Shown: positions 1 to 64,000 of the stretch, piece by piece
Layout: the number at the start of each line of letters is the position of its first letter
How positions within the stretch are numbered: the stretch's first letter is position 1
NCBI GenBank assembly: GCA_050309605.1
Contig: JBNRMN010000002.1
Location: 16,438-80,437, forward strand
DNA: 64,000 nt
Source of the DNA: Anaerohalosphaeraceae bacterium
GTDB lineage: Bacteria; Planctomycetota; Phycisphaerae; Sedimentisphaerales; Anaerohalosphaeraceae
Direction of reading: 5' to 3'
Program-made: the position numbers and the translations under genes
Notes under the pieces: generated by a model
Database searches by the model: none
What the model was told of the DNA's origin: nothing
What the model saw: only the letters and a program-made list of their open reading frames with translations

Positions 1-61
1 TAATCTCGATCAAGGTGAACGCCGCCGTGCGTCTGTTCGGTTTGATTGTCCGTTTGGCCAT
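1..61 (-). CDS. Prepilin/pseudopilin, 5' end only (runs off the left edge; absent from the ORF track)
   Basis: Minus strand from ATG at 61 reads MAKRTIKPNRRTAAFTLIEI: basic leader plus A|FTLIE prepilin-peptidase motif. AAAGG lies upstream. Confidence 0.8.
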   Translation of the reverse strand, partial: MAKRTIKPNRRTAAFTLIEI

Positions 62-410
62 CACAATGCCTTTCTTTACAGTTGTTCTGCCGGTACTGAT
101 GTCGTCAGACGACCGGCTCGGCTTAATCAGCCGCCGAAAATTTTGCCGGCTGAACACTAATTTTTCGTCCGGCGGCGGTGTCCGTTCGTTTGTCTGTTTG
201 GTGCGGCTTGTTTGTGTTGCCGCGATTTTCATCTTGAAAAGGTGTTTTCAGCATTAAAAACACCTTATGCCCCCACAGAAGCCTGATGTATTATAAAACA
301 TACAAAACAATTCGGCCTGTCGGGGCGTCATAAATCAAGAGTCAGTCGATGGAGTTATCGATGTTTGCGGGACACAGGTTATAGGACGCAGCGCCGATGA
401 TGTGCGGTTT

Positions 411-486
411 ATCGGGTGGCACCCTCAAGCATCGGGTGGCGTCCTCAAGCATCGGGTGGCACCCTCAAGCGCAGCTTGCGGGTGCC
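411..486. repeat. 20-bp tandem repeat x3 ending in a hairpin (REP-like)
   Basis: ATCGGGTGGC(AC/GT)CCTCAAGC at 411, 431 and 451. The last copy pairs with the following GCTTGCGGGTGCC. Confidence 0.85.
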
Positions 487-502
487 GGGACAGAGTTTGG
501 CA

Positions 503-1027
503 TCATTCTTGAGGACGCCGGATGTTGGTAAACCAGGCTCTTTGTGTGTCAGGATTATACAGGATCGTTGCGCTTAGTTCGCTAAAAGGTCGAGTAGTGG
601 CTCCGGTTTTGTCATAACGCACTTTGCATACTAGGTCGTACCGCCAGAGTAAATCATATTGTGGGTGATTAGTAATTGTTTGCGGATCGTAGGCAGGTTC
701 CAGAATAAAAGAGAAGTTCTCGTCACCATCCAACTCGGCGGGAGCATTGTTATTTAAATATTGAGGATTAACTGGAGCATTCAGAGTCCCAGACTTGTTG
801 TCCGCCAGAATCAATGCGCGGGCGTGTTCCAGCCCGCCCCAGGCGATGTAGTCGGCCTGGGTGCGCAGGGCGTAGTTGTGGCCGCCGGCCGCGGCCATGT
901 CGGCGCGGTACAGGATGCCCAGCGAGATCACCACCACCGCCATAATCATAAACAGCACCACCAGCAGGGCTGCGCCGCGGCGATTCCTGGTTTTGCGTTT
1001 TGCGTTTTGCGTTTTGCGTTTGATCAT
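503..1027 (-). CDS. PilX/GspK-like minor pilin
   Basis: Basic leader, RRG|AALLVVL hydrophobic helix without E5, and a QA..IA.GGLE motif typical of PilX-like proteins. Confidence 0.75.
   Translation of the reverse strand: MIKRKTQNAKRKTRNRRGAALLVVLFMIMAVVVISLGILYRADMAAAGGHNYALRTQADYIAWGGLEHARALILADNKSGTLNAPVNPQYLNNNAPAELDGDENFSFILEPAYDPQTITNHPQYDLLWRYDLVCKVRYDKTGATTRPFSELSATILYNPDTQRAWFTNIRRPQE
991..1018. repeat. Heptamer tandem repeat (TTTTGCG)x4 inside a prepilin leader
   Basis: Directly visible; encodes the KRKTQNAKRKT stretch on the minus strand. Confidence 0.9.
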
Positions 1028-1069
1028 TATCGCATTTCACATTTGAAATTGGATATTTGAGATTTCAGA

Positions 1070-1657
1070 TTATCTCTCGCCGCGTGGCGTGGCGGTCAGG
1101 GTATAACGTGCATCGTTTATATCGAACGTGATGGTTACGTGGTTATTTTCATACTGGATATGTACATTTTTCTGAACAGATACGGAGTTTTGTGTTGTCG
1201 CGTCTTCAATTTTATAGTCATATTCAGATGTGTTAGGCTCGGGTTTGCTGAAATCCTTTACGTAAAGAATGTTTTGTGAGGCATCTGTATAGATTTTATA
1301 TTTTCCCTCGGCGCAGACGATTTCTACGCCTTTGTTTTCGCCTTCAGGGAGTTCTTCGATACTTTCGGCGCGCATGACCAGATCGGCCAGGCGCGTGTGC
1401 AGTTGTGCCAGATAGGTGGCGGTGCGGGTCATGTTTTCGGTTTCGCGCTTGCCGCAGCTCATGGCGTCGGCCATCGTCGCCGCCGCGGCCAGCACAATCG
1501 CTGCGACCATCAGCGCCAGCAGCAGCTCGGTGAGCGTAAAGCCGCTGGATGGACGATGGACGAGGGACGAGGGACGATTGTCCTGTGGTCTATATTGTGC
1601 CGGTCTATTGTTTTTCATATCCTCTTTTTGGGATTTTTGGTTATTGCTGTGCTGCAT
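1070..1657 (-). CDS. Minor pilin/pseudopilin (PilW/GspJ-like)
   Basis: G|FTLTELLLALMVAAIVL prepilin motif; start could be 1618. Confidence 0.8.
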   Translation of the reverse strand: MQHSNNQKSQKEDMKNNRPAQYRPQDNRPSSLVHRPSSGFTLTELLLALMVAAIVLAAAATMADAMSCGKRETENMTRTATYLAQLHTRLADLVMRAESIEELPEGENKGVEIVCAEGKYKIYTDASQNILYVKDFSKPEPNTSEYDYKIEDATTQNSVSVQKNVHIQYENNHVTITFDINDARYTLTATPRGER

Positions 1658-2083
1658 TTACAGATGACCGTCGCCGATCAATGTTTTGAGTGTGATCATG
1701 GGTCTGTTGTTGTCGGAGACCTTGACTGTTAGAATCACCACATCAATGGTATCGGGCATTTGACCAACCGAATCATAAGTGATAAATAACTTTGCGCTCA
1801 AATTCGAATAAACAGGCTCAGGGTATTGTCCCAAGGGAATTATTGGGTCATACTGTCCGTTAACAGGATAATCGTTTTTGATAGCGTCGTATCCTTCGGC
1901 AATGAGCCTTTCAATGACGTCAGCGGCGAAGCGTGTGGCGATGACGCGGCGTTGGGCGTCTGTTTGGGCGGCGGCGGCGGCGGTGATGGGCAGCAGGATG
2001 CCCGCCGCGGCCATGGCCAGCAGCGCCGAGGCCATCAGGGCCTCGATCAGCGTCATGCCGGATTGTTGTTTGCGTCGTGCCAT
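1658..2083 (-). CDS. Minor pilin/pseudopilin (PilV/GspI-like)
   Basis: MARRKQQSG|MTLIEALMA prepilin motif. Confidence 0.8.
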   Translation of the reverse strand: MARRKQQSGMTLIEALMASALLAMAAAGILLPITAAAAAQTDAQRRVIATRFAADVIERLIAEGYDAIKNDYPVNGQYDPIIPLGQYPEPVYSNLSAKLFITYDSVGQMPDTIDVVILTVKVSDNNRPMITLKTLIGDGHL

Positions 2084-2100
2084 CGTTTCCCCTCTAAGGG

Positions 2101-2234
2101 AAAATTCCAAATCTTAAATTCCAAATCATAAACAAATCTGAAAATTAAAAACCGAAAACATTCAACACGTTTTGAATTTCTGATTTTTAAAATTTGACCT
2201 TGTTTAGGATTTAGTGCTTAGTGCTTGGAATTTT
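2101..2234. repeat. ~134-bp AT-rich imperfect palindrome built of heptamers (MITE-like)
   Basis: The left arm AAAATTCCAAATCTTAAATTCCAAATCATAAACAA matches the reverse complement of the right arm (AAAATTCCAAGCACTAAGCACTAAATCCTAAACAA). Confidence 0.75.
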
Positions 2235-2660
2235 CTACAGGTCTTTGTGGCGGATGCCTTTGGTTGCGCCGCCGTCGTCGGCGATGAATCGGCCGGTTTG
2301 CTGGTCATACAGCCAGTCGCCGCCGGAGACGCTGTTGCCCCCGGTGAAGGGATTGGCGGGGATGCGCTCCAGATAGGGGCCGAACTTCAGAGGGCCGTCG
2401 GCGTCGTCGGTCGTGCCTTTGAGGTTGGTTTTTTGGGTCATCTGTTCGGCGAAGGCCGCCAGACGAGGCCATTGGCCGTCGTGCTGAACGTGGTACAACG
2501 ACAGTTGTGAGCGGACCGTCTGGAGGTTTTCACATAACGTGTTGAGCCGCTCGTCGGTTGCGGCGCGACTGAATTTGGGCAGCGTCATCACCGAGACGAC
2601 GCACAGCACCGCTGCGATGATGATGACTTCAGTCTTTTTGAATGTGTTGTTCGTCCTCAT
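2235..2660 (-). CDS. GspG/pilin-like paralog with a degenerate cleavage motif
   Basis: Shares LQT.RSQ.SLY..QH and GPY...IP.NP with 2809-3324; N-terminus reads TFKKTEV instead of GFTLVE. Confidence 0.75.
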   Translation of the reverse strand: MRTNNTFKKTEVIIIAAVLCVVSVMTLPKFSRAATDERLNTLCENLQTVRSQLSLYHVQHDGQWPRLAAFAEQMTQKTNLKGTTDDADGPLKFGPYLERIPANPFTGGNSVSGGDWLYDQQTGRFIADDGGATKGIRHKDL

Positions 2661-2742
2661 TGCTTTTCCTTGAATACGTGAATTTTAAATGAGCTTCACA
2701 CGAAGCGTTTTTACTTTCGGCCTGAATGGTCAATCGTCAAAG

Positions 2743-2783
2743 AAAAAAGCCGACCGGCCGCGTGAGTGCGGACCGGCCGGCTT
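2743..2783 (-). terminator. Intrinsic terminator after the major pilin gene
   Basis: Minus strand AAGCCGGCCGG..CCGGTCGGCTTTTTT, a GC stem followed by a U-run. Confidence 0.75.
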
Positions 2784-2808
2784 ATTTTGACATTTCAGCT
2801 TTTAATTA

Positions 2809-3324
2809 TCAATCAGTAGTACCACCAGTAGTACCAAGTGCCGCACCGTTTTCAACAAGAGTGTCCTTTGCAGTCTTATTGGTTACGTCGCTGACGGCCA
2901 GATAGATGTTGCCTGTGCCTTCTACATAGACCCAGCCGACACCAGCCCCATCTGCAGCAGCAACGGAGGAGGAGTTGTTCCAGGGATTTCTGGGAATCGA
3001 CTGAACGTAAGGTCCATAAATAATGTTATTTTCAGCATCTTTTGAATCACTTGTGTTTCCAGCGGCATCTGAATATTGTTCGAGCCGATCTTTAAATGTT
3101 GCCTCGTCAAATGTTCCATGACAAGGAGGATTGTCATTGTGCTGGATTTTGTACAGCGAAATCTGCGACCGCAGCGTCTGCAAGCTGCTCATCGAGCTGT
3201 TGAGCTTGGCTTCGGTGCTGGCCTCGCTGAACTGAGGGATGACGATGGCCGCCAGGATACCCAGGATGACCACCACGATCAGAATTTCAACCAGTGTGAA
3301 ACCTTTTTGTGTTCGTGTTCTCAT
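2809..3324 (-). CDS. Major pilin/pseudopilin (GspG/PilA-like)
   Basis: KG|FTLVEILIVVVILGILAAIVIP canonical N-methylation motif, AAAGGA RBS, own terminator. Confidence 0.9.
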   Translation of the reverse strand: MRTRTQKGFTLVEILIVVVILGILAAIVIPQFSEASTEAKLNSSMSSLQTLRSQISLYKIQHNDNPPCHGTFDEATFKDRLEQYSDAAGNTSDSKDAENNIIYGPYVQSIPRNPWNNSSSVAAADGAGVGWVYVEGTGNIYLAVSDVTNKTAKDTLVENGAALGTTGGTTD

Positions 3325-3759
3325 TGTTCTGTTCCTTTCGTTTTGTGTTTCTGTTTTCGGTATCGTTTTTTGTTAGTTCGTAGATTGTCCTCTGACCTCT
3401 GCCTACTGTCCTTTGTCCTCTGACGTCTGGTTTCCAGGCCGATATTCGATTGTCAAAGATCGTTGCGGCGTTTTGATGTGTGCCGCGTTGTGTTTCTACA
3501 AAAAATGTAAGAAACAAAATGGTCGAGGGGTAATGATTCGGGTCATTTTTTTAAGATTTTTTCAAAGATAAAGTCCGCCCGATAACGACGTGGTTTGTTT
3601 GTCTTTACGGCAATGCGGACGCAGCACATGTGTAGGGTCCGGCGGAGACGGCAACAGCGCGGCAGCGCGAGCTGCCCGATAGGGGGGCGAATGTGTGAGG
3701 CGTTTTTAAGGCGTGCTGGTATCCGGGGGTTTTCGCGGTTCGGGTTGTGTTGTGGGTGA

Positions 3760-3873
3760 TTATCCGGGGGCTTGCGCCCCTCGGCTTTTGTTGTGGGCGA
3801 TTATCCGGGGGCTTGCGCCCCTCGGCTTTTGTTGTGGGGGATTATCCGGGGGCTTGCGCCCCTCGGCTTTTGT
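3760..3873. repeat. 41-bp tandem repeat x3 with internal palindrome (REP/BIME-like)
   Basis: TTATCCGGGGGCTTGCGCCCCTCGGCTTTTGTT at 3760, 3801 and 3842; degenerate copy near 3721. Confidence 0.9.
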
Positions 3874-3926
3874 TCGATTTTGACGGGGGTTGTGTATGGT
3901 GTGCGGGGCGGCTATAATGACCCCCT

Positions 3927-5321
3927 ATGGCGAAATTACCAGACAATTCGTTGTTTTCGCGGTCGGAACGGGCGACGCTGGCGGGTTTTGCTCCGCTGGC
4001 GGTGCGGATGCGTCCGGAACGGCTGGATGCGTTTGTCGGCCAGGCGCATTTTGTCGGGCCGGGCAAGCTGCTGCGTCGGATGCTCGAGGCCGGTCAGGTG
4101 ACCAGCCTGATTTTTTACGGCCCGCCCGGCGTGGGCAAGACGACGCTGGCGCGGATTGTGGCCCATTCGATTCAGGCACAGTTTCATTATCTCAGTGCAC
4201 CGGCGGCCTCGGTCAAGGATGTGCGCGAGATTGCCGCGGCGGCCAAAGACCGGCTGATTACGTCCAAACGTCGGACACTGCTTTTCATCGATGAAATCCA
4301 TCGATTTAACAGGGCACAGCAGGATGTGCTGCTGGATGATGTGGAAAACGGGATATTGACGCTGATCGGGGCGACGACGGAAAATCCGTTTTTTTCGGTC
4401 AATTCGCCGCTGATCAGCCGCAGCACGGTGTTCAGTTTTGAGCCGCTTGGCCGAGAGGCGATTTTGGAATTGCTGAATCGCGCTCTGACCGACGCCGAGC
4501 GGGGGCTGGGCAAGATGCAGGTGGCTGCCGAGCCGGAGGCGCTGGATTTTTTGGCGACGATCTGCGACGGCGACGCCCGCAAGGCCCTGACGGCACTGGA
4601 AGTGGCGGTGTTGTCGCAGGCACAGGCCGAAGGGTCCGAAAAAGTACGGCTGACGCTCGATATTGCTAAAGAATCCGTTCAGAAAAAGTCGATTCAATAT
4701 GACGGGACCGGCGATACGCACTACGATCTGGCCAGTGCGCTGCAAAAGTCGATGCGCGGGTCGGATCCGGACGCGACGGTGTATTGGCTGGCGCGGATGA
4801 TCGTCGGGGGTGAGGATCTGCGGTTTATCGCCCGCCGGATAATGGTGTGTGCGGCCGAGGATGTGGGTAACGCCGATCCGATGGCGACGATATTGGCGGC
4901 GTCGGCGATGCAGATTGCCGAGTTTATCGGTTTTCCGGAGGCCCAGCTTCCGCTGGCGCAGGCGGCGATTTATATTGCCTGTGCGCCGAAATCCAACGCC
5001 TGTGCCAATGCGATTTGGCAGGCGTGTTCGGATGTGCAGTCGGGGCGGACGATTCCGGTGCCGCCGCACCTGCGGGATGCGCATTACGCCGGGGCCAAAC
5101 AGCTCGGCCACGGCGCCGGTTATCAGTATCCGCACAAAAGCCCGGTCGGCTATGTTGAACAGGACTATCTCGGTCAGAAACTCGATAAGCCGTACTATCA
5201 GCCGAAAGCAATCGGACGTGAAAAAATCATTGCCGATTATTTACAAAAACTGAAAAATCATGTACAACAGATGGGCGAAAACCGCTCTGAACCCGTAGAA
5301 AAGAGACCTGATGACAGATAA
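3927..5321 (+). CDS. rarA: Replication-associated recombination protein A (AAA+ ATPase)
   Basis: PLA.RMRP, GPPGVGKT Walker A, FIDEIHRFN, KSMRGSDPDA, EDVGNADP, VPPHLRDAHY. Confidence 0.95.
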   Translation: MAKLPDNSLFSRSERATLAGFAPLAVRMRPERLDAFVGQAHFVGPGKLLRRMLEAGQVTSLIFYGPPGVGKTTLARIVAHSIQAQFHYLSAPAASVKDVREIAAAAKDRLITSKRRTLLFIDEIHRFNRAQQDVLLDDVENGILTLIGATTENPFFSVNSPLISRSTVFSFEPLGREAILELLNRALTDAERGLGKMQVAAEPEALDFLATICDGDARKALTALEVAVLSQAQAEGSEKVRLTLDIAKESVQKKSIQYDGTGDTHYDLASALQKSMRGSDPDATVYWLARMIVGGEDLRFIARRIMVCAAEDVGNADPMATILAASAMQIAEFIGFPEAQLPLAQAAIYIACAPKSNACANAIWQACSDVQSGRTIPVPPHLRDAHYAGAKQLGHGAGYQYPHKSPVGYVEQDYLGQKLDKPYYQPKAIGREKIIADYLQKLKNHVQQMGENRSEPVEKRPDDR

Positions 5322-5886
5322 AGCTCAAATGCGTCGAGAATTGAAGAGCCGACTGGCTCAGATTCGTCCGGAAGACCGCATCGAAAAAAGCCGCAGGATA
5401 TGCGGCTATATTCTTGATTCCGAGCCGTATCGGTCCGCGTCGGTGGTGATGTTGTTTTTGTCGCTGCCGCATGAAGTGGATACGACGCCGCTGATATTGG
5501 CGGCCTGGCAGCAGGGTAAGACCGTGGCGGTGCCGAAGATGTCTTGGGAGCAGCGTCATATGATACCGGTCGAGATTACCTCGCTGGAAACGGGACTTCA
5601 GGAAGATCGGATGGGGCTTCGCAATCCGGTTTCCGGAGCGCCTGTGCCTTATGAGGATATTGATCTGGTGGTAACGCCGGGTCTGGGATTTGATCGGCAT
5701 GGCAATCGGCTTGGCCGCGGCGGGGCGTACTATGACCGTTTTTTCTCGATGCACCCTGTGACAGCGGCCAAATGGGGCGTCGGTTTTTCCGAGCAGCTTT
5801 GTCCTGAGATTCCGCATGACCAGAACGATGTGCCGGTGGATGCGGTGGTTACCGAGCAGGGGGTTATTCATTGCAGCCTGTCGTGA
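5311..5886 (+). CDS. 5-formyltetrahydrofolate cyclo-ligase
   Basis: DLVVTPGLGFD..GNRLGRGGAYYDRF signature. Confidence 0.93.
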   Translation: MTDKAQMRRELKSRLAQIRPEDRIEKSRRICGYILDSEPYRSASVVMLFLSLPHEVDTTPLILAAWQQGKTVAVPKMSWEQRHMIPVEITSLETGLQEDRMGLRNPVSGAPVPYEDIDLVVTPGLGFDRHGNRLGRGGAYYDRFFSMHPVTAAKWGVGFSEQLCPEIPHDQNDVPVDAVVTEQGVIHCSLS

Positions 5887-6029
5887 GCCATCGGCGCGTG
5901 GAAAGATTTCATCACAATCGATGCCAAACTTTTGAAAATCTAATGGATTCAATGCCTTACGGATTTTGTATTTTGAATCGCGTGCATAAAAAACAAGATG
6001 TATTTCTATTGTAGTATGGAGGTGTCGTT

Positions 6030-7190
6030 TTGGCACAAGTTTTCAGACCTTATACCGCAAGCCGTCAGCGCCGCGGGCGTCATGTAAAAATGCTGATGCT
6101 GACGCTGATCGTAGTGATTGTGGGGGTGGTGATTTTGATTAAAAGTCAGACCGTCGAGGCGCCGGCGACGGGTGACTCCTCATCGCCGCCGCGGGTTGAG
6201 CTTGACGAGGTGCTGCCGCCGTCGCGCAGTGCCGGTCCATCTGCTCAAGCCCCGTCGCCGACGGCTGCACCGCCGGTCAATGAGCCGCCTGTTTCGGAGC
6301 CGGAGCCGGAGTCGGAGCCGGCGGCTGTGTCGGCATCGGAGCCGGAAGCTGCGGCTGTTGCGTCCGCACAGACCTCGGCGGAACAGACGGCTGGCCAGAC
6401 CTCGCCTGAACGCCAGTCGGGGGATAAAACCAGCCTTGAGGCCCAGCGTCTGATCGAAGAGGCGCTGACGCTGCGCGACCGGGGGCGGGTCATCGCGGCA
6501 CGGGATAAGCTCAATCAAGCACTGACGATGCAGTTAAGCCCTCAGATTCGTACCGGCGTCAAGGTGCAGTTGGCCAGTCTGGCGGATAAGTGGCTGTTCA
6601 GTCGTGATGTGCTCGAAGGCGACAAGCTGACGGGGTATTATCTGGTCAAGCCGGGCGAATTGCTGGCCAAGATCGGTCGTGAACACAAAGTGCCCTATGA
6701 GATTCTGATGCGCATCAACGGGATTGAGCGGCCGGAACTGCTTCAGGCCGGACGGCGGATCAAAGTCATTCATGGGCCGTTTCATGCGGTTGTTAATCGC
6801 ACAACATACACCATGGACTTGTATCTTCAGGATGTGTATGTCAAGAGTTATCAAGTCGGCCTGGGCAGACCCGAGCATACGACGCCGACCGGGCGCTGGG
6901 TCGTTGCGCCGGGCGGCAAGATGATCAAGCCCACCTGGACGGATCCGGATACCGGCAAAACGTATAAAGGCAGCGATCCGGACTATCCGCTGGGATCGCG
7001 CTGGATCGCTTTGGACGGCATTGAGGGCAACGCCAGAGGACGCACGGGGTTTGCCCTGCACGGCACGCATGAGCCGGAGACCATCGGCACGCAGTCCAGC
7101 CGCGGCTGTATTCGCCTGCATAACGGCGATGTGATTGAAGTGTATGAGGTGTTGGAGCCGGGGCATTCGAATGTGCAGGTGACCGATTGA
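6030..7190 (+). CDS. Membrane-anchored LysM / L,D-transpeptidase (YkuD family)
   Basis: N-terminal TM, Pro/Glu linker, LysM (YLVKPGELLAKIG..INGI), HGT...IG..SSRGCIRL catalytic motif. Confidence 0.92.
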   Translation: MAQVFRPYTASRQRRGRHVKMLMLTLIVVIVGVVILIKSQTVEAPATGDSSSPPRVELDEVLPPSRSAGPSAQAPSPTAAPPVNEPPVSEPEPESEPAAVSASEPEAAAVASAQTSAEQTAGQTSPERQSGDKTSLEAQRLIEEALTLRDRGRVIAARDKLNQALTMQLSPQIRTGVKVQLASLADKWLFSRDVLEGDKLTGYYLVKPGELLAKIGREHKVPYEILMRINGIERPELLQAGRRIKVIHGPFHAVVNRTTYTMDLYLQDVYVKSYQVGLGRPEHTTPTGRWVVAPGGKMIKPTWTDPDTGKTYKGSDPDYPLGSRWIALDGIEGNARGRTGFALHGTHEPETIGTQSSRGCIRLHNGDVIEVYEVLEPGHSNVQVTD

Positions 7191-7218
7191 GGTCAGAAGT
7201 CAGAGGTCAGAGGTCAGA
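7191..7218. repeat. Heptamer tandem repeat (GGTCAGA)x4
   Basis: Directly visible right after the stop codon, with one mismatch. Confidence 0.85.
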
Positions 7219-7253
7219 GGGATTTTTTTGGTGTTATTTGAGGATGTACGGCG

Positions 7254-8141
7254 GTGTCGAGAGGGCGATTTTTCACACGACGCTCGGCGTCTGATTCCGT
7301 GCGGGTCGGTGCGCTGAGCCTGTCCGTTGCGGTTCATCTGGCGGCGTTGACCGTGCTGGGATCGGTGCATTTCCGACGTGATGCCGAGATGCCGGCTGAA
7401 GCGGTTTCGGCGGATATTTCCGTTCACGTGGTTGAACGGATTCTTGAATCGCCGCCGGCGCCCAAACCCAAGCCGAGGATTGAGCCGACACCTGCCCCGA
7501 CCGTGGCGCGCCCCTTGCCCAAGCCCGCTGAGCCTGCGCCGCCGTCGCCTAAGCAGGAACCGGCACAACCGGTCGTTTCGAAACCGGACAGCCGTCCGGC
7601 GGATACGGTGTTTTTTTCCGGTACGACCGTCGCGGCCAAGCGAGTGTGCTATGTGGTGGACGGTTCGGGCAGTATGTTTGGGCTGATGTATCTGGTGCGC
7701 GAGCAGTTGCGTGAGTCGATTCTGAAATTGTCGGCCGAGCAGTCGTTTAATGTGGTGTTTTTTATGGAAAACGGGCAGCTTTTGCAGGCGTTCGAGGGGA
7801 CGCTTGAGAAGGCAAGCCCGTCGGCCAAGGCCGAGGCGCTGAATTTGCTCGGACGTATCCGGCCGGGAGGACAGACGATTGCCGAAGACGCGCTCGGGGC
7901 GGCTATGACGATGCGCGACAAAAGCGGACGCCGGGCGGAAGTGCTCTATTTTGTAACTGATGGGTTTGACCTGATGGACGGTGACGGTCAGGCGTTTATC
8001 CGACGGATTGACGCCCTTCGACAGTCGGTATCGCCGGGGACGGTCGTCCACACCATCGGCATCTATCCGGAAGCACGGGACAGCGGCATTCTGTCGCGAT
8101 TGGCGCAGGTGTGCGGCGGGCGGTATATCGAGGTGAATTGA
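7254..8141 (+). CDS. Membrane-anchored vWA-domain protein with Pro-rich (TonB-like) linker
   Basis: SxxxH TM helix, Pro-rich stretch, MIDAS YVVDGSGSM, FVTDG, VHTIG. Confidence 0.85.
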   Translation: MSRGRFFTRRSASDSVRVGALSLSVAVHLAALTVLGSVHFRRDAEMPAEAVSADISVHVVERILESPPAPKPKPRIEPTPAPTVARPLPKPAEPAPPSPKQEPAQPVVSKPDSRPADTVFFSGTTVAAKRVCYVVDGSGSMFGLMYLVREQLRESILKLSAEQSFNVVFFMENGQLLQAFEGTLEKASPSAKAEALNLLGRIRPGGQTIAEDALGAAMTMRDKSGRRAEVLYFVTDGFDLMDGDGQAFIRRIDALRQSVSPGTVVHTIGIYPEARDSGILSRLAQVCGGRYIEVN

Positions 8142-8369
8142 GTGCCCACCGGCATCGTGTTTTGCGCCAGGGGATGTGGCTGTTGTATTCATTGGCATGG
8201 GTTATCGCGATACTGGTTTGCGCGACGCCGGTTAAATGGGAGAAAAAGCAAATTTTTTAAGAAATTATGTTTTTTTCCTGTAACGGAGGTATAATAGAAA
8301 CGTCCTCTTAAACAGGATGAACAGGACTTTTTACAGGACATTCTATATCCATCAATTAAGGAGACGGTT

Positions 8370-11258
8370 ATGATATTTCCGAGAACCGGCATTATTGCAT
8401 CCTTTTTTCTGATTTTTTCGATGGGTGCATTGGGGGATGTGCAATGGCTGCGTTATCGAACCAGTGAGGATGTGGGCCAGGAGGTGGGCGCCTCGGTGAA
8501 CCGGTATTATCGCAGTTTTGAGTCGCAGCGTCCGGAGCACGTGCGGTGTCCGGAATTCAAATCCGACAGTCCCTTGTTTATTAAATGGAACACCCCGATG
8601 GACGGGCAGGGTTTTCGGTGGATCGCGTTGGATCGTTCGACGCCGTATGGACAATATGATCTGTTGTATATCGATTCAAACGGCGACGGGCATCTGGATG
8701 ACGAGAAGCCGTATCAGGGGCGGCGAAGCGATCAGTATCGTATGGCCTTTCATCCGTTTCCTGTCTATCTGACCGGCGAGGACGGGCCGATTACCTATCA
8801 TCTGGCGTGCCAATTCTACAGCTATGATGAGCGCAGTCGATATTTGATGATGTCTTCGGGCGGTTATTATGAAGGGACGGTGTTGATCGGCGGCGAACCG
8901 GTTGGGTGTGTTCTGGTGGATACCAACGGCAACGGGACGTTTGACGATACGGCTGAGGACTTTAACGCCGACCGGATTTTGCTGGGTGAAGGACAAAATC
9001 GGCGGGAGTATTTTGTGGGTCGCTATCTGGATTATGAAGGGACGTTGTATCGGCTTCAGATTGCACGCGACGGGGCGTTTGTGTCTCTTGCGGCTGCGCC
9101 CGACGTATCGTTTGGGGTCGTGCAGGTTCCCGAAGGTTTGACGAAATTCTCGGCCGGGGGTGTTAATGGAATGTATCACATGTCGCCGGAAAACGGGCAC
9201 GTGCGCCTGCCGGAAGGGACGTATCGGGTGTATCAATGGGAGTTGGTTCGTCAGGACAAGGGGCAGGACTGGACCTTGCGGGGAAGCAATTTTCCGCGTC
9301 AGCAGAGTTTTACGGTCAGCGCCGATACGCCGGCGAGGGTGGCTGTCGGCGAGCCGGTATTTTCGCGGCTGTCGGTTTCCGAACGACAGGGAATCTATTC
9401 GATCAATCAGGAACTTCGGGGCAAGATGAACGAGCAGGTCAGTGTGCTGCGAAACGGTCGGCAGCCGCCGGCGCCGAAGGTGCATATTCGCAGCCAAACG
9501 GGCGCGTATGACCGGACGTTTTCGCTGGAGTATGGGTGAGGCGGTACCTGTTCGCTCTCGTGGCGAGAGCCGAGGAATATTGAGCGTCCGTATGTTATAA
9601 CGCCGCTGGTCGAGGGGCCGTTTGATATACGGCAGATGCGCTATGTTTTTAAGCCGCTGCATCGTTCGGTACCGGTCGTCGGGCCGTGGATTGCCGAGGT
9701 TGCCGCCGATGAGGCGCTGCGCGTGGTGGTTGACGGTACGGGGCTGGTTGACCGTAACGGCGACCGTTTGCCGGAGCATTTGACGCAAACCGAGACGCAG
9801 TGGATTGTATCGCAAGAGGAGGTGGGAGAAGGGCTTGTCTTTGATTTCGGCCAAGCGGTCGAGTTGGAAACGCTTCAAATCTGGAATTACAATGAGCCGG
9901 GCTATACATCGCGCGGCGTCGCGCAGGCGGATGTATCGGTCTGGACGTCTGAAGGCGACTGGAAGACGGTTTTGCGCGGCGCGTCGCTGCAAGAAGCCGA
10001 AGGGACAGACCAGTATGATGAGCCGACCCTGCTGAGGCTTGTCCCGACGCGGGCCGAGAAGGTGCGGCTGAGCAATCTTAAGCCGTTTGCCGATGAGGGG
10101 TTTGTCGGTTTGTCGGCGATCCGGTTTTATGAGAAGGCCACGTTGGCGGCCTGCAATCCGCAGCCGCCGGGAGGGGCATCGCTGCCGTTCAGTTCTCAGG
10201 CGACGTTGTTCTGGACGCCGGGTAAAGAGGCGGCTGCGTATGATGTGTACGCCGGAATCGACGGTCAAGAGCCGGCGTTTTTGGGTCGCATTGCGGAATC
10301 TCAGGTCAAACTGGTCGGGCTGGTCGGCGAACGAACATATCGGTGGCGCATTGATGCGGTACAAACGAATGGTACCGTTACGCAAGGGCCGCTGTGGTCG
10401 TTTTCGGTTGAGCCGGGCCGCTGTGTGGCGCATTGGCCGTTTGATGAACACGAAGGCCAAACGGCTGCCGATTCGCTCGGTCAGGCGGCCGGTGTGTTGA
10501 GAGGTGAACCGGCGTGGCTGATTGACGGCGGACGGATTGACGGGGCCATCGAGCTGGACGGTCAGCGTGATTTTGTCGAAACGCCGGCGCTGCATTTGAA
10601 CACTGATACGCTGACGATGACTGTCTGGCTGCGGGCTGATCCGCCGCCGAATCAACTGACCGGCGTGATGTTCTGCCGCACGCCTTCGACGGTGGCGGGA
10701 ATTCACTTGAGCGGTACGAATCTGCGGTATCACTGGAATGATCTTCCGGAAAGTTATAATTGGGACAGCGGACTGAGTCTTCCGACGGATGGCAGGTGGG
10801 TGTTTGCCGCCCTGACGGTTACGCCGGAGTCGGCCAGGCTGTACCTGCATCATGACGGTGAGCTGAAGACAGCGGAAAATCGTCTCGTTCATTCCGTTCA
10901 GCCCTTTGACGGGCCGTTGACATTGGGATGTGACGGCGGGATCAATGACCGCAATTTCAAAGGTCGTATGGATGATGCGCGGGTGTATAATTATGCGCTG
11001 ACTGCTGAACAGATTCTTGCACTGGCCGAGGGACGTGAGCCGGCGGATTACGCTTCAGATGCGGCGCCGTCGCTGGCGCTGGCCGGTGCGGAATTGATCC
11101 AGCGCGACGCGGATTTGAAGGCGATCGCCGAGGCTCGGCAGCGCGAGCGACAAGCGGCTCCGCCGGCCGAGGTGCGCCGACGCAATATCCTGCCGGTGCT
11201 GGTGATTGTGGCGTTGATTGCCGCCGCGGCGGTGGTCTTGGGCAGGAAGTCCGCATAA
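8370..11258 (+). CDS. Putative exported selenoprotein (962 aa, Sec390; UxxxC motif, discoidin-like and LamG domains, C-terminal TM)
   Basis: ORFs 8370-9539 and 9636-11258 are in the same frame, separated only by TGA at 9537-9539. Read-through gives EYG-U-GGTCSLSWREP, and a SECIS-like hairpin follows. Signal peptide; FKGRMDDARVYNYALT LamG motif. Confidence 0.8.
9554..9570 (+). promoter_or_regulatory. Candidate bacterial SECIS hairpin
   Basis: GCTCTCG-TGG-CGAGAGC, perfect 7-bp stem; loop at +22..+24 after the TGA. Confidence 0.8.
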
Positions 11259-11382
11259 ACCGCAGAATAAGCAGTGAAACGTCAGATTTCACAAACTAAA
11301 CAGAGAACGTTCTATTATGCGGCACGATCCTTCCGGCCGTATTGAAGGGGGATCGTGCCCGTGCTGCAAGGGAGGTTTCAGG

Positions 11383-13821
11383 ATGCGTCAAGTCATAAGC
11401 AGAAACGGGTGGACGTGGGTTATGGTTGTGTCGGCGGTACTCGGTGCGGCTGAGGCGAAAACGCTCAAAGGCACGGTCACCGGTCCTGACGGCGCACCGG
11501 TGGACGGCGCGGCGGTGAGTGTCTATGCGGCCCAGCTTAAGATTGAATCGCTTGCTTTTGAGGTTCAGCCGGTCGGTCAGACGACGACGTGTTCGTCGGG
11601 ACTGTTTTCGGTGGAGACGGATGTTCAGATGCTGTCCAGCGAGGGAGGCTGGCTGTTTTTTGCGGAAAAGCCGGGCCTGTCAATCGGTTTTTCTTTGCTG
11701 CAAGACTTCTCGGAGGACAGCACGTCGCTTCAACTGACCGCGCCGCAGACATTGGCCGGACGGATTGAGGATATTCACGGTAATGCGGTTGCCGGGGCCG
11801 GGGTGCGTCTGCTGGTTTTATCGGTTCCGGGTGAGCGTGAGTGCTATACGCTGGGGCTTGAGCCGATCCCGTTTTTTGCTGCGGAAACGGATGCGCAGGG
11901 GCGATTTGAATTCGCGAATCTGCCGGAAAACTGTACGGCTGAACTCTTGGCCAAAAAGGCGGGACTGGCGACCTTTCATACGCTGACGTCCAACATCAAT
12001 CCGCAAACGGGGCTGAGTTTTTCGGTCGGGCAGGAAGATATTGTCCTGACCTTATCCGAGGCGTGTCGAATCAGCGGTATAGTGACCGACCAGGACAATC
12101 AGCCGGTGGGTCATGTGCAGATTGTGGCGATTGAAGCGGACCATCCGCAGATCGGGATTTTTACCCGGAATCTAACACGCGCCGAGGCCGACGGGACATT
12201 CAGCTTCGGCGGCCTGTCGGCCGGGTCATATCGACTCAGTGTGATTGATGCGGACTGGATGTCCGAGCCGGTTACCGTGGAGGTCAAGACGGAGGTGGGT
12301 GTGCCGCTGAAGGTCGTCAAGGGCAGCCTGCTGACAGTGACGGTGGTGGACGGCGTTTCCAATCAGCCGGTTGGATCGGCTCAAGTCAATGTGAGTCCGC
12401 AGGATGAACGCAGCAGTTTCTCGTTCGGCAGGGGCACGACCGATCCGGAGGGCAAAGTGCAAAGTCGCGTTTTGCCGGGGACGTATAATGTGTACGTCAG
12501 TGCGCCCGGATATCGCAGCAGCCGCAGTGTCGCGGCGGTCGTGGAAGACGGCAAGACCAATGAGATCACGATTATGCTGGGCGCAACGGCCCGCATTGCC
12601 GGAACGGTTACCGATTCCGACGGGCGGCCCGTTGCAGGGGCACAAGTCTTTGTGCTCCCCTTTTCGGGTAATGTGCGGGACGCCATACAGACAACCGACG
12701 AAAAGGGGCACTTTACCCTTGGGTGGGATCCGGAGCAGATCAGTTGGGTACAGGGTGAATTCTATCTTGCCGCGATTGACAAAAGCAGCAACCGTGCGGT
12801 GATTGAGCCGATTGACGCGGACACCACGGACATCCAGCTTACCCTTCAGCCCGGTCTGACGATCACCGGCAAAGTGACCGGCCCGGACGGCGAATCTCTG
12901 GCCGGGGCGGGGGTGAATGTGCAGTTTCGCGGCTCAAACTGGTCTTCGACGCTTCAGGGATACACCGCCCAAACCGACCGGGACGGGATGTATCGTATTG
13001 CCGCCATACCGCCGCAGCAGCGGTATTACTTATTCATCAGTGGGCCGACCGGTTATGGCACCGGGTCGGTTAATCTGGAGTTACCGACGGACGGCGATGT
13101 GGTTACCGCATCCGATACGGTGCTGAAATTGGCCAATCTGTCGGTATCCGGCAAGGTGGTTGATGAGGACGGCAATCCGCTGGAGGGGGTGAATCTGCAT
13201 TGTTACGGCTCCGGCCAGCCCAGCGCCCAGGCGCGAACCGGCACGGATGGGACATTTGTGTTTGATGCGGTCTGCCAAGGCGATCTGTCCATTCAGGCCA
13301 ATTATCAAAAAGACGGCGAGTATATGTATTCCAATGTCCGAACCGAAGGCGGAGCGCAGGAGGTCACGATCGTCCTGGGCCCGCAAAGCTCCGGCGGCGG
13401 CTATGTGCCGCGACGGCCGGCCCCGCTGGTCGGCAAGCTGCTGCCGGATTTGTCGGGGTACGGCATTGAGCTTGAGAGGCAGGCCGGGCCGGTGCTGGTA
13501 TGCGTCTGGGACTGGCGGCAGCGGCCGAGCCGTTATATGGTGCGGCAACTGGCCGCGCGGGCCGGTGCGCTGGCCGAGCGGTCGGTACAGGTCGTGCTGC
13601 TCAATGGCGAATCGACGGAACGTGAGCCGCTCGATGCGTGGCTGGCTGATTTTGACATTCCGTTCGTCTGCGGCGTTATCGCCATCGACCCCGATAATTC
13701 TCGATTTAATCTCGGCGTCCAGGCGATGCCGTGGCTGATTTTAACCGATGGTCAGCGCAAGGTCATTGCTGAAGGGTTTGCGCTGTCCGAATTGACTGAT
13801 AAGCTGGGCGGACTGCAATAA
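11383..13821 (+). CDS. Exported protein with carboxypeptidase-regulatory-like repeats and a C-terminal thioredoxin-like fold
   Basis: Signal peptide; repeated G.V.D.DG.P..GA.V ... TD..G.F units; C-terminal LPDL..PVLVCVW..QRPS..AMPWLILTD. Confidence 0.8.
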   Translation: MRQVISRNGWTWVMVVSAVLGAAEAKTLKGTVTGPDGAPVDGAAVSVYAAQLKIESLAFEVQPVGQTTTCSSGLFSVETDVQMLSSEGGWLFFAEKPGLSIGFSLLQDFSEDSTSLQLTAPQTLAGRIEDIHGNAVAGAGVRLLVLSVPGERECYTLGLEPIPFFAAETDAQGRFEFANLPENCTAELLAKKAGLATFHTLTSNINPQTGLSFSVGQEDIVLTLSEACRISGIVTDQDNQPVGHVQIVAIEADHPQIGIFTRNLTRAEADGTFSFGGLSAGSYRLSVIDADWMSEPVTVEVKTEVGVPLKVVKGSLLTVTVVDGVSNQPVGSAQVNVSPQDERSSFSFGRGTTDPEGKVQSRVLPGTYNVYVSAPGYRSSRSVAAVVEDGKTNEITIMLGATARIAGTVTDSDGRPVAGAQVFVLPFSGNVRDAIQTTDEKGHFTLGWDPEQISWVQGEFYLAAIDKSSNRAVIEPIDADTTDIQLTLQPGLTITGKVTGPDGESLAGAGVNVQFRGSNWSSTLQGYTAQTDRDGMYRIAAIPPQQRYYLFISGPTGYGTGSVNLELPTDGDVVTASDTVLKLANLSVSGKVVDEDGNPLEGVNLHCYGSGQPSAQARTGTDGTFVFDAVCQGDLSIQANYQKDGEYMYSNVRTEGGAQEVTIVLGPQSSGGGYVPRRPAPLVGKLLPDLSGYGIELERQAGPVLVCVWDWRQRPSRYMVRQLAARAGALAERSVQVVLLNGESTEREPLDAWLADFDIPFVCGVIAIDPDNSRFNLGVQAMPWLILTDGQRKVIAEGFALSELTDKLGGLQ

Positions 13822-13883
13822 GACGACAGCACAGCAGGGGTGTTTTATTCGGCTGTTGATGTGATTATGTTCAGGGAGTTGAG

Positions 13884-15038
13884 ATGAGACAATGGGTTGT
13901 TTTATGGGTCGCTTTCGCGGCGGCCGGGGCGATGGCGCTGACGGTTTCGGAGCAGACGCTTGATCTGTTTGGTACGTCCGAGCCGGAGGATCCGAATGCC
14001 GTGGTTCTCGCTGATCCGCCCTACACCGTCAAGGTGTCGCGCACGGGCAAAGTGCTGAATGTGGCGATTGAGACCGCGTCGCGTGAGCAGGCGGAATTGC
14101 TGTTCGGCGCGCATTATGAACAGTCGCCGAGACTGTCGATTTATAAGGGCGATTTGCTGCTGGCATCGGGGCAGTTCGCCTTTGGGTGAGGCGGCGTCTG
14201 TGCGTACTCGTGGCGAGTACCGATGTATGCTTATGGCACATTCAGAATCGAGACGGAAGTGCCGACCGGCGAAGGCGAACCGATCCGCGTCGAGCCGACG
14301 ACATATTATTTCAATCCGCTGTATCATGCGTCGGGGTTTGTCTATTTCGTTCCGGTTGCGGCGGCGTTTTTGTTCCTGAAAGAAAACCGGCGACCGAAGG
14401 CGTTTTTGATTCTGGCGCCAATGCTGCTGGTGATGGGGATGTGGAGAGGGTTTTCCGGAGTGATGCATTTTCCTGAAGAGGCGGTCAGCATGTTAAATTC
14501 AGTGGTTATGGCCTTGCTGGCGGGCCTTTCCGTTGTCTGGCTTCTGGGTGAGCGGATCGGCCATCGCCATCGGTTGGCAACGACTTTTCTGGCGGGCGGT
14601 ATTATGCTGGGGTGCTGTGCCCTGATGCTGGTAGAAATCTTTTCCTCGGACTATGTGTTTCAAATCGCATTTTTCGGTGTGATCAGTGCGGCGGTTATCC
14701 TGTCGGGCTTACTTGTCGGCGGTTTCCTGAGCCGGAAGCGATTTGGCCCGGTGCGTTTTTTGCTATGGTTCGGTGTGGGCATTTTATCGGCGACTTTTGT
14801 GCTGTTTTTTGTTTATTATGCGATTTTGACATTTTCCTATTTCAGTGCAGATTTGTTCTGGATGTTGTTGGGCGTGATGCTGACTTATGCCGCAATCTAT
14901 TGGGTAGGCGTCTTGCCGTTTCTGGTGCTGTTTTTCGTCAATGACTTTTGGCGGCAGCGGTTTACGGCGGTCATGGGATTGGGCACTGTAGCCGTATCCG
15001 AGACGGAAGCTCACGAGGCGTTTACGTCTGACTTCTGA
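13884..15038 (+). CDS. Putative membrane selenoprotein (384 aa, Sec102; exported UxxxC domain plus multi-TM domain)
   Basis: ORFs 13884-14189 and 14223-15038 are in frame, separated only by TGA at 14187-14189. Read-through gives FAFG-U-GGVCAYSWRVP, and a SECIS-like hairpin follows. Confidence 0.8.
14204..14220 (+). promoter_or_regulatory. Candidate bacterial SECIS hairpin
   Basis: GTACTCG-TGG-CGAGTAC, perfect 7-bp stem; loop at +22..+24 after the TGA. Confidence 0.8.
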
Positions 15039-15886
15039 TCGCCCAGTTCCGTCGGTTCGTCCAGCAGGGTGGCCGGCTTCAGTGCGCCGGGGCCGCATTT
15101 TGTGCATTCCAGACAGCGGATGCAGTGGTCGGCGTTGGGGGTCTTATCGGGCTGGACGCCGTAGCGGCACAGGGTTCGACAGCGGCCGCATTGGGTGCAT
15201 TGGTGTTCTTCCAGGTTCAGTGTAAACAGAGAAAACCGATTGAAAAAGCCGAAAATCGCACCCAGCGGGCACAGAATTCGACACCACGGGCGGATGGTAA
15301 AAAAGATGGCGGCGACAAAGACGACGATGATGGTGATTTTGAGGGTGTTGGGCCAGGGGATTACGTCGCCGGCGACGGCGGCGGAAACCACATCGGGCAG
15401 GGCCTTTTCCAGCCCGCCGGCCGGGCAGATACGGCAGATAAACAGCGGGTGGCCTTCGCCGAAAAAGTAGGGGACGGCCAGGACTGTCCCGATCAGTACG
15501 ACATAGCGAAAATGCCCCATCCAGCGGGGGATTTTGAAACGCGGCGCGGGGACCTTGGCCGCGACATCCTGAAGCAGGCCGAACGGACACATCCAGCCGC
15601 ACACCAGCGAGCCGAGCATCACGCCGAACGCGATCAGCAGTCCCACGGCAAAATACGGAAACAGGTGCAGCGCACTGAATTGGGCAATGACGCCGATGGG
15701 GCAGCCGAACAAGGCCAGCGGACAGGCATAGCAATGGAACACCGGTCCGCACACGGTGTGCATCCGCAACCCGAACGGATCGAGCCAGACCAGCAAAAAA
15801 CCCGTCTGTACCCACAGCCGATGCGGCAGGAGTTTTTTGAAAAACCGCGACAGCGGCGATGACGATGAATTGACCGTGGACACCAC
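15011..15886 (-). CDS. Membrane 4Fe-4S binding protein (NapH/YccM-like polyferredoxin)
   Basis: CGWMCPFG and WCRILCPLG CxxxCP motifs; CTQCGRCRTLC and CIRCLECTKC ferredoxin motifs; TM helices; AAGGAGG RBS (start may be the second GTG, 15883). Confidence 0.9.
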   Translation of the reverse strand: MVSTVNSSSSPLSRFFKKLLPHRLWVQTGFLLVWLDPFGLRMHTVCGPVFHCYACPLALFGCPIGVIAQFSALHLFPYFAVGLLIAFGVMLGSLVCGWMCPFGLLQDVAAKVPAPRFKIPRWMGHFRYVVLIGTVLAVPYFFGEGHPLFICRICPAGGLEKALPDVVSAAVAGDVIPWPNTLKITIIVVFVAAIFFTIRPWCRILCPLGAIFGFFNRFSLFTLNLEEHQCTQCGRCRTLCRYGVQPDKTPNADHCIRCLECTKCGPGALKPATLLDEPTELGDQKSDVNAS

Positions 15887-15890
15887 AGCC
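15872..15890 (-). promoter_or_regulatory. Candidate bacterial SECIS hairpin overlapping the start of the next gene
   Basis: GGCTGTGG-TGT-CCACGGTC, 8-bp stem with two G-U pairs; loop at +22..+24 after the TGA. Confidence 0.65.
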
Positions 15891-15894
15891 TCCT

Positions 15895-16140
15895 TTAACT
15901 GCCTCAGGTCGGGCAGGCTTCGGGGGGCTTGCCCGTGTAGGTTAACTGCAATCGACCGTCGTCGGTACGCTCCAGCCCGCCGATGCTGACTTCCTTCATC
16001 AGCCGCGTTTCGGGCGTGGCCAACCCTTTGTCGTTGTGTTCCGAAAAGACCGGCTGCGTGTGAAACTTCAGCCCGAAGGCCATCAGGCCGGCGCCGATAA
16101 ACAGCAGCACAAATACGATTTTGATCTTGAAGGACTCCAT
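15895..16140 (-). CDS. Small membrane-anchored protein with a putative C-terminal CxxU motif (81 aa with read-through)
   Basis: N-terminal TM; ends TGC CCG ACC TGA GGC AGT TAA = C-P-T-U-G-S-stop. Confidence 0.7.
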
Positions 16141-16233
16141 AATATTTACGCTATCATAGCACACCGGAATGTATTTGTAAACAGCGTTTGGCGTACAAAA
16201 TGATTGGCGGCCAGTCAGGATCGGCAGCCAAAT

Positions 16234-16266
16234 AAAAACGCCCGCGGACTTTGTCAGCGGGCGTTT
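16234..16266 (-). terminator. Intrinsic terminator after xerC
   Basis: Minus strand AAACGCCCGC..GCGGGCGTTTTT. Confidence 0.75.
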
Positions 16267-16286
16267 GAGGCTGTATCTAAAAAGAC

Positions 16287-17297
16287 TTATGTTGTCGGTT
16301 TGATTTCCAGCGGATGGGCGTTTTGATATTGTTCCTGCATTCGACTGGTGGTGATATGCGTATAAATCTGGGTTGTCGATAACGATTGGTGTCCCAGCAG
16401 TTCCTGAACGCTTCGCAGGTCGGCACCGTTGTTGAGCATATGGGTCGCGAAGCTGTGCCGCAGCGTGTGCGGGCTGATGTTCGGGTCCAGACCCGCCTCG
16501 ATGAGGTATTTGTCCATTTTTCGGCGGACGCTGCGGGCACTCATCCGTTTGCCGTGCTTGTTGGCAAACAGCACTTTACTGTCAAAGCCCGGATCATTGG
16601 CCAGACGGCGGCTGCGAAACTCCAGATAATGTTGAATGCTCTGCAGCGCTGTCAGACCAATCGGGCAAATCCGTTCTTTTTTGCCTTTGCCGCGGACGTG
16701 AATCACTTCGCCGAGGAAATCCACATCTTCCATATTCAGGGCCACCAGTTCGCTGACCCGCATCCCCGTGCTGTAGAGTACTTCCATCATCGCTCGGTCG
16801 CGGGCACCCAGCCATGTGGTGGCCGGCGGTGTGTTCAGCAGCCGCTGAACCTGCTCGTATTCAAGAAACTTGGGCAGTTTTTTATCTTGTTTGGGTGTTT
16901 TGATATTGGTGGCCGGATTGCTGGACACATAATTGCGCTTGACGAGAAATTTGTAAAAGCTGCGCACCGTGGCCAGTTTGCGTGCGGTGGTGGATTTGGA
17001 ATAGGCGTGGGAGTTCAATTCCGCCAGAAAACGGCGTATCGTATTGACGTCCGCAGCCTGCAGCAGGGTATCGATCTGGGTTTGTGCCTGGGTCTGTGTT
17101 TGTGTCGCGACCGAACCGTTCTCGGCGGCCCAGGGATTTTGTCCGTTGTCGTCGGGGCCGTGCGCGTCGGCGTGGGCGGCCAGAAAGGCGCTGTACTGCT
17201 CCAGGTCAGCCTCATAACACTTGGCGGTATGCTCGGAAAAATGTTTTTCAAATTTCAGATAATTGACAAAATCCTGGATAATCGCCGAGTTGTCCAT
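16287..17297 (-). CDS. xerC: Tyrosine recombinase XerC
   Basis: RD.A..E.LYSTGMRVSEL, GKGKKER, SPHTLRHSFATH.L..GADLR.VQELLGH.SLSTTQIYTH. Confidence 0.88.
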   Translation of the reverse strand: MDNSAIIQDFVNYLKFEKHFSEHTAKCYEADLEQYSAFLAAHADAHGPDDNGQNPWAAENGSVATQTQTQAQTQIDTLLQAADVNTIRRFLAELNSHAYSKSTTARKLATVRSFYKFLVKRNYVSSNPATNIKTPKQDKKLPKFLEYEQVQRLLNTPPATTWLGARDRAMMEVLYSTGMRVSELVALNMEDVDFLGEVIHVRGKGKKERICPIGLTALQSIQHYLEFRSRRLANDPGFDSKVLFANKHGKRMSARSVRRKMDKYLIEAGLDPNISPHTLRHSFATHMLNNGADLRSVQELLGHQSLSTTQIYTHITTSRMQEQYQNAHPLEIKPTT

Positions 17298-17355
17298 AAG
17301 TCTGTTTCCTTGTTTTAAGTTGTTTGCATTGTGCTGTCGGCTGTGCCCTGCCCTC

Positions 17356-17610
17356 TCATTCGACGTCGCGCCGGCAGCTTTGCATCGGATCGGTCAAATC
17401 TTTATACAGAATTTCATCCGCCTGATGGATGAGCGATTGGGTCAGCTTAAAGCTGACCACCGCGGCGTCAAACCAGTCAAAGTCCGTACGCGCATCATTG
17501 GCCGCGGCCACCAGCGCATCCAAAAGAAGGCCTTCCTGGCCCGGCTCATAGCGAAAAATATACTTTTCTGAACCTTTATTCAAAACGAATTGCCGCTTTA
17601 CGATTTCCAT
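17356..17610 (-). CDS. Hypothetical protein
   Basis: Protein-like ORF (KYIFRY..G.E..LLD.L...A....DFDWFDAA) co-oriented upstream of xerC. Confidence 0.7.
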   Translation of the reverse strand: MEIVKRQFVLNKGSEKYIFRYEPGQEGLLLDALVAAANDARTDFDWFDAAVVSFKLTQSLIHQADEILYKDLTDPMQSCRRDVE

Positions 17611-17880
17611 AAGGCATCCTGAAACAGAATCCACATCTTTTTTTATCGGGCTGAATGCGATTTTCTGAAGTCTTTTTCCCCGAAAAAAACAAATCAAAGA
17701 CAGATTCAGACAAAACAGCCATTTTTATTATCGACCGATAACGAAGCTTTCTTCAGAAGAAATCGGTATGCAAATAGGCGGTTGGGGCAATTCTTTATGA
17801 CGTCCTATAATAATTCTTGCCGTCCAACAGCAAAAACCTGAGGAACCGAGGGGGGGGATATATCGGGATGGGGGAAAAAA

Positions 17881-18825
17881 TCAGGGAATCTTAAAAAATT
17901 CCGTGCCTGACCGTATATCGGACACAATTTGGCCTGTTTTCAAAAGGGCGTCCAGCAGCGGACGCACTTGATCGGGGCTGAGGGACAGCCCGATGCCGAT
18001 ATCCTTCAATGAACAGGGATGACGACGGAGCATGGCAAGAACCGCTTCGGTGTTGCCGGTGAGGTCTGCCGAAGCGGCAGGGCCTTGATGACGACTGAAA
18101 TCAGCAATGATTTCGGCTTGCGGATGCAGTTTTGGGGCGATCTGCTCCAATTCCTGAGGCGAAACCGGCAGCGCCTCGGCGTGGGTGGTCGGACGCGCAG
18201 CGGTGTTGAGCTGGACTTTGTCGGGGCGGATTTTTGCGATGAGTCGGGCGATGTTTCGGATACGGTCCTCGTCGGTGTTGATTCCCCGACAGAAAAAAAC
18301 CTCCAGCCAGATTTGGCCGGCGTATTCGTCGCGAAACCGGCATAAACCATTGATAAAAAGCTCGAAATTCAGGTCGGGATGCGGGTTGTTCAGGCGGCGA
18401 AAGGTCGCTTCATCGCCGGCATCGAGCGAGGGCAGTACGACATCCGCCTTGGCGCAGTCCCGCCGAACCTCCGGCTGATACAGCAGTGTGCCGTTGGTGA
18501 TGACGGCGGCGGGTATGTCGGTCAGCTTTTTGATGCCGTCGATGATGACGCCCAGTTCACTGTGCAGGGTCGGCTCGCCGGAACCGCTGAGGGTGATGTA
18601 GTCGGCGGACAGTCCCTCGTCTAACCGTTGGCGCAATTCAGTCAGCACCGCATCGGTCGGCACATAGACTTTGCGCTCCAGCGTCAGCGGGGCGTCTTTG
18701 CCCAGTTGGCAATAGAGGCAGTTTTGGGTGCAGGTCTTCATCGGGACGATGTCCAGCCCCAGGCTTTGGCCCAGACGACGCGAACGAACAGGCCCGAACA
18801 GATAGTGATAGGTTGACTTGGCCAT
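17881..18825 (-). CDS. Radical SAM protein
   Basis: FGPV.SRRLG.SLG, CTQNCLYC (CxxxCxxC), SGSGEPTL; TAATG overlap with the kdsA stop. Confidence 0.92.
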   Translation of the reverse strand: MAKSTYHYLFGPVRSRRLGQSLGLDIVPMKTCTQNCLYCQLGKDAPLTLERKVYVPTDAVLTELRQRLDEGLSADYITLSGSGEPTLHSELGVIIDGIKKLTDIPAAVITNGTLLYQPEVRRDCAKADVVLPSLDAGDEATFRRLNNPHPDLNFELFINGLCRFRDEYAGQIWLEVFFCRGINTDEDRIRNIARLIAKIRPDKVQLNTAARPTTHAEALPVSPQELEQIAPKLHPQAEIIADFSRHQGPAASADLTGNTEAVLAMLRRHPCSLKDIGIGLSLSPDQVRPLLDALLKTGQIVSDIRSGTEFFKIP

Positions 18826-19655
18826 TATGATTTTGGATTGCGAATGAGTTGATGGATACGGCCGCACATCGAGACCAGTGATTCCACTTCGTCCAGCGGG
18901 AGCATACAGGCCGCATCGCAGAGGGCATTGGCCGGGTCGGGGTGGATTTCCATAAACAAGGCGTTGGCGCCTGCCGCCGTTGCAGCGCGGGCCAATATCG
19001 GGGCCATATCGGGCGTGCCGGCACTGGCCGTGCCCAAACCGCCCGGCCGCTGGGTGCTGTGTGTGGCGTCAAAGACGACCGGACAGCCGATTTGCTGCAT
19101 CAGCGGGATGGCAGTCATATCGTTGACATTGCGGTTGTAGCCGAAAAACGTGCCCCGTTCGGTCAAGAGAATCTTGTGGTTTCCGGTGGAACGTACCTTT
19201 TGGACGCAGTTTTTCATCTCTTCGGGGCTGACGAACTGACCTTTTTTGATATTGACGGGCTTTTGTGTCCGGCCGCAGGCGACCAGCAAGTCAGTTTGAC
19301 GACATAAAAACGCCGGAATCTGAAGACAATCGACCACCGAGCCGGCGGCCTCGGCCTGGGCCGGTTCGTGGACATCGGTCAGGACGGGCAGGCCCGTTTT
19401 TGAGTGCACGTCATTCAGTATGGCAAGGCCTTTTTCCAGGCCAGGCCCGCGAAAACTGTCAATACTTGAACGATTGGCCTTGTCGAAACTGGCCTTGAAG
19501 ATCACGCCGACACCGGTGCGCTCCCGAATGCCGAGTAGCGTCTCGGCGATCCGCAGGCACACATCGCGGCTTTCTATCACGCACGGTCCGGCAATGATAA
19601 ACAGCGGCTCATTGAGACCGACCTTGATTTGTCCAATGTGAAAGGATGAATTCAT
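18825..19655 (-). CDS. kdsA: KDO 8-phosphate synthase
   Basis: AGPCVIES, KASFDKANRSS, QIPAFLCRQTDL, ERG..FGY, FDATHS.Q.PG. Confidence 0.97.
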   Translation of the reverse strand: MNSSFHIGQIKVGLNEPLFIIAGPCVIESRDVCLRIAETLLGIRERTGVGVIFKASFDKANRSSIDSFRGPGLEKGLAILNDVHSKTGLPVLTDVHEPAQAEAAGSVVDCLQIPAFLCRQTDLLVACGRTQKPVNIKKGQFVSPEEMKNCVQKVRSTGNHKILLTERGTFFGYNRNVNDMTAIPLMQQIGCPVVFDATHSTQRPGGLGTASAGTPDMAPILARAATAAGANALFMEIHPDPANALCDAACMLPLDEVESLVSMCGRIHQLIRNPKS

Positions 19656-19687
19656 TATTCTGTCCGCATTTTGTCCGCTGGTGGGGT

Positions 19688-20563
19688 TTACTCCGGCCAG
19701 ATGCCGGTAAAGACTTCTGCGGCCGGGCCGGTCATATAAACGCAGTTATCTTCCTGCCGCCAGTTGAGCTGAAGGTTGCCGCCTGGCAGGTGGGCGGTGA
19801 CGATGCGGTCGCACTGGCCGATCAGGACGCCCGCTACAGCACACGCGCACGCGCCGGTTCCGCAGGCCAGGGTGACGCCGCTGCCGCGTTCCCAGGTCTT
19901 CATCGTCAATTCGTCCGGCCCCTCGGCCTTGACAAAATGCACATTGACGCGCTGGGGAAACAGCTCGTGCCGTTCAATAATCGGTCCCAGATGCGGCAGG
20001 TCGATGGCGTCCAGGTCTTCGCAGAAAAAGACCGCGTGCGGATTGCCCATTGACACGCAGGTCATCGACAAATCCTGCCCCTCGATGTGCAGCGGCAGAT
20101 TAACCACGGTCGGTGTCTCGGCGGCCACGGGAATCTGTGTCGATTCGAGGATGGGCTGTCCCATGTTGACACAAACCCGACTGACCAGGCCGTCTTGCCC
20201 CAGATCCAGTCCGACCGTCAGGATCCCCCGTCCGGTCTCAATCCGCAGGGAGGTGGGAAATGTTGTTTGTCCCGGCAGTGAGAACTCCGTATCGGTGCGG
20301 GCCAGATTGTGATCATAGACATATTTGGCCACGCAGCGGATGCCGTTGCCGCACATCGGCGACTCGGAGCCGTCGGCGTTGAACATCCGCATCCGCGCGT
20401 CGGCGATTTCGGACGGTTCAATCAGAATCAGTCCATCCGAGCCGACGCCGAAATGCCGGTTGCTGATCCGCACCGCCAGATCGGCGGGGTTGTCAATGTG
20501 TTCGCTGAAGCAATCGACATACACATAATCATTGCCCAGTCCGTGCATTTTGGTAAATTGCAT
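19688..20563 (-). CDS. dapF: Diaminopimelate epimerase
   Basis: FTKMHGLGND, NADGSE..MCGNG.RC, SMGNPHAV, ERG.G.TLACGTGACA. Confidence 0.97.
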   Translation of the reverse strand: MQFTKMHGLGNDYVYVDCFSEHIDNPADLAVRISNRHFGVGSDGLILIEPSEIADARMRMFNADGSESPMCGNGIRCVAKYVYDHNLARTDTEFSLPGQTTFPTSLRIETGRGILTVGLDLGQDGLVSRVCVNMGQPILESTQIPVAAETPTVVNLPLHIEGQDLSMTCVSMGNPHAVFFCEDLDAIDLPHLGPIIERHELFPQRVNVHFVKAEGPDELTMKTWERGSGVTLACGTGACACAVAGVLIGQCDRIVTAHLPGGNLQLNWRQEDNCVYMTGPAAEVFTGIWPE

Positions 20564-20722
20564 ATTGAAACCTCACTCTTGGATTTAGAAAATAAGTCAA
20601 GCCATTATATGCTCAATCTTTTGAAAATCAATAGTCAACCCCTCATTCGGGGCAAGTCTGACCCGAAAACAAAGGCATTTTTATCCTTGATAATCACGGA
20701 TTTTGACGGTATAGATTGCACT

Positions 20723-22285
20723 ATGACTTACTTGACTGTACCCATAGCCGGCAGCGACGCCGAGTCATTTGCCGAGCGGTTTAAGCAGGCCAAGGCCCAG
20801 GGGGCTGAGGCGATTGAGGTGCGTTTGGACGGCCTGGCGGATTTGACGCCGGAGGCGGCCGGGCGGTTAATCACCCAGGCCCGCAAGACCAAATTGCCGG
20901 TGATTGCGACCTGTCGTGAAAAGGACGAGGGCGGGGCACGCAATTTCCCGATTGCCGAAAAGACGGCGATTCTGGCCGAATGTATCCAAGCCGGGGCCGA
21001 GTTTATAGACTGCGAGCTGAAAGTTTTTGCAAAAAAAGATGCTTTTGGGCCACTTAAAGAGGTTCTTAAGGCTCATCCCGATTGCCGATTGATTTTGTCG
21101 GCCCATCGAATGAAGGGGCGATTTGAGGATATTAATATCCTTTATGAAACAATGCTGAGTCTGTGGCCGATGGCCATCTGCAAGCTGGTCTATCCGGCTC
21201 GGCACATCAATGATTGTTTTGAGGGGCTGGATTTGCTGCATCGGGCCGGCAAGGATATGATTGTTTTTTGTATGGGCCAGGCCGGTTTGATGACCCGCGT
21301 GCTTGCCAAAAAGCTGGGGGCGTTTTTGACGTTTGCCTCGCTGGATGAGAACAGCGCGACGGCGGCAGGGCAGATTCCCGTCGAGCAGATGAAGCAGTTG
21401 TTCTGCTGGGATCGACTGGATAACGAGACCGAAGTGTTTGGCCTGATCGGCAATCCGGTGTCCCATTCGCTCAGTCCGGCGCTGTTCAATGCGGCCTTTG
21501 AGGCCGAAGCCATCAATGCGGTCTATCTGCCGTTTCGGGTTGAAGGGGACCAGGAGCAATTTTCCGCGTTTGTTGATGCGATGGTGGAACGGCCCTGGCT
21601 GAGTGTCGGTGGGTTTAGCGTGACGATTCCCCACAAAACACACGCGCTGGATTACGTCAATCGCAAAGGCGAGTTTGTTGATACGCTGGCGGCCTCTATC
21701 GGGGCGGCCAATACGCTGAAAGTGGGCTTTAACGGCATTGTGTGCGGCTACAATACCGACTATGCCGGTGCGATGGACGCGTTGACGGCGACGATTGGGA
21801 TAGAACCGCATGCCCTGCATCAAATGGATGTGGCCGTTGTGGGCGCCGGCGGTGTGGCCCGTGCGGTTGTGGCGGGTCTGGTGGATGTCGGTGCGTATGT
21901 GACGGTGTATAATCGCACCGCCAAAAAGGCCGAGTCGCTGGCCGAGGAGTTTCGCTGCAAGGCAGCCGGTTTGGATGCACTGGAACGGGCCAATCCGGCG
22001 GTGATTATCAATTGCACCAGTTTGGGGATGTATCCGGATGTCGAACAGTGTGCCGTGGAAAAAGGGGTGCTGCGGCCGGATATGACGGTTTTTGATACGG
22101 TGTATAATCCGCTTCGTACGCGGCTGCTTGAGGCTGCTGAAGAAGTCGGCGCCAAGACCATCAGCGGCGCTGAGATGTTCATCCGGCAGGCGATAGCCCA
22201 GTACCGCGTCTTTATTGGGGCGGATCCGGACGAAAAGATCATCCGATCGGTCGTGATTGAAGCCTTGAAATCCAAAACGGCGTAA
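20723..22285 (+). CDS. aroE: Bifunctional type I 3-dehydroquinate dehydratase / shikimate dehydrogenase
   Basis: N-terminal E.RLD, IAT.R..EGG, ILSAH (AroD); C-terminal GNPVSHSLSP, SVTIPHK, NTD, GAGG.ARA, D.VYNP..T (AroE). Confidence 0.93.
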   Translation: MTYLTVPIAGSDAESFAERFKQAKAQGAEAIEVRLDGLADLTPEAAGRLITQARKTKLPVIATCREKDEGGARNFPIAEKTAILAECIQAGAEFIDCELKVFAKKDAFGPLKEVLKAHPDCRLILSAHRMKGRFEDINILYETMLSLWPMAICKLVYPARHINDCFEGLDLLHRAGKDMIVFCMGQAGLMTRVLAKKLGAFLTFASLDENSATAAGQIPVEQMKQLFCWDRLDNETEVFGLIGNPVSHSLSPALFNAAFEAEAINAVYLPFRVEGDQEQFSAFVDAMVERPWLSVGGFSVTIPHKTHALDYVNRKGEFVDTLAASIGAANTLKVGFNGIVCGYNTDYAGAMDALTATIGIEPHALHQMDVAVVGAGGVARAVVAGLVDVGAYVTVYNRTAKKAESLAEEFRCKAAGLDALERANPAVIINCTSLGMYPDVEQCAVEKGVLRPDMTVFDTVYNPLRTRLLEAAEEVGAKTISGAEMFIRQAIAQYRVFIGADPDEKIIRSVVIEALKSKTA

Positions 22286-22828
22286 AAAGATGTCTTGATC
22301 TGCCTCGAATGCACTACTGTAACATCTCACCCAAAATGGTTATTGGCGGAAATTGGGGGATTCGGCGGGATATTTGGGAAAATGGCGGGATGGCGGCCTC
22401 TTAAAGGGGGATTATTAAGCTATTATTCGGGATTATTAAGGCCTTTGGGGCGGCTGAGCAAAGTGCGCAAAAACGCGAATTTCGGGCATTTTCGGGGGTG
22501 TATCGGAGTATAGGGGTCGTGAATTGAAAAATCGGGCAAAATCTTTAAAAACCGCGTTTTTGACTTCAAAACGGTAATTGTCGCGTTTAAGAAGCAGAAT
22601 TTAGGGATATAAACAGGGTCTTTCGGTTGTGTCCGCGCGGACGCACTCTCGGACAACTTTTTATATCCAAAATTACCTTAATATATCAAGATAGGTGAAA
22701 TAGACAGCCATTTTTTGGGGAAAATTAACAAGAAAATATTGTCGGGAATTGATTCAGGGAAATTCTCAAAATTTTTTTTGAAAAAAAATAAGATTTTTTT
22801 GTACCAGAATATTTCTTGCTATTTCTTG

Positions 22829-23374
22829 CTAATTTTTATTATTGCATTGTGGTTCCTGGGTAAGCCGGAGCATTTCAAGAATCGCGTTTAATCGAAATTT
22901 AATCTCTGTGAAATTGTGCAGCATCATCAACAAGTCAGAAAGTCTGTTTTTTTGGCTGTTTATTACCTGAAGCGCGGCTTGGTCTTGTTCAGACAGCTTT
23001 TCGCCCTGACTTAGCCGTGCTTCGGCGTCCAGAATAATCGTCCAGGCCTCTTGGTATTTCTCGGCTATGGGTTTTCGGATTGTTTCAATATCAGTGTTTA
23101 CAAGCGTTTCTGCGGCTTTTTGAAACTGATCGTCGCCGGTGATAAGCCAATGAAGATCAATTTCTAATGCCTCTGAAATTTTCAAAAGCACATACGGGTC
23201 GGGTAGATTTTCGCCATTTTCATAGCGAGATATTTGGCTGGAGCTTGTAAAACCCGCCATTTTAGCAAGTGCCACCATACTTAACTGTTTAGCTTTTCTG
23301 GACTTATGGAGTCTTTCGCAAAACCCATTCAGAAATTTTGAGAAATCTTCTTTTTTTCGCTTGCTTTGTTGCAT
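22829..23374 (-). CDS. XRE-family HTH repressor
   Basis: RL...RKAKQLS...LA..AG....QISRYENG...P...L..I..AL.I..HWL..G; divergent from the transposase operon; AT-rich. Confidence 0.9.
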   Translation of the reverse strand: MQQSKRKKEDFSKFLNGFCERLHKSRKAKQLSMVALAKMAGFTSSSQISRYENGENLPDPYVLLKISEALEIDLHWLITGDDQFQKAAETLVNTDIETIRKPIAEKYQEAWTIILDAEARLSQGEKLSEQDQAALQVINSQKNRLSDLLMMLHNFTEIKFRLNAILEMLRLTQEPQCNNKN

Positions 23375-23434
23375 TTCTCTCAGTACATTAGACGATACAA
23401 TGCGTAACGCTCATTGTTTTTTAAGGTTTTAGTT

Positions 23435-23632
23435 ATGGCAAAAAACGTAAATCTTCGTGATCGGGACGTAATGGCCTTAATCAATGCCAGGGCAGAGGCC
23501 GAAGGGCGGACGGCCCAAAATGCCGCCAGTCAGACGATTCGCGAGGCGCTTATGCCGATTTACGGCCCGAAACGTCGTTCATTCAAACAGCGAATCATTG
23601 AAAAGTCAAACGGAAATGGCTCAATGGATTGA
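23435..23632 (+). CDS. Small DNA-binding protein (Arc/RHH-like)
   Basis: NVNLR...ALI.ARA.AEGRT.......IREAL pattern; occupies the Ner/Cro position. Confidence 0.6.
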   Translation: MAKNVNLRDRDVMALINARAEAEGRTAQNAASQTIREALMPIYGPKRRSFKQRIIEKSNGNGSMD

Positions 23633-25542
23633 CATTTCGACAGCCGCTGCGCGGCTGGGGGTTACGGAGCGGGCTGTCCGTAAGCGTTGTCTGGTCGGTG
23701 ATTTGCCCGGCGCTGAGAAGCGTAATGGGATCTGGCGGATACCTGTAACCGCCGACGCGCGGCTGGCAGGGCGTCCTGCCGTCGACGTGCGGGTTGATGC
23801 TGATGACCTGGCAAGAATTCCAAAACCAAAGTTAGACGAGGCGATTCGGCGGGCAGGCGTTGTCGCGGCTTTTGAGAGGTTCTCGCGTGAACACGTCCGG
23901 GCCGGCGGGCTGCGAACTGAGGCCTTCGAAATATTCGCGTATCAAAATAATCTGGCTGTCGGCACGCTGCGGCGATGGGTTTCACGGCACAAGCAACACG
24001 GGGTTTTGGGCCTGGTGGATTGTCGCGGCGGGTCGCGAAATAGCGAGACTATCAGTCCGGAGGCCTGGGAGTTTTTCAAGAGTCTCTATCTCGATCCGCG
24101 CCAGCCGTCAATCCGGCAGTGCCTGCGGATGACCGTTCACCATAATAAGAGGGAGAAGTTGGGCTGGACAATACCATCGTACGGCGCGCTTTGCCGATAC
24201 ATAGACAAGTATTTGCCCTTGCCGGTTCGGGTGCTGCATCGTGAGGGGCAGGCCGCCTATGAGGCCAAGTGCGCGCCTTATATTCAAGTCGATCTTTCGG
24301 AAGTCGAGCCGGGCAGCGTCTGGGTCGGCGATCACCACCAGTTTAATGTGTTGATTCAACACATGGGCAAATGGGTGCGGCCCTGGCTGACGGCCTGGAT
24401 GGATGCGCGCAGCCGCGCGCTGGTGGGCTGGCAGGTCTGTTTGCAGCCGAACCAGACGACGATCCTGACGTCGTTTCGGGATGCGGCGAAAAAATATGGC
24501 CCACCGGATGGGGTTAAGATCGATAATGGCCGCGACTACGATGCACGATTGTTTACCGGCACGACCAAAAAACGCCGGAAGGCCCTGAGTAAGGGTTATC
24601 TTGACGAAGATACGGTGTCCGGCCTCTACGGTCTTTTGGGTGTCGAAGTTTCTTTTGCCATTCCTTACCATCCTCAAAGCAAGTCCATCGAACGGTTCTT
24701 TGATACCGTCGATCAACAGTTTTGCAAGTTTGTTCCGACGTATTGCGGCAAAGACACCAAGCGGAAGCCGGAAGCGCTTAATGATTATCTCAAGTCGTCG
24801 TCGGCGGTTGAGGCGGCTTATACGCTTGAGACCTTCTCGAAGGCCTTTGCCGATTACGCGGCTGTTTATAATACCCGGCCGCACTCATCGCTGGCCGGCC
24901 AGACGCCGCTGGAAGTGCTCGAATCGCGCGAGTCGAAGCGCGTCGTTTTGGATGATGTGCTGGATCTGTTGTGCCGTGTCTGGATAGACGCAAAAGTCAC
25001 CAAGAACGGTGTACGCATAAATGGACTTTATTTTGGGCAATACGACCCCCCACATCATGGCGCTGCAAGGCAAAGCTGTGCGTGTTAGCTACGATCCGAA
25101 CGACGCGGGGGTCATTTTCATTTACAACGAAGATTGGAAGTTTGTTGCGCGGGCCGAGAGCAATCGGCTGGTCGCCTACGGGCAGCCCGGGGTCAGCGAC
25201 GGCTCTGTCCGTGCGGCCATGCGGCAAAAGGCCCGCGCGGCAAAACAGCTTCGTCAGCAGCGGGACGCGGCGCGTACTCGCGCGATGGACGTGGCGGCCC
25301 TGGCGATCGAGGCCCAGGCCGCCGAGACCCGGCCGGCGCCGGCGGCCAAGCCGCCGAGGATTCGGGCGGTCAAAACCGTTTTGGACGGTCAGCTCGACGC
25401 GCATAAAGTGGCTGCTGGGCCGTCGCCGTCGCGAGAGTCGTTCTGTCTGGAGTGGGACATCGAACCCAAAGGGCTAAAACCGCCGCCTGTTATTGATCTG
25501 GGGCTGGACGACGATTTCTGGGAGGATGCCGATGTTGGGTGA
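23616..25542 (+). pseudogene. MuA-like DDE transposase split by a frameshift in a C6 run (25046-25051)
   Basis: N-terminal HTH; WVGDH, D..SR..VGW, IDNGRDY, K.IERFF core. The C-terminal G..V.VSYDPND...I.I domain continues in another frame. Confidence 0.85.
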
Positions 25543-26653
25543 TCTCCGCGACAATCTCGAACAGGATTCACGACTGGTGCTGGTTCACGTGCCGGATGTC
25601 GGCGACGCTGCCGCGCTGGCGGCGTTCTGTGCGGAGGTCAAACGGTTTTTGGCTGAACAGGGTGTCTCGCAGACTCGGCTGGCCAAGTCTATCGAATTGT
25701 CGCAGACGGCGGTCGGTCAGTTTCTTAACGGAAAGTACGCCGGCGATAATCAGGCGCTGGCGGAGAAGATCGGCTGCTATGTCAATGCGGTTTGGCGGCG
25801 TCAGCGGCGCTCGGCAGGCGCGCCGGAGTTTGCGGAAATTGGCGTCGCGGAGCGGATTTTTGGGTTGATCCGACGGGTCGATTCGTTCAGCGATGTCGAA
25901 GGGCGGATCGGCGTGATTATCGGCGACGCCGGCAGCGGCAAGTCCGCGTGTCTGCGGGCGTATGCCCGGGCGGACGCGGCGGCGGTCTATATCAGCCATG
26001 ATTCGGCCCAGAAGATTACCGGCCTGCTGGATGCGATTACCCGCGCCAGTGGTGGAGACGTGGCCGTTAACGCCTCTTTGTCGCTGGCACGGGCGCGGCT
26101 GGCCGAGGTCATGAAGCATAAACGTCGGCTTATTTTGATCGACGAGGCCAGTTCCTTACGGGCGAAAGACCTGGATAAATTGCGGTCGCTGCTTTGTGTG
26201 AAGTGCGGCTGTCCGTTGATCCTGGCCGGCAACAATGATCTTTTGCGGACGATCCAGGAGAATGCGGACAAGACCGGCTATGCCTCTTTGGATCAATTTA
26301 ACAGCCGTTTGATCGGCGTTTTGAATTTGGATGAATTGGCCGCCGGCGGCGACGGCGGGCCGTTGTACAGTGCCGAGGACATTCGCCGACTCTACGAATA
26401 CGGCGGCATTCGGCTGACGCCGGACGCGGTGGATGCCCTGGGGCGCATTTGCCGGACGCCGCATTCGGGCAAGCTGCGAACGTGTCGAGACATCGTTCGT
26501 GCACTGCACAGCGCAACGCAGGTCATCGAGACCGGCCAGATCAACGCGGCGCTGGTCTGGGCGGCGATTGAGCAGTTGGGCCTGTCGGCGGCGGACTGGC
26601 TGCCGACTGCGTGCGGTCAGCCGGTAGTCAAAAGGGTATCAAAAATTGGGTAA
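25532..26653 (+). CDS. MuB-like transposition AAA+ ATPase with N-terminal HTH
   Basis: SQ..LA..I..SQTA..QFL.GKY.GD, GDAGSGKS Walker A, LILIDEA Walker B, SR; GGAGG RBS. Confidence 0.9.
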   Translation: MLGDLRDNLEQDSRLVLVHVPDVGDAAALAAFCAEVKRFLAEQGVSQTRLAKSIELSQTAVGQFLNGKYAGDNQALAEKIGCYVNAVWRRQRRSAGAPEFAEIGVAERIFGLIRRVDSFSDVEGRIGVIIGDAGSGKSACLRAYARADAAAVYISHDSAQKITGLLDAITRASGGDVAVNASLSLARARLAEVMKHKRRLILIDEASSLRAKDLDKLRSLLCVKCGCPLILAGNNDLLRTIQENADKTGYASLDQFNSRLIGVLNLDELAAGGDGGPLYSAEDIRRLYEYGGIRLTPDAVDALGRICRTPHSGKLRTCRDIVRALHSATQVIETGQINAALVWAAIEQLGLSAADWLPTACGQPVVKRVSKIG

Positions 26654-26679
26654 TTTTAGTTTTTTTGGGAAGAATAGAT

Positions 26680-27567
26680 ATGGCCGACAAAGACATTAAC
26701 ATTCATATTCGCGCCAAGGGCGCTGAGGACGCCAAGCGGCAGATCAGCGGCGTGGCCCAGACAACCGGCCAGGTCGGCGACAAGGCCCAGGAGACCGGCA
26801 GCAAGAGCGAGCAGGGGTTCGGCAAGGTCAAGGGCGCCTTGACCGCGTTGATGGGGCCGCTGGGCTTTGCCGGGCTGTTTGCCTTGCTCGGTGCCGGGGC
26901 GCGGAAGGTGGCGGCGTTTTTTGACGATCTGGCGCGGCGGGCGGCGATGAAAGAGTATATGCAAAACCCTGTGATTTTGGCGTCGCATACGCATCGGCTG
27001 GCGGACGGGCGGTCGCCGGTGGTCGGCAAAGTCATTGACTATACTTTTACGGGGCGCGACCTTGTGATCACGGTCGAATTTGCTCAGACGGAGCTGGGTG
27101 AGGAGTACTGGAGACTCTACAAGGACAAATTTCAACGGGCGTTCAGTATCGGCTTTATCGGGCGGTCGGCGCCGGTCGCCGAGGTGATGGACGGGCGGCG
27201 GGTGCGTGTTTGGAAAGATATTGAATTGCTGGAGATTTCCTGTGTGGCCGTGCCGGCGAATCCGGCGGCCCTCAGCAAACAGCGGCTCTCCTGGGGCCAG
27301 CGAAAAAAAAACGAACGGGAGCAAAAGCTTTTGGAAAACCCGGTACGGCTGGAGCGATTGTTTGCTCGTTATGAAAAGCTTCGCAATGAGCAGATACGGA
27401 CGGCGGGGCTGGGGTATTGCGAGGACGTCAGCGAAGAGGTGCTCAGGAAACATTTTTCAGATGCTGAAATCTCGATGATTCACGATGTTTGCCGCTATGA
27501 TCCGGCGTGGGGGTTCGGCGATCCTGAAGAGCTGAGCTTTGAGGAGGATTATGCGAAGTACATTTGA
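26680..27567 (+). CDS. HK97-family prohead protease with a tape-measure-like N-terminal extension
   Basis: Y..NPVIL..H, VGKV, AFSIGF, ELLEISCVAVPANP.AL; the first ~88 aa are Ala/Gly/Lys-rich (MADKDINIHIRAKG..). Confidence 0.85.
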   Translation: MADKDINIHIRAKGAEDAKRQISGVAQTTGQVGDKAQETGSKSEQGFGKVKGALTALMGPLGFAGLFALLGAGARKVAAFFDDLARRAAMKEYMQNPVILASHTHRLADGRSPVVGKVIDYTFTGRDLVITVEFAQTELGEEYWRLYKDKFQRAFSIGFIGRSAPVAEVMDGRRVRVWKDIELLEISCVAVPANPAALSKQRLSWGQRKKNEREQKLLENPVRLERLFARYEKLRNEQIRTAGLGYCEDVSEEVLRKHFSDAEISMIHDVCRYDPAWGFGDPEELSFEEDYAKYI

Positions 27568-27764
27568 GTTTTCTGTTGGTGCGGACGGCATCACGGGGCG
27601 GCGCCCCTGGGTTTGTCGCGTGGCTGCGGTGCTGCTGCGATGCCGTTTAACGCGATGCGCCTATTTTCTCCAGTCGGCGGCGGAGTGCCGGGCCGCCGCC
27701 GATTTTTGACCCGGCACGATTGCTCGGTAAAGCGTTTTTAATTTCGATTTAAGGATATATTATT

Positions 27765-29114
27765 ATGGATTTTGAATTTGCTACGCGAGATAAGGTCGCC
27801 GATGGGTTTAAGGCCGTCGGCGAGCGGTTCGACGCGAACGAGGCGATGATCAATGAGTTCAAGACGTGCATCGAACAGATTCAGGTTAAGCTCCGCCAGC
27901 TCCTGCAAACGAGGGGCTGGGGGGATAGTTTCACGTCGAATTCATTTTGGGGCAATGAGGACTATGCCCGCGAGTTTGGTCAGATCGTACTGAGCGTCTC
28001 GCGCGGTCAGACGAAGGACTTGGGCGAGCGGACGGACGCCCTGGGCGGCGTCCTTGTGCCGGACAATCTGTCCAGACGTCTGATTGATCTGCTGGGCAGC
28101 TTCGGCAAGTTTCGAAAAAACGCCCTGGTGTTTCCGCTGGGGCCGGGGACAACGCTTGTCCCGAAACTGGAAAGCGACTTGACGGTCGTTTGTCCGGGCG
28201 AGGGCAAAGAGATCAAGGCCTCGGACATGCTGTTCTCGGCGATCAAAATGCTGCCCAAAACGTGGGGCGTGCTGGCGGCTGTGTCCAACGAATTGGATGA
28301 TGATGCCCTGGTCGCGATCGGTGAAATCGCAGGAATGTCAATCGTGCGAAGTATGGCCCGCAAAGAGGACGAGGTCGGCTTTCTCGGCGACGGCACAGAG
28401 GAATACTTCGGGCACTGCGGCATCCTCGGTGAATTCAAAAGGATCAATGAGGACTATACTCAAGTTCCCGGGCTGGTTGCCAAAAACGTGGACAATTGGG
28501 GCCAGTTGACGCTGGACGATTTCAATGATGTGATTACGCTGCTGGACAGCCAGTTTGACGACGCGGCCAAGTGGTATTGCACGAAGGCCTTCTATCGGCA
28601 GGTGATGTACACGCTGGCCGCGTCTCAGGGCGATGTCGGGCTGTTTGAGCTGCTGAGCGGCAAACGCAGTCTGTCGTTCATGGGCTATCCTGTGGAGCTG
28701 GTGCATGCCATGCCCAAGGCTGTTTCCGAGAAGCAGGTGCCCTGCTTGTTGGGTGATTTGAAGAGCGGGGCCTATCTGGGCCAGCGCAAAGACCTGTCTA
28801 TTGCCCAGAGCCGCGAGGTGCTGTTTACGCGGTACATGACGGCGATCCTGGGCATTGAGCGGATCGATGTTCAGATCTTTGGCTGCGGGGACAAAAACAA
28901 CCCCGGCCCGATTGCCGCCGACAAGGACGGCAAGTTTTATTTCATCGGCATTGACCTGATCAAGGCGCACAAGCGGTATTATCGGATCAAACAGCCGCAT
29001 GTGGGCGATGGGACAATGACGGACAGTCTGCTGACGGTTATCGCCCTGGGCGTGCCGAATCGGACGCCTTTGAACGCCGCCGACGCCGGTTGCGAGGAAC
29101 GGGTGTTGGCATGA
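27765..29114 (+). CDS. HK97-fold phage major capsid protein with an atypical C-terminal extension
   Basis: N-terminal coiled coil, GG.LVP, EG..I..S...F..I, SNEL.DD, FLGDG, GYPV, LGD, ER.D. Confidence 0.88.
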   Translation: MDFEFATRDKVADGFKAVGERFDANEAMINEFKTCIEQIQVKLRQLLQTRGWGDSFTSNSFWGNEDYAREFGQIVLSVSRGQTKDLGERTDALGGVLVPDNLSRRLIDLLGSFGKFRKNALVFPLGPGTTLVPKLESDLTVVCPGEGKEIKASDMLFSAIKMLPKTWGVLAAVSNELDDDALVAIGEIAGMSIVRSMARKEDEVGFLGDGTEEYFGHCGILGEFKRINEDYTQVPGLVAKNVDNWGQLTLDDFNDVITLLDSQFDDAAKWYCTKAFYRQVMYTLAASQGDVGLFELLSGKRSLSFMGYPVELVHAMPKAVSEKQVPCLLGDLKSGAYLGQRKDLSIAQSREVLFTRYMTAILGIERIDVQIFGCGDKNNPGPIAADKDGKFYFIGIDLIKAHKRYYRIKQPHVGDGTMTDSLLTVIALGVPNRTPLNAADAGCEERVLA

Positions 29115-29290
29115 GGCAGGCGATTGAGGATTTTTGCAAGGACACAGGACGCACGCCCAACGGCAACATTGATATCCAAAAAGAGCTGGCTATTAAAGAA
29201 ATCACGCTAATTTTGAGGAATTCCGACCCTTGCTTTGTTTTAGCGCTGCTCCACCGGCTTCAGCGGCGTCAAGAACTCTGGACGGGCTGA
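29111..29290 (+). CDS. Small hypothetical protein
   Basis: ATGA overlap with the capsid stop; no recognisable motif. Confidence 0.4.
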   Translation: MRQAIEDFCKDTGRTPNGNIDIQKELAIKEITLILRNSDPCFVLALLHRLQRRQELWTG

Positions 29291-29571
29291 GCGGGATGTG
29301 TTTGTTTCCCGCAGCGCTCTGGCACGGTTCTTCCGCGCCCTGTTTTTGCTTAAAATATACCCAATTAAGCGTCGTTTTGTGTCCATTTAAGGGGCGTTTA
29401 ATCGGGGTTTGAAGGCCGACGCCTGCTTGTCGGATGTTAAAATAGGCAATTTGGCGCCGGAGATTTTATGCGCTATCGGCGGCGCATATTGAGTGAAACA
29501 AAAACTCATTTTGCGCGCGATTCTACATACATCTACATTCAGAAAAAATGTGCTTTTCTCTGTTTTTTTGC

Positions 29572-29600
29572 TTGACAGATAGGAATTGATACTATTTAGT
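29572..29600 (+). promoter_or_regulatory. Sigma70-type promoter with an overlapping imperfect Fur/PerR-like box
   Basis: TTGACA at 29572; ATAGGAATTGATACTAT partial palindrome between -35 and -10, upstream of the Fur-family gene. Confidence 0.5.
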
Positions 29601-29626
29601 GTGGATAATTAAACAGGAAGAGGCCC

Positions 29627-30079
29627 ATGGAAACCAATGAACACAAAACGACCTGGAATCAGAAGCTCAATGCGTTCTATGACCGCTGCCGTCAGGCGGG
29701 GCTGAAGATGACGCCGCAGCGTCTGGCCGTTTACAAGGCCTTGATCCAGACGAATTTGCATCCGACCGCCGACGATGTGTATCAAACGGTGCGTCGGGAG
29801 CTTCCCACGATCTCGCTGGATACGGTCAACCGGACGCTGCTGACACTGGCTGAAATCGGTGCGGCCTTCATCGTCGAGGGGACCGGACAGCCGCGCCGTT
29901 ATGACGGCGGGATGGAAGAACACCAGCATTTTCGCTGTCTGAAATGCGGAAAAATCATTGATTTTCATTATGAGCCGTATGACCAAATTGAAACGCCGTC
30001 ACACCTTGGCGATTTCAAGGTCATCCGAAAAACGGTCTATCTTGAGGGCTATTGCGCAGCGTGTGATCAGGACAACTGA
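29627..30079 (+). CDS. perR: Fur-family regulator, PerR-like
   Basis: GLK.TPQR, HPTAD..Y, IS..TV.RTL, H.HF.C..CG, C..C; heads peroxide-defence genes. Confidence 0.8.
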   Translation: METNEHKTTWNQKLNAFYDRCRQAGLKMTPQRLAVYKALIQTNLHPTADDVYQTVRRELPTISLDTVNRTLLTLAEIGAAFIVEGTGQPRRYDGGMEEHQHFRCLKCGKIIDFHYEPYDQIETPSHLGDFKVIRKTVYLEGYCAACDQDN

Positions 30080-30126
30080 TCGTTCAAAGTATATAACGTT
30101 CACATTGATAAGAAAGAGAGGTTTGT

Positions 30127-30699
30127 ATGTCAGTTAAAGGAACACAGACGGAGAAGAATTTGTTGACCGCATTTTCGGGAGAATCCCAGGCGCGCAATCG
30201 TTATACCTATTTTGCCGGCCAGGCCAAAAAGGAAGGGTATGAGCAGATTGCGGCCATTTTCTCTGAAACAGCCGACCAGGAAAAGGAGCACGCCAAACGG
30301 CTGTTCAAGTTTCTTGAAGGCGGCGAGGTTGAAATCGTCGGCAGTTTCCCGGCCGGCGTGATCGGCACCACCGAGCAGAACCTGCAGGAGGCGGCTCACG
30401 GCGAAAACTATGAAACAACCGAGATGTATCCCGGTTTTGCCAAAGTGGCCGAGGAAGAAGGTTTTACGGAAATCGCCGCGGTCTTTCGCAAGATCGCCGT
30501 GGCCGAGGCTCGCCACCGCGACCGTTATCTTGCGCTGCGCAAGAATATTCAGACCGGCCAGGTCTTTAAGCGTGAAAAACCGCAGCGCTGGATTTGCCGC
30601 AACTGCGGTTATGTGCACGAAGGAACAGAAGCGCCGAAGTCATGCCCGGCCTGTGCCCATCCTCAGGCTCATTTTGAGCTGGAAGCGGCCAATTATTGA
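30127..30699 (+). CDS. rbr: Rubrerythrin
   Basis: [25 protein letters not shown]...CPACAHP. Confidence 0.96.
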
Positions 30700-30790
30700 T
30701 TGGCGGCCGGCTTTTTGAGCGGCTTACACCGCGTATTGTGCCGGCGGCATGGTAAAAGGCCTTAAAGTGTAGAAAGGATGTTGCTTATTA

Positions 30791-30836
30791 ATGTCCGGGC
30801 GCTCGGCTTCGGAGGGGAGATACGACGCCCGGACAT
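30791..30836. other. Intergenic 11-bp perfect inverted repeat (terminator or stabilising hairpin)
   Basis: ATGTCCGGGCG ... CGCCCGGACAT between rbr and tpx. Confidence 0.6.
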
Positions 30837-30988
30837 CTTAATTTTGATGGGAATTCCTGATTTGTATGGGAAACAACAGGTATCGAAAATTAACGGAAAT
30901 TGTTAAAATCACACTGGCTTTTGCGCCTTTTTTGATTATCTTTATAATCATCAGTTTAGCGATAGCCGGTTGCGAAAGGAGTCAGACT

Positions 30989-31504
30989 ATGCAGGAACGA
31001 AAAGGTATCATTACGATGAAGGGAAATCCTCTGACCCTCACAGGTCAAGAGGTCAAAGTCGGTCAAAAGGCCCCGGACTTTACCGTGGTCGGAAATGATC
31101 TTTCACCCGTTACTCTGTCGTCTTTTTCGGGTAAGGTGATTGTGGTTTCGTCGGTGCCGTCGCTGGATACGGGGGTCTGTGATGTAATGACGCGGCGTTT
31201 TAACGACGAGGCCGGCAAGCTGGGCGACGAGGTCGTTGTGCTGACCATAAGTATGGATTTGCCGTTCGCTCAGAATCGCTGGTGCGGCGCGACGGGGGTG
31301 ACCCATGTGACGACGCTGTCGGATTACCAGACGGCGGATTTTGGGCAAAAATACGGCCTGCTGATCAAAGAGCTGCGTCTGCTGGCGCGGGCGGTTTTGG
31401 TGATTGACAAAGCCGGTGTGGTGCGGTATGTTCAGGTGGTGCCGGAAATTGCGACGGAGCCGGATTATGACGCCGTGCTCAAGGCCGTCAACGACGTGTT
31501 GTAA
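30989..31504 (+). CDS. tpx: Thiol peroxidase
   Basis: VPSLDTGVC, ISMDLPFAQ.RWC, LLARAV, EPDY. An AAAGGAG RBS supports this start over 30866. Confidence 0.95.
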   Translation: MQERKGIITMKGNPLTLTGQEVKVGQKAPDFTVVGNDLSPVTLSSFSGKVIVVSSVPSLDTGVCDVMTRRFNDEAGKLGDEVVVLTISMDLPFAQNRWCGATGVTHVTTLSDYQTADFGQKYGLLIKELRLLARAVLVIDKAGVVRYVQVVPEIATEPDYDAVLKAVNDVL

Positions 31505-31623
31505 GGCAGAAGACAGAATTCAGAATTCAGAAAACAGAGGACAGAAGGCAGTAGGCAGAAGTCGGAATCTTGCCCTCTGGGTTTCTCTGTGGTGATTTGG
31601 TTTAGAGTTACAAAGGTGCATCG

Positions 31624-32805
31624 ATGAGAGCATTGACAGAACGCATCTGTGAAGTGGGCGTACAGGACTGGGATCGCCGGCTCTTTGATGAGCTGATTCC
31701 GCTTCCGGACGGGACCAGTTACAACGCTTACCTGATCAAAGGCAGTGAAAAGACGGCGCTGCTGGATACGGTTGATCCGTCCAAGACCGAATTGCTGGTG
31801 GACCATCTGGTGCGGGCGGGAGCGGACTCGATTGATTATATCATCAGCCATCACGCCGAGCAGGATCACTCCGGCAGTATCCCGGATATGCTGCTGATGT
31901 ATCCGGATGCCAAGGTCGTGACCAATCCCAAATGCAAGGCGATGCTGATTGACCATTTGCAGCTTGAGGATGATCGGTTTATCGAGGTTCAGGATGGCCA
32001 GGAGCTGTCGCTGGGCGATAAGACACTTCAGTTTATCTATACGCCGTGGGTGCATTGGCCTGAGACCATGTGCACGTGGGTCAAAGAAGACCGCATCTTG
32101 TTCAGTTGTGATTTTTTTGGTTCGCATCAGGCGTGCAGCAATCTCTATGTTGACAATGAAGCCCTTGTGCTGGAAGCGGCCAAGCGGTATTACGGTGAGA
32201 TCATGATGCCGTTTCGCACGTCGATTCGCGGCAATCTGAAAAAGCTTGACGGACTGGATATTGCAATGATCGCTCCCAGTCATGGCCCGGTGTATAATCG
32301 TCCGTCATTGATTCTGGATGCCTATCGGGACTGGATTGCCGAAGACAAGGTCAAAAACCATGTCATTGTGGCGTATGTCTCAATGCACGACAGCACACAG
32401 CGGATGGCCGAGTATTTCGTCGATGCCCTGATGGAACGCGGCGTCGGAGTCAAGCAGTATAATCTGACCGTTGCGGATATCGGCGAACTGGTCATTGATC
32501 TGGTGGATGCGGCGACGGTGGTGATTGGTTCGCCGACGGTGCTGGTCGGGGCGCATCCGTCGGCGCTGTATTGTGCGGCACTGGTCAATGTCCTGCGCCC
32601 CAAGACCAAACATCTGGGGATTATCGGGTCGTTTGGCTGGGGCAGCAAGATGGTCGATCAGATTACCGGTATGCTGACGAATGTCAAGGCCGAGATTTTT
32701 GAGCCGGTGCTTTCCAAAGGGATGGCCGGTGAACAGGCCTATTCAGAACTGGATGTGCTGGCGGATAAAATCGCACAAAAACACAACGCCCTCGGGCTGA
32801 TGTGA
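31624..32805 (+). CDS. fprA: Flavodiiron protein (FprA/Roo)
   Basis: [29 protein letters not shown], flavodoxin domain. Confidence 0.93.
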
Positions 32806-32857
32806 TGGGTTGAGGGATATTGAGAAAACGTTAACTTTTTTGCAAAGGAATGTAACA

Positions 32858-33232
32858 ATGGCAGCAAAACACGAAATTTATAAATGTTTGGCGTGCGGCA
32901 ATATCGTGGAAGTGGTGCATGGCGGCGACGGCGAATTGGTCTGTTGCAATCAGCCGATGAAAAAAATGACAGAGAACACCGTCGATGCGGCCAAAGAAAA
33001 GCACGTGCCGGTCATCGAAAAAATAGATGGCGGCTATAAGGTCAAAATCGGCAGTGTGCCGCATCCGATGACCGAGGAACATTATATCGAATGGATTGAA
33101 CTGACGGCCGATGGCAAGTCGTATAAGCAGTATCTGTCGCCGGGACAGGAACCGGAAGCGGTCTTCTGTGTGCAGGCCGAGAAGGTCGGTGCACGCGAGT
33201 ACTGCAATCTGCACGGCCTCTGGAAGGCGTAA
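32858..33232 (+). CDS. dfx: Desulfoferrodoxin (superoxide reductase)
   Basis: [33 protein letters not shown]. Confidence 0.96.
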
Positions 33233-33271
33233 GTCATGTCCGCACGGTGTTTAGAATAGGGAAACCACACG

Positions 33272-33781
33272 ATGATACCTACTCGGATTGAACAGGCGTT
33301 TAATCAGCAGATCAACGCCGAGACCTATTCGGCGTATCTGTACTGGTCGATGTCCGCGGCGCTGGAGGCGATGAATCTGCCGGGGTTTGCCAACTGGATG
33401 CGAATTCAGGCTCAGGAAGAGATGACCCATGCCGAGAAGTTCTTTCGGTATCTTGTTGAGCGCGGCGGCCAAGTCAAGCTGACGGCCATTGACGGGCCGC
33501 CGACCGAATGGAAGGATCTTGACGCGATTTTCAGCAATGTCCTTGAGCATGAACAGCATGTGACCGGTTTGATTAACCAGTTGATGGACCTGGCGATGGC
33601 GGAAAAAGATCATGCCTCGGTGATGTTTTTGCAGTGGTTTGTCAGCGAACAGGTCGAAGAAGAAGCGACCGCACAAGAGATCCTCGGCAAGCTGAAGATC
33701 GCCGGCACCGCCTCGGCGGCGCTGTATATGCTTGATAAAGAAATGGCGCAGCGTGTGTTTGTGCCGCCTGCAAGTGAATAA
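33272..33781 (+). CDS. ftn: Non-heme ferritin
   Basis: QIN.E.YS.YLY, EE..HA, HE, FLQWFV.EQVEEE. Confidence 0.95.
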   Translation: MIPTRIEQAFNQQINAETYSAYLYWSMSAALEAMNLPGFANWMRIQAQEEMTHAEKFFRYLVERGGQVKLTAIDGPPTEWKDLDAIFSNVLEHEQHVTGLINQLMDLAMAEKDHASVMFLQWFVSEQVEEEATAQEILGKLKIAGTASAALYMLDKEMAQRVFVPPASE

Positions 33782-33804
33782 CAAGACCCCTTAGGAGACA
33801 GCGT

Positions 33805-34296
33805 ATGACTATCACTTTCAATGCTGATGAGATTTTCGAAATTGCCGAACAGATCGAGCGCAATGCTGCGCAGTTTTATTACGAAGCGGCTGACAAGGCG
33901 CCAGATCCGGATTCCAAAAAATTGCTCAACGACCTCAGCGCGATGGAAAAAGGTCACGAACAAACCTTTGCTCAGATGCGCACGGAGCTGAGCGCGGCGG
34001 AAAAAGAGCCGACTACCTTTGATCCGGATAATGAGGTGGCGTTGTATCTTCGCACGATGGCGGATTTCCACGGCACTGAAGGCAAAATCAGTGCGACAGA
34101 AAAGCTCAGCGGCCTGGAAAGTATGGAGGATATTCTCAAAATCGCACTGCAGGCTGAGAAGAATTCCATTGCGTTTTATGTGGGCATCAAAGATGTGGTT
34201 CCGAGCAAGTCGGGCAAGGACAAAATCCATGCCATTATCATTGAAGAAATGACCCACGTCTCGACGCTGGGCGCCAAACTGCAATCGCTTAAATAA
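33805..34296 (+). CDS. Ferritin-like / rubrerythrin-family diiron protein
   Basis: A..IE.....FY, E..H, A...EK.SI.FY, EE..H. Confidence 0.88.
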   Translation: MTITFNADEIFEIAEQIERNAAQFYYEAADKAPDPDSKKLLNDLSAMEKGHEQTFAQMRTELSAAEKEPTTFDPDNEVALYLRTMADFHGTEGKISATEKLSGLESMEDILKIALQAEKNSIAFYVGIKDVVPSKSGKDKIHAIIIEEMTHVSTLGAKLQSLK

Positions 34297-34386
34297 TGGA
34301 GTCGGCAAAGGCAACGGCCTGATTGCAGCATTAAGGGGGGCTTTCTGCGATCCGGTCTTTAGGGCGTCTTTTTTGTATTTCGGTTC

Positions 34387-35460
34387 GTGATGGCACAAAC
34401 GCAGTCAAAATCCAATCTGCTGCGTAAGCAGCCTGCTATGCGAAAGGTGTTGCTGGCCTTGATTCCCTGTGGGGCCGGGAGCATCTACTATTTCGGCTGG
34501 CGTTCACTGGCGATGATCGCGTTTTGCTGGGTGTGGGGTTTTTTTCTGGAGTGGCTCTTTTGCCGCAAGCGCGGCGAGCCGGTCAGCGAGGCCGTATTCG
34601 TTACCGCGACGCTTTTTGCACTGGTGATGCCGCCGGGGGTGGGCTGGCATGTGCTGGCGGTGGGAATGGGGTTTGCGATTATTTTTTCCAAAGAGGTGTT
34701 CGGCGGTTTCGGCCGCAATGTGTTTAATCCGGCTTTGGCGGGGCGGTGTTTTGTGTATATTTGCTTTCCGGTGGCTCTGACGGGGGTTTGGCAAGAACCC
34801 GCGTCAGGCCCGTCGGGGGCACTGGGTCGCTGGACGACGGCCGTGCGTCCGGACGGGACCGCGGCGGTGACGGGTGCGTCCACCATGGCCCATCTGAAGG
34901 CCGGTCATCTGGTGCGTTCGTCCGATTCTGATGCACTTGACCACATTCCCTTTGAGGTCGGCGACCAGGAACGCATCAAAATCAGCAACACGGCTCTGTT
35001 TAAGGCGCAGTTTTTCGGCCGGATGAGCGGAACGATGGGCGTGACCAGCGTGCTGCTGATTCTGATCGGCGGGGTGTATCTGTTCTGGACCAAGACGGCC
35101 AGCCGCACGACTATTTTGTCGGTGGTGATTACCTATGCGGTTTTGAATCAGGTCTTGTTCTGGCTGGGGGTCAAGCCGGTGCCGGGCGCCTGGCCGGCGG
35201 TGTTGGGCGGCGGGTTTCTGCTGGGTGCGTTTTTTATGGCGACCGATCCGGTCAGTTCTCCCAAAACCGAATGGGGCCGGATTTTCTTTGGCATGATCAT
35301 CGGGACGGGAACCACCGTCATACGCAATTTTTCAATCTTCAATGGCGGGTTGATGTTCAGTATTCTGCTGGGCAATATGTTTGCGCCGATCATTGATTAC
35401 GGCGTCAAGGCCTGGCAGGAACGCAAAAAAACCAAAGGGACTGTACCGGAGGCGGCATGA
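34387..35460 (+). CDS. RnfD/NqrB-family membrane subunit
   Basis: KEVFGGFG.NVFNPA..GR, VTGAST flavinylation-like site, FMATDPVSSP. Confidence 0.92.
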   Translation: MMAQTQSKSNLLRKQPAMRKVLLALIPCGAGSIYYFGWRSLAMIAFCWVWGFFLEWLFCRKRGEPVSEAVFVTATLFALVMPPGVGWHVLAVGMGFAIIFSKEVFGGFGRNVFNPALAGRCFVYICFPVALTGVWQEPASGPSGALGRWTTAVRPDGTAAVTGASTMAHLKAGHLVRSSDSDALDHIPFEVGDQERIKISNTALFKAQFFGRMSGTMGVTSVLLILIGGVYLFWTKTASRTTILSVVITYAVLNQVLFWLGVKPVPGAWPAVLGGGFLLGAFFMATDPVSSPKTEWGRIFFGMIIGTGTTVIRNFSIFNGGLMFSILLGNMFAPIIDYGVKAWQERKKTKGTVPEAA

Positions 35461-36074
35461 TGAAGGACAAACCCTGGTTTCCGGTGGCGTATATGTTTGT
35501 TGTTACGGCGTGCTTCAGTACGGTGCTGATCGGGTTTTCGCGTCTGACGCGCGAGCGTGTAGAGGCCAACCAGGAGATTGCCTTTGAACGGGCGGTGCTG
35601 GAGTCTTTTCCTGAGATTGAGGTGCCGCCGACGCCGCAGATCCACGAGCGGTTTGTGCAGTTGTTTGAACAATCCGAGCAGGCCGGTGGGGCGTATGTCT
35701 ATCGCAAAGACGGCCGGGTTGTCGGCTACGCCGTGCCGGTGGCCGGACAGGGATTCTGGGCGCCGATACGCGGCATTGTGGGGGTCTCGCAGGATTTGGA
35801 TACGATTGTCGGCATTTCCTTTTATGAACAAACTGAAACACCCGGCCTGGGGGCGCGGATTACCGAACCGGAGTTCCGCCGGCAGTTTGAGGGCTTGCGC
35901 ATCGGCGAGGCATCAGCGCCGATCGGCATTCGCCCGACGTCGGTGACGCCTGCGGATAATGAGGTGCACGCCATTACCGGCGCTACACAAACGAGTGTGC
36001 GGCTGGAGAGGCTGATCAACGAGGATCTTTCGGCGTGGCTGGAGATGATGCAGCAGCAGGAGGAGGTGCAATGA
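35457..36074 (+). CDS. RnfG/NqrC-family FMN-binding subunit
   Basis: G.GFW..I, ETPGLGA.I, AITGAT.TS. Confidence 0.92.
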   Translation: MMKDKPWFPVAYMFVVTACFSTVLIGFSRLTRERVEANQEIAFERAVLESFPEIEVPPTPQIHERFVQLFEQSEQAGGAYVYRKDGRVVGYAVPVAGQGFWAPIRGIVGVSQDLDTIVGISFYEQTETPGLGARITEPEFRRQFEGLRIGEASAPIGIRPTSVTPADNEVHAITGATQTSVRLERLINEDLSAWLEMMQQQEEVQ

Positions 36075-36697
36075 ACGGCTCAACTTCGACCGCTCCGCGC
36101 GATATTATGGTGGATGCCCTATGGCGCAACAATCCCATTTTTCGCCAGATACTGGGGATTTGCAGCACGCTGGCGGTGACCAATGTGGTCTTGAATACGG
36201 TGGTTATGTGTGTGTCGCTGACGGCGGTGACGGCGCTGAGCTGTCTGACGGTATCGCTGCTGCGGCACTGGACGCCGCGGAATATCCGGATGATGGTGCA
36301 GACGCTGATCATTGCGTTTTATGTGATTATCGTCGATTTAATTCTCAAGGCGTACTGGCCGGAGATGAGTCGCAATCTCGGCCCGTTCGTCGGCCTGATT
36401 ATTACCAACTGTATCATTATGGGGCGCTGTGAGGCCTTTGCCGGGACGAATCCGCCGAAGGCGGCTTTTCTGGACGGGCTGTTCAGCGGCCTGGGGTATT
36501 CGTTTGTGCTGCTGGCGATTGCCGTCCCGCGCGAGCTGTTCGGGATGGGCACGATTCTGGGCGTTTCGATGCCGTATTTTTCGTCGCCGTATTGGGATAA
36601 ATGGATCATTATGGTGATGCCGCCGGGGGCGTTTTTTATGCTGGCGTCGATTTTGTGGGTCTTTCGCTCCATCGGCGACAGGGAGGTGAAGAAATGA
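36071..36697 (+). CDS. RnfE/NqrD-family subunit
   Basis: NP...QILGICSTLAVT, GLIITNCIIMGR.EAFA, PPGAF. Confidence 0.92.
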   Translation: MNGSTSTAPRDIMVDALWRNNPIFRQILGICSTLAVTNVVLNTVVMCVSLTAVTALSCLTVSLLRHWTPRNIRMMVQTLIIAFYVIIVDLILKAYWPEMSRNLGPFVGLIITNCIIMGRCEAFAGTNPPKAAFLDGLFSGLGYSFVLLAIAVPRELFGMGTILGVSMPYFSSPYWDKWIIMVMPPGAFFMLASILWVFRSIGDREVKK

Positions 36698-37293
36698 ACG
36701 GGATGGGACAGGAACTGTGGATGGCGGTGGTGACGTGTTTTGCGGCTGTTTTTACGCAGAACATTTTGCTGACGACGTTTTTGGGGATGTGTCCGTTTAC
36801 GAGTGTTTCCCGCGAGGTTAAGACCGCTGCGGGGCTGGGCGGGGCGGTGGTCTTTGTGATGACCTTTACGTCGCTGCTGAACTGGCTGGCGTATTATTAC
36901 GTGCTGGTGCCGCTGGAACTGGAGTTTTTCCGTTTTATTCTGTTTATTATTATCATCGCGGCATTTGTGCAGTTTGTAGAAATGGTCATTGACCGCTATT
37001 CGCCGAAACTGTATCAGACGCTGGGGATTTTTCTGCCGCTGATAACGGTGAACTGTGCGATTCTGGGTGTGTCTTTGTTTATGGTGATTCGTGAGCATTC
37101 CTTTATCGTGACGATCGGCTATGGCTTTGGCAGCGGAGTGGGATGGCTGCTGGCGATTTTGGCGATGGCCGGCATTCGGCAGCGGCTCAATGAGTCGCGT
37201 GTGCCGGCAGGATTGCGCGGGCCGGGGATTACGCTGATTATTGCCGGTCTGATGGCACTGGCGTTTGTCGGGTTTACGGGCGTTTTGAGTTAA
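36694..37293 (+). CDS. RnfA/NqrE-family subunit
   Basis: FLGMCP, LGIFLPLITVNCAILG, AGIR.RL. Confidence 0.92.
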   Translation: MNGMGQELWMAVVTCFAAVFTQNILLTTFLGMCPFTSVSREVKTAAGLGGAVVFVMTFTSLLNWLAYYYVLVPLELEFFRFILFIIIIAAFVQFVEMVIDRYSPKLYQTLGIFLPLITVNCAILGVSLFMVIREHSFIVTIGYGFGSGVGWLLAILAMAGIRQRLNESRVPAGLRGPGITLIIAGLMALAFVGFTGVLS

Positions 37294-37306
37294 AAGGATT
37301 CCGACG

Positions 37307-38407
37307 TTGATAAGCTTCCTGGTTACGGTCTTTTTTGTCAGTCTCATCGCCGCCGGTTTGGCGCTGGCACTCGTGGTGGCCGAGCGGTATATCGCCGACT
37401 ATGGCGAGTGCAAAATCACGCTCAACGATAAACGCGAAATCACCGTTGAGGGCGGCAAGCCGCTGCTGTCGGTACTGCGGGAAGAGAAGATTTTTATTCC
37501 CAGTGCCTGCGGCGGGCGCGGCACATGCGGTGTGTGCAAGGTCAAGGTGCTTGACGGCGCCGGTCCGATTCTGCCGACTGAAACGCCGTTTATGACCAAA
37601 GACGAAATCGCCGGCCGTGTTCGTTTGTCCTGTCAGGTCAAGGTGCGGCAGAATTTGTCGATTGAAATACCCGATGAACTGTTCAATGTTCGGGAATATA
37701 CAACCCGATGCACCGGCATCGAAGAGTTGACCTATGATATGAGCCGGTTTCGTTTTGAATTGGCCGAGCCGAAGACCATTGAGTATGTTCCGGGGCAATA
37801 TGTGCAACTGCTCTGTCCGCGGTACAAGGGCAGCAGCGAAGAGGTCTATCGGGCCTATTCCATTGCCTCCGATCCGAACGAAAAGGGCATCATTGATCTG
37901 ATTATCCGGCGCGTGCCGAACGGGATTTGCACGACGTGGTGTTTTGAGTATCTAAAAGAAGGCGATACGGTCAAACTCAACGGCCCCTATGGCGAATTTC
38001 GTTTGAGTGAATCGGATGCGCCGATGGTATTCGTTGCCGGCGGCAGCGGTATGGCGCCGTTTGTCTCGATTCTGCATCAGATGAAACATAACCATGATCA
38101 GCGAGAAGCGGTGTATTTTTTCGGCGGTAATACCGTGCGTGATTTGTGTTTGACCGAGCAGATGAAGGCGTTTGAAAAGGCACTGCCGGATTTTACGTTT
38201 ATACCGGTGGTTGCCCGTCCGGAGGAAGACGGCGGCTGGGACGGTGAAACGGGACTGGTGACCGACGCGGTCAAGCGGAAATACAAGGACTTAAGCGGTT
38301 ATGAGGGGTATTTGTGCGGCAGCCCCGGAATGATTGATGCGGCGATCAAGGTGTTTACGTCGCTGGGAATGCCGGACGAGAAGATTTATTATGATAAATT
38401 TGCATAA
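37307..38407 (+). CDS. NqrF-like 2Fe-2S/FAD/NADH oxidoreductase
   Basis: N-terminal TM, SACGGRGTCGVC, RLSCQ, RAYS, GPYG, GGSGMAP, YLCG.P, YDKF. Confidence 0.92.
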   Translation: MISFLVTVFFVSLIAAGLALALVVAERYIADYGECKITLNDKREITVEGGKPLLSVLREEKIFIPSACGGRGTCGVCKVKVLDGAGPILPTETPFMTKDEIAGRVRLSCQVKVRQNLSIEIPDELFNVREYTTRCTGIEELTYDMSRFRFELAEPKTIEYVPGQYVQLLCPRYKGSSEEVYRAYSIASDPNEKGIIDLIIRRVPNGICTTWCFEYLKEGDTVKLNGPYGEFRLSESDAPMVFVAGGSGMAPFVSILHQMKHNHDQREAVYFFGGNTVRDLCLTEQMKAFEKALPDFTFIPVVARPEEDGGWDGETGLVTDAVKRKYKDLSGYEGYLCGSPGMIDAAIKVFTSLGMPDEKIYYDKFA

Positions 38408-38422
38408 GACGTTGAGGCCGTT

Positions 38423-38893
38423 ATGAAGATGTCGCCGCAGGACAACAAGCTGGATGAAATGCTCCGGTCGTCAACTCTGGTGGCCGGTGGTTTTATGGGC
38501 AGCGACCGCCGGAGTGTGTTTGAGGTCATCGAGTCGGATGCCGCAACGCTGGACAAAGCCGGTCTGAATGCGGCCATGGTTGCCCGGCGGATGCGCGAGC
38601 TGACCGCCGCAGCACAAGCGGGGCTGGGCACGTGGGTCGATGTTGATAAGGGACGGATTCGCGTGATGAGCGAGGACTACAAGGGGGTTTTGGTGTGCCC
38701 CTGGGGACATGCCGGTCAGTATCCAAAACGGATTACGATTGTCGAATGTCCTGAAACGGGACAAACGCTGACCTGGTCGGATCTGAATATTCATCTGATT
38801 GAAGCCCATGGTTTTTTTGAAGGCCAAGGCTCGGCGTTTCGTGTGGAACCGGACCAGGCGGCGGCGATTCTTTTTGAGAAAGACAGGGATTGA
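38423..38893 (+). CDS. Hypothetical protein
   Basis: Co-oriented ORF with GF.G.D.R, CPW.H and HLI..HGFFEG..S.FR.EP motifs (possible metal site). Confidence 0.75.
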   Translation: MKMSPQDNKLDEMLRSSTLVAGGFMGSDRRSVFEVIESDAATLDKAGLNAAMVARRMRELTAAAQAGLGTWVDVDKGRIRVMSEDYKGVLVCPWGHAGQYPKRITIVECPETGQTLTWSDLNIHLIEAHGFFEGQGSAFRVEPDQAAAILFEKDRD

Positions 38894-38976
38894 AGTCTTG
38901 ACGAGACCGCATTTGCTGCGATAATGAATGCAGTGGAAAATGAATGTTATTTGAATTGCAGTGAAAGGGAGATGTT

Positions 38977-39141
38977 ATGAAGAAATACCGGTGTACGTTG
39001 TGCAGTTATATTTATGATCCGGCCCAAGGCGATCCCGATAACGGCGTCGAGCCGGGTACGGCGTTTGAAGATTTGCCGGACGGCTGGGTCTGTCCGGATT
39101 GCGGTGCCGGCAAGGAGGATTTTGAACCGGTCGATGACTAA
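38977..39141 (+). CDS. rub: Rubredoxin (54 aa; below the ORF-track cutoff)
   Basis: [44 protein letters not shown]. Confidence 0.97.
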
Positions 39142-39154
39142 CGGAGTAGAATCG

Positions 39155-39189
39155 GCCCCGGAGCTTGGGATGAGTTCCGGGGCTTTTTT
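39155..39189 (+). terminator. Intrinsic terminator after rubredoxin
   Basis: GCCCCGGAGCT..AGTTCCGGGGC followed by T6. Confidence 0.85.
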
Positions 39190-39226
39190 GTAGAATGTTT
39201 GTAGAATCGGTTCGGCGGCTTGGTCA

Positions 39227-40807
39227 ATGCCGGGGGAGATTATGAAACGAATCGAGGCGGTGCTGAAACAACAGGAAATGCTCTGTGCTGAAACGACGGC
39301 CGGGCCGTGCGGTTTTGTGGTGTTCGGGGCATCGGGGGATTTGGCTCATCGCAAACTGTTTCCGGGCCTGTACGAATTGTTTCGCCGCGATTTGATGAGT
39401 CGGCGGTTCTACTGCATCGGCTGCGGGCGGTCGGCGTATACCGATGAGGCGTTTCGAGATCGCATACGGGATTCGTTTAGAGAAACAGTGGATGGGTTTG
39501 ATGAGACAACAGCCGATACCTTCCTGAAGCACTTTTCTTACATTGCCGGAGACTATGCCGACAGCGGATTGTATCAGCGTCTATGCGATAAGATACACGA
39601 GCTGGACAACGGTTGCGGGGTAGAGGATGGGGTGCGGATATTTTATCTGTCCGTTCCGCCGTTTCTGTACGGCGATATTGTTGAAAAACTGGGGGCCTTG
39701 AAGCAAACCTGTCCGGCGGCGGGACAATGGCCTCAAGACAAGGTTCGGCTGGTGGTTGAAAAACCGTTCGGGCGGGATCTTGAATCGGCCCAAGCGCTGG
39801 AGGATGTCCTGCGCCGGCATTTTGATGAGTCGCAGATCTACCGGATCGACCACTATCTGGGCAAAGAAACGATTCAGAATCTGCTGATCTTTCGTTTTGC
39901 CAACAGTCTGTTTGAGCCGTTGTGGAACCGCAATTATATTGACCATATCCAGATTACTATTGCTGAGACGCTGGGGGTGGAACATCGAGCCGGCTATTAT
40001 GACCACAGCGGTGCGCTGCGGGATATGTTTCAAAACCATCTCCTTCAGATGTTAGCGCTGGTGGGGATGGAGCCGCCGATCTCATTTGAGGCCGATCATA
40101 TGCGGGATGAAATCAATAAATTGCTGCGGGCGCTGCGGCCGTATCAGTCGATGCAAACACCGCAGTTCTTTGTGCGCGGCCAATACGGTCCCGGGCGGAT
40201 AGACGGGCAGGAGGTCAATGGGTATCTTGAAGAAAAAGGCGTGGCGAAAGATTCAACGACTGAGACATTTGTTGCGGCCCGATTGTTGGTGGACAACTGG
40301 CGATGGAAGGGGGTTCCGTTCTATTTGCGCACCGGCAAGCGGCTCAAGCGGAAACTGACCGAGATCGCCATTTTCTTTAAGCATGTTCCCCATTCAATGT
40401 TCCGTGCGTCCGGTCTTGAGGATTTGCCGCCGAACATATTGCGGTTTCAGATTCAGCCGGATGAAGGAATCTATCTGAGTCTGCAGGCCAAGCGCCCCGG
40501 CTCAAAGCTCTGTATGAGTACGCTCGATATGGCCGTCGATTATCAGCAGGTTTTCGGCGTCAAGATGCCGGACGCCTATCAGCGGCTGCTGCTGGACTGT
40601 ATGGTGGGCGACCAGACCCTGTTTACACGACATGACAGCATCCTGACCTCGTGGGAGTTTCTCAGGCCTGCGATGGCGTATTGGCAGTCCACCCACGATA
40701 AACCCGTCATCTATGCCGCCGGCAGCAGCAATTTTGAGCAAGCCCGAAAACTCATCCAGGCCCGCAAACTTGTCGAAACCGAAGGGCGTGAATGGCAGGA
40801 ACTCTAA
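39227..40807 (+). CDS. zwf: Glucose-6-phosphate 1-dehydrogenase
   Basis: FGASGDLA.RKL.P, EKPFG.D, RIDHYLGKE, RDM.QNH, RW.GVPFYLRTGK. Confidence 0.97.
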   Translation: MPGEIMKRIEAVLKQQEMLCAETTAGPCGFVVFGASGDLAHRKLFPGLYELFRRDLMSRRFYCIGCGRSAYTDEAFRDRIRDSFRETVDGFDETTADTFLKHFSYIAGDYADSGLYQRLCDKIHELDNGCGVEDGVRIFYLSVPPFLYGDIVEKLGALKQTCPAAGQWPQDKVRLVVEKPFGRDLESAQALEDVLRRHFDESQIYRIDHYLGKETIQNLLIFRFANSLFEPLWNRNYIDHIQITIAETLGVEHRAGYYDHSGALRDMFQNHLLQMLALVGMEPPISFEADHMRDEINKLLRALRPYQSMQTPQFFVRGQYGPGRIDGQEVNGYLEEKGVAKDSTTETFVAARLLVDNWRWKGVPFYLRTGKRLKRKLTEIAIFFKHVPHSMFRASGLEDLPPNILRFQIQPDEGIYLSLQAKRPGSKLCMSTLDMAVDYQQVFGVKMPDAYQRLLLDCMVGDQTLFTRHDSILTSWEFLRPAMAYWQSTHDKPVIYAAGSSNFEQARKLIQARKLVETEGREWQEL

Positions 40808-40911
40808 CTGTCTTTTCTATATATACTTAAGACTAATATTGGACGGTTGTGTTCGTTTGTGTTCTCTATTTAAGGAAATTGACCGAATAAATGCAACAAA
40901 AACGCTTTTTG

Positions 40912-40963
40912 TTGTGAAAAAAATATCAAAAAGTATTGACTTTGGTTTTCTATTGTTTATAAT
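40912..40963 (+). promoter_or_regulatory. Rex-box-like site plus sigma70 promoter upstream of rex
   Basis: TTGTGAA-N4-ATATCAA (11/14 to TTGTGAA-N4-TTCACAA); TTGACT-16 bp-TATAAT at 40936-40963. Confidence 0.65.
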
Positions 40964-41033
40964 AACGTAAATTAAAAGCCTGTTGCGGCGTTTTTTCAGG
41001 CTTTCGCTCAAATAAATGATCCGAGGTGCTGTT

Positions 41034-41687
41034 ATGGTTATGAATCGAAAATGTATTTTACGGCTTTCCAGATATAAAAACGCCCTTAAGCGGTTAAAAG
41101 CACTGGGGTTTGTGAAGGTTTTTTCGGGTAACCTTGCCGATGCGGCCGGTGTTACGTCGTCTCAGGTACGGAAGGATTTTTCGCTGTTCGGTATCACCGG
41201 AAACCGACGTGGCGGCTATAAAGTGGATGAGCTGATCAATCGAATTCGAGAGATATTAGGGAAAAACGAGATACAAAAAGTGGTCATTGTCGGCGTCGGC
41301 AATATCGGCAATGCACTGCTGCGGTACAAGGGTTTTGAGACCGGCGGGATTCGGGTGGTGGCCGGGTTTGACATCGATCCATCCAAGTATCAGCGTCATG
41401 CTGAAGTGCCGATTTTGCCGTTGGAGGAATTCTCGTCGTTTGTGCAGGAAAATGAAATTAAGGTCGGTATTCTGGCCGTGCCCGATGTGGCGGCTCATCA
41501 TGTGTCTGAAATTATGATCGCTGCGGGCATCAAGGGCATCTTGAATTTTGCTCCGATTCAGCTTCGCGGCGCTGATGATGTGATTATCAGCAATATCAAC
41601 CTTGAGGTCGAATTGGAAAATCTGATCTACTTTGTCAATGCTGCCGATAAAACCGCCTTGTCGGCCTCGGCTGACAAGGTGAAGTGA
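41034..41687 (+). CDS. rex: Redox-sensing repressor Rex
   Basis: RLS.Y, QVRKDFS.FG..G.R..GY, VG.GN.G.AL, ILNFAP. Confidence 0.96.
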   Translation: MVMNRKCILRLSRYKNALKRLKALGFVKVFSGNLADAAGVTSSQVRKDFSLFGITGNRRGGYKVDELINRIREILGKNEIQKVVIVGVGNIGNALLRYKGFETGGIRVVAGFDIDPSKYQRHAEVPILPLEEFSSFVQENEIKVGILAVPDVAAHHVSEIMIAAGIKGILNFAPIQLRGADDVIISNINLEVELENLIYFVNAADKTALSASADKVK

Positions 41688-41775
41688 TTTTTGCAAAAAC
41701 CATAAATCAATCGTACACCGTTTTGTGTTGGCAACTATGACATCCGACCGGTTGCAGGGGATTGTCAGTGCGATT

Positions 41776-43620
41776 ATGAAAAACCGAACCCTTAAAAATC
41801 AGATTCTTGCATCGTTTGCGATTGTCATCGCAGTCCTGAGTGTCTGTACATTTGGGTTGGGGCTTTATGTCATTAAAACGGATGTTTTTGAGCGGATTCA
41901 AACGGAAGTCGAACGGTCTTTGGGCGGGGCGCGCACGGTCTATGAAGAGGAAATTCGGCGTATCGGGGTTAGTCTTGAAATAGCCGATCTGAGCCAGTCG
42001 CCGGCGGTTTTGCGGGACAAGATGCGACTGCATTATTTTTACCGTTTGCCGTATGCCCAGGCGCTTGAGCACCCGAGCGAACTGGTGGTCTCTGCCGCAC
42101 AAAGCGGCCAGGCTGTCGGCGGTACGCGCCTCATCGGGCCGGATGAACTGGTTCAAATGAACCGCGGAATTCGAGAGCGTGCGCACATTGACATCAAACC
42201 GACGGCCAAAGCCAGGCCGACCCGCAAGACGTCGCTGGATTCGGCCATGGCTAAAGAATACGCCCTTGCTTTAACGGATTCAGCCGGCCGCGTGACGGAG
42301 GTTGTCTTTGGCGGTCGTATTGTCAACCAGGATTATGAATTTGTTGACCATATTCGTCAGCTTGTTTTCGGCAACGAAGACTATCGCGGTATTCCGGTCG
42401 GCACGGTGACCATTTTTCTTGATGATGTACGGATTTCCACGAATGTTCTGGATGAAAGCGGGCAACGTGCCATCGGGACGCGCGTTTCTGAAGCGGTTTA
42501 TAATGAGGTGATTCTGCAGGGCCGGCCGTGGCTGGACAGGGCCTTGGTGGTCGGGCACTGGTATAAGTCGGCTTATGAGCCGATTGTCAATATCCATGAT
42601 GAGATTATCGGTATTTTGTATGTGGGCATTTTGGAAGAGCCGTTCCACAATCGGGCCGCCAACTTGCTGCTGGCCTTTCTGGCGATGATTTTGCTGGCCT
42701 CGGTGCTGTCGTTTGTGTTGGCCTACATTTTGTCCGGGTCGGTTTCGCGGCCGCTGACGGTGCTGCTTGAGGGCACGCAAAAATTGTCTCGCGGCGAATT
42801 GGGACATCTGGTAATGCCTCCGCATTCGAGTATTGAAGAGATGCACCAGTTGGCGCATTCGTTCAATGAGATGTCGGTGCGTCTGGAAGAACGCGAGGTT
42901 CGGTTGCAGGAAAATCATCAAAAACTTGAAGAATTGAACAAGAGCTATCTTGATCTGCTGGGTTTTGTGGCGCATGAACTGAAGGGGCTGCTGTCCTCTG
43001 CGGTACTGAATGCGTATGCCCTGCGCGACGGTTTTCTGGGGATGATTAATTTCAAGCAGAAAAAGGCCGTCGATTCGATCTGCCGGAATCTGGATTATCT
43101 GGCAGCGACCGTAACGAAGTTTTTGAATCTCAGCCGAATTGAACGCGGCAATCTGGAAGTCAACAAAACCCGATTTTCTCTCTGGAAGGATGTATTCGGT
43201 CATTCGGTGCAGACGTTCTCCAAGCTGATTAACGACAAACAGATCCAGGTTGCTAATCAGATGGATCCGGATTTGACGGTGTCCGCCGATCAGGATCTGA
43301 TGCTGATTGTGGCGAACAATCTGGTCAGCAACGCCGCCAAATACGGCAGCGAAGGCGGACAGATTATCCTCAGCGCTCGTGAAGAAGGTGATCGAGTTAC
43401 GGTCGAGGTCTATAACGACGGTCGGCCGATTTCCGAGCAGCAGTGTGCGTCGCTGTTTAAGAAATTTTCGCGACTGGATACGCCCGAAAAAAAGAAAGTC
43501 AAAGGCACCGGCCTGGGGCTGTATATTACCAGACAGATCATTGAAAGCCACGGCGGCCGGATTGATGTACAGGCAAAAGACAACGGTAATTCATTTATAT
43601 TTCAAATTCCTAAGGAGTAA
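41776..43620 (+). CDS. Cache/HAMP sensor histidine kinase
   Basis: 2 TM; T.FL.DVRISTNV....G.RAIGT Cache domain; AHELK; NL..NA.KY; GTGLGL. Confidence 0.92.
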   Translation: MKNRTLKNQILASFAIVIAVLSVCTFGLGLYVIKTDVFERIQTEVERSLGGARTVYEEEIRRIGVSLEIADLSQSPAVLRDKMRLHYFYRLPYAQALEHPSELVVSAAQSGQAVGGTRLIGPDELVQMNRGIRERAHIDIKPTAKARPTRKTSLDSAMAKEYALALTDSAGRVTEVVFGGRIVNQDYEFVDHIRQLVFGNEDYRGIPVGTVTIFLDDVRISTNVLDESGQRAIGTRVSEAVYNEVILQGRPWLDRALVVGHWYKSAYEPIVNIHDEIIGILYVGILEEPFHNRAANLLLAFLAMILLASVLSFVLAYILSGSVSRPLTVLLEGTQKLSRGELGHLVMPPHSSIEEMHQLAHSFNEMSVRLEEREVRLQENHQKLEELNKSYLDLLGFVAHELKGLLSSAVLNAYALRDGFLGMINFKQKKAVDSICRNLDYLAATVTKFLNLSRIERGNLEVNKTRFSLWKDVFGHSVQTFSKLINDKQIQVANQMDPDLTVSADQDLMLIVANNLVSNAAKYGSEGGQIILSAREEGDRVTVEVYNDGRPISEQQCASLFKKFSRLDTPEKKKVKGTGLGLYITRQIIESHGGRIDVQAKDNGNSFIFQIPKE

Positions 43621-43625
43621 CACAC

Positions 43626-43979
43626 GTGCTAACGCCATTACAAGCTATCAAAAAAAAGCGTGCTGAAGCGGTCAACCGCATTATCAGCAAAGGGTATCTG
43701 TCCACCAAACGGGTGTATGTGGGTATGGCGACCTGTGAAATCGCCGCCGGCTCCAAAGAGGTGATGGATGTATTTCGTCAGGCGATTGCCAACGGGCTGA
43801 CGGATGTCTATCTGAGCCAGAAAGGCTGTGCGGGCCGCTGCAATCTGGAACCGACGGTTGAGGTGGTTGAAGAAGGCAAAATCCCCGTCAAATACGGGCG
43901 GGTCACGCCGCAGCGGGCGCGCGATATTGTTGAACGGCATCTGAAAAAAGGCGAGATTATTGCCGAATGGGTGATCTGA
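43626..43979 (+). CDS. Thioredoxin-like ferredoxin subunit of the hydrogenase (HndB/HydD-like)
   Basis: VGMATC.IAAG, GC.G.C..EP.VEV, Y..VT. Confidence 0.88.
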   Translation: MLTPLQAIKKKRAEAVNRIISKGYLSTKRVYVGMATCEIAAGSKEVMDVFRQAIANGLTDVYLSQKGCAGRCNLEPTVEVVEEGKIPVKYGRVTPQRARDIVERHLKKGEIIAEWVI

Positions 43980-43996
43980 CGGAAAGGACAACGGAC

Positions 43997-45790
43997 GTGA
44001 AAGAAACGAGATACAAACTTACGCTGTGCGACGGTACAGCCTGTATTCACAATCATTCCAAAGCGATTCAGCAGGCGCTCGAGACGGAGCTGGACAAGCA
44101 CGGACGCAAGGACAGCGTCAGCATTCATTTGAGCGGCTGTCTGGGGATGTGCACAAAAGGGCCGATTCTCATCGTCAACCCCGGCTATATAATGTACGGT
44201 CGGGTACAGGTTGAAGACGTGCCCGAAATTGTTGAGTCGCATCTGATTCATAATAAGGCCGTTACCCGGCTGATTATTACCGAAGATCATCTGTATAATC
44301 GGTTCTTCCGAATCTTTGGTGATGTGGACTTCTTCGGCAAGCAGATGCGTATAGCGCTGCGTAACTGCGGCATCATTGATCCGGAGAATATCGACAATTA
44401 TCTGTCTCTTCGCGGCTACGAGGCTCTGGCCAAGGCGCTGGAGACAATGACGCCCGGTCAGGTGATTGAGGAAGTCAAAAAGAGCGGGCTGCGCGGTCGC
44501 GGCGGGGCGGGATTTCCGACCGGGTTGAAGTGGGAGTTTACCGCCAACCAGGATTCCGATGAGAAATACATCATCTGCAACGCCGACGAGGGCGATCCCG
44601 GCGCCTTTATGGATCGCAGCGCCATCGAAGGCGATCCGCATACAGTGATTGAAGGGATGATGATCGGTGGTTACGCTATCGGCGCTCGCAAAGGCATTAT
44701 TTATATTCGTGCCGAGTATCCGCTGGCGATCAAACGGCTTGAAAAAGCCATCGCTTCGGCACGTGAGCACGGCTTGCTCGGCGAAAACATACTCGGCTCC
44801 GATTTTGCGTTTGATATTGAGATTCGTCTCGGCGCCGGTGCGTTTGTCTGCGGCGAAGAAACCGCTTTGATTCATTCGATTGAAGGGCATCGCGGTATGC
44901 CGCGTCCCCGTCCGCCGTATCCGTCAGTCAAGGGGCTGTTCGGCAAGCCCACGCTGATCAACAATGTGGAAACGTGGGCCAATATCCCTGTGATTCTTCT
45001 GGACGGCGCCGATTGGTTCAATAGCGTCGGCACTGAAACCAGCAAGGGCACCAAGGTCTTTGCGGTTGCCGGTCGGGTGCAGAATACCGGTCTGGTCGAA
45101 GTGCCCATGGGTACGACGCTGCGTGAGATCATTTATGACATCTGCGGCGGCATTCCCAACGGCAGACGTTTTAAGGCGGTTCAAACCGGCGGCCCGAGCG
45201 GTGGATGTCTGCCGGAACACTATCTCGATACGGAGATTGATTACGAATCGCTGGCCAAGGCCGGCTCGATTATGGGTTCCGGCGGGATGATCGTGATTGA
45301 CGAGGATTCCTGTATGGTGTCGCTGGCGCGGTTCTTCCTTGAATTCACCCAGGATGAATCGTGCGGCAAATGTACCCCGTGCCGCGAGGGCACCAAGCGG
45401 ATGTACGAGATTTTGACGCGGATTACGGAGGGTCAAGGCCAACCCGGCGATATTGAAAAGCTCCAGCGTCTGGGTGAAATGATTAAGCATTCGTCGCTGT
45501 GCGGCCTGGGGCAGTCGGCGCCGAATCCGGTACTCAGCACCATTGAGAATTTCCGCGAGGAATATGAAGAACATATTCAGGACAAGAAGTGCCGTGCCGG
45601 TCAGTGTACCGCACTGCTCAGTTATACCATTAACGACAAGTGTGTCGGCTGCGGGGCGTGCAAGCGCGTCTGTCCGGTCAATGCCATCGAAGGCGTTCGC
45701 AAAGAAAAGCACCGTATTCTTCAGGATGTGTGCATTCGCTGCGGCCAATGTTATGAAGTCTGTAAATTTGATGCGATTACCAAAGCGTGA
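43997..45790 (+). CDS. NuoF-like NAD(H)/FMN subunit (HydB/HndC)
   Basis: GLRGRGGAGFPTG.KW, NADEGDPGAFMDR, CGEETAL, ESCGKCTPCREG, C-terminal 2x4Fe-4S. Confidence 0.95.
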   Translation: MKETRYKLTLCDGTACIHNHSKAIQQALETELDKHGRKDSVSIHLSGCLGMCTKGPILIVNPGYIMYGRVQVEDVPEIVESHLIHNKAVTRLIITEDHLYNRFFRIFGDVDFFGKQMRIALRNCGIIDPENIDNYLSLRGYEALAKALETMTPGQVIEEVKKSGLRGRGGAGFPTGLKWEFTANQDSDEKYIICNADEGDPGAFMDRSAIEGDPHTVIEGMMIGGYAIGARKGIIYIRAEYPLAIKRLEKAIASAREHGLLGENILGSDFAFDIEIRLGAGAFVCGEETALIHSIEGHRGMPRPRPPYPSVKGLFGKPTLINNVETWANIPVILLDGADWFNSVGTETSKGTKVFAVAGRVQNTGLVEVPMGTTLREIIYDICGGIPNGRRFKAVQTGGPSGGCLPEHYLDTEIDYESLAKAGSIMGSGGMIVIDEDSCMVSLARFFLEFTQDESCGKCTPCREGTKRMYEILTRITEGQGQPGDIEKLQRLGEMIKHSSLCGLGQSAPNPVLSTIENFREEYEEHIQDKKCRAGQCTALLSYTINDKCVGCGACKRVCPVNAIEGVRKEKHRILQDVCIRCGQCYEVCKFDAITKA

Positions 45791-45798
45791 GGATACCT

Positions 45799-47586
45799 AT
45801 GAATCAAATGATAACGATTACCATTAACGGCAAGGATTACCAGGTCGAGCCGAACCAGACGATTATGCAGGCGGCCGACAAGTTGGGGTTTAAGATCCCC
45901 CGTCTGTGTTACCATCCCAAACTGTCGATTGAAGGGGCCTGTCGCGTCTGTATCGTCGAAGTTGAGGGTCAGCGCAATTTCGTTGCGTCCTGTGCCTTTC
46001 CGGTCAGCGACGGGATGAAGATCAAAACCAATACCCACGCGCTGCGTCGTGCCCGTCGGGATATTGTTGAGTTGATCGTTGACAATCATCCCCTGGATTG
46101 CCATACCTGCGAGCGCGACGGCAATTGTGAATTGCAGCGGCTGGCGGCGTCGATGGGTATTCGTGCGCGTCATTTTGCAGGTGAACGCAAGCGGTATGAA
46201 GAAGACTTGTCCAGTGAGGCCGTGATTCGCAATCCTGAAAAGTGCATTTTGTGCGGCCGCTGCGTCCGGATGTGTTCGGAAATTCAGCAGGTGCACAATC
46301 TGACTCAGGCGCATCGCGGTTTCCAGACGGTGGTGATGCCGGCGTACGATCTGCCGATGGCCGAGAGCGTCTGTACCGCCTGCGGTCAGTGTATCAATGT
46401 CTGCCCGACCGCGGCCTTTGTCGAAAAGAACTATACGCAGGAATTGTTCGAACAGCTTAACGACCCTGAAAGGGTTACGATTGTTCAGTTTGCTCCGTCC
46501 GTACGGGCGGCTATCGGCGAGGCGTTTGGTCTGCCCGTCGGTCAGAATATGGAAGGGCAATTGATCGCTGCGCTGCGCAAGCTGGGGTTTGATTATGTGT
46601 TTGACACCCAGTTTGGCGCCGACTTGACCATTATGGAAGAGGCCAACGAGTTCCTTGAACGGCTGCAGAATAAAGGCACGCTGCCGATGATTACGTCCTG
46701 CTCGAGTGCCTGGATGAAATGCCTTGAGCAGTTTTATCCCGATCTGATCGACAATGTGTCAACGTGTAAATCGCCGATGTCGATGCAGGGGGCGATGATC
46801 AAGACCTATTTTGCCGACAAGAGGGGTATCGATCCAACGAAGATATGCAGCGCTGCGGCGATGTGCTGTACAGCCAAGAAGTATGAGGCCGATCGTCCGG
46901 AGCTGATGTTTGACGGGATGCGCGGTGTGGATGTTGTTGTGACAACCCGCGAAATCGCCTGGATGATCAAATCGGCGGGTATCGACTTTGTCAATATTCA
47001 GCCTGAAAAAGCCGACCATCCATTGGGGCTGTCCAGCGGCGCCGGGGCCATATTCGGCGCCACCGGCGGCGTGATGGAAGCGGCCATCCGTACCGCCTAT
47101 GAGCTTTACACCGGCCAGACGCTGGTGGATATCGAGGTCGAAGGCGTGCGCGGGCTGAAGGGGATTAAGGAAGGGAGCCTGACGATGGACGGACAGGAAA
47201 TCCGTGTGGCCGTGGCGCACGGTCTGGGCAATGCCTGCAAACTGCTGGAGGTGGTTCGGCAGGACCCGCAGCGTTACCACTTTATTGAGATTATGGGCTG
47301 TCCGGGTGGCTGTGTTGGCGGCGGCGGTCAGCCGTATGCCGCGATCAATACGATTCCGCTGGATGACAAGGCGCTGGAAAAACGCGCTCAGGCCCTTTAT
47401 GATTTGGATCGGGGCAAGACCATTCGCCGCAGTCACGACAATCCGGATGTGCAGAAGCTGTATAAAGAATTCCTTCAGCATCCGCTCAGTTCCGTGTCGC
47501 ATAAATATCTGCATACACACTATAAGGCCAAGCTGCCGAAGGGTATTATTCCGAAAGAGGCAAAGAAAATCGAGGTGACCCAATGA
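45799..47586 (+). CDS. hydA: [FeFe]-hydrogenase catalytic subunit (group A3-type architecture)
   Basis: N-terminal 2Fe-2S, His-ligated 4Fe-4S and 2x4Fe-4S; ADLTIMEE, GGVMEAA.RT, EIMGCPGGCVGGGGQP, LHT.Y. Confidence 0.93.
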   Translation: MNQMITITINGKDYQVEPNQTIMQAADKLGFKIPRLCYHPKLSIEGACRVCIVEVEGQRNFVASCAFPVSDGMKIKTNTHALRRARRDIVELIVDNHPLDCHTCERDGNCELQRLAASMGIRARHFAGERKRYEEDLSSEAVIRNPEKCILCGRCVRMCSEIQQVHNLTQAHRGFQTVVMPAYDLPMAESVCTACGQCINVCPTAAFVEKNYTQELFEQLNDPERVTIVQFAPSVRAAIGEAFGLPVGQNMEGQLIAALRKLGFDYVFDTQFGADLTIMEEANEFLERLQNKGTLPMITSCSSAWMKCLEQFYPDLIDNVSTCKSPMSMQGAMIKTYFADKRGIDPTKICSAAAMCCTAKKYEADRPELMFDGMRGVDVVVTTREIAWMIKSAGIDFVNIQPEKADHPLGLSSGAGAIFGATGGVMEAAIRTAYELYTGQTLVDIEVEGVRGLKGIKEGSLTMDGQEIRVAVAHGLGNACKLLEVVRQDPQRYHFIEIMGCPGGCVGGGGQPYAAINTIPLDDKALEKRAQALYDLDRGKTIRRSHDNPDVQKLYKEFLQHPLSSVSHKYLHTHYKAKLPKGIIPKEAKKIEVTQ

Positions 47587-48089
47587 CCGAGTTAGCACAG
47601 GATAAAATGACAACGCTCCGCGAATTTATGGCGGAGGTCAGCAAAAAAGACTACGCTGAATCTTATTTGATCGCCGTTCTTCACAAAGCCCAGGAACTGT
47701 TCGGCTATGTTCCGCGTCAGGTGATGGACGACGCGTCTGAGGCGCTTCAGATTCCAACCGCGCATATCTGGGGGGTGGCGACGTTTTATCATTATTTCAA
47801 TCTGGAGCCGATTGGCCGGCATACGATCAGTGTGTGTATGGGCACCGCCTGTTACGTCAAAGGCGCCAAGCAGGTTCTGGATGTACTCAAAAAGGAGCTG
47901 GGCGTCGAGGTCGGCAAGACGACCGAGGATAAGCTGTTTACGCTGCAGGAGGCGCGCTGTCTGGGGGCGTGCGGGATTGCCCCTGTCATTATGATTGATG
48001 ATAAAATCTATGGCGAATTGGATGCAAAGAAGACCGTAGAGATCATCAACCAGTACCGCAAGGCCGCTGCTGAATCACGAAAAGTTTGA
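47583..48089 (+). CDS. NuoE-like 2Fe-2S subunit (HydC/HndA)
   Basis: GVATFY..F, VCMGTAC.VKGA, CLGACG.APV. Confidence 0.94.
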   Translation: MTELAQDKMTTLREFMAEVSKKDYAESYLIAVLHKAQELFGYVPRQVMDDASEALQIPTAHIWGVATFYHYFNLEPIGRHTISVCMGTACYVKGAKQVLDVLKKELGVEVGKTTEDKLFTLQEARCLGACGIAPVIMIDDKIYGELDAKKTVEIINQYRKAAAESRKV

Positions 48090-48093
48090 TTTA

Positions 48094-48111
48094 TTGTGAA
48101 TTTTATCCTAA
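48094..48111 (+). promoter_or_regulatory. Rex-box-like site
   Basis: TTGTGAA-TTTT-ATCCTAA (11/14 to consensus), upstream of the receiver gene. Confidence 0.45.
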
Positions 48112-48206
48112 ATTATCGAGACAATCGTGCGCAACTATGGTATAACACCTTTGAAAATTTCGTACTGTAGAAAGATTAACTTTCAAGTCTATAGGAGAAT
48201 GTAAAA

Positions 48207-48590
48207 ATGGCCAAGAAAGTGCTTGTCATTGACGACGACAGTGATTTTGTGGAATCGATAGTGAATTTGCTCGAAGCGCGAGGGTATGCCGTGGCCTCGG
48301 CCTCCAACGGCAAGGACGGCGTTCAGACGGCCAAGACCGAAAACCCCGATGTGATTCTTCTGGATGTGATGATGACGACCAAGGATGAAGGGTTCAATGT
48401 CGCCCGCGAGCTGCACGGAATCGAGGCGTTGAAAAATACGCCGGTGATTATGGTCACGGGCGTTCGCAAAGAAATGAACCTGCCGTTCGGATTTGAGCCG
48501 GATGAGACGTGGCTGCCGGTCAAGCAGATTCTTGAAAAGCCGGTCAAGCCGGAAGTGCTGCTCAACGCTGTTGCCGACGCGGTGAAATAG
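48207..48590 (+). CDS. Single-domain response regulator
   Basis: VIDDD, LLDVMM, MVTG, EKPV. Confidence 0.93.
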   Translation: MAKKVLVIDDDSDFVESIVNLLEARGYAVASASNGKDGVQTAKTENPDVILLDVMMTTKDEGFNVARELHGIEALKNTPVIMVTGVRKEMNLPFGFEPDETWLPVKQILEKPVKPEVLLNAVADAVK

Positions 48591-48631
48591 CCGCTTGTTC
48601 TATTCGGCGCATGCGTCGAACTGAAAAAGAT

Positions 48632-48666
48632 AAAGGATGGGATGGCATCACCCCATCCTTTTTTTT
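48632..48666. terminator. Terminator between convergent genes (probably bidirectional)
   Basis: AAAGGATGGG..CCCATCCTTT plus T-run; A-rich on the left. Confidence 0.8.
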
Positions 48667-48672
48667 ATGGGG

Positions 48673-49983
<1,311 letters not shown>

Positions 49984-50092
49984 AACAGCCTCCATAATTA
50001 AATCGACAGTGTTTCAGTTTATTCGGTATTATAGTGAAAATATTGTTCAGAGAGTGCAATATTTACCACTGGTCAATATTCCAACTGTACCG

Positions 50093-51571
50093 TTACAGAC
50101 GACTCTTAACTATATCGAGCCATCGTTGGTAACTCTCCTGGCAGGCAGCCGTGTGTTTTGAATCCGGCAATACGGTTTCCATTTGTTTCAGTGTGGAAAA
50201 GGCGTCCTTCGGAGATTTGTACACTCCGGCGCCGATGCCTGCGCCGCGGCAGGCGCCTTGTGAGCCGTCGGTATTGTACAGCTCGACAGTTGCGCCGGTC
50301 AGTGTAGCGAAGGTTTGAGCAAACAGGGGGCTGAGGAACATATTGGCTTTTCCGGCGCGGACGGTATGGATGTCGATGCCCATTGATTTCATAATCTCCA
50401 GTCCGTAGTTGAGGGCAAACACGATGCCTTCCTGACCGGCGCGGAGGAGGTGGCCCCTGTGATGAGTGTTCAGGTCAAGATTGCAGACCGCTGCACCGAT
50501 GTTGCGGTTTTCGAGCGTGCGTTCGGCGCCGTTGCCGTAGGGCAGCACGACCAGGCCGTTGGCGCCGACGGGGACTTTGGCGGCTTGGGCATTCATCTCG
50601 GGGTAATCGCCGATATTTAGGTTATGCTTGAGCCAGCTATTGAGCCGTCCGGTCCCGTTAACGCACAACAGAACACCGGTGCGAGGAGTTTGGCGGGTGT
50701 TATTGACGTGAAGAAAGCTGTTGACGCGGGATTTCGGATCAAAGGTCGGCGCGTCGCTGATGCCATAAACCACGCCGCTGGTGCCGGCGGTTGCGGCCAC
50801 CTCGCCGGGGTTGAGAACATTCAGGGACAGGGCGTTGTTGGGCTGATCGCCGGCCCGATAGGCCACCGGTGTCCCTTTGGCCAACCCCAATTCGTCAGCA
50901 GCAGTCTGAGTCAATTGACCCTGCACACCAAACGTTGGTACGATCTCCGGCAGCAGGTCGGGGCTGAATCCGTAATGCTCCATCAGAAAATCGGCGGGGC
51001 GGGTCTGCTTGAAATCCCACAAAATCATCTCCGACAGCCCCGATTCGGTTGTGGCGGCCTGGCCGGTCAGCTTCATCGCCACCCAGTCGCCGGGCAGCAT
51101 AATCTTGTCAATGCGCTTGAAGTTGTCCGGTTCGTTTTCTTTGACCCATCGCAGTTTGCTGGCTGTGAAATTGCCCGGATAGTTAAGCAAATGCTCCAGA
51201 CACCGCTTCGGGCCGAGGGCCTCGGTGGCTGTTTGCCCGATTTGGACGGCCCGGCTGTCGCACCAGATAATCGACGGACGGATGACCTGCCCGTCCTTGT
51301 CAACGCACACCAGCCCGTGCATCTGATAGGTGATGCCGATGGCCTTGATGTCGGCCGGGTTGATCTTCGAATCGCTCAGCAGGTGGCCGGTCGCGGCCTT
51401 GAGATTGTCCCACCACAGCGACGGGGCCTGCTGCGCCCAGCCGGGGTGCGGCGAATCGATCGGCATTTCTACGGCCGGACATGTGGCCGAGGCGGCAACC
51501 GAGCCGCTTGCCGCTTCCAGAAGGGTGGCTTTGATGGATGAGGTGCCGCAGTCGTAACCCAACAGATACAT
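50093..51571 (-). CDS. xylB: Xylulokinase (FGGY family)
   Basis: LG.D.GTSS.K, YQMHG, IIWCD.R, GDQ, GTSG; upstream of xylA. Confidence 0.93.
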   Translation of the reverse strand: MYLLGYDCGTSSIKATLLEAASGSVAASATCPAVEMPIDSPHPGWAQQAPSLWWDNLKAATGHLLSDSKINPADIKAIGITYQMHGLVCVDKDGQVIRPSIIWCDSRAVQIGQTATEALGPKRCLEHLLNYPGNFTASKLRWVKENEPDNFKRIDKIMLPGDWVAMKLTGQAATTESGLSEMILWDFKQTRPADFLMEHYGFSPDLLPEIVPTFGVQGQLTQTAADELGLAKGTPVAYRAGDQPNNALSLNVLNPGEVAATAGTSGVVYGISDAPTFDPKSRVNSFLHVNNTRQTPRTGVLLCVNGTGRLNSWLKHNLNIGDYPEMNAQAAKVPVGANGLVVLPYGNGAERTLENRNIGAAVCNLDLNTHHRGHLLRAGQEGIVFALNYGLEIMKSMGIDIHTVRAGKANMFLSPLFAQTFATLTGATVELYNTDGSQGACRGAGIGAGVYKSPKDAFSTLKQMETVLPDSKHTAACQESYQRWLDIVKSRL

Positions 51572-51924
51572 ATTGTCGCCTCCAAAAAAGTTGCCTGTGG
51601 TAAAAATTAAACAAATTTTGATAAGTATCGCCGGTGAATCGATCTTTTGCAAGCATTTTCTGATATTCGCAAGCTCCTTCATTTGATGTGTTTATTGGCA
51701 AACGGCTGCGATTCAGCAGGTCTCTGATCATTGGTATGAAGGTCAGATCAAAGCGACAATAATGCTGACCAAAATAATTTATTTTATTTTAACTGTACAA
51801 TATCTTGCTTTAGATTTTAAGTGCGACGAGGATTTTTAAAAATTTCATATTTTGCCCATAGGAAAACAATGTTTTATTGATTTTCAATTGGATCTCGAGT
51901 AGTATGAAATGGGAGACGTGGTTT

Positions 51925-53349
51925 ATGAATATGGATATAATAACTGGGTCACCATACAGTTCATCTTATGAGGTGCCGTTGAACACATCGGCCGCGGCGA
52001 GCAGTTCCCTTGCGCCGCCTGCATTTTTATCGCAGCGTGTATTGTTGGGCAATATTCGCTGGTTTTGTCGGTTGCGCTGGGGCGTGGCGGGTATTTTCGC
52101 CCTTTTCGGGCTGGCCGCACTCCATACGAGCATTCGTGACTTCTGGGGATTGCAGGAAATCGGTCGATGGCCGTTTGTGATGTCCGCTGTGTTAGCGATG
52201 GCCAATGTGTTTTATCTGGTCTGGGCTCGAATCGGTCAAACACGGCCCATGGCGCAGCTTAATCTGTTGTCGCAGATATTTGTGGATCTCATTATTCTGA
52301 CGTTTGTGGTATATTTTATCGGAAGTACGGAAACACACATTCCGTTCGTGTATTTGTTCCACATTGTGTTGTCGAGCATTTTTTTTACCAGTGGGATGAG
52401 CTTTTTGATTTTAGCTTTTTCTTGTCTTCTTTTTGGATTGTGTCTTGTTTTGGAACGCTACGGGGGGTTTTCAACGGGCGGCATTTTTATCTCCATGCCC
52501 TATGGCGGCTCCTCGGAACTGCCGCTGCGGTGGGTCGTGCTGCACTATGGTTCGGTTCTTGGAATTTGGGCCGGCGTGTGGTATCTGGCGGGGCATTTGG
52601 CCGATACCGTGCGACAACAAGACATTCAGCTGGCTCAAACCAATCGGCGTCTCGAAGCGGCCCTGGATGAGCGAATGCGCCATATGTTGTGGACCACCCA
52701 TGCGTTAAAGTCGCCGTTCGCGGCGATTGCAGCGAACACCCAGCTCTTGCTCAAGGGTCTGTGCGGGACACTGCCGCAGCAAGCCGTTGCGGTGGTGGAA
52801 CGTATCAGTCAGCGCTGCACCCGTCTGAGCAAAGAAATTCAGGAGATGCTGCAACTGGCCAATCTCGAATCAAGCAGCCAGCAACCGGCCACACCGACGG
52901 TGTTGAATGCGGACGATCTGCTGCGTACGGTGATCCAGCAGATTTCGCCGACCGCCGAGAAGCGTTCCATTCGTCTTGTCTCGGACCTGGAGCCAGTCCG
53001 TGTGCGCGGGGTCAACGATCACCTGATGATGTTATTTGAGAATCTGATCAGCAACGCCGTCAATTACTCGCATCCGGGCGGGTGCGTGACCGTATCGGCC
53101 CATCGAGTCAAGGAGTGTGTAAAGGTCAGCATTATTGATGAGGGAATCGGCATTGAGGCAGAGAAGCTGCCGCGTATTTTCGAGCAGTATTATCGAACCA
53201 AGGCCGCGGCGGCCCACAATAAGGAATCATCGGGTCTGGGATTGGCCATTGTCCTGCAGATCGTCAGATTGTACGGCATTCGTGTCTGTGTTCACAGCGC
53301 GCCGCACGCGGGGACGCGCTTTGATTTGTATTTTGAAACCGCAGCTTAA
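51925..53349 (+). CDS. Multi-TM sensor histidine kinase
   Basis: WF..LRW, about 6 TM, HALKSP H-box, NL.SNA..Y, DEGIGI, SGLGL. Confidence 0.92.
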   Translation: MNMDIITGSPYSSSYEVPLNTSAAASSSLAPPAFLSQRVLLGNIRWFCRLRWGVAGIFALFGLAALHTSIRDFWGLQEIGRWPFVMSAVLAMANVFYLVWARIGQTRPMAQLNLLSQIFVDLIILTFVVYFIGSTETHIPFVYLFHIVLSSIFFTSGMSFLILAFSCLLFGLCLVLERYGGFSTGGIFISMPYGGSSELPLRWVVLHYGSVLGIWAGVWYLAGHLADTVRQQDIQLAQTNRRLEAALDERMRHMLWTTHALKSPFAAIAANTQLLLKGLCGTLPQQAVAVVERISQRCTRLSKEIQEMLQLANLESSSQQPATPTVLNADDLLRTVIQQISPTAEKRSIRLVSDLEPVRVRGVNDHLMMLFENLISNAVNYSHPGGCVTVSAHRVKECVKVSIIDEGIGIEAEKLPRIFEQYYRTKAAAAHNKESSGLGLAIVLQIVRLYGIRVCVHSAPHAGTRFDLYFETAA

Positions 53350-53366
53350 CGATTTTTTTTAGGAGA

Positions 53367-53777
53367 ATGAAAATGGCTTTCATTATGGTCGTCGATGATG
53401 ACGAGGATTTCGCGGCGGCGGTCGCCCATGTCCTCAAACAGGATGGACACGAAGTTCAGATTGAGACAGATACGGAACTTGCGCTGCCCGCAATCAGGAA
53501 GCGCGTACCCGACCTGATGGTGCTGGATGTGATGTTTCCGGAAGATCACAGCGCAGGCTTTGAATTCGCGCGCCGGCTGCATCATGACGCTGAGTTGCGA
53601 TCCATGCCGATTCTGATGCTTACCGCCGTCAACAGCCGCTATCCCTTTGGATTCAGCGTCAACAACGAAGATATTAACGAGGAATGGCTGCCTGTATCGG
53701 ATTTTGTCGAGAAGCCGGTCGATTTTGAGATATTGAAAACCAAAGTTGACACCCTGCTTCAAAAAGCTCATAGTTGA
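53367..53777 (+). CDS. Single-domain response regulator
   Basis: VVDDD, VLDVM, MLTA, EKPV. Confidence 0.93.
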   Translation: MKMAFIMVVDDDEDFAAAVAHVLKQDGHEVQIETDTELALPAIRKRVPDLMVLDVMFPEDHSAGFEFARRLHHDAELRSMPILMLTAVNSRYPFGFSVNNEDINEEWLPVSDFVEKPVDFEILKTKVDTLLQKAHS

Positions 53778-54142
53778 GATACACCGCCGCGCGATCGGCC
53801 ATCAAGCCGGGCAAGCCCGGACTCTTTGCCGCGAACGGCAATAACGGCCATCGGTTCAGTCTGCCGGGCACCCCTTAAAGGCCTTCAGGCGGTGCAGGGG
53901 GGATATTGGTTTCAAGAAACTTGCCATCTCAATCCAACCGATGGCCAGCTTGACAGGTCAATAATGAAAGCGTAAAGAGCAAACTTGAGGATTCGTCCTT
54001 TCGGGCGAGTCATTTCATGACCTGGTTTAGAACACTGTAATGTTTTTACAGACGATCGTTATGTCAAAACAGATCCGGTTTTCGGTCAGTTTGAGTTCAT
54101 ATGAGGTTGCCGAATGGCGTTAATGAAGCAGCGAGGTGATTC

Positions 54143-55570
54143 ATGCCCATCGTTCAGAAAAGCCAGGGAATCGCGGCGTACCGTCACAGTGCCGCCGGTC
54201 AGTTGGATATCGCCGGCGGATTGGATGTGTGTTATACTACGACTCCCTCGGCGCCGGTTGAATCAGCGCCGGAAACGCCGTGTTTGAATCTGTCGCTCAG
54301 GCAGAACAGACAGCGCTTGTCCCGCCTGTATGTCAGCGAGCAGCAGGCAGTCCGTCCGGGGATGCTTTTGGCCGAGGGCGAGCAAACTCAACTGTATTGT
54401 CCCTGTTCGGGCGTTGTGCAGGTGGTGAATCCCGACAAGCGCAAACGTCCCGGCAACATTGAGATTATTCTGACTGAAGAGTCGTTCGAAACGCCGCCCG
54501 TCTCGCTTGAACACAACGCTCCCCTGGCCGCGAAACGTCAATGGGTGCGTCAGATGGGTGTGTGGGATTCGATCCGGCAGGGGATGCTTATGGCGCCGCC
54601 TGCCCTGAACGATCAGCCCAATGAGATTATCGTTCGCTGTGTATTTGCCGAGCCGGGGCAGATTCCGGGATCGATGGTCATTCGACGGCATCTGCAGGAA
54701 TTTATTCGGGGCTTGAAATATCTTTACGAGATCGGCGGCAGTTATGCGCCGATTGTGATGACGGTGCCGGTGCAGTCCGGCTCGCTGGGACGCCAGATCC
54801 GTGAACAGCTCCGCGGACAGGCTTTTGTGCATATCTCGGTTGTACCGATTCGATATCCGGTGGACAATCCTTTGCTGTTGGCGACATTGCTGGGCCGGGA
54901 ACGCGGGTTAGGCCCCGACCATTTTTGGGTGGTCGATCCGCAGACGGTTATTGCGCTGACCAGTGCCATAGAAAAAAAACAGTTTTGGTCGCATCGCTAT
55001 GTTGCCATTGCAGGCCCGGCGGTACGCCGGCCGGTGATCCTCAATGCGAGAGTGGGCGCTCCTGTCGGTGCACTGGCAAGGCCGTATTTGCGTGATGATG
55101 TTGCGGGGAATCCGGCGTATATTCGCGGCGGACTGTACAGCGGCAAACGTGCCGTGCCCGAGGAAGGTCTGCGGTATGGCGACTATGTCATATGGGTCAT
55201 TCCGGAAACGGAAGGGCCGGAGCTGCTCGGTTGGATGCATCCGGGCCATGAGCGGCCGTCATGGACACGGACGGTACTGTCCGGCCTGCTGGGAAAAAAG
55301 AAGTACCAGGCCCGGACGCTGCTGCGCGGCGCCAAACGCCCCTGTATCGGCTGCGGCTTTTGCCGTCAGGTGTGTCCGGCGGGATTGTATCCGCATCAAC
55401 TGCACCGACTGGTAACCCACGATTGCATGGAAGAGGCCGAGCAGCTCGGCCTGCTCAACTGTGTGGAGTGTTATTGCTGTTCTTACGGATGTGTCAGCAA
55501 GCTTGAACTGGCACAGGATATCATTCATGCCCGACGGGCATTACTGCATCAAGAGGCAAAGGGTCTATGA
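54143..55570 (+). CDS. RnfC/NqrA-like subunit retaining 2x4Fe-4S
   Basis: P.SG.V barrel, EP, YP, CIGCGFCRQVCP and CVECYCCSYGC. Confidence 0.85.
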   Translation: MPIVQKSQGIAAYRHSAAGQLDIAGGLDVCYTTTPSAPVESAPETPCLNLSLRQNRQRLSRLYVSEQQAVRPGMLLAEGEQTQLYCPCSGVVQVVNPDKRKRPGNIEIILTEESFETPPVSLEHNAPLAAKRQWVRQMGVWDSIRQGMLMAPPALNDQPNEIIVRCVFAEPGQIPGSMVIRRHLQEFIRGLKYLYEIGGSYAPIVMTVPVQSGSLGRQIREQLRGQAFVHISVVPIRYPVDNPLLLATLLGRERGLGPDHFWVVDPQTVIALTSAIEKKQFWSHRYVAIAGPAVRRPVILNARVGAPVGALARPYLRDDVAGNPAYIRGGLYSGKRAVPEEGLRYGDYVIWVIPETEGPELLGWMHPGHERPSWTRTVLSGLLGKKKYQARTLLRGAKRPCIGCGFCRQVCPAGLYPHQLHRLVTHDCMEEAEQLGLLNCVECYCCSYGCVSKLELAQDIIHARRALLHQEAKGL

Positions 55571-56724
55571 GGCCAATGAAATTGCATGAGTGGTTTGAAC
55601 GTGCCGGCAAGTGGTTTGAGGGTGATCAGGCTCCGCTGCGTGTTTTGCATCCGGTCTATGAGGCGGTCGGCGCATTTTTCTTTGTTCCGCCTGTTCGCAC
55701 GCTCCACGGGCCGCTGGTTCGCGACGCCGTTGATATTAAACGGTATATGATCGCGGTTGTGTTGGCGCTGCTGCCGGCGTATCTGTTCGGGTTGGCGGCG
55801 TTTGGGCCGCGGCTGATTGTGATGACGGTCGTCAGTTACGCGGTCGGCGGACTGGTGGAATCGCTGTTTGCGATCTTTCGCAAAGAAGAGATCAACGAAG
55901 GGTTTCTGGTGACGGGCTTATTGTTTCCGATGATTGTGCCGCCTCAGACGCCGCTGTGGATAGTGGCCGTCGGAATCGCCTTCGGTGTCTTTTTCGGCAA
56001 AGAAGTCTTCGGGGGAACCGGGCATAATATTTTTAATCCGGCGCTGGTCGGTCGCTGTTTTGTCGCGCTGTCCTGGCCGGCCCATCTGGCGCGGAGTTAT
56101 ATCAAACCCTTGGGCTGGATCGATGCATTCACCTCCCGCGGCCTGAGGGCGCTGGTCGATTCGCCGGTTCAGGCGGTTACGGCGGCCACCCCGCTGAATG
56201 ACCTCGATACCGCCGTGCGTGAGGGGCAGGCCCTGTCTTTTTTTTCACCGCAAACGGCCCAACTGTATTTGGGCTGGACTGCCGGCAGTGTGTGTGAGAC
56301 GGCGGCCTGGCTGATTCTTCCGGCCGGCCTCTGGCTGTGCTGGACCCGCGTGAGCAATTGGCGTACTCCGGCGGCAGTCATTGGTTCCTATGTTGCGGTC
56401 GGCGGTGTCTTGTCTTTCTTGCGTCCGGAGCAATTTGTCTCGCCGGCCCTGGGCCTGGCCGCCGGCGGGCTGCTGTTTGCGGCCTTTTATATGGCTACCG
56501 ATCCGGTCACCTCGCCGGTTTCCAACCGGGGCAAAGTCATTTATGGATGCGGCATCGGCGCCTTGGTGGTGATCTTTCGCGGGCTGGGAGCAATCCCCGA
56601 AGGTGTCACCTATGCCGTGCTGCTGATGAATATGACGGCGCCGCTGCTGGATCGCTATATGATTTTGTACAGCGTACCGGCAGCGCTTCCGAGAAAGGAG
56701 ATTCTCCGTGAAGCAAACACTTAA
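55567..56724 (+). CDS. NqrB/RnfD-family subunit
   Basis: VRDA.D.KR.M, EGFLVT, KEVFGGTG.NIFNPAL.GR, TAATP, MATDPVT. Confidence 0.92.
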   Translation: MRPMKLHEWFERAGKWFEGDQAPLRVLHPVYEAVGAFFFVPPVRTLHGPLVRDAVDIKRYMIAVVLALLPAYLFGLAAFGPRLIVMTVVSYAVGGLVESLFAIFRKEEINEGFLVTGLLFPMIVPPQTPLWIVAVGIAFGVFFGKEVFGGTGHNIFNPALVGRCFVALSWPAHLARSYIKPLGWIDAFTSRGLRALVDSPVQAVTAATPLNDLDTAVREGQALSFFSPQTAQLYLGWTAGSVCETAAWLILPAGLWLCWTRVSNWRTPAAVIGSYVAVGGVLSFLRPEQFVSPALGLAAGGLLFAAFYMATDPVTSPVSNRGKVIYGCGIGALVVIFRGLGAIPEGVTYAVLLMNMTAPLLDRYMILYSVPAALPRKEILREANT

Positions 56725-57322
56725 AACCTGGTTGTTCCTGTTGACGATGTCATTGATCGTCAGCGCCAGCCTGACGGCCATCAGTGCCGGTCTTCGCGAA
56801 CGGATTGAGCGCAATCTGCGGATGGTGCAGGTGCGCAGCGTTCTGGAGGTGCTGGATGTGCAGGGTCGTGCCGGCCTTGGCGATGCGGAATTGCTGAATT
56901 TGTTTGATCGGAAAGTCGTCGCCTCAGACCAGCCGCCGGGGCTGTATTTTTACTACGAGGACGACCGATTGAACGCCGTCGCTTTTGAGGCTGTCGGACG
57001 CGGCTTATGGGATCAGATTAAAGCCTTGATCGCGGTTGAGCCGGACGGCAAGACCATTCGCGGCGTTCGGTTTTATGAACAAAATGAAACGCCCGGCCTG
57101 GGGGCGGAAATCGGCAGCCCGATGTTTGAAAAGCAGTTTGTCGGGAAATCACTTTATGACAACAGTCAAATTTTGGCGATTGTCAGTCCCTCCGCCGCCA
57201 CCCTGTCACACACCCAGGTCCACGGCATTACAGGGGCCACATTGACCTGTGACAGCGTTAATTTAATCTTAAAACAATCGATTCTCAATTTTCAAAAGCA
57301 ATGGGAGGATTCTAAGCGGTGA
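56708..57322 (+). CDS. NqrC/RnfG-family subunit
   Basis: G.GLW, FY...ETPGLGAEI, GITGATLT. Confidence 0.92.
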   Translation: MKQTLKTWLFLLTMSLIVSASLTAISAGLRERIERNLRMVQVRSVLEVLDVQGRAGLGDAELLNLFDRKVVASDQPPGLYFYYEDDRLNAVAFEAVGRGLWDQIKALIAVEPDGKTIRGVRFYEQNETPGLGAEIGSPMFEKQFVGKSLYDNSQILAIVSPSAATLSHTQVHGITGATLTCDSVNLILKQSILNFQKQWEDSKR

Positions 57323-58041
57323 ATAAGAGCGATGAGCAAACATGCGGCGGCTCGTGCACTTCGTGCAGCCTGATGCGGGAGGACTGGAAAAAGGGGCGTA
57401 CGGCGTTTCGAACGGGTCTGTTTCGCGACAATCCCGTTTTTTGTCAGGTGCTGGGGATTTGCTCGGCGCTGGCGGTTACAGGCAAGGCGGCCAATGCACT
57501 GGTGATGACTATGGCGGTTGTCTTTGTGGCGATGATGAGTAATGCCATTGTGGCCGCGATGCGCAATGCCATCCCCCGGCGCATCCGGCTGATGGTGGAA
57601 GTGATGATTATCGCGTTTTTTGTCATTGTATTTGATCAATTGCTCAAGGCCTATTGGTTTGAGATGAGCCGCGAACTGGGGCCGTATGTCGGGCTGATCA
57701 TCACCAACTGCATTATCATGGGCCGTGCGGAAGCGTTTGCCCTGCAAAATCGCATTCTGCCGTCTATGCTGGACGGACTGGGCAACGGGCTGGGATACGG
57801 AGCGGTGTTGGTCGCGGTCGCCTTTGTGCGCGAGCTGACCGGCTATGGGACAGTGCTGGCCGGTACGCCGCTGGCGATTATCCTCAGCTCTCAAACGCCT
57901 TCTGCCGAGACGCCGTATCTGCTGCGTATTCCCTTTGATATCGCTCCGGCTCAGATGATGATTATGGCGCCGGGGGCGTTTTTTACCATCGGTGTTTTGA
58001 TCTTTATTTTCGGTGCACTGAAAAAACAGGAGTCACACTAA
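57319..58041 (+). CDS. NqrD/RnfE-family subunit
   Basis: QVLGICSALAVT, GLIITNCIIMGRAEAFA. Confidence 0.92.
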   Translation: MNKSDEQTCGGSCTSCSLMREDWKKGRTAFRTGLFRDNPVFCQVLGICSALAVTGKAANALVMTMAVVFVAMMSNAIVAAMRNAIPRRIRLMVEVMIIAFFVIVFDQLLKAYWFEMSRELGPYVGLIITNCIIMGRAEAFALQNRILPSMLDGLGNGLGYGAVLVAVAFVRELTGYGTVLAGTPLAIILSSQTPSAETPYLLRIPFDIAPAQMMIMAPGAFFTIGVLIFIFGALKKQESH

Positions 58042-58646
58042 TGGAATCTCCGGCATTCTGGGTCATTTTACTGGCGGCTGTTTTTACCAATAATATCCTG
58101 CTGAGCAACTTTTTGGGAATGTGTTCGTTTCTGGCCGTCAGCAAGCGAATTGAAACGGCCGTCGGTCTGGGGCTGGCCGTCGTCTTTGTGGTTACCTGTA
58201 CCTCGGCTTTGAACTGGGTCATCTATTACAAGTTGCTCAACCCCGACACCAGTTGGCTGGGCGTGGATCTGCGATTTCTCCAATTTATACTTTTCATTGC
58301 GGTTATTGCCGCCTTTGTGCAGCTTGTCGAGATGGTCATCGAGAAAATCAGCCAGACGCTGTATATGTCGCTGGGGATCTTTTTGCCGCTGATTACGGTC
58401 AACTGCGCGATATTGGGGGCGTGCCTGCTGATGATTATTCGCGATTATGACTTCGTGCGTTCAATTGCCTTCGGGCTGGGCAGCGGGCTGGGCTTTATGT
58501 TGGCGATTGTGATCATCGCCGGCATTCGTGAACGGCTGCGGTTCAGTAATGTGCCGCCGGCCTTGGGACAAACCGGCATCGTGATGATCGTGACGGGTAT
58601 TATGGCCATGGCCTTTATCGGATTTGCCGGGATGATTTCACTGTAA
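58041..58646 (+). CDS. NqrE/RnfA-family subunit
   Basis: FLGMCSFLAVS, LGIFLPLITVNCAILG. Confidence 0.92.
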   Translation: MESPAFWVILLAAVFTNNILLSNFLGMCSFLAVSKRIETAVGLGLAVVFVVTCTSALNWVIYYKLLNPDTSWLGVDLRFLQFILFIAVIAAFVQLVEMVIEKISQTLYMSLGIFLPLITVNCAILGACLLMIIRDYDFVRSIAFGLGSGLGFMLAIVIIAGIRERLRFSNVPPALGQTGIVMIVTGIMAMAFIGFAGMISL

Positions 58647-58681
58647 GCAATGACTTGACACGGTTCAGGAGAGAAGCAAAC

Positions 58682-59797
58682 GTGATGCTTTATATCAGTT
58701 CAATTGCCGTATTTTGCGGTTCGCTGCTGACGTTGAGTGTCGTGCTGGAAATCGCGGCCCGGTTTTTTGTCAATCCCGGCCCGTTTACGATTGACATCAA
58801 CGGCGGAGAACGCACGCTCTCGGCCGAGGGCGGCAGTCATCTTCTCAATGCGCTTACGGACAACAAAATCTTTATCCCGTCGGCCTGCGGCGGCCAGGCT
58901 ACCTGCGGCCATTGCAAGGTGCGGCTGCCGGAATCGACGCCCGCCGATGTGCTGCCGACGGAAAAGGCGTTTTTGAATCGGCAGGAACTGCACAACGGCA
59001 CCCGTCTGGCCTGTCAAGTCAAAGTACGCGGCCCGCTGGCGGTTCGCATTCCGCAACACCTGCTGTCGGTCAAACAATACGCCGCCACAGTCGTCTCGGT
59101 GGTCGAATTGACCCATGACATTAAAGAATTGCGGTTTCAATTGACAGATCCGCCGACGATGGATTACAGCTACGGCCATTACATCCAGGTCAGCATTCCG
59201 GATCCGGACGAGGGGACTATCAGTCGGGCGTATTCGATCTCTTCACCCATCGACCAGAAGGATGTCGTTGAGCTGAATGTGCGGCTGCATCCGCAGCGCG
59301 GCACTATTCCCGCCGGCAAAGGCTCCACCTATCTGCATAATTTGAAGGTTGGCGATGAAGTGACCCTGACCGGCCCGTACGGCGAATTTGAACTGGATAC
59401 CAGCCCGCAGACCGAGCTGATTTGTGTCGGCGGCGGGGCGGGGATGGCGCCGATGAAAAATCTGATCCTGTCCATTCTTGAGCATATTCCCGATAAGCCG
59501 GTCTGGCTGTTTTTCGGCTGCCGCACCATCGACGACGTGTTTTACCGGGAGATGTTTGAGGAGCTTTCCAAAAAACACCCGCATTTCAAGGTGATTTACG
59601 CCTTGTCGGAAAATGCCGATGAGCAATGGGACGGAGAAACCGGATTCATTCACCTCAGTGTAGATCAATACCTGCCCGATGATTTGCACCCGCATCAAGC
59701 GTTTTTGTGCGGCCCGCCGCCGATGATTGATGCGGTGACCGAGGTCTTGCTGGATAAAAACATGCGGCCGGAACGTATCTTCTATGACAAATTCTGA
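58682..59797 (+). CDS. NqrF-like oxidoreductase
   Basis: SACGG.ATCG.C, RLACQ, RAYS, GPYGEF, GGGAGMAPM, LCGPP.M, YDKF. Confidence 0.92.
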   Translation: MMLYISSIAVFCGSLLTLSVVLEIAARFFVNPGPFTIDINGGERTLSAEGGSHLLNALTDNKIFIPSACGGQATCGHCKVRLPESTPADVLPTEKAFLNRQELHNGTRLACQVKVRGPLAVRIPQHLLSVKQYAATVVSVVELTHDIKELRFQLTDPPTMDYSYGHYIQVSIPDPDEGTISRAYSISSPIDQKDVVELNVRLHPQRGTIPAGKGSTYLHNLKVGDEVTLTGPYGEFELDTSPQTELICVGGGAGMAPMKNLILSILEHIPDKPVWLFFGCRTIDDVFYREMFEELSKKHPHFKVIYALSENADEQWDGETGFIHLSVDQYLPDDLHPHQAFLCGPPPMIDAVTEVLLDKNMRPERIFYDKF

Positions 59798-59826
59798 TGG
59801 ACTTTCTTAACGCCGCGGTATGTTTA

Positions 59827-61266
59827 TCAGGGCTGCGGGCCGTAGCGGTGCTGCGGGTTGCGGGTCAACAGGCTCATCACAAGTAAAGCCGCCGGCAGGG
59901 TCAGCATCCACAACAGGGCGTCCTGATAGCTGCCCAGCCGGGTCTTACCGAAGCTGAACAGTACCGGCCCCATCGCGCTGCTGAGAACCATTGCCGACAT
60001 GGCGGCACTGCTGATGGCGCCGAGGTGTTTTCGACCGAAGAAACGCGGCAGCGACGCATCGGCCAGTACGCCCCACATTCCGCCGCTGATGCCGAGCATC
60101 AGGATGGTTGTTGTAAAGCCGACCGGTGTATCAAAAAAAATCAGCCCATAGATCCCGCCGGCAATCGTTGTTGAAAGCGCCATTAAGACCCAGCTCAGCG
60201 GAACACGGGTTCTGTCCATGAGGTAAGCGGTCAGAAACCGTACCGGCAGGGTAATGAACACAAAATACAGAAACAACCGTGTCGCTTCGTCGGCGGTTTT
60301 GCCCGCGTCCTGACCAAAGTCGGTGATATGAAACGCCACCGCGGTAACGATCATTCCGTGCAGCGACAACAACAGTGCCGTCGTCCAAAACGACAGTGTT
60401 TTGAGCGCTTCTCGGCGGGTAAAGTCCCGATAAATCGGATGCAGATCAGGGTGTTTTTGCTGGGCTTGCTCAGTCCGAGGGGTGCCGTCCATGGTCAGGC
60501 CGCACTCTTCCGGATTGTCGCGAAAAAACAACAGGCCGAGCGTGGCCATGCCGCCGCCGACGATCCCGGCCATGAGCCAGCAGGCCTGCCGCCAGCCGAG
60601 AGCGGCGATCAGCCCGGTCAACAGCCACGGTGCGGCATTGAAGGCAAACGTTGCAGGGACGCCGGAAATCGCAGTCGCCATCCCCCGATGGCGGTTAAAC
60701 CAACGCCCCATCGCCACACGGCCGACCGTGGTCATATTGCCTTGTCCGAAGAAGCGGATGAGCAAAAATGCAAACGCCGCCGCCGCGCCCGCTGTCAGGC
60801 CGGACGGAAAAAACCGAGTCAGCAAGTCGGCCAGCGGTTCGATGCCGGGCCGTGCCGTCAGGTCGGACGGGATACGGCGGCTCAGCCACTCAGCCAGCCG
60901 ATCGACGTGCGACAGAACCAACAGGCTGCTTGCCAGCCCCAGCGAGGCGAACAGGCTCATCAGCCGCACTCCGATCACGTCCAGCAGCCGTCCGGCAAAC
61001 GGCAGAATGAACCCGCTGCTCAGCGTGCCGATCATATAGGCCAGGCTCAGTTCGTCGCGGGTCAAACCGAGCGCGTCGATGATGTGGTCGGTAAAGACGC
61101 CGACGCCGGCGGTCTGGCCGGGAATCGAGCAGACAATCGAGACCGTCGAGACAGCCACGATCATCCAGCCGTAAAAAAATGGCCATTTGGCTGGCGCAAA
61201 CGGGACATTGGCCCATTTGGAAGCCCATGGACGGTTGTCCTGTCCTGTCTGTTTGTTTGTTGTCAT
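59827..61266 (-). CDS. MFS transporter
   Basis: FYGW, G.LLD..G.R, RWF...RG.A, FFGR.HLG.I; about 12 TM. Confidence 0.92.
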   Translation of the reverse strand: MTTNKQTGQDNRPWASKWANVPFAPAKWPFFYGWMIVAVSTVSIVCSIPGQTAGVGVFTDHIIDALGLTRDELSLAYMIGTLSSGFILPFAGRLLDVIGVRLMSLFASLGLASSLLVLSHVDRLAEWLSRRIPSDLTARPGIEPLADLLTRFFPSGLTAGAAAAFAFLLIRFFGQGNMTTVGRVAMGRWFNRHRGMATAISGVPATFAFNAAPWLLTGLIAALGWRQACWLMAGIVGGGMATLGLLFFRDNPEECGLTMDGTPRTEQAQQKHPDLHPIYRDFTRREALKTLSFWTTALLLSLHGMIVTAVAFHITDFGQDAGKTADEATRLFLYFVFITLPVRFLTAYLMDRTRVPLSWVLMALSTTIAGGIYGLIFFDTPVGFTTTILMLGISGGMWGVLADASLPRFFGRKHLGAISSAAMSAMVLSSAMGPVLFSFGKTRLGSYQDALLWMLTLPAALLVMSLLTRNPQHRYGPQP

Positions 61267-61373
61267 AACGGCTTTCCCGTACACACAAAAGCCGCTATTG
61301 TAGGCATCAGCCGACAGATTACAAGCCCAAAGAAAAAATGGCCAAAGGATCGAATGTCCGCGATGCGGCGGTG

Positions 61374-63125
61374 TTAGTCGTTCGTTTCGACCGTCAGATA
61401 AGTGCTCAACTGAGGCGGGTAGAGATAGCCCATCGAGACCATCGCGACATACATCCGGTAGATGTCATCCTGCATCAGGGTGATGCGGCGGTCCGCGGCC
61501 GGGACGGTGGTGGTATAGATGCGCAGTTCGCCCGGTACCACTGTAATCAGTTCCTCGCGCCAGTCGCCGAGGATGTCGGCCACCGCCAGAATTGTGCCTT
61601 CATACGTGTCGATAACCGGGCCGTGATAGCGCTGGATGCGGCCGCGGTCGGCATAGGGTTTGACCTCGCCGGCTTCCCAATACAGCGGGACGGGATTGAG
61701 CCGCCCAAGGTTTTCCTGCCGCAGCAGGCGTCCGTCAGCGCTGAATGTCCAGTGAGCCGAACGGTCTTTTTCGCCGATGTAAAATTCCATTCCGGGGTTA
61801 TTCGGGTCAACATTGCCGAACATCCCGCTGCTGTGCACGTGCGTGGTGGGAAAATCACAGCCCCAGATCATTTTGCCGGTGGCGGCTTCGACCAGACAGA
61901 TGGCGTGCTGGTCGCGTCGCGGCTCGATGCCGTAAATGATTTCCAGTCCCGGTCGTTCCGGCAGAATATCGGCGACATAGGCCGCGTCCGGATGGCCCAG
62001 GCCGGTGTTCCAAAGCAGTGTGCCGTCGCCGCGGAGCACGGCTGCACCGAGGATGATTTCATCGCGTCCGTTGCCGGTTACATCGGCGGCCAGCATGCCG
62101 TGCATGCCCTGTCCGCGCACCGGCGGATCTTCTTCATCGCCGCTCCAGCTCCAGAGTTTGACGAGTTTGTCCTCTTCGAGGTTGTACGCATCGACGCGCA
62201 TCAGGGTGTATGTGCCCCGCAAGACCAGCAGGCTGGGGCGTTTGCCGTCCAGATACGCGGCGCCGATCAGGTGACGCGAGGCGCGGTTGTTTCGCGTGTC
62301 GCCCCAGTCTTCAATGGTGCCGCGCGCGACCCAATCGACCCAATCCAGTTCTTTTCCGGTCATCCCGTCAAGGATGGAGCAGTACTCCGGGCCGGTGGTC
62401 ACCCGTCCGGCCAGCGGATGGTCGTCGGGGTTGCGGTAATCGACGTCGGCGGGGGCGGTTTTGAGGGCGACCTCGGCCCGTCCGTTACCGTTAAAATCAA
62501 AGGCGACCATCGGCGACCACCAGACACCCTGTTCGATGTTCCAGCCGAGGTCTTTGCGCCATAAAAGTGTGCCGTCGTTCAGATAGGCCTCGACCTTCCA
62601 GGTGGTCTCGCTCTTGCGCCAGACGCCGGGGTCGCTGACCTGATGGGGCTGTTTGATGACGAAATCGTATTTGCCGTCGCCGTTCAGATCGGCAATCGCC
62701 ACCCGGTTGCACACATAATCATCCCCTTTGAAGGGAATGGCGATATAGTTGCGCATCGGCGGATGGACTGGCAAAGAAACCGCAGCCGACTCGTCTGACA
62801 CCTGCCGGGCGGAAACAACGCTCAGCCGCCATCGGTTGGGTTGATCCAGCGGGGCGTCGGCATCGACAAAGTCGGTGGTCTGCCTGAGAGGGGTATCGTT
62901 GAGTCGGATTTCCTCACCGTTGCTGGTTTGCCGATACAGGTTGAACCCGACGTCCGGCGGATCGCTTCGGAGCAGCCGCCAGCCCAGATAGACGCCGCCT
63001 TCCTGTCGGGGGACGGCGACAAAGCCCCGATCCGGTTTTTCAGCGGGGCGGCGCTGGGCGTATGTTGTTTCAGCGACGATCAAAGTGATGACGACGCCCC
63101 ATCCGATTACAAGGGTGTTTCTCAT
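61374..63125 (-). CDS. Rhamnogalacturonan lyase-like (PL11, YesW/YesX-type) secreted protein
   Basis: V.LGWRLL..DP....FNLYR, DLNGDG.YD, RG.YT, QG.H....ADV..NG.DEI, GHPDA, ADILGDWREE, LRIYTT. Confidence 0.85.
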   Translation of the reverse strand: MRNTLVIGWGVVITLIVAETTYAQRRPAEKPDRGFVAVPRQEGGVYLGWRLLRSDPPDVGFNLYRQTSNGEEIRLNDTPLRQTTDFVDADAPLDQPNRWRLSVVSARQVSDESAAVSLPVHPPMRNYIAIPFKGDDYVCNRVAIADLNGDGKYDFVIKQPHQVSDPGVWRKSETTWKVEAYLNDGTLLWRKDLGWNIEQGVWWSPMVAFDFNGNGRAEVALKTAPADVDYRNPDDHPLAGRVTTGPEYCSILDGMTGKELDWVDWVARGTIEDWGDTRNNRASRHLIGAAYLDGKRPSLLVLRGTYTLMRVDAYNLEEDKLVKLWSWSGDEEDPPVRGQGMHGMLAADVTGNGRDEIILGAAVLRGDGTLLWNTGLGHPDAAYVADILPERPGLEIIYGIEPRRDQHAICLVEAATGKMIWGCDFPTTHVHSSGMFGNVDPNNPGMEFYIGEKDRSAHWTFSADGRLLRQENLGRLNPVPLYWEAGEVKPYADRGRIQRYHGPVIDTYEGTILAVADILGDWREELITVVPGELRIYTTTVPAADRRITLMQDDIYRMYVAMVSMGYLYPPQLSTYLTVETND

Positions 63126-63178
63126 AAGACCGTCCTTATAGAGCGGATAAGCGAGAGGCTCCGACCGAATGCGTCGGC

Positions 63179-63865
63179 TCAAAGTCCCAGCTCGGCCAGT
63201 AATTCATCCGCATGATCGACATATTTCATCATCCACAGAATGTATCGCAAATCCACATGAATCGCGCGAGTCATATCAGGCATAAACAGCAAATCGCTGG
63301 CAACGGCCTCGGAATTGCCGTCAAAGACCAGTCCGACCCATTGGCCTTTGCGATTGAGCGTGGCCGAGCCGGAGTTACCGCCGGTAATGTCCAGATCCGA
63401 CAGGAAGTTAACCGGTATGTCATTGAGGTTTGCTGAGAAAAAATCCATCTCCGGATACACCAAAGCCGCGGCGTTGCGCAGTTCTTCCGGGGTGTTGAAC
63501 GGCTCGTCGCCGGTGTGTTTTTCGATGACCTGACTTAGCGTGGTAAACGGATCATAGCTCGGCGATTGAGGCGTCGGCTGATACCCTTTGACGGTGCCGA
63601 AGGTTACGCGCAACGTTCCGTTGGCATCGGAAGCGAGCGGTTGATTGTAAAAGGTCTGACAGGCCTCCACATACATAGGTCGCAGCAGCGCCATTTGGCC
63701 TTCGTAGCGTTTGCGTCGCTGTTCCTGCTGTCGGGTAAACGGACGCAGCCGCAGCGCCAGTTGAATGAACGAATCGCCGCTTTGGCGTAAATCTTCAAGC
63801 GAGGCCTTTTCGAACAGTTCGATACGCCGTTCGGCTTCGTCCAGTTCCAGCGCATCGGAAAACAA
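63179..63865 (-). pseudogene. C-terminal fragment of an S46 dipeptidyl peptidase
   Basis: DANGTLR.TFG.V.GY, DITGGNSGS, GL.FDGN, R.I.VD.RY. An in-frame TAA in AT-rich DNA just upstream leaves no N-terminal half. Confidence 0.75.
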
Positions 63866-64000
63866 AGACAGAACGTAAGATTTTAGCCGTTTGAAGCAAA
63901 AATTTTAAAAATTCTTTGAAAAATTCATATTTTAGACTTGCGCCATCCTGTATTTTGAGTATTGTTTCGTGTAATGAAACAACGCACGGAACAATCTGTC

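Follow-up and report, generated by a model that had tools for sequence, protein, structure and literature searches.

Three neighboring genes in an Anaerohalosphaeraceae bacterium (Planctomycetota) are each interrupted or ended by an in-frame TGA with a hairpin close behind it, which raises the question of whether these TGAs encode selenocysteine (Sec, U) and, if so, what the proteins might do at the cell envelope. The window analyzed here is a stretch of 64,000 nucleotides from contig JBNRMN010000002.1, and all positions refer to it. The cluster at 8370–16164 probably consists of three selenoprotein genes representing two uncatalogued families, a reading that follows from the complete Sec machinery of the genome, the presence of TGA in every homologue examined, the covarying hairpins, and the conserved coding sequence downstream. 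The features of the cluster are as follows.

8370..11258, forward strand: P0001 gene, encoding a predicted exported selenoprotein of 962 aa (ORF 8370–9539 joined by TGA1 to the frame ending at 11258)
9537..9539, forward strand: candidate Sec codon 1 (TGA1), U390 of P0001, in GUGGTCSLSWRE
9554..9570, forward strand: putative SECIS hairpin 1, GCUCUCG-UGG-CGAGAGC (DNA GCTCTCG-TGG-CGAGAGC)
11317..13821, forward strand: CarboxypepD_reg/Ig-like repeat protein, 834 aa, a conserved member of the module
13884..15038, forward strand: P0002 gene, encoding a predicted membrane selenoprotein of 384 aa (13884–14189 joined by TGA2 to the frame ending at 15038)
14187..14189, forward strand: candidate Sec codon 2 (TGA2), U102 of P0002, in GUGGVCAYSWRV
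14204..14220, forward strand: putative SECIS hairpin 2, GUACUCG-UGG-CGAGUAC (DNA GTACTCG-TGG-CGAGTAC)
15011..15886, reverse strand: NapH/MauN-like membrane polyferredoxin, 291 aa, with CxxCP motifs and two CxxCxxCxxxC clusters
15895..16140, reverse strand: P0003 gene, encoding a small, predicted membrane-anchored selenoprotein of 81 aa from the ATG at 16140, ending ...EACPT-U-GS-TAA
15906–15904, reverse strand: candidate Sec codon 3 (TGA3), in CxxU, the third residue from the C-terminus of P0003
15890–15872, reverse strand: SECIS-like hairpin 3, GGCUGUGG-UGU-CCACGGUC (DNA GGCTGTGG-TGT-CCACGGTC)

Read through, the TGAs lie in the contexts ...EYG-U-GGTCSLSWRE (TGA1), ...FAFG-U-GGVCAYSWRV (TGA2), and ...EACPT-U-GS-TAA (TGA3). 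The preliminary description of this DNA had placed three in-frame TGAs within 6.4 kb, each beside a Cys and each followed by a stem–loop with its TG(G/T) loop at +22..+24, and this picture was borne out in every part: the codons occur where claimed, from 9537 to 15906, in conserved genes; the motifs read UxxxC, UxxxC, and CxxU, respectively; and the loop distance, counted from the A of the TGA, is exact in all three hairpins. Assembly errors do not explain the codons, because an independent contig of run X3 covers the whole stretch with 18 differences, none of them in a TGA; all three TGAs are also covered, unchanged, by contigs of run X4. When the 3.4-Mb assembly was scanned for a TGA after at least 60 open codons, followed by a stem of 6 bp or longer with the spacing of the cluster, with shifts of −1 to +2 and loops of TGG, TGT, CGT, or GGT allowed, 14 matches were found, five of them at shift 0, and the protein context was sensible only for the three window sites. 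The arrangement of a TGA plus a hairpin is more than chance.

P0001 and P0002 share one copy each of a Sec domain of approximately 100 residues, an extracytoplasmic beta-sandwich in which the Sec position occupies the Gly-rich turn of a beta-hairpin (F-x-Y-G-U-G-G-x-C-x-Y-S-W-R-V-P; in short form, GUGGxCxxSWRxP), with a Cys four residues later. Among the P0002 matches in 41 relatives, all 18 that span residue 102 have TGA there, at identities down to 28%, and two further matches without the TGA do not extend over this residue. The DNA pattern GGN-TGH-GGN-GGN-NNN-TGY..., which permits A, C, or T as the third base of the codon, detected at least 140 unique sites in public genomes, with 134 TGA and six TGY among the matches listed; the six TGY sites and one TGA site were unrelated GC-rich out-of-frame matches and were dropped. 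The tabulation of TGA against TGC/TGT that had been proposed as a check therefore gave TGA only, in 133 of the 133 genuine domain copies among the matches listed, and Cys was not found at the U position in any of these close copies. Protein conservation continues past the TGA1/TGA2 codon in the homologues, and many GUGG-domain proteins finish 40–50 residues past the U. Copies of the domain are found in well over 100 public genomes, which belong to the Planctomycetota, the Verrucomicrobiota, and a few other phyla.

Among the best 150 profile matches, 26 have Cys in the U column, approximately 46 terminate at ...F-x-Y-G, and others have G (11), R (10), S (10), L (9), or W (4). The initial idea of a family without any Cys forms was dropped once these matches were seen. 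Cys at the Sec position is found in more distant relatives, often with a TlpA/ResA-like redoxin domain attached, and five of 15 scanned relatives were fused to an AhpC-TSA/Redoxin domain of the ResA/DsbE type. Across the superfamily, the U column frequently holds a residue other than Sec or Cys, so that the domain can exist without a redox residue.

The hairpin that follows the GUGG codons has a 7-bp stem and a UGG loop, lies 15–31 nt downstream of the UGA, and also sets the codons of the xSWRx residues. Across 148 sites, 96.2% of the cells were paired, compared with 87.9% after shuffling, and none of 500 shuffles reached the observed figure. The DNA pattern had preset several hairpin columns (WSN TGG MGN G), so that the pairing is partly built in and the pattern leaves only the pairs from +15/+31 to +18/+28 unconstrained. 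The covariation score at the same sites was 0.284 against 0.121 (again reached by 0 of 500 shuffles), slid controls were at most 57.6% paired, and compensatory changes occurred at three stem pairs (e.g., UA 72 / CG 47 / UG 25). As shown by this comparison, the GUGG UGA would be decoded through the downstream 7-bp, UGG-loop hairpin. In canonical bacterial SelB/SECIS genes (the E. coli fdhF paradigm and the bSECIS model), a hairpin lies directly 3' of the in-frame UGA. The genes described here resemble them in the in-frame UGA, the 3' hairpin with a G in its small apical loop, the presence of selA, selB, selD, and tRNA-Sec, and the Cys of distant relatives at the Sec site, but they differ in belonging to new protein families and in their hairpin, which has a short stem of 7 bp capped by an invariant 3-nt UGG loop and which also encodes the conserved xSWRx.

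All four components of the Sec machinery, which the preliminary description had suggested looking for, are present in the genome: selA (550.6 bits against a cut-off of 267.9), the adjoining selB (323.6 bits against 242.25), selD, and tRNA-Sec (74.4 bits; anticodon TCA by ARAGORN). Unlike in the E. coli fdhF paradigm, FdhA was not found when it was looked for in this genome. The co-occurrence of the GUGG domain and selA across 41 relatives, G000 included, is almost perfect: 10 have both, 29 have neither, one has selA only, and one has the domain only, the last being a genome that is 76% complete. In six of the 10 genomes with both, the genome of the window counted, selA has a GUGG-type gene no more than 2 kb away. 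On these comparisons of sequences, the assignment of TGA1 and TGA2 as Sec codons in an envelope-associated cluster is strongly supported, and that of TGA3 is well supported.

The three proteins had been described as exported or membrane-anchored, and the hydrophobic N-termini read from their sequences, together with the helices predicted by AlphaFold2 (AF2), agree with this. P0001 comprises an N-terminal signal or anchor, tandem beta-sandwiches, the Sec domain (U390), a LamG domain (730–882), and a C-terminal TM anchor, with a weak F5/8-C match besides. P0002 has a signal peptide, the Sec beta-sandwich (U102), and about 7–8 TM helices, and its reading frame closes with an ordinary TGA stop. 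Neither Cys nor His is conserved in the TM part. The AF2 model of residues 1–432 of P0001 is all-beta (pLDDT 87), and its only matches were generic chains of the multi-Ig adhesin and macroglobulin-like kinds, with TM values of at most 0.22. The P0002 model had no match in the PDB at E ≤ 0.001 (Foldseek), and a wider fold search, which barely probed the TM part, yielded no more than generic sandwiches of the Ig/FN3/CBM kinds (CBM56 scoring best, at Z 9.9). The fold matches of these predicted models appear to point to no function.

The protein at 11317–13821 had been called a thioredoxin-fold protein, and this was upheld only in part. Its C-terminus has no Pfam match at E ≤ 10, and it has neither the Trx/AhpC-TSA profile match nor the CxxC of a thioredoxin-fold oxidoreductase. 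The orthologue in G016 matches Thioredoxin_8 at 2.7e-4, below the cut-off, and both proteins have QRPS in place of CxxC; a thioredoxin-like C-terminal domain is thus weakly supported. In relation to the TlpA/ResA/DsbE oxidoreductases, whose fold is fused to the Cys-form relatives of the Sec domain, the cluster does encode a Trx-like C-terminal domain, but with QRPS for CxxC and no Pfam threshold reached, and the Sec does not lie in a thioredoxin fold. The membrane polyferredoxin was recognized as such by Pfam Fer4_5 (49.4 bits against a cut-off of 22) and is NapH/MauN-like. Its score against TIGR02163, 66.4 bits, is under the cut-off of 213, indicating a distinct subfamily. Like the NapH/MauN/NosR-type polyferredoxins (TIGR02163, Fer4_5), it has TM helices with CxxCP and two C-terminal 4Fe-4S motifs; unlike in NapH systems, its partner gene is that of the CPTU selenoprotein candidate, and no NapG/NapC partner was found among the module genes examined.

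P0003 has an N-terminal anchor and a C-P-T-U-x-x tail. Its gene sits directly upstream of the NapH-like polyferredoxin gene in all 15 P0003 loci, and folding of the 48 nt after the TGA with RNAfold gave a stem–loop in every one of them; RNAalifold detected compensatory change in four of the six pairs. Together with the P0002-like, P0001-like, and CarboxypepD_reg repeat proteins, the CPTU protein and the NapH-like polyferredoxin make up a five-gene module, which comparison of the predicted genes shows to be conserved in the Planctomycetota and the Verrucomicrobiota and linked to selAB; it is present in G016, G041, and G043. Genes for a NosD-like beta-helix protein and for a ferritin flank one verrucomicrobial locus.

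DUF1573, a small domain with a beta-sandwich fold, is typical of PVC-type bacteria. As PF07610 ('UGC'), it is, like the GUGG domain, a predicted selenoprotein family with a short U/C motif in the accessible part of Table 1 of PMC13188914, but the GUGG domain has no Pfam match to PF07610 and its spacing is U-G-G-x-C rather than U-G-C. More generally, neither the Sec domain nor P0003 is matched by any family of Pfam or NCBIfam (release 20), even with the threshold relaxed to E ≤ 1, and neither of the two protein families described here is found among the 119 prokaryotic selenoprotein families of that 2026 review's table, as far as it is accessible. The impression that GUGGxCxxSW lies outside the known families was therefore confirmed within these sources: it has no Pfam or NCBIfam match, and the motif is absent from the accessible part of the table (PMC13188914). 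The families of Haft and Tolstoy ('Novel selenoprotein neighborhoods') were compared via the same part of the table and NCBIfam. The accessible text of the literature searched, including PMC4807772, PMC12013277, PMC13326102, and bioRxiv 10.1101/2022.07.06.499078, contained no description of a GUGGxC or CPTU family; the first of these papers lists, in that text, other planctomycete selenoproteins. 'Hypothetical protein DG' (GUxG, NF049953) was ruled out, with no NCBIfam match, an origin in Desulfosediminicola, and many Cys homologues. 'UXX-star' (NF041114, NF041211) and KCU-star, from the accessible part of the table in PMC13188914, resemble P0003 in having Sec at the extreme C-terminus and a SECIS in the 3' region, if the name means U-x-x-stop, whereas P0003 has C-P-T-U as opposed to the table's UxxT and GxGU, has no NCBIfam match at E ≤ 1, is membrane-anchored, and always precedes a NapH-like gene. 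The two families of exported selenoproteins predicted here thus appear to be uncatalogued in Pfam, NCBIfam, and the accessible part of the review table.

Could the TGAs nevertheless be real stops, of separate genes or decaying pseudogenes, or could this lineage read TGA as Gly or Trp? Gene callers do split these genes, and the best 150 database matches include G (11) and W (4) at the U position; the simplest explanation of these entries would be translation under tables 25 and 4. Such readings are hardly credible given a TGA at one exact codon in 133 of the 133 copies listed, with the protein conserved on both sides, the lack downstream of the TGA of the start codon or RBS that a separate gene would require, a hairpin that covaries, and a full Sec machinery linked to the genes; moreover, because P0002 and many homologues terminate at a TGA stop, the codon is not reassigned. 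A narrower version, in which only TGA3 is an ordinary stop, deserves more attention. P0003 would then end ...ACPT, its hairpin would be a coupling or regulatory element for the NapH-like gene, and the cluster would hold only two selenoproteins. Hairpin 3 indeed covers the GTG start codon (15886–15884) of that gene, just past its Shine-Dalgarno sequence; all 17 database homologues fetched end at ...CPT; a Cys-containing homologue was found neither among these 17 proteins nor in the 15 loci; and the two residues after the U are not conserved (GS, GK, TS, VK, IK, VQ, and GT). However, all 15 loci, which come from two phyla, show the arrangement C-[PA]-T-TGA-two codons-stop, the first stop never being TAA or TAG and the second lying exactly two codons on despite variable intervening bases, and this arrangement persists down to unrecognizable similarity, three verrucomicrobial loci being otherwise dissimilar in sequence. 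In addition, the UGU loop of hairpin 3 in the window lies at +22..+24, the same distance as in both GUGG hairpins, CxxU is a classic redox motif, and families named 'UXX-star' stand among the selenoproteins in the accessible part of Table 1 of PMC13188914. An ordinary stop at TGA3 is therefore improbable.

With three selenoproteins as the preferred reading, we tentatively propose, at somewhat less than even confidence, that the module works in the envelope as a redox relay dependent on selenium. In such a relay, the NapH-like Fe-S protein would draw electrons from a membrane or cytoplasmic pool, the flexible CPTU tail would serve as a selenylsulfide shuttle, and in the membrane and surface proteins the exposed U...C hairpins would be terminal redox sites acting on an extracellular substrate. 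Transfer of electrons across the membrane to the Sec sites by the polyferredoxin is plausible, given the conserved gene order and the redoxin fusions of the Cys forms. Against a relay stand the P0002 TM part without conserved Cys or His, the Trx-like domain without CxxC, and fold searches with exclusively generic Ig/CBM/FN3 matches. The proteins might instead, though this is rather unlikely, be selenoproteins whose exposed G-U-G-G-x-C hairpin, rather than relaying electrons, binds or carries a soft metal (Cu, Hg, or Ag), a metalloid, or sulfane sulfur/selenium, with the NapH-like protein reducing the bound species; CcoG-like metal reductases and SoxY-like carrier arms offer analogies. The predicted position of the Sec in a Gly-rich loop joining two beta-hairpin strands of an Ig-like sandwich would suit such a site, as would a P0002 TM domain that, for want of conserved Cys or His, might be a permease or anchor, and the NosD-like and ferritin genes beside the one verrucomicrobial locus also favor it. 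The generic fold matches include metal-binding beta-sandwiches (CrdA, Z 8.3; HftA, Z 7.8), but within the tool's stated noise range (Z 7–10). The module has no conserved metal transporter or chaperone, and the fusion of the Cys forms to ResA/DsbE-type thiol:disulfide oxidoreductase domains points to disulfide chemistry. Animal thioredoxin reductase, with its C-terminal GCUG arm, and SoxY, with its GGCGG arm, place a chalcogen residue that is redox-active or acts as a carrier on a flexible Gly-rich segment, either terminal or in a loop; the GUGG loop and the CPTU tail may be likened to these arms by description, while the proteins and their cellular location differ.

Bacterial selenoproteins are mostly cytoplasmic thioredoxin-fold proteins or molybdo-enzymes; here, exported, membrane, and surface proteins are predicted to carry the Sec in an Ig-like domain, where it occupies an exposed loop. 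The findings would add two families to the selenoproteome and correct gene models across a superphylum, since public annotation presents the GUGG and CPTU genes as truncated or split 'hypothetical proteins', with 10 of 10 P0002 homologues in the database (each the post-TGA fragment) and 17 of 17 P0003 homologues cut at the TGA. Being short and embedded in codons, the UGG hairpin would make a compact natural SECIS worthy of study, and the definition of a five-gene module with a NapH-like Fe-S protein leaves its chemistry open to direct test. The module may also explain why selABD is retained in a genome without FdhA. In a broader reading, which we hold more tentatively than the relay itself, the GUGGxC domain, the CPTU protein, and the NapH-like polyferredoxin would form a previously unknown selenium-dependent extracytoplasmic electron-transfer system, gained and lost with selAB as one unit, whose close members, always with Sec and never with Cys, would have been missed by the catalogue, since the usual selenoprotein searches depend on Sec/Cys pairs; many PVC bacteria would then retain the Sec machinery chiefly for this system rather than for formate dehydrogenase.

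ORFs were listed twice, with and without TGA read as selenocysteine (Sec, U), and the raw sequence was inspected. This yielded three in-frame TGAs, as claimed in the preliminary description, each followed by the stem-loop described there, with its loop at the same distance.

9537-9539 (+): TGA1, joining a 389-codon ORF to a frame open until 11258 (P0001, 962 aa, ...SLEYG-U-GGTCSLSWREP)
9554-9570: hairpin after TGA1, 3-nt loop TGG at +22..+24
14187-14189 (+): TGA2, joining a 101-codon ORF to a frame ending at 15038 (P0002, 384 aa, ...QFAFG-U-GGVCAYSWRVP)
14204-14220: hairpin after TGA2, 3-nt loop TGG at +22..+24
15906-15904 (-): TGA3, then GGC AGT TAA (P0003, ...PPEACPT-U-GS)
15890-15872: hairpin after TGA3, 3-nt loop TGT at +22..+24

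The TGAs are not assembly errors; independent metagenome contigs retain all three: a contig of run X3 covers the entire stretch with 18 differences, none in any TGA, and records 12 and 16 of run X4 cover and keep the three codons. A scan of the whole assembly for the TGA and hairpin arrangement, requiring at least 60 open codons beforehand, gave 14 matches, with a plausible protein context only at the three window sites. At window positions 9525-9578, contigs of runs X5 and X11 (other organisms or paralogues) align only over a ~50-nt core that holds the TGA and its hairpin, and diverge beyond it, so nucleotide-level conservation of the recoding cassette extends across different genes.

The genome (3.4 Mb, 97 contigs, 99.7% complete) contains all four components of the Sec machinery that the preliminary description proposed to look for: selA and selB, which adjoin each other, selD, and a tRNA-Sec with anticodon TCA (ARAGORN) adjoining selD. 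FdhA (TIGR01553) was not found in this assembly. The selD match (G000:C64:22338-23261) sits in a 575-codon open frame with no internal stops, with tRNA-Sec ~600 bp downstream; this SelD lacks Sec itself and may have an additional domain.

The GUGGxC domain, the Sec-containing domain of P0001 and P0002, follows the Sec trait closely. Among 41 related genomes (this one included), selA and the domain occurred together in 10 and were both absent from 29; one genome, 76% complete, had the domain without selA, and one had selA without the domain. A GUGG-type gene lay <2 kb from selA in six of the 10 genomes with both, and <12 kb from it in two more. In the present genome, an 86-aa GUGSTC gene lies ~350 bp from selA. 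This fourth candidate Sec gene, outside the window (G000:C34, locus L038, 1447-1707, -; ...MEYG-U-GSTCRYSWRVP), is on the strand opposite to selA, lacks an obvious signal peptide and is possibly truncated.

When the same 41 genomes were searched with P0002, matches were found in 12, and the TGA was present in all 18 matches spanning residue 102 (the Sec, U102), at identities as low as 28%; in the two matches without TGA, residue 102 was outside the alignment. In a wider scan of 185,579 species genomes, a degenerate DNA pattern in which the critical codon could be TGA, TGC or TGT matched at least 136 loci. The matches listed comprised 140 unique sites (134 TGA and 6 TGY), of which all six TGY sites and one TGA site were rejected as unrelated, GC-rich, out-of-frame matches. 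Thus, the tabulation proposed in the preliminary description gave TGA in 133 of 133 genuine domain copies among the matches listed. Named records among these were mostly from Planctomycetota (Sedimentisphaerales, other Phycisphaerae, Pirellulales, Planctomycetaceae and Brocadiaceae) and Verrucomicrobiota, with single records from Kiritimatiellia, Hydrogenedentota, Sumerlaeota/BRC1, Riflebacteria, Zixibacteria and a few others; of the named relatives among the matches listed, one from a Phycisphaerae MAG came closest to P0002 (81% identity). The proteins include P0002-like forms with a multi-TM C-terminus, P0001-like forms with CSLSWRE, and many secreted forms ending 40-50 residues past U. In genome G016, a 520-aa protein beside the gene module described below (L190 16280-17842, +) has the variant motif KFEYG-U-GGPIPCSWRVP, with a U-to-C spacing two residues longer and a C-terminal TM anchor.

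The hairpin of these genes is itself conserved. The loop was TGG in 148 of 148 sites, and pairs +15/+31 to +20/+26 were formed in 147-148 sites. Paired cells reached 96.2%, versus 87.9% in shuffles (0/500 reached it), although the search pattern constrained some columns; it left pairs +15/+31 to +18/+28 unconstrained. The covariation score was 0.284 versus 0.121 in shuffles (0/500), slid controls were at most 57.6% paired, and three pairs showed compensatory changes. This covariation is visible in the protein as complementary codons (Y..V, L..E, H..V, T-W-S).

TGA3 was assessed at 15 CPTU loci, comprising the order's homologues of P0003 and the genes upstream of NapH-like (membrane polyferredoxin) orthologues in five distant genomes. 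All 15 finish with C-[PA]-T-TGA, two variable codons and a stop, and the three verrucomicrobial copies are unrecognisably different outside this ending. RNAfold placed a stem-loop within 48 nt after each TGA, and in the RNAalifold consensus hairpin 4 of 6 pairs showed compensatory changes. This hairpin extends over the NapH-like start codon. All 17 database homologues stop at ...CPT, and no Cys form was found among the 15 loci or these homologues. It is highly likely that TGA3 encodes Sec.

Database entries for the GUGGxC domain are similarly affected: all 10 homologues of P0002 consist of the post-TGA fragment alone. A profile from 95 domain copies, run against 1.84 billion representatives, gave 372 matches (E<=1e-3). 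Among the best 150 of these, ~46 stop at ...F-x-Y-G, and the U column contained Cys in 26, G in 11, W in 4, R in 10, S in 10 and L in 9. Six otherwise typical copies (P0014, P0016, P0017, P0020, P0022 and P0023) carry G or W precisely where Sec is expected; the G/W entries probably come from gene calls that used genetic code 25 or 4, and so would be mis-translated, not truncated. The wider family thus includes forms with Cys and forms with a non-redox residue, while the tight PVC clade always has Sec.

AlphaFold2 modelled P0002 (pLDDT 76, pTM 0.69, 15-row alignment) as a beta-sandwich (47-143) followed by TM helices, with U102 in the loop joining strands 91-97 and 105-111 and C106 within the second strand. 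P0001 1-432 (pLDDT 87) formed tandem beta-sandwiches. Fold searches with both models gave nothing beyond generic Ig/FN3/CBM or adhesin-like matches.

The P0002-like, P0001-like, CarboxypepD_reg repeat protein, CPTU and NapH-like genes form a five-gene module, which is complete in G016 and also in two Verrucomicrobia, where the gene order is kept. NapH-like orthologues share 45-81% identity, and in 3 of the 5 distant genomes lie 4-11 kb from GUGG genes on the same contig. The thioredoxin-fold protein noted earlier in the cluster corresponds to the thioredoxin-like C-terminus of the repeat protein, but its CxxC is replaced by QRPS. In the verrucomicrobial genome G041 (L202 1-1158, +, and 13599-15998, +), the module lies between an AIRS/AIRS_C + CMD (AhpD-like) fusion, which may be a SelD-like gene, and a full DsbD (DsbD_N + DsbD_TM + Thioredoxin_7). 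In the window, a 328-aa putative radical SAM ORF (17881-18867, -), with the CxxxCxxC motif (CTQNCLYCQ) typical of such enzymes, sits beyond a putative XerC-like recombinase gene (16287-17297, -).

The suggestion that GUGGxCxxSW lies outside the known selenoprotein families agrees with our searches: Pfam and NCBIfam gave no match over the Sec domain or P0003, our literature search found no description of either family, and neither is among the 119 families in Table 1 of a 2026 review (PMC13188914). Current prediction pipelines are described as leaning on Cys homologues (PMC12013277), and the GUGGxC and CPTU families may have been overlooked for this reason.

At the level of sequence, the recoding signals, their conservation, the module structure and the linkage to selAB are established. 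The best functional clue comes from fusions to an AhpC-TSA/Redoxin domain (ResA/DsbE type), found in 5 of 15 relatives scanned, all five with Cys at the U column, which point to thiol/selenol-disulfide chemistry. We tentatively favor an electron relay over the main alternative, a role as a metal or chalcogen carrier, which seems somewhat less likely. In this relay, the NapH-like Fe-S protein would be the source of electrons, the CPTU tail would hand them on to the U...C hairpins, and these would act on an extracellular substrate.

Follow-up and report, generated by a model that had tools for sequence, protein, structure and literature searches.

A candidate selenoprotein family with selenocysteine on an FN3/Ig-like domain in anaerobic Phycisphaerae

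Introduction

In the window, that is, the 64,000-nucleotide stretch of Anaerohalosphaeraceae DNA analysed here, an ORF of 389 aa (8370..9539, forward strand) is closed by a TGA at 9537-9539, and the next 96 nt (9540-9635) contain no stop and stay in the same frame as a second ORF of 540 aa (9636..11258). Does this TGA end a gene, or is it decoded within one? Read as selenocysteine (Sec, U), it yields a single 962-aa protein (gene A, 8370..11258, forward strand) with the sequence ..SLEYG-U-GGTCSLSWREP.. around residue 390. The initial annotation had joined the two ORFs in this way, and both the in-frame TGA and the stop-free 96 nt up to the ATG at 9636 proved exact when the sequence was read again. 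The best explanation as a whole, to which we give a probability of about 0.9, is that the TGA is a Sec codon in one exported and anchored protein that belongs to a new family and is encoded in a conserved cluster.

Results

One gene or two

From ORF, Pfam, homolog and model data, the gene A protein would open with a signal peptide and a β-rich N-terminal domain. Two FN3-like domains would follow, the second of them bearing Sec, then a weak F5/8C-like region and a LamG domain, with a membrane anchor at the C-terminus. Laminin_G_3 (PF13385; residues 730-882, 10557..11015) scores above the Pfam gathering score (71.3 vs 27.6 bits). The signal peptide, a hydrophobic helix at residues 7-20, and the anchor, NILPVLVIVALIAAAAVVLG followed by RKSA (11184..11243) with similar tails in relatives, are by-eye calls, and they agree with the earlier placing of a signal peptide upstream and a transmembrane anchor downstream of the TGA. 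With U read as C, Pfam recognised only LamG and the weak F5/8C region, and NCBIfam release 20 gave weak unrelated matches, none of them above cut-off in residues 1-450.

Alternatively, the TGA could be an ordinary stop, with the 389-aa and 540-aa genes sharing a frame by chance and the second one starting at the ATG (9636..9638) that ORF callers use. Such a split is what ORF callers return and how all database copies examined are annotated, the halves being named 'hypothetical protein', and TGA is a common stop in the source genome (long ORFs end in TAA 921, TGA 844 and TAG 313 times). However, no other stretch of the gene A protein is as conserved as the one encoded by the 96-nt 'spacer', whereas the ATG, which would encode an internal Met (M423), corresponds to M in only two of 12 aligned sequences; P0004, a 48% identical homolog, has a T there and extends further upstream. 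Upstream of the ATG, the closest run rich in purines is GAGGGG (9612-9617), at a distance of 18 nt that is far for a ribosome-binding site, in line with the earlier view that no convincing one precedes 9636. Furthermore, the downstream 540-aa piece lacks a signal peptide despite having domains of extracytoplasmic type, and the TGA and the hairpin persist in homologs of 25-50% protein identity, their presence following that of selA. Two separate genes are, on these grounds, very improbable. Gene callers nevertheless routinely split family members into two genes at the TGA, and the match ends at profile position 389 for 128 of the 150 best cluster representatives.

Conservation of the TGA

Homology across the TGA, a check that had been suggested, is continuous in all relatives examined, and among homologs down to about 25% identity the TGA occupies the same column (..YG-U-GGTCSLSWREP..). 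It lies within (L/F)EYG-U-GGTC(S/L)L(S/T/R)W in all 14 loci extracted from relatives, and a single TGA is found in 23 of the 24 aligned rows spanning residue 390. In a sample of the order, 82 of 85 spanning rows carry it, the column context being read in extracted loci, and the exceptions have Cys. When 185,579 species genomes were scanned for the DNA pattern, 96 stretches came up, 80 of which were fetched; in every one of these, the in-frame TGA comes after ..YG and is followed by at least 38 open codons, and the upstream frame is at least 169 aa long in all but one (L072, 32 aa, cut by the contig end).

Cys-containing homologs (G-C-G-G-x-C) had also been proposed as something to look for, and they exist, though rarely: P0158 reads RYG-C-GGTCSLSW, and three selA-less genomes (G035, G108, G163) read QSQ-C-CGNYRLSW, in which Cys394 is not retained and a vicinal CC is present instead. 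These four sequences overturned a provisional conclusion that the family has no Cys form, which had come from seven read-through representatives without Cys; those seven homologs, from a large library, have neither Sec nor Cys.

Selenocysteine machinery and distribution of the family

The source genome encodes a tRNA-Sec (74.4 bits; anticodon tca by ARAGORN) and selA, selB and selD, all above curated cut-offs. Among 151 genomes of the order sampled for co-occurrence, the family is present in 38 and selA in 33, with both in 31; counting only genomes with a TGA-bearing match, selA is present in 31 of 35. Of the seven genomes having the family without selA, three carry only the Cys form and the other four are 78-86% complete. 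In 18 of the 33 selA-bearing genomes, selA has a member of the family no more than 1.5 kb away. These selA-adjacent members are small and make up a candidate subfamily with a second type of hairpin. The family appears to be confined to anaerobic Phycisphaerae (Sedimentisphaerales, Anaerohalosphaeraceae).

One could also suppose that the TGA is recoded in another way, by near-cognate suppression or by reassignment to Trp or Gly, or that the gene is a decaying pseudogene, as comparative data alone do not name the inserted residue. Against this, the source genome has a complete Sec machinery, family and machinery occur together, and the selA-less homologs have at the Sec column a Cys, the expected counterpart of Sec. 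Since TGA terminates 844 long ORFs, it is not reassigned in the source genome, and decay is contradicted by more than 100 independent genomes that retain one TGA and no other lesion. Such explanations are scarcely credible, and Sec remains the preferred reading of the codon.

The source genome lacks FdhA. A scan of the whole genome for a TGA followed by a hairpin returned, outside the family, one convincing candidate selenoprotein only, a small membrane protein encoded behind selB; the candidates ranked 3 to 9 were judged by look to be ordinary neighbouring genes or wrong-frame ORFs and were set aside.

The SECIS hairpin

Fourteen nt downstream of the TGA, the perfect 7-bp hairpin GCTCTCG-TGG-CGAGAGC noted earlier is found exactly at 9554..9570 (stem 9554-9560 / 9564-9570, loop UGG 9561-9563; forward strand), where it doubles as codons for (C)SLSWRE. 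Its UGG loop, 7-bp stem, 21-nt UGA-to-loop spacing and energy of -10.5 kcal/mol are all within the limits for loop, G position, spacing and energy of bacterial SECIS elements given in section 5 of PMC13188914. In the gene A sequence alone the hairpin is unremarkable: the 81-nt context of the TGA folds no better than shuffles (z +0.93), and the energy of the 21-nt hairpin is matched by nine of 200 shuffles. Searching 8000-12000 against Rfam with an E-value threshold gave two chance-level matches, none at the TGA or the hairpin; to our knowledge, Rfam holds no general bacterial SECIS model.

The weight of the hairpin comes instead from conservation and covariation in relatives. Across 20 sequences collected by protein similarity, base pairing holds in 140 of 140 cells for the seven core stem pairs, and four of the seven show compensatory changes on both sides (14 cells). 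The covariation score of 0.301 compares with a shuffled mean of 0.097 and is reached by none of 500 shuffles, and slid controls stay at or below 0.074. Given that the hairpin overlaps conserved codons, its conservation could be partly protein-level, but some compensatory changes alter the amino acids (SLSWRE to SLRWPE, SLTWRG or RYSWRV), which argues against a purely protein-level cause. The hairpin thus behaves in relatives as a SECIS element would, and the comparisons support this function for 9554..9570.

The TGA (U390) is probably a Sec codon, then, because of its conserved column, a SECIS with compensatory changes, the Sec machinery, the co-occurrence with selA together with the Cys forms, and the non-conserved ATG at 9636. 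The assignment of Sec to residue 390 is a purely comparative one. At the level of sequence comparison, Sec decoding, a single gene, its family, its cluster and the linkage to selA are all shown.

Fold of the Sec-bearing domain

AlphaFold2 models covering the Sec-bearing domain (residues 328-432, 9351..9665) have pLDDT values of 92.9 and 94.7 and place U390 in the turn between strands 381-385 and 394-399. By DSSP, residues 244-435 of the models form β-strands only, with no helix of four or more residues and, in the first model, a 3-residue turn at 390-392. The best structural matches by VIA-align are FN3, Ig and MG sandwiches (Z up to 9.1), and Foldseek of the 435-residue model against the PDB gave no global match (TM at most 0.2). 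The wide VIA-align searches were abandoned as a source of functional leads, their lists being flat and made up of generic β-sandwiches; two metal-binding proteins of Ig-like fold, P19/FtrA and Tp34, appear among the weak matches at Z 5.1-5.4, which is not above background. The models thus place Sec at a β-hairpin turn of an all-β FN3/Ig-like domain and not on a thioredoxin α/β fold. The motif is likewise neither UxxC nor CxxU: in U-G-G-T-C, Sec390 lies four residues from Cys394 (U-x3-C).

The conserved cluster

Gene A heads a conserved four-gene cluster, A-B-C-D. Genes A and B are adjacent in all ten contexts, and C and D are each present in seven (window included). The second selenoprotein gene at 13884..15038 and the conserved cluster around it were absent from the initial annotation.

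Gene B (11317..13821, forward strand) encodes at least five CarboxypepD_reg β-sandwich repeats (Pfam) and an end domain of TlpA/ResA-like thioredoxin fold. The latter was seen only by profile search against the PDB (profile A5; 2lrn 3.3e-5, ResA 4nmu 3.6e-5), Pfam giving nothing for the last 173 residues as a single sequence. Whereas the fold likeness is present, the active-site CxxC is replaced by an invariant QRPS in ten of ten orthologs, so the gene B protein cannot itself be a dithiol reductase.

Gene C (13884..15038, forward strand) would encode a second selenoprotein of 384 aa that combines a signal peptide with a single Sec-bearing FN3-like domain and a polytopic membrane domain. Its putative Sec codon, the TGA at 14187..14189 (..FAFG-U-GGVCAYSWRVP..), is in the same column in the orthologs of six relatives (G002, G016, G023, G033, G039, G046). 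The predicted SECIS hairpin that follows, GTACTCG-TGG-CGAGTAC (14204..14220), is indicated by folding and covariation and differs from that of gene A by two stem pairs changed on both sides. Pfam and NCBIfam gave nothing for this protein. DsbD-like thiol transfer by its membrane domain was considered and dropped, no conserved Cys being visible by eye when the window's protein (G000) was compared with G023 and G033.

Gene D (15011..15886, reverse strand), convergent with gene C, encodes a NapH/MauN-like membrane polyferredoxin with Fer4_5 (Pfam 49.4 bits, cut-off 22) and CxxCP-type motifs, and is 50-71% identical in the clusters of six relatives. Its score against the NCBIfam napH model TIGR02163 (66.4 bits) is below the cut-off of 213, which leaves it outside NapH/MauN proper.

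Discussion

According to the reading that we prefer, the TGA at 9537-9539 would be decoded as Sec by SelB and tRNA-Sec, directed by the hairpin 14 nt downstream, and the protein would be exported, with the C-terminal anchor holding most of it on the outer side of the cytoplasmic membrane. On the FN3/Ig-like domain, a glycine-rich β-hairpin (YG-U-GG-T-C) would carry Sec390 at its tip. Where selenium is scarce, termination at the TGA might, as proposed earlier, set free an N-terminal half that lacks the anchor. As to its role, we infer either Se/S redox chemistry or a chalcogen- or metal-binding hairpin on the cell envelope.

Tentatively, and with odds somewhat below even, one may suggest that the U...C hairpin switches between a selenol/thiol and a selenenylsulfide state in an envelope redox relay supplied by gene D. 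In such a scheme, A and C would both be Sec-FN3 proteins, the latter with a polytopic membrane domain fused to it; B would be a stalk made of β-sandwich repeats, with the TlpA-like domain that lacks Cys at its end, and D an iron-sulfur membrane protein resembling NapH. Redox chemistry is hinted at by the TlpA/ResA-like end of gene B (E 3.3e-5) and by the NapH-like gene D. Counting against it are the Sec domain, which is not a thioredoxin fold, the absence of Cys394 from the Cys forms with vicinal CC, the seven read-through homologs without Sec and Cys, and the QRPS in place of Cys in the TlpA-like domain of gene B.

The main functional alternative, with the same Sec decoding, is that the Se/S pair binds a soft metal or metalloid, or that selenium itself is carried by the pair in a capture step serving the Sec pathway. 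The vicinal CC of the Cys forms would fit a ligand site, since the CU/CC motifs in the table of PMC13188914 belong mostly to metal- or organometal-handling families (MbdU, SaoC, HgcA, SaoL) and about 70% of the predicted Sec-ligand contacts reported there involve metals; the small members next to selA in 18 of 33 genomes and the background-level fold matches to P19/FtrA and Tp34 point the same way. However, there is no conserved His or Met among the invariant columns, the neighbours of NapH and TlpA type suggest redox chemistry, and the linkage to selA could simply mean that a selenium island is gained and lost as a unit. We regard a ligand role as possible but unlikely. A CuA-like site, considered from the C-x3-C spacing, was rejected for the same lack of conserved His or Met.

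A bolder proposal, improbable as it stands, extends the redox relay and combines the Sec-FN3 family and the four-gene cluster into a dedicated Se-dependent envelope system that would be the main reason for these anaerobic Phycisphaerae to keep the Sec machinery. The exposed U-x3-C hairpins of A and C would form a split active site with the TlpA-like domain of B, which lacks Cys and into which they would dock, and the gene D polyferredoxin would feed electrons into this site; the cluster, the small selA-adjacent copies and the small membrane protein encoded behind selB, also a candidate selenoprotein, would be acquired and lost as one selenium island. If true, this would be a new extracytoplasmic selenol relay on Ig-like domains instead of thioredoxin folds.

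Nothing like the gene A family was found in Pfam, NCBIfam or the 2026 list of 119 selenoprotein families, and our search of the literature on selenoproteins in Phycisphaerae, Sedimentisphaerales, Anaerohalosphaera, Sedimentisphaera and Planctomycetota found no paper on such a protein. The data support the view that gene A founds a previously undescribed selenoprotein family. It adds a well-supported family to Pfam, NCBIfam and the latest published inventory, all of which lack it, and its probable exported FN3/Ig-like setting would widen the known structural contexts of Sec. The family may explain why a patchy subset of an understudied clade of polysaccharide-degrading anaerobes keeps the costly Sec machinery. 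The SECIS sequence provides a simple DNA signature for correcting annotations, and the conserved partners, NapH-like and Cys-less TlpA-like, make function open to experiment.

Thioredoxin-fold proteins with UxxC or CxxU are the majority of characterised selenoproteins (PMC13188914). Gene A resembles them in having Sec near a Cys, compatible with a selenenylsulfide, but differs in its U-x3-C spacing and its all-β FN3/Ig-like domain without helix; here the thioredoxin-like fold sits on the neighbour B, without Cys. The periplasmic thiol reductases TlpA and ResA are like gene B in the alignment of its last domain and unlike it in that QRPS stands for CxxC. The polyferredoxins NapH, NosH and CcoG share Fer4_5 and CxxCP-type motifs with gene D, which however scores only 66 vs 213 bits. 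TsoA (LULAxC motif) and the Tso/SAO operons described in PMC13188914 are similar in U-x3-C spacing and in having several selenoprotein genes per cluster. Gene A differs from these in giving no NCBIfam match to NF045695 or any Tso/Sao model at E <= 0.1, and also in its partners and its taxa. In Planctomycetes, the β-sandwich domain DUF1573 (PF07610) is common. In the table of PMC13188914 it is listed as a selenoprotein with a UGC motif, and the GUxG motif given there for 'hypothetical protein DG' (NF049953) fits the G-U-G-G of gene A, but neither model matches the gene A protein in Pfam or NCBIfam. The bacterial selenoproteins with a SECIS inside the coding sequence, such as FdhA and GrdB, are alike in their in-frame UGA with a downstream hairpin within published limits, in their dependence on selA, selB, selD and tRNA-Sec, and in Sec/Cys pairs among homologs. 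Gene A differs from them in protein family, fold and predicted cellular location, and in a SECIS that is nearly invariant across the family and at the same time encodes a conserved β-strand, a clear case of joint constraint on RNA and protein.

A single gene read through an in-frame TGA

Gene A comprises an upstream ORF (8370..9539, + strand), whose stop is the TGA at 9537-9539, and a downstream ORF (9636..11258, +) in the same frame. Reading of the sequence confirmed that the 96 nt after the TGA are stop-free and in frame, and decoding the TGA as selenocysteine (Sec, U in motifs) yields the joined 962-aa protein proposed in the initial annotation, with the motif ..SLEYG-U-GGTCSLSWREP... Comparison with relatives upholds this proposal and establishes, as far as sequence can, that gene A is a real single gene decoded with Sec. 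When 60 related genomes were searched with gene A in six frames, stops being read through, 24 matches spanned residue 390, giving the homology across the TGA that had been called for, and 23 of them carried exactly one TGA. The TGA column is identical in all 14 extracted loci, within (L/F)EYG-U-GGTC(S/L)L(S/T/R)W(R/P)(E/G)P, and the region around it is the best-conserved stretch of the aligned proteins. The doubts raised about ATG 9636 as a true start were justified, since only 2/12 aligned sequences have Met there, and one homolog (P0004, 48% identical) starts upstream and has Thr in place of that Met.

In protein databases the gene is routinely split at the TGA. When 5.8 billion proteins were searched by word index, only the C-terminal half of gene A came back, called as a separate protein. 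Of 2341 matches (E <= 0.001) among 1.84 billion cluster representatives searched by profile, the best 150 include 128 that stop at profile position 389, one residue short of the TGA, and 7 that read through it. Cys-containing homologs, another expectation of the Sec reading, do exist: P0158 is a Cys form (RYG-C-GGTCSLSWREP), and stop-free matches in three related genomes (G035, G108 and G163) read FQSQ-C-CGNYR(L/F)(S/N)W, with Cys aligned to U.

Family architecture is variable. One read-through homolog, P0024, has neither Sec nor Cys (..FEDRGGDTLVASWREP..) and is fused behind an N-terminal region that, by eye, is a candidate HExxH-containing BlaR1/M56-like domain. Among loci L039, L049, L051 and L085, some have leucine-rich repeats before the Sec module, replacing the usual N-terminal β-domain, and others are short, with nothing beyond the two-domain module and one membrane helix. 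Since its N-terminal partners vary in this way, the Sec module appears to be a mobile unit.

The downstream hairpin as a SECIS element

The perfect 7-bp hairpin noted after the TGA, GCTCTCG-TGG-CGAGAGC, is present at 9554-9570 (+; -10.5 kcal/mol). Its 81-nt context shows no folding advantage over shuffles, and the 21-nt hairpin was equalled by 9/200 shuffles; because it is thus unremarkable in the gene A sequence alone, the case rests on comparison with relatives. In 20 sequences collected by protein similarity, a divergent subfamily included, the seven core stem pairs are intact in 140/140 cells, and four of the seven show changes on both sides (CG/UA, UA/AU, UA/CG, CG/GC). The covariation score was 0.301 versus a shuffled mean of 0.097, was reached by 0/500 shuffles, and did not exceed 0.074 in slid controls. 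As the compensatory changes alter encoded residues (SLSWRE to SLRWPE, SLTWRG or RYSWRV), it is RNA pairing that is kept. With its UGG loop, 7-bp stem, 21-nt spacing and energy of -10.5, the gene A element falls within the limits of the published bacterial SECIS model as set out in section 5 of PMC13188914.

The nucleotides 3′ of the family TGA are nearly invariant, third codon positions included. A DNA pattern derived from them, scanned against 185,579 species (one genome each), matched 96 stretches, nearly all in MAGs labelled Phycisphaerae, Sedimentisphaerales, Anaerohalosphaeraceae, Planctomycetota or ‘Pirellulales’, with one stretch labelled Verrucomicrobia and one Actinomycetes. In 80/80 fetched loci the TGA continues the frame of the preceding ..YG and has 38 or more open codons after it, and in 79/80 the frame before it extends over 169 aa or more (32 aa in L072, where a contig end intervenes); having been selected by the pattern, this set shows coding context rather than independent conservation.

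Selenocysteine machinery and distribution

The genome itself (99.7% complete) encodes a tRNA-Sec (74.4 bits, anticodon tca by ARAGORN) adjoining selD as well as a selA-selB pair, all four components scoring above cut-offs; FdhA was not found in it. Long ORFs end in TAA (921), TGA (844) or TAG (313), and with 844 TGA stops in use the codon is not reassigned. In an evenly sampled set of 151 genomes from the order, 38 contain the family, 33 contain selA and 31 contain the two together; since related genomes are not independent, these figures are counts rather than a test. Seven genomes have the family without selA, of which three (G035, G108 and G163) have the stop-free form only and the other four are 78-86% complete; two have selA without a family match. 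Profile position 390 was spanned by 85 of the 89 matches listed, with TGA in 82 and no stop in 3.

The family is linked to selA: 18 of the 33 genomes that carry selA have a family copy no more than 1.5 kb away from it. In the present genome an 86-aa ORF (G000:C34:83225-83386, minus strand; L138 1480-1740, minus strand; ..MEYG-U-GSTCRYSWRVP..) lies 349 nt from selA and divergent to it. It has no signal peptide, a compensatory change preserves the pairing of its hairpin, and many relatives have larger family copies at the same spot; the ORF may represent a minimal member, a Sec-dependent leader or a remnant. Immediately behind selB (85200-87086) lies a candidate third selenoprotein of about 86 aa (G000:C34:87142-87402, +), with three hydrophobic helices, the motif ..VLQPG-U-GNPFGVLG..GWC, and a perfect 8-bp hairpin 13 nt past the TGA with the UGG loop of the family. 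A 52% identical homolog in G025 (L158 6945-6715, minus strand) has its TGA in the same place and sits on the contig and strand that carry selA, about 3 kb past it.

A second selenoprotein in a conserved cluster

A whole-genome scan for TGA codons that have an open frame on either side and are followed by a hairpin, ranked by two-sided coding score, gave 306 candidates, with gene A second and the TGA at 14187-14189 (+) first. The latter lies in gene C (13884..15038, +), of which ORF callers report only 14223..15038 and which has no Pfam or NCBIfam match. Gene C encodes a selenoprotein of the same family that combines a signal peptide and a polytopic membrane domain with a single Sec FN3-like domain (..FAFG-U-GGVCAYSWRVP..); its covarying hairpin GTACTCG-TGG-CGAGTAC (14204-14220, +) lies 14 nt past the TGA. 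The TGA column is the same in all seven contexts with gene C, the G023 and G033 orthologs reading FEFG-U-GGTCSYSCRVP.

Genes A and C are separated by gene B (11317..13821, +), which has at least five CarboxypepD_reg repeats and a last domain of about 130 residues that can be aligned with structures of ResA and TlpA-like proteins (E 3.3e-5). Its CxxC position reads QRPS, invariant in 10/10 orthologs, so that this TlpA/ResA-like thioredoxin-fold domain is a Cys-less ‘redoxin’ beside two selenoproteins. Gene D (15011..15886, - strand), convergent with C, encodes a Fer4_5/NapH-like membrane ferredoxin. The four-gene cluster is conserved: counting the window, A and B are adjacent in 10/10 contexts, and C and D (the latter at 50-71% identity) each occur in 7/10; several of the remaining contexts end at contig edges. 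Just past the cluster is a phage-integrase-family tyrosine recombinase (16287-17297, -; Pfam 180 bits), which hints at gain and loss as an island when taken with the patchy occurrence, inside one genus, of the cluster and the sel genes.

Predicted structure and possible function

AlphaFold2 models with U read as C, of residues 1-435 (48-sequence alignment, pLDDT 92.9) and 244-435 (50 sequences, pLDDT 94.7), are both all-β, and place U390 in a turn between strands 381-385 and 394-399. Foldseek gave no global match to the gene A model. With VIA-align the Sec-bearing domain (328-432) matched FN3, Ig and macroglobulin-type sandwiches (best Z up to 9.1, rmsd 2.7 Å, 92 residues aligned), a flat list that for this reason shows a common fold and no function. 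A thioredoxin fold for this domain is ruled out on the models, by their all-β nature and these matches.

A glycine-rich hairpin that carries Sec at its tip, with a Cys four residues away, would suit either a selenenylsulfide/disulfide couple or a soft-ligand site, and in the Cys forms a vicinal CC would replace the Sec/Cys pair in the same proposed role. Given the NapH-like and TlpA-like neighbours, an envelope redox relay is the favoured reading, to which we tentatively give a probability of about 35-40%. A somewhat less likely alternative is that the site binds metal or selenium, with which the vicinal CC, a motif of a kind generally associated with metals, and the linkage to selA would agree. 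Besides a redox relay, LamG and F5/8C-like domains suggest that the long form may also bind glycan; short forms have neither.

Relation to known selenoproteins

NCBI names one of the split halves ‘hypothetical protein’, and full-text literature searches linking selenoproteins to these taxa yielded nothing relevant. In the main text of the 2026 review PMC13188914, Table 1 (119 families) and the operon section contain nothing with the motif, domain or taxon of this family. Nearest by motif there are TsoA (LULAxC) and ‘hypothetical protein DG’ (GUxG), but the NCBIfam model of neither matches gene A, and the new families in the consulted passages of the deep-Sep paper (PMC12013277) also differ from it. 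Judged by these sequence comparisons, gene A founds a new selenoprotein family, one that combines standard bacterial Sec decoding with an unusual structural and genomic setting.

Follow-up and report, generated by a model that had tools for sequence, protein, structure and literature searches.

The hairpins that follow two in-frame TGA codons in the window (the whole 64,000-nucleotide stretch analyzed here) are very probably bacterial SECIS (bSECIS) elements lying within the coding sequence of an unnamed family of secreted or membrane selenoproteins, with selenocysteine (Sec) insertion and SelB binding being what we infer from their conservation and setting. The core of the family is a predicted Ig-like beta-sandwich domain of about 115 amino acids with a U-x-x-x-C site, and two further small membrane proteins, one ending in CPT-U-GS-stop and the other carrying LQPG-U-GNP beside selB, use the same hairpin. 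The in-frame UGA is conserved, the hairpin covaries, the Sec machinery is encoded, and the family both co-occurs with selA and is linked to it.

Genes, UGA Codons and Hairpins of the Window

The features considered are as follows.

8370..11258, + strand: P0001, 962 amino acids with TGA 9537 read through; open reading frames 8370-9539 and 9636-11258 share its frame
9537..9539, + strand: UGA site 1, putative Sec codon in the P0001 frame; TGA kept in orthologues
9554..9570, + strand: putative SECIS hairpin 1, GCUCUCG-UGG-CGAGAGC; codes (S)LSWRE(P); centroid hairpin -10.5 kcal/mol
11317..13821, + strand: intervening gene, 834 amino acids; seven CarboxypepD_reg-like repeats
13884..15038, + strand: P0002, 384 amino acids with TGA 14187 read through; open reading frames 13884-14189 and 14223-15038 are in frame
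14187..14189, + strand: UGA site 2, putative Sec codon in the P0002 frame
14204..14220, + strand: putative SECIS hairpin 2, GUACUCG-UGG-CGAGUAC; codes (A)YSWRV(P)
15011..15886, - strand: Fer4_5 (4Fe-4S binding) gene, PF12801, E 4.5e-13; downstream of the CPT-U gene
15872..15890, - strand: putative SECIS hairpin 3, GGCUGUGG-UGU-CCACGGUC; past the stop codon; centroid -11.2 kcal/mol
15895..16140, - strand: CPT-U gene, small membrane-anchored protein ending ...PPEACPT-U-GS-stop, with a CxxU motif
15904..15906, - strand: UGA site 3, putative Sec codon three codons ahead of the TAA stop

With TGA translated as U, site 1 reads ...EYG-U-GGTCSLSWREP... and site 2 reads ...AFG-U-GGVCAYSWRVP..., such that both codons fall within one conserved peptide, [YF]G-U-GG-x-C-x-[YL]-SWR-[VE]-P, inside the beta-sandwich domain. 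The stem begins 14 nt past the TGA at both sites and encloses the loop UGG, the parts being GCTCTCG (9554-9560), TGG (9561-9563) and CGAGAGC (9564-9570) at site 1, and GTACTCG (14204-14210), TGG (14211-14213) and CGAGTAC (14214-14220) at site 2, where the bare hairpin folds at -8.3 kcal/mol. A first-pass annotation of this DNA had described these as two perfectly paired 7-bp stems related by compensatory changes that alter the protein, and this description was borne out: GCTCTCG/CGAGAGC and GTACTCG/CGAGTAC both pair throughout, the second and third stem pairs are exchanged between them (C-G for U-A and U-A for A-U, altering two bases on each arm), and the altered bases code L..E at site 1 and Y..V at site 2 when TGA is translated as U.

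P0001 begins with a signal-like hydrophobic segment and ends in a hydrophobic anchor; between these lie the beta-sandwich Sec domain (near residue 390), a weak F5/8-type-C match and a Laminin_G_3 domain (Pfam for the known domains), and the profile of the Sec domain crosses the TGA (profile positions 3-115, E 6e-32). P0002, for which an AlphaFold2 model was made, consists of a signal-like helix, the beta-sandwich Sec domain and then about eight predicted membrane helices. The C-terminal ~140 amino acids of the intervening 834-residue protein had no family match, and a thioredoxin-like C-terminus considered for it was dropped when Pfam gave no support.

Conservation of the UGA Codon and of the Domain that Spans it

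When P0002 was used as a query, 12 of 41 related genomes gave matches at 20 places, 18 of which contain the TGA while the remaining two do not cover the Sec position; P0002 homologues at 23-91% identity have one TGA read through. A profile of the domain extended the family to 36 of 401 genomes of the phylum and 84 places, with one TGA in 67, two in 1, none in 15 and four TAG codons in 1. At the Sec column itself, TGA occupies 85 of 97 distinct homologous sites. Cysteine at this position is present but rare (TGC at 3 of the 97 DNA sites; Cys in 13 of 68 database residues). Such scarcity of the Cys form is unusual among selenoprotein families.

These data bear directly on the proposal that the TGAs are ordinary stops, separating two genes or marking a broken one, and that the hairpin serves translational coupling, mRNA stability or attenuation. 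Gene callers do cut the family at this codon: among the best 150 hits in a library of 1.84 billion proteins, 81 of the 152 domain matches break off at the protein end with the Sec column as the very next residue, a hallmark of genes truncated at UGA. The proposal can also draw upon hairpin 3, which shares sequence with the ribosome-binding site (AGGAGG) and GTG start of the gene that follows, and upon the folding of 60-nt windows at the three sites, which is no better than that of shuffled sequences (z = 0.06, 0.41, and -0.13). However, in the 67 of 84 places noted above a single TGA is flanked on either side by conserved open frame; the Sec domain is modeled as a single beta-sandwich straddling the codon (pLDDT 82); the next ATG lies 33 codons past the TGA at site 1 and 12 codons past it at site 2, rather than directly after it; the stop at the 85 sites is TGA throughout, and never TAA or TAG; and the family co-occurs with selA, as detailed below. 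Taken together, these findings render termination at the two codons highly improbable.

Searches for a known identity of the family returned little. No Pfam or NCBIfam family covers P0001 residues 300-440 or any part of P0002, 20 of 25 family representatives match no Pfam family whatsoever, and NCBIfam gave no match for P0001, P0002 or the CPT-U protein, the selB-adjacent protein having been scanned against Pfam only. A word-indexed protein search for longer proteins returned a single match, a hypothetical protein, and named a protein of a relative, Anaerohalosphaera lusitana; a natural Cys-form homologue led only to uncharacterised clusters in a protein atlas; and no PDB chain gave a sequence match. 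No description of these families was found in the papers searched, whose supplementary tables could list them. Comparison of the predicted domain with macroglobulin- or filamin-type Ig-like folds gave a best Foldseek E of 3.5e-3 and a best VIA-align Z of 8.9, within that tool's 'common' range, and structure searches as a whole yielded generic Ig-like matches only for the domain and none for the membrane part of P0002. SoxY and CopC are among the weak fold matches of the domain.

Covariation and Codon Choice in the Stem

Evidence that the hairpin is maintained as RNA comes from the alignment of the 85 TGA sites, and covariation among homologues, the check suggested by the first-pass annotation, gave a strongly positive result. 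Specifically, 81.2% of cells pair as compared with 64.8% in shuffles (reached in 0 of 500), a covariation score of 0.424 compares with 0.142 for shuffled alignments (attained in 0 of 500) and at most 0.174 in slid controls, and changes on both sides occur in 92 cells and at all 8 pairs; because the 85 sites are related by descent, paralogues and close orthologues included, the cell counts and the shuffle tests make independent events look more numerous than they are. RNAalifold independently predicted the inner 5 pairs, and 71 of the 85 aligned sites have TGG in the loop columns. At least 6 contiguous pairs surround the loop at 78 of 85 TGA sites, as opposed to 3 of 12 members lacking the TGA, while in a fixed register all 7 positions are paired in only 54 of 85 rows. 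Mean minimum free energies of 39-nt windows separate the two groups weakly (-11.6 kcal/mol with TGA and -9.5 kcal/mol without; p = 0.015).

Could the complementarity be a by-product of co-variation within the protein, such as packing of Tyr..Val versus Leu..Glu, rather than of RNA pairing? Members without the TGA do retain the Trp and Pro of SWRxP, and part of this motif is therefore a protein-level constraint; moreover, few stem types dominate, with three arm pairs accounting for 40 of the 85 rows. Against this stand the loss of pairing in those same members and the choice among synonymous codons, which is skewed five- to ninefold toward the pairing codon. Relative to usage in the 1515 long ORFs of this genome, Ser is TCG in 53 of 61 cases (28% genome usage), Arg is CGA in 53 of 62 (14.6%), Val is GTA in 30 of 42 (8.1%) and Leu is CTC in 11 of 11 (13%). 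In addition, at least 17 distinct, fully paired arm combinations code unrelated residues (e.g., CVWNA, HPWRV, and CSWRA), and the same hairpin occurs in non-coding sequence past the CPT-U gene. Of the explanations weighed here, co-variation of the protein is thus the least probable.

Structure alone is not diagnostic, since a triloop on a stem of 7 bp or more, similarly spaced, turns up genome-wide at about 16 per 10,000 and is equally common after TGG, TGC, TAG, and TGA. The reading given in the first-pass annotation is supported, with qualifications to its consensus, TGA-GGC-N17-G-TG(G/T)-C. The three sites exist, and the motif was absent after the other stop codons (when combined with a stem of at least 6 bp it has 6 matches genome-wide, of which 4 follow TGA, 0 TAA, and 0 TAG), but neither GGC nor N17 is strict: GGC follows TGA in 60 of 85 homologous sites, other codons being present as well, and the loop starts 22-26 nt from the T of TGA in the CPT-U family. 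The literal consensus is not significant in the window (4 matches with at most one mismatch, 2.5 expected). The peptide-level pattern GGN-TGA-GGN-GGN-NNN-TGY has 2 matches there with 0.03 expected, a number reached in 0 of 100 shuffles, and a Cys-containing peptide-pattern scan of the genome contigs found 3 loci only. The third site of the proposed consensus is the TGA at 15906-15904 on the - strand, which lies beyond the range given in that annotation.

Two Small Membrane Proteins Sharing the Hairpin

The CPT-U and selB-adjacent genes are unrelated small membrane-protein genes, and each has the same hairpin 19-23 nt past a conserved TGA, with compensatory stem changes in both sets. All 10 CPT-U homologues examined end in C-[PA]-T-TGA-NNN-NNN-stop, the hairpin is present in 10 of 10, and RNAalifold finds 8 pairs, 3 of them with compensatory changes. 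The Fer4_5 gene adjoins the CxxU gene in relatives too. In the selB-adjacent family, whose hairpin has a UGG loop, the element follows the conserved TGA in 7 of 7 credible homologues.

R1, a covariance model of the Ig-like family, retrieves that family only: its three Ig-like members score 50-52 bits, the next match scores 20.7 bits, and the other two families are missed. The expectation of the first-pass annotation that the motif would recover selD, fdhA, prx, and hdrA could not be realized in this genome, because its selD is free of in-frame stops and a search for molybdopterin-oxidoreductase genes found none; the motif instead marks five genes in three unnamed families.

Selenocysteine Machinery and Genomic Context

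The genome encodes tRNA-Sec, selA, selB, and selD. Elsewhere in it TGA works as a normal terminator, closing 554 of the 1515 long ORFs. Among the 41 relatives, selA and the family occur together in 10 genomes, selA alone in one, and the family alone in one (76% complete); in seven genomes no more than about 1-20 kb separates selA from family genes. A hairpin-anchored genome scan ranked by coding score placed the five accepted sites in its top eleven and gave no further convincing candidate, C96:35749 being a tentative one; de novo whole-genome selenoprotein scans (codon usage, longest-ORF dominance, and a dicodon model) were set aside as too noisy to define a selenoproteome.

This context is informative with respect to the idea that one of the standard amino acids (Trp, Cys, Gly, or Arg) is inserted at the UGA and that the hairpin stimulates read-through independently of SelB. 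In favor of it, the column holds G, L, S, R, W, or C in 47 of 68 database residues, which are single-base neighbors of TGA or alternative-code readings. Yet such decoding would leave a complete Sec pathway with no other obvious use, given that neither a formate dehydrogenase nor another molybdopterin-oxidoreductase was matched in this genome and that selD is uninterrupted; the sel genes are physically linked to the family; the hairpin falls within the published bSECIS criteria discussed below; and the conserved neighboring Cys (U-x3-C and C-x-x-U) suits Sec redox motifs. Decoding as a standard amino acid is accordingly viewed as very unlikely. Moreover, the failure to find a formate dehydrogenase and the absence of an in-frame stop in selD suggest that the Sec machinery may be kept for the genes described here.

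Proposed Mechanism and Significance

Under the favored reading, that of a bSECIS within the coding sequence, the element would take the form of a 7-8-bp stem with a U-G-G/U triloop starting 19-23 nt after the A of the in-frame UGA. SelB carrying Sec-tRNA(Sec) would bind this mRNA hairpin and, competing with release factor 2, deliver selenocysteine at the UGA. As the hairpin lies inside the reading frame, it fixes codons: UCG-UGG-CGA would specify Ser-Trp-Arg, and the flanking codon pairs would be forced to be complementary, as in UAC/GUA (Tyr..Val), CUC/GAG (Leu..Glu), UAU/AUA (Tyr..Ile), and others. Though a textbook type of bacterial SECIS, the element offers a natural example, unusual in its clarity, of protein sequence being dictated by RNA structure, in which complementary arm codons pair Tyr with Val and Leu with Glu while Ser-Trp-Arg is frozen. 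The U-x-x-x-C site is probably extracytoplasmic, since members bear signal-peptide-like or membrane segments, and its chemistry is most likely that of a selenol/thiol redox center or of a chalcogen- or metal-binding center.

Of greater importance than the RNA element itself is that it marked a large protein family that is cut at UGA by gene callers and has few Cys homologues. For these two reasons, standard searches for Sec/Cys pairs, as well as deep-Sep, would miss the family, a limitation that the authors of deep-Sep acknowledge (PMC12013277). Correct annotation would alter the selenoproteomes predicted for many Planctomycetota genomes and metagenome bins, and would also indicate extracellular selenium chemistry. 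In a broader and more tentative proposal, to which we would give somewhat less than an even chance, exported Ig-like U-x3-C selenoproteins would be an undescribed, widespread group and the principal users of selenocysteine among these anaerobic bacteria, comprising more than 1000 clusters at 50% identity that nearly always hold Sec rather than Cys and are mostly cut at UGA in databases. These proteins would form a 'selenium island' with selA, selB, the CxxU membrane protein, the 4Fe-4S membrane protein, and the small selB-adjacent selenoprotein, would act in an extracytoplasmic selenol-based redox or chalcogen/metal-handling pathway, and would all depend upon one lineage-typical triloop SECIS.

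Comparison with Known SECIS and Selenoprotein Systems

In Escherichia coli, the SECIS elements of fdhF and fdnG lie in the coding region right after the UGA, a G/U in the apical loop is recognized by SelB, and an upper hairpin reduced to its minimum is enough, provided that its distance from the UGA is kept; the fdhF-type element has a bulged U in the upper stem under a larger loop. The hairpins described here resemble these in being in frame right after the UGA and in having G/U in the loop, and differ from them in that their stems have no bulged U, their loops are 3 nt long, and there is no sequence similarity. Rfam release 15 gave no match in the window at gathering thresholds, and none at the three sites at E values up to 10.

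The bSECISearch model, as summarised in PMC13188914 (Fig. 2 legend), places a stem-loop directly downstream of the Sec-UGA and calls for a loop of 3-9 nt, a stem of 4-16 bp, a UGA-loop gap of 16-37 nt, a minimum free energy of -7.5 kcal/mol or lower, and a G at loop position 1 or 2 that usually precedes a G or U. All five genome sites have a 3-nt loop and a 7-8-bp stem; sites 1 and 2 and the selB-adjacent gene have the loop UGG, and site 3 has UGU; the gap is 21 nt at sites 1-3, 20 nt in the selB-adjacent gene, and 19-23 nt in CPT-U homologues; and the hairpins fold at -8.3 to -11.2 kcal/mol. As these values lie within all four published criteria, the RNA element is best regarded as a further bacterial SECIS of known type. 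Relative to that model the hairpins are at the small end, with a triloop and one uninterrupted stem of 7-8 bp, and in one protein family their sequence is near-fixed (UCG-UGG-CGA) because it doubles as the codons for Ser-Trp-Arg.

Among selenoproteins, one parallel is MccSep of Geobacter, which a preprint presents as a periplasmic multihaem selenoprotein whose Ig-like beta-sandwich domain bears the Sec; its annotation as two genes broke it at the UGA, and a SECIS-like hairpin is at most 30 nt away (bioRxiv 10.1101/2025.11.18.688581). Probable export, a predicted Ig-like beta-sandwich Sec domain, UGA-split annotation, and a nearby hairpin are likewise features of the family described here; unlike MccSep, P0001 and P0002 have no CxxCH haem motifs, and the fold matches are generic. 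Haft and Gwadz recognized families whose annotated proteins break off at one shared alignment position ahead of a TGA, with the frame resuming thereafter, and these families, MerB-like proteins and parts of ABC transporters, are extracytoplasmic or membrane proteins of anaerobes with conserved neighborhoods (bioRxiv 10.1101/2022.07.06.499078). Those families differ from ours, and in NCBIfam none of them was matched by P0001, P0002 or the CPT-U protein; here too, database proteins are cut at the UGA and are probably of extracytoplasmic or membrane type.

Hairpins and Reading Frames

The two plus-strand genes that encode P0001 (8370..11258, 962 aa) and P0002 (13884..15038, 384 aa) each contain an internal TGA followed by a short hairpin.

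Hairpin elements read from the sequence
Site 1, plus strand: TGA 9537-9539, GCTCTCG 9554-9560, TGG 9561-9563, CGAGAGC 9564-9570
Site 2, plus strand: TGA 14187-14189, GTACTCG 14204-14210, TGG 14211-14213, CGAGTAC 14214-14220

As the first-pass annotation had proposed, both stems pair, over 7 bp each, and differ from each other by two compensatory pairs. One frame is common to ORFs 8370-9539 and 9636-11258, and likewise to 13884-14189 and 14223-15038. When TGA is translated as selenocysteine (Sec, U), the products read ...EYG-U-GGTCSLSWREP... (P0001) and ...AFG-U-GGVCAYSWRVP... (P0002), and thus the altered stem bases do change amino acids as had been claimed, encoding Leu..Glu in one gene and Tyr..Val in the other. 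Around the Sec site the two proteins align over 139 residues (26% identity, E 1e-6).

On the minus strand, TGA 15906-15904 gives the third match of the consensus proposed in that annotation. While the literal nucleotide consensus by itself is without significance within the window, the DNA pattern taken at the peptide level occurs there twice vs 0.03 expected. When a stem of 6 bp or more is also required, the literal consensus has six occurrences genome-wide, of which four follow TGA and none follows TAA or TAG, rather than the equal frequency after TAA/TAG that had been named as evidence against it. The codon after TGA is GGC at 5/5 sites of the source genome. Antisense to the P0001 gene runs a 738-codon open frame (window 8676-10892, minus strand) with no sign of a gene seen; long antisense frames of this kind disturb simple ORF-length filters.

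Conservation of the UGA Codon

P0001 and P0002 belong to a family of predicted Sec proteins, the Ig-like Sec family, defined by a domain of ~115 residues around U-x3-C, whose UGAs are conserved and in frame. A P0002 query found matches in 12 of 41 related genomes, with identities down to 28%, and TGA is present at 18 of 20 places, the remaining two stopping short of the Sec position. Searched against 401 genomes sampled from the phylum, a profile of ~115 residues around Sec, built from the domain alignment A1, matched 36, with up to nine copies per genome; among the 84 places, exactly one TGA was found in 67, two in 1, none in 15, and four TAG in 1. At the Sec column itself, 97 distinct sites carry TGA (85), TGC (3) or another codon (9), a count that leaves out four further matches not reaching that column.

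The domain profile matches 1007 proteins (E <=0.001) in a library whose 1.84 billion entries are representative proteins. Among the best 150 of these, 81 of 152 domain matches end at profile position 72, the protein's own end, one residue before Sec, and therefore the genes are routinely cut at UGA. From the same 150 proteins, 69 matches cover the column; of 68 residues there, Cys accounts for 13, Gly for 10, Leu for 9, Ser for 7, Arg for 4 and Trp for 4, the remainder being other residues. Residues at this column in database proteins are mostly single-base neighbours of TGA, and the ...YSWRVP motif is often otherwise intact; they could represent true substitutions made once the Sec trait had been lost, or else TGA that gene callers read under other genetic codes.

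Covariation and Codon Choice

Around a loop whose centre lies 25 nt past the T of TGA, at least six pairs follow one another without a break at 78/85 TGA sites vs 3/12 non-TGA members. In A2, which aligns those 85 sites, 81.2% of the cells of the specified 8-pair helix are paired vs 64.8% when shuffled (reached by 0/500 shuffles). The covariation score of 0.424 vs 0.142 in shuffles (0/500) is a positive outcome for the test on homologs that had been suggested, and a control in which the partner was slid by 1-3 columns scored at most 0.174. Two-sided changes amount to 92 cells and are present in every pair, although counts from A2 overstate independent events because its 85 rows are related to one another. 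Unguided RNAalifold predicted the five inner pairs. Stems found in the family include GUACUCG/CGAGUAC, GCUCUCG/CGAGAGC, GUAUUCG/CGAAUAC, GUGCUCG/CGAGCAC, GCACCCG/CGGGUGC, GUGCGUU/AACGCAC and GUGCAUU/AAUGCAC; fully paired distinct arm pairs in a fixed register number 17.

Synonymous codon choice at hairpin sites also leans to the pairing codon when compared with 1515 long ORFs of the genome: Ser TCG 53/61 (genome 28%), Arg CGA 53/62 (14.6%), Val GTA 30/42 (8.1%), Tyr TAC 38/46 (35%) and Leu CTC 11/11 (13%).

Other results weaken the case. Folding of 60-nt windows was no better than that of shuffles, MFE alone splits TGA from non-TGA members only weakly (p = 0.015), and genome-wide a triloop stem of 7 bp or more at the same distance is as frequent after any other triplet as after TGA. 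All seven positions pair in one fixed register in only 54/85 rows.

Two Further Gene Families

The hairpin type of sites 1 and 2 also serves two gene families unrelated to the Ig-like Sec family.

Further TGA sites
Window 15898-16140, minus strand: CPT-U protein, small, membrane-anchored, ...PPEACPT-U-GS-stop
TGA G000:C34:87223: fifth site, from the genome scan; 86-residue membrane protein directly after selB
C34:83213-83494, TGA at C34:83344, minus strand: third Ig-like member, ~86 residues, divergent upstream of selA

Ten CPT-U homologues were found in the 41 relatives, and all ten have the ending C-[PA]-T-TGA-NNN-NNN-stop, in which the second stop is TAA, TAG or TGA. Their hairpin lies downstream of the TGA, its loop starting 22-26 nt after the T; RNAalifold predicts 8 pairs, with compensatory changes in 3. 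In the window, the hairpin overlaps both the ribosome-binding site and the start of the gene that follows, which encodes a Fer4_5 membrane protein. The C-terminus ...ACPT-U-GS is similar to the CPxCG 'knuckle' found in rubredoxin-like domains (weak match to Pfam PF21349, E 0.043, below cut-off), a likeness that offers a lead to possible metal binding and nothing more. The selB-adjacent protein reads ...LQPG-U-GNPFGVLG..., with hairpin GGAGUGCU-UGG-AGCACUCC; its TGA is kept in 7/7 credible homologues, and compensatory changes occur in 5/7 predicted pairs.

A covariance-model scan, the kind of check proposed by the first-pass annotation, was run with a model built from A2; it recovers the three Ig-like members (50-52 bits vs noise at 20.7 bits) and misses both the CPT-U and selB-adjacent families. 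At G000:C96:35749 (plus strand), a frame with a good coding score terminates in ...GEVVFG-TGA-EGGHI-stop, and 24 nt beyond its TGA stands an 8-bp hairpin with loop GGC; this may be one more Sec site at a C-terminus, or else a normal stop with a terminator behind it.

Sec Machinery and Genome Setting

The source genome (3.40 Mb, 54.5% G+C, 99.7% complete) carries selA and selB on contig C34 and tRNA-Sec on C64, ~600 nt after selD, and TGA is a common stop (554/1515 long ORFs). The expectation that the motif would recover selD and fdhA failed: selD has no in-frame stop, and a search of the genome for a molybdopterin oxidoreductase found none, hence no formate dehydrogenase. Outside the window, a 'selenium locus' (G000:C34:83213-87399) comprises the Ig-like member, divergent selA-selB, then the LQPG-U-GNP protein with its own hairpin, an arrangement shared by two or more relatives (G002:C29, G012:C1). 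Among 41 relatives, 10 have both selA and the Ig-like family, one selA only, one the family only (a 76% complete genome), and the rest neither; selA lies ~1-20 kb from a family gene in seven genomes having both.

In relatives, the CPT-U gene shares contigs with P0001- and P0002-like genes, and therefore the window holds a conserved cluster, consisting of P0001, a CarboxypepD_reg-repeat protein and P0002, with the CPT-U and Fer4_5 genes on the other strand. A tyrosine recombinase (Phage_integrase, window 16287-17297, minus strand) directly adjoins this cluster, and a Mu-type transposase with a TniB/AAA_22-like partner (window 23484-25088 and 25493-26653, plus strand) follows 6 kb further on; the cluster is perhaps next to, or part of, mobile DNA. 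Elsewhere, contig C13 (~180-5100, outside the window) has a unit containing TTTCAATCCACGCCCCCGTGATGGGGGCGAC at regular spacing, a repeat that looks like a CRISPR array.

Protein Architecture

For the Sec domain, structure prediction gives a beta-sandwich (pLDDT 82.4) with structural matches only to generic Ig-like, macroglobulin or filamin folds and no sequence match in the PDB. P0001 and P0002 both begin with signal-peptide-like segments. Beyond the domain, P0002 has ~8 predicted membrane helices, a part for which structure search gave no match, while P0001 has a Laminin_G_3 domain and a C-terminal hydrophobic anchor. For the U-x3-C site we infer, as the likeliest reading, an extracytoplasmic centre for selenol/thiol redox chemistry or chalcogen/metal binding.

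Database representatives are usually proteins of ~450 residues that match no Pfam family and have the domain as their C-terminal ~110 residues; the domain is also C-terminal in one Ser/Thr kinase and in two M56 proteins of BlaR1 type, and giant proteins contain up to 17 copies. Four metagenomic proteins of 2562-4001 residues (P0004, P0005, P0020, P0023) carry 9-17 tandem copies; in P0005, three copies that cover the Sec column have Ala at it, within a quite different motif.

Comparison with Known Selenoproteins and SECIS Elements

Pfam and NCBIfam scans placed the domain, P0002 and the CPT-U protein in no family, and the selB-adjacent protein, scanned against Pfam, gave weak sub-threshold matches only. 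The sole named relative in protein search is a 'hypothetical protein', and in the Atlas the closest clusters consist of uncharacterised fragments, 393-394 residues long and chiefly of planctomycetotal or verrucomicrobiotal origin (Planctomycetota, Verrucomicrobiota). Within the text compared from each source, these protein families are not described in the 2026 review (PMC13188914), the deep-Sep paper (PMC12013277), a Planctomycetes genome paper (PMC4807772) or the MccSep preprint, nor are they among the eight families of Haft and Gwadz (bioRxiv 2022). The hairpin, in turn, agrees with all four published criteria of the bacterial SECIS model, as given in PMC13188914, and by these sequence features the RNA element would belong to the bacterial SECIS elements of known kind.

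Follow-up and report, generated by a model that had tools for sequence, protein, structure and literature searches.

Known selenoproteins are for the most part cytoplasmic enzymes with a thioredoxin fold or a metal cofactor. DUF1573, found in exported proteins, is a small domain of the beta-sandwich type, and the cysteine of SoxY sits in a C-terminal GGCGG arm. Bacterial selenoproteins that carry their SECIS element within the open reading frame (for example fdhF/FdhA and the computationally predicted families in Table 1 of PMC13188914) have an in-frame UGA and, shortly downstream, a stem-loop whose small apical loop contains G or U; the bSECIS criterion given in PMC13188914 is a distance of 16–37 nt from the UGA and a small apical loop with G/U in the first two positions. 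These genes need selA, selB, selD and tRNA-Sec, have homologues with Cys in place of selenocysteine (Sec), and frequently lie beside selAB. The same Table 1 lists DUF1573 (PF07610) with a 'UGC' Sec motif.

We analyzed a stretch of 64,000 nucleotides (the window) from an Anaerohalosphaeraceae bacterium, in which two genes, here called type A and type B, share an in-frame TGA and the domain around it (the Sec domain). These genes resemble the in-ORF-SECIS selenoproteins in all of the features above; however, the Sec domain is predicted to be Ig/FnIII-like rather than thioredoxin-like, it is extracytoplasmic and modular with up to nine copies per genome, and Cys forms are the minority, not the majority, in the samples examined. 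Compared to DUF1573, both the motif (U-G-C there, U-G-G-x-C here) and the spacing differ, and we found no PF07610 match for the type A and type B proteins (E up to 0.1) or for 18 family members (E up to 1). The Sec domain resembles SoxY (SoxYZ; PDB 2ox5, 2oxh and 2oxg) as a predicted periplasmic Ig-like beta-sandwich with a Gly-flanked reactive chalcogen residue. In contrast to SoxY, the Sec is placed in an internal beta-hairpin (residues 101–106 of 384) with a Cys at +4, and a sequence-family match is absent. A neighboring gene at 15011–15886 is similar to NapH/MauN in its Fer4_5 domain, CxxCP motifs, two 4Fe-4S motifs and length of ~280–290 aa; however, NapG, NapA and Mau genes are absent nearby, and the gene product would have the Sec-domain proteins as its partners.

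Positions 14169–14225, in the frame of the ORF beginning at 13884, read G-Q-F-A-F-G-TGA-G-G-V-C-A-Y-S-W-R-V-P-M. The TGA at 9537–9539 lies in the context E-Y-G-TGA-G-G-T-C-S-L-S-W-R-E-P, and it shares with the TGA at 14187–14189 the common motif G-U-G-G-x-C-x-x-S-W-R-x-P. The first-pass annotation had placed this motif at both sites, and its coordinates were exact. With TGA read as U, the type A gene (13884–15038, forward strand) is a single frame of 384 residues with Sec at U102, and the type B gene (8370–11258, forward strand) is a single frame of 962 residues with Sec at U390; neither has a further internal stop. A degenerate DNA version of the motif (at most one mismatch) has two matches in the 64-kb window, compared to a mean of 0.00 and a largest value of 0 in 100 dinucleotide-preserving shuffles of the window. 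A strict whole-genome motif scan was unsuitable as a census of copies, as it returned only the two window copies and missed a third in the same genome, found by profile search, in which G-S replaces G-G. A P-x-(V/L)-x-I segment that had been noted upstream of both TGAs is real, and all 18 aligned members keep its proline. Homology between the two proteins is confined to ~139 residues around the TGA (26% identity, pairwise E 1e-6), as expected from the proposal that two otherwise dissimilar genes share a Sec domain. The TGA at 14187–14189 is spanned by contigs from four runs in four studies, with no listed difference across 14155–14335, and an assembly error is ruled out.

Public gene calls cut the type A gene in two at its TGA, and the database homologues of type A are C-terminal fragments only (242–271 aa, 'hypothetical protein' or unnamed), alongside many N-terminal fragments that end in ...YG. 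These records are in line with a reading of the TGAs as ordinary stops, which would leave a 101-aa secreted protein and a 271-aa membrane protein (starting at ATG 14223), or a pseudogene with a nonsense mutation. TGA is also a genuine stop elsewhere in this genome, including at 15036–15038, where it terminates the type A gene itself. We regard this reading as very improbable. The 11 codons between the TGA and ATG 14223 (GGVCAYSWRVP) are the most conserved stretch of the family, and the frame runs on unbroken through them in the Cys homologues. When we used the type A protein to query 41 genomes, the codon was TGA in 20 of 22 places, and the other two span the membrane part only; type A orthologues at 91%, 81% and 38–28% identity have one TGA each. 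A profile of the domain applied to 401 genomes of the phylum found TGA at the aligned codon in 61 of 71 places, and in metagenome DNA, where the search pattern left the Sec codon unspecified, TGA was present at all 78 distinct sites (metagenome contigs gave more than 619 pattern matches). Nonsense mutation would not yield TGA in the same column across distant genera. Among the best 150 cluster representatives from 1.84 billion searched, 71 have their last residue precisely at profile position 62, in ...[FY]G, and so are truncated at the TGA; a count of such proteins had been proposed as a check. The motif is thus found in other genomes and in metagenomes and is not unique to this assembly, and conservation of the TGA is established across both.

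Exchange of Sec and Cys is also established within the family. Among the best 150 protein-cluster representatives, 18 or more have Cys at the Sec position, as do three loci found in genomes (L052, L054 and L099). In L099 (FEYG-C-GGTCSLSWREP), the codon is UGU and all seven stem pairs of the downstream hairpin are intact, while L052 and L054 retain only 2–3 of the 7 pairs, have lost S-W-R, and come from genomes that have no selA match. Across the family, S(+7) is present in 57/77 and R(+9) in 59/77 Sec forms, compared to 4/14 and 5/14 of the Cys forms, and C(+4) is present in 69/77 Sec forms. Three degenerate members (L060, L084 and L092) have neither Sec nor Cys. A contig scan with a Cys-containing pattern returned two loci, Cys forms only by design, and a candidate from Dehalococcoidia (L100) was rejected as a 16-residue chance match, its genome having no domain hit.

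Some predicted proteins in public libraries have G, W, R, L or S at the Sec position (G or W in P0003, P0004, P0005, P0012, P0014 and P0021, and in P0018 and P0023). Gene calling under code 25 or code 4 would produce G or W, and such proteins could be cited for a different reading, in which TGA is translated as Trp or Gly through a changed code or general read-through. We give this reading very little credence. GGN and TGG are absent from the Sec position in all 71 + 78 DNA sites, and the outcome that the first-pass annotation had named as refuting, homologues with Trp, Gly or Arg at this codon, did not arise at these DNA sites. Because such codons are absent from every DNA site examined, the G, W, R, L and S residues are probably alternative-code gene calls or single-base variants. 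In addition, this genome ends genes with TGA, reading TGA as U in other frames gives many interruptions, and the hairpin decays where the TGA is replaced.

Downstream of each TGA is a SECIS-like hairpin on the forward strand: GUACUCG / UGG loop / CGAGUAC at 14204–14220 in type A and GCUCUCG / UGG / CGAGAGC at 9554–9570 in type B, the two differing by two compensatory pairs. The 7-bp stem starts 17 nt past the U of the UGA, and the loop starts at nt 25 when that U is counted. This places the UGG loop ~21 nt past the UGA, within the distance range and with the loop type described for bSECIS elements in PMC13188914. To measure covariation, we compared 79 sites with shuffles in which relatedness among the sites is uncorrected, and found that 81.8% of cells are paired compared to 67.4% in shuffles (0/500 reach the observed value) and that 75 cells have double changes compared to 18.3 in shuffles (0/500). 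Both sides are changed in 7 of 8 pairs, and slid-partner controls pair in at most 52.5%. The hairpin does appear in single-sequence folds, but the folding energies are no better than those of shuffles (z of 0.80, –0.31, 0.59 and 1.06), so the case for the RNA rests on covariation. An Rfam search of window positions 9400–14400 (E up to 1) returned nothing relevant. The hairpin lies inside the coding sequence, where it encodes x-S-W-R-x, and part of its conservation is therefore protein-driven. Constraint may also act in the other direction: the codons for residues +6 and +10 pair with each other in the RNA stem, which is why these residues co-vary as Y/V or L/E, and, as a side result, the in-ORF SECIS would dictate the protein sequence at these two positions.

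The genome encodes the Sec machinery, with a tRNA-Sec (74.4 bits, confirmed by ARAGORN with anticodon TCA), selB (323.6 bits), selA (550.6 bits) and selD (374.7 bits), all above cut-offs. In the phylum, selA is present in 24/25 genomes that have a TGA form, compared to a background of 289/401. The exception (G103, 90% complete) has TGA forms and no selA match, and in two Cys-only genomes the selA match is absent and the hairpin is lost. That selA tracks the TGA forms, and that tRNA-Sec, selA and selB are present at all, speaks against translation as Trp or Gly; the Sec machinery together with the covarying hairpin likewise speaks against an ordinary stop. A TGA-form gene is found within ~2 kb of selA in 12 genomes, which belong to 10 genera and 8 families. 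Adjacency to selAB does not specify function, as selenoprotein genes can be there as customers only. This 99.7%-complete genome has no FdhA match, and its SelD has no in-frame stop. A crude genome scan for TGA, hairpin and open frame gave 1111 candidates, 108 of them with a UGG or GUG loop, and was too noisy for a list of other selenoproteins; one of its candidates, at window position 1058, was rejected because its frame is non-coding and runs antisense to real ORFs.

Because the Sec machinery, a covarying hairpin, a conserved TGA and Cys homologues are found together, we read the TGAs at 14187–14189 and 9537–9539 as Sec codons, which on these sequence data they almost certainly are. SelB and tRNA-Sec would decode the UGA of type A with the hairpin at 14204–14220, 17–34 nt downstream, as the signal. 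The explanation as a whole, a SelB-decoded Sec codon with an in-CDS SECIS in an exported beta-sandwich family that gene callers split, is in our judgment highly probable.

We established the fold class of the Sec domain from structural models. The AlphaFold model of the type A protein (pLDDT 75.6, pTM 0.71) has a signal-peptide-like helix at residues 2–17, a beta-sandwich at residues 39–143 and ~7 long helices at residues 146–364, in agreement with the earlier suggestion of a signal-peptide domain fused to a multi-TM domain. The predicted signal peptide (residues 1–21, MRQWVVLWVAFAAAGAMALTV, 13884–13946) has low pLDDT in the model, and its cleavage would be expected from the sequence. The Sec domain (13998–14312), which profile A2 finds at E 1.1e-26, is modeled as a ~100-residue extracytoplasmic Ig/FnIII-like beta-sandwich with Sec on a hairpin loop, between strands 91–97 and 105–111, and with Cys106 at +4. 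The top match in VIA-align is 5t7a_B (Z 9.8, rmsd 2.9, 91 aligned), and numerous FnIII/Ig-like domains come next with Z 8–9.7. The structure search also returned SoxYZ (E 1.4e-2 to 2.8e-2) and CrdA (E 2.5e-2), neither of which is a better match than cytokine receptors; SoxYZ/CrdA ranked 9 and 33 in that search, and 15 in VIA-align (Z 8.6). At the level of the models, these matches are only generic beta-sandwiches.

The Sec domains of type A and type B match no family above the curated cut-off in Pfam-A or NCBIfam. With E up to 1, the best match of 18 members is 0.025 in Pfam (pYEATS) and 0.07 in NCBIfam, with OS_HP2 at 0.14 in one member, and the profile has no hits among PDB sequences. The curated families considered included PF07610 DUF1573, NF041046 UGSC, NF049953 'hypothetical protein DG' and NF041425 OS_HP2. 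The G-U-G-G-x-C motif is absent from the 119 families and subfamilies in the 2026 table (Table 1 of PMC13188914), and neither motif nor family is described in the accessible parts of the literature, including PMC13188914, PMC12013277 and PMC13326102. Supplementary candidate lists could contain the family, including those of Deng et al. 2026 (Cell Rep), a study of groundwater MAGs cited in PMC13188914. The Sec-domain family is apparently undescribed.

At least three architectures contain the Sec domain, and the copies within a genome are often in tandem. In type A, it lies ahead of the ~7-helix membrane domain (residues 146–364, 14319–14975), which has KENR and FWRxRF as conserved motifs but lacks any conserved Cys or His (alignment A4). 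This membrane domain matched no Pfam or NCBIfam family in HMM searches, and structure searches gave no clear match, the best being helical at Z 8.1, under the meaningful level for helical bundles. In type B, the order is signal peptide, beta-sandwich chain, Sec domain, a weak F5/8-type-C-like stretch, Laminin_G_3 and a C-terminal membrane helix, with the Sec domain thus ahead of the anchor helix. The model of type B residues 1–470 is all-beta (pLDDT 80.6), and the best Foldseek matches of its N-terminal region are adhesin repeats (6xi3, E 6.3e-4) and alpha-2-macroglobulin MG domains (4zjg, 8e-4), which again are only generic beta-sandwiches. In type C, the Sec domain is the extreme C-terminus. 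The domain had been called mobile, and this holds only for shuffling of the domain and expansion of its paralogues.

Between the two Sec-domain genes is a gene on the forward strand (11317–13821) for an 834-aa protein with seven CarboxypepD_reg-like repeats (Pfam PF13620, E 2.3e-58, 7 stretches), which has counterparts of 812–820 aa in the G034 and G016 clusters and of 569 aa in G027. On the reverse strand at 15011–15886 is the gene for the NapH/MauN-like membrane ferredoxin (291 aa), which is convergent with the type A gene, overlaps its 3' end by 28 nt and is not co-transcribed with it. The ferredoxin scores 49.4 bits for Fer4_5 against a cut-off of 22 and falls below the subfamily cut-offs of TIGR02163 (66.4 vs 213.05 bits) and NF007013 (52.2 vs 234 bits). 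The convergent NapH-like neighbor is also found in G023, G024, G245, G034, G016 and G027, and the gene neighborhood is established as a conserved cluster (types A and B and the NapH-like gene) in 7 genomes from 3 families within one order. A TGA in the NapH-like gene of G027 that we considered as a Sec codon is simply the stop codon of that gene.

With the domain exported across the cytoplasmic membrane and held adjacent to it, Sec would be presented on a loop that joins two strands and has glycines on either side. The selenolate may then pair with the Cys at +4, as a selenenylsulfide or as selenol/thiol, and the exposed pair, redox-active or carrying a ligand, would have a periplasmic target: a sulfur, selenium or metal species, or a partner protein. 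The pair would work in a conserved membrane module made up of type A, type B, the CarboxypepD_reg-repeat protein and the NapH-like iron-sulfur protein, and the last of these could supply electrons. We consider a redox role of the Sec/Cys pair plausible, though short of probable. Several findings count against this mechanism: the membrane domain of type A offers no conserved Cys or His as an electron relay, 8/77 Sec forms have no C(+4), and the NapH-like gene is convergent, with its linkage seen in a single order.

Sec could instead be structural, as a reduction-resistant selenenylsulfide or diselenide that staples the hairpin or crosslinks paralogous envelope proteins in an anoxic, reducing periplasm. 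Compared to disulfides, diselenide and selenenylsulfide bonds have the lower redox potentials, which would suit such a role. The proteins resemble non-enzymatic beta-sandwich chains (adhesin-like, macroglobulin-like), the Sec domain is membrane-adjacent, and both the number of paralogues, often in tandem, and the frequency of C(+4) are consistent with crosslinks. However, the three degenerate members have neither Sec nor Cys, which shows that the fold can do without the bond, and a NapH-like iron-sulfur protein as a linked neighbor points to turnover rather than a static bond. We regard a structural role as unlikely.

A carrier site is another alternative, in which the residue would bind a soft metal, be it Cu(I), Hg or another, or would carry persulfide or selenotrisulfide as cargo, and might serve selenium acquisition, by analogy with periplasmic beta-sandwich metallochaperones or with the Gly-Cys-Gly-Gly arm of SoxY. 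A glycine-flanked nucleophile on an extracytoplasmic Ig-like domain would fit this role. The weak structural matches include SoxYZ and CrdA, which binds copper/silver, but they are no better than those of unrelated Ig domains; SoxY has its motif on a C-terminal arm, in contrast to the internal hairpin that bears the residue here, and a conserved His or Met ligand is absent. The proximity of selA in 12 genomes and a rhodanese-TusA-DsrE fusion that adjoins one family copy (L076) also favor a carrier, as does the statement in the review PMC13188914 that ~70% of the predicted binding interactions of selenoprotein families involve metals. In contrast, the membrane domain belongs to no recognized transporter family in Pfam or NCBIfam. 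Taken together, we hold a carrier role to be rather doubtful.

A broader and more speculative reading, which we consider possible but on balance doubtful, is that the Sec domain is a main reason these bacteria keep the Sec machinery. The domain would then be a new selenium-based reactive center on an extracytoplasmic Ig-like scaffold, which has been shuffled onto several envelope proteins and serves either as a periplasmic redox relay fed by NapH or as a carrier of chalcogens or metals; in the carrier variant, the function is possibly selenium capture itself. This reading draws on the selAB adjacency (12 genomes, 8 families), the absence of FdhA and the SelD with no in-frame stop.

Hundreds of genes in genomes and metagenomes are now called as two 'hypothetical' fragments, and a domain profile combined with a SECIS model would repair these split genes and enlarge the known selenoproteomes of these bacteria. 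Sec forms retain S-W-R and the stem, old Cys forms drop both, and a recent UGU form retains the stem, and the family is thus a natural experiment, and a clean one, on the constraint that a SECIS places on coding sequence. The family stands apart from most known selenoproteins in its exported Ig-like domain, its Sec on an exposed hairpin, its many paralogues and its ties to selAB and to a NapH-like ferredoxin, and these features would raise the question of selenium chemistry in the anoxic cell envelope.

Translated in frame with the ORF beginning at 13884, 14169-14225 reads GQFAFG-TGA-GGVCAYSWRVPM, and a second TGA at 9537-9539 lies in the context EYG-TGA-GGTCSLSWREP. When TGA is read as selenocysteine (Sec, U), 13884-15038 becomes a single frame of 384 residues (type A, U102) and 8370-11258 a single frame of 962 residues (type B, U390), neither with a further internal stop. 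The degenerate DNA motif has two matches in the window and none are expected (100 shuffles). Frame translation and the motif scan confirm the first-pass annotation, which had placed the same TGA motif at both sites; it had also called the two genes otherwise dissimilar, and likeness between their proteins is indeed confined to the surroundings of the TGA (139 residues, 26% identity, pairwise E 1e-6). Contigs of four independent studies cover the type A site, with no difference listed over 14155-14335.

The source genome (3.4 Mb, 97 contigs, 99.7% complete) carries a tRNA-Sec gene scoring 74.4 bits (cut-off 47; ARAGORN calls tRNA-SeC, anticodon TCA) as well as selB (323.6 bits), selA (550.6 bits) and selD (374.7 bits), each above its curated cut-off. 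On contig C64 (22338-23949), the selD match lies in an open frame of 575 aa that no in-frame stop interrupts, and the tRNA-SeC gene comes directly after it (23853-23949). FdhA (TIGR01553) has no match anywhere in this genome; the Sec-domain family is thus at least one user of the Sec machinery here. A crude genome scan for further users was too noisy to extend the list.

When we searched the type A protein against 41 genomes drawn from its own genus, family and order, 12 had matches, with TGA in 20 of the 22 matched places; at the other two, only the membrane part of the query was covered. A2, a Sec-domain profile of 101 positions and 18 sequences, matched 71 places in 28 of 401 genomes of the phylum, with one TGA in 61 places and none in 10. 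A metagenome DNA scan with the pattern GG[TV]C[SRA][YL]SWR, which excludes the codon at the Sec column (the aligned position occupied by TGA or U), yielded more than 619 matching stretches, 302 of them confirmed. The preceding codon is TGA in 78 of 78 distinct loci (80 loci listed among the matches), in a sample where Sec forms are favoured because the pattern holds the hairpin-encoded S-W-R. The selA gene is present in 24 of 25 genomes with a TGA form, against a background of 289 of 401; the exception, G103 (90% complete), has a TGA form and no selA match. Against a public library of 1.84 billion cluster representatives, A2 gave 234 protein matches at E up to 1e-3, and 71 of the best 150 have their own C-terminus exactly at profile position 62 (...EYG in 49, ...EFG in 9), the pattern expected of gene calling that stops at the TGA. 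All ten 'near-length' database homologues of type A are C-terminal fragments of 242-271 residues, unnamed or labelled 'hypothetical protein'. The TGA is thus not unique to this assembly, and both the profile search allowing U and the count of proteins ending at ...[FY]G bear out the first-pass annotation in its choice of a Sec-containing domain over a chance nonsense mutation. Taken together, these data make it very probable that the TGA truly encodes Sec, within a domain family that is conserved.

Each TGA in the window is followed by a SECIS-like hairpin, GUACUCG-UGG-CGAGUAC at 14204-14220 in type A and GCUCUCG-UGG-CGAGAGC at 9554-9570 in type B. Both have a 7-bp stem and a UGG loop and start 17 nt after the U of UGA, and they differ by two compensatory pairs; loop position and composition match the bacterial SECIS description quoted in PMC13188914. 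The insertion mechanism is the classical bacterial one, whereas the Sec-domain family itself is not classical. For covariation we took 81 distinct TGA sites from related loci, used the 79 gap-free ones (two with codon insertions were excluded) and defined the helix as columns 17-24 and 28-35. Pair-forming cells reach 81.8%, compared to 67.4% in shuffles, and 75 cells are changed on both sides, compared to 18.3; 0 of 500 shuffles reach either value, and the shuffles ignore relatedness. Changes on both sides occur in 7 of 8 pairs, and sliding the 3' partner by 1-3 columns leaves 25-52.5% of cells paired. Folding energies of single sequences are no better than those of shuffles. The hairpin is located within coding sequence, an objection best answered by the Cys forms described next.

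Cys occupies the Sec column in at least 18 of the best 150 representatives, mostly as C-x-x-x-C...W..P. In two genomes, G112 and G264, we found only a Cys form (L052 and L054) and no selA match; 2-3 of 7 stem pairs are left, and A-G-K or T-G-K stands in place of S-W-R. In a Glu form (L060), 3 of 7 pairs survive. A type B homologue on a 3140-nt contig of an uncultured Pirellulales MAG (L099/L181) reads FEYG-C-GGTCSLSWREP with the codon UGU, all 7 stem pairs intact and a TGA copy on the same contig, and looks like a very recent one-base Sec-to-Cys switch. Counting residues from U, the number of the 77 distinct Sec forms that keep each residue is 69 for C(+4), 57 for S(+7), 64 for W(+8), 59 for R(+9) and 70 for P(+11). 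Among 14 Cys forms, chosen for having C(+4) and W(+8), the corresponding numbers are 4 for S(+7), 5 for R(+9) and 13 for P(+11). Because the codons UCG and CGA close the stem and their residues are rarely kept in Cys forms, S(+7) and R(+9) are largely imposed by the RNA; W(+8) and P(+11) reflect the protein itself. Stem pairing between their codons makes positions +6 and +10 covary, as Tyr/Val (UAC/GUA) or Leu/Glu (CUC/GAG).

The first-pass annotation had counted Trp, Gly or Arg in place of Cys or TGA as evidence against Sec. Cys homologues do exist, and every DNA site examined is free of G, W, R, L or S codons at the Sec column, but some library proteins (P0003-P0006, P0008, P0010, P0018, P0023 and others) have G, W, R, L, S or another residue there. 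Single-base changes of TGA yield precisely G, W, R, L, S and C. Since the DNA sites lack such codons, we read the non-Sec, non-Cys residues as gene-call or variant effects, probably alternative-code gene calls or single-base variants retained as longest cluster members.

The AlphaFold model of type A (13 aligned sequences; pLDDT 75.6, pTM 0.71) has at its N-terminus a helix resembling a signal peptide, followed by a beta-sandwich at residues 39-143 and about seven long helices at 146-364, in agreement with the signal-peptide domain fused to a multi-TM domain described at first pass. The model places U102 in the loop that joins strands 91-97 and 105-111, and C106 opens the next strand. A basic KENRR stretch after the first membrane helix suggests, by the positive-inside rule, that the sandwich is periplasmic. 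Structure searches with the type A Sec domain returned only generic Ig/FnIII/CBM-like matches (Foldseek best 5t7a, E 1.4e-3; VIA-align top Z 9.8, then dozens at Z 8-9.7), and the membrane part had no clear match. The first 470 residues of type B form a chain of beta-sandwiches (pLDDT 80.6) whose likeness to the repeats of adhesins and the MG domains of macroglobulins is weak; in the window's type B protein the Sec domain is followed by a Laminin_G_3 domain and then by a membrane helix at the C-terminus. Across the family, architecture A places the Sec domain before a membrane domain of about 280 residues, often with about 300 further residues ahead; B has about 390 residues, the Sec domain and a tail that is either short, containing a single membrane helix, or long and lectin-like; and in C, of about 400-500 residues, the Sec domain is terminal and ends about 40 residues after U. 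Genomes hold up to 9 copies (G245), often in tandem, and some copies are degenerate, with neither Sec nor Cys (L084, L092, L060).

Neither Pfam nor NCBIfam matches the Sec domain of the two window proteins or, at E up to 1, that of 18 family members, and no PDB sequence matched in a profile search (E up to 1). Table 1 of PMC13188914, which gives motifs and model accessions for 119 families or subfamilies, lacks a U-G-G-x-C motif, and no model in it gave a match here. BSepDB (PMC13326102), in the portions consulted, is built from previously reported families; deep-Sep (PMC12013277) reports nine new ones, and none of those named in the portions examined resembles the Sec domain. A literature search of main article texts found no description of the family. 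With no counterpart in Table 1, in the deep-Sep families examined or in the main-text search, this is apparently an undescribed selenoprotein domain family.

In 12 genomes of 10 genera and 8 families, selA has a TGA-form gene within about 2 kb (the source genome G000, G002, G245, G046, G055, G086, G095, G146, G231, G247, G410 and G433); in the remaining 12 genomes with both, the genes are on different contigs or far apart. In G433 (L096, contig C19 33900-42087), selA-selB is flanked by two Sec-domain genes on the same strand, operon-like. The source genome has a third copy outside the window (contig C34 83228-83494, minus strand; L038:1447-1707), an 86-aa ORF reading MEYG-U-GSTCRYSWRVP without a signal peptide. 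It lies upstream of selA at a distance of 241 nt, in divergent orientation; G002 has the same arrangement. In the window, type B (8370-11258) is followed by a CarboxypepD_reg-repeat protein (11317-13821) and type A (13884-15038), with which a NapH-like Fer4_5 membrane ferredoxin gene (15886-15011) is convergent. The A-B-CarboxypepD_reg set with the convergent NapH-like gene recurs in G034, G016 and G027, and type A with that gene in G023, G024 and G245, so that the linkage covers 7 genomes, 7 genera and 3 families of one order only. Because there are only 3-6 Fer4_5 stretches per genome (G016, G023, G027, G034 and G245 searched), chance linkage is unlikely. The window cluster is flanked by a LysM and YkuD L,D-transpeptidase gene (6030-7190, plus strand), a 332-aa ORF with no family match (7200-8198, minus) and a XerC/XerD-type tyrosine recombinase gene (16287-17297, minus; 343.9 bits). 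In other genomes, Sec-domain genes adjoin prepilin-type N-terminal methylation motif genes at three loci (L036, L031, L072) and sulfatase genes at two (L028, L080). In a single instance (L076:10-1080, plus strand; G245 contig C8), a gene for a rhodanese-TusA-DsrE_2 fusion of sulfur-transfer domains is directly upstream.

The data directly support the recoding signals, conservation, Sec/Cys exchange, export signal, fold class and neighbourhoods; any specific biochemical role is only tentative. During translation, SelB with Sec-tRNA would bind the 14204-14220 hairpin and Sec would be inserted at 14187; the protein would then be exported, and its sandwich would come to lie against the outside of the cytoplasmic membrane. 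The selenol, flanked by Gly, may form an exposed reactive centre there together with the Cys at +4. That pair could serve as a reduction-resistant structural crosslink, which we consider improbable, or the domain could be a chalcogen or soft-metal carrier, possibly tied to selenium handling, which seems rather unlikely. Our preferred reading, itself tentative, is that a redox-active selenenylsulfide/selenol-thiol pair may operate alongside the NapH-like iron-sulfur protein as part of a membrane module. A simple electron relay is, however, made less likely by two features: the membrane domain lacks conserved Cys or His, and the NapH-like gene is convergent. The family is distinctive in that it combines an exported Ig-like fold with a modular, multi-copy organisation and linkage to selAB and the NapH-like gene, and it offers a clear display of the SECIS shaping protein sequence.
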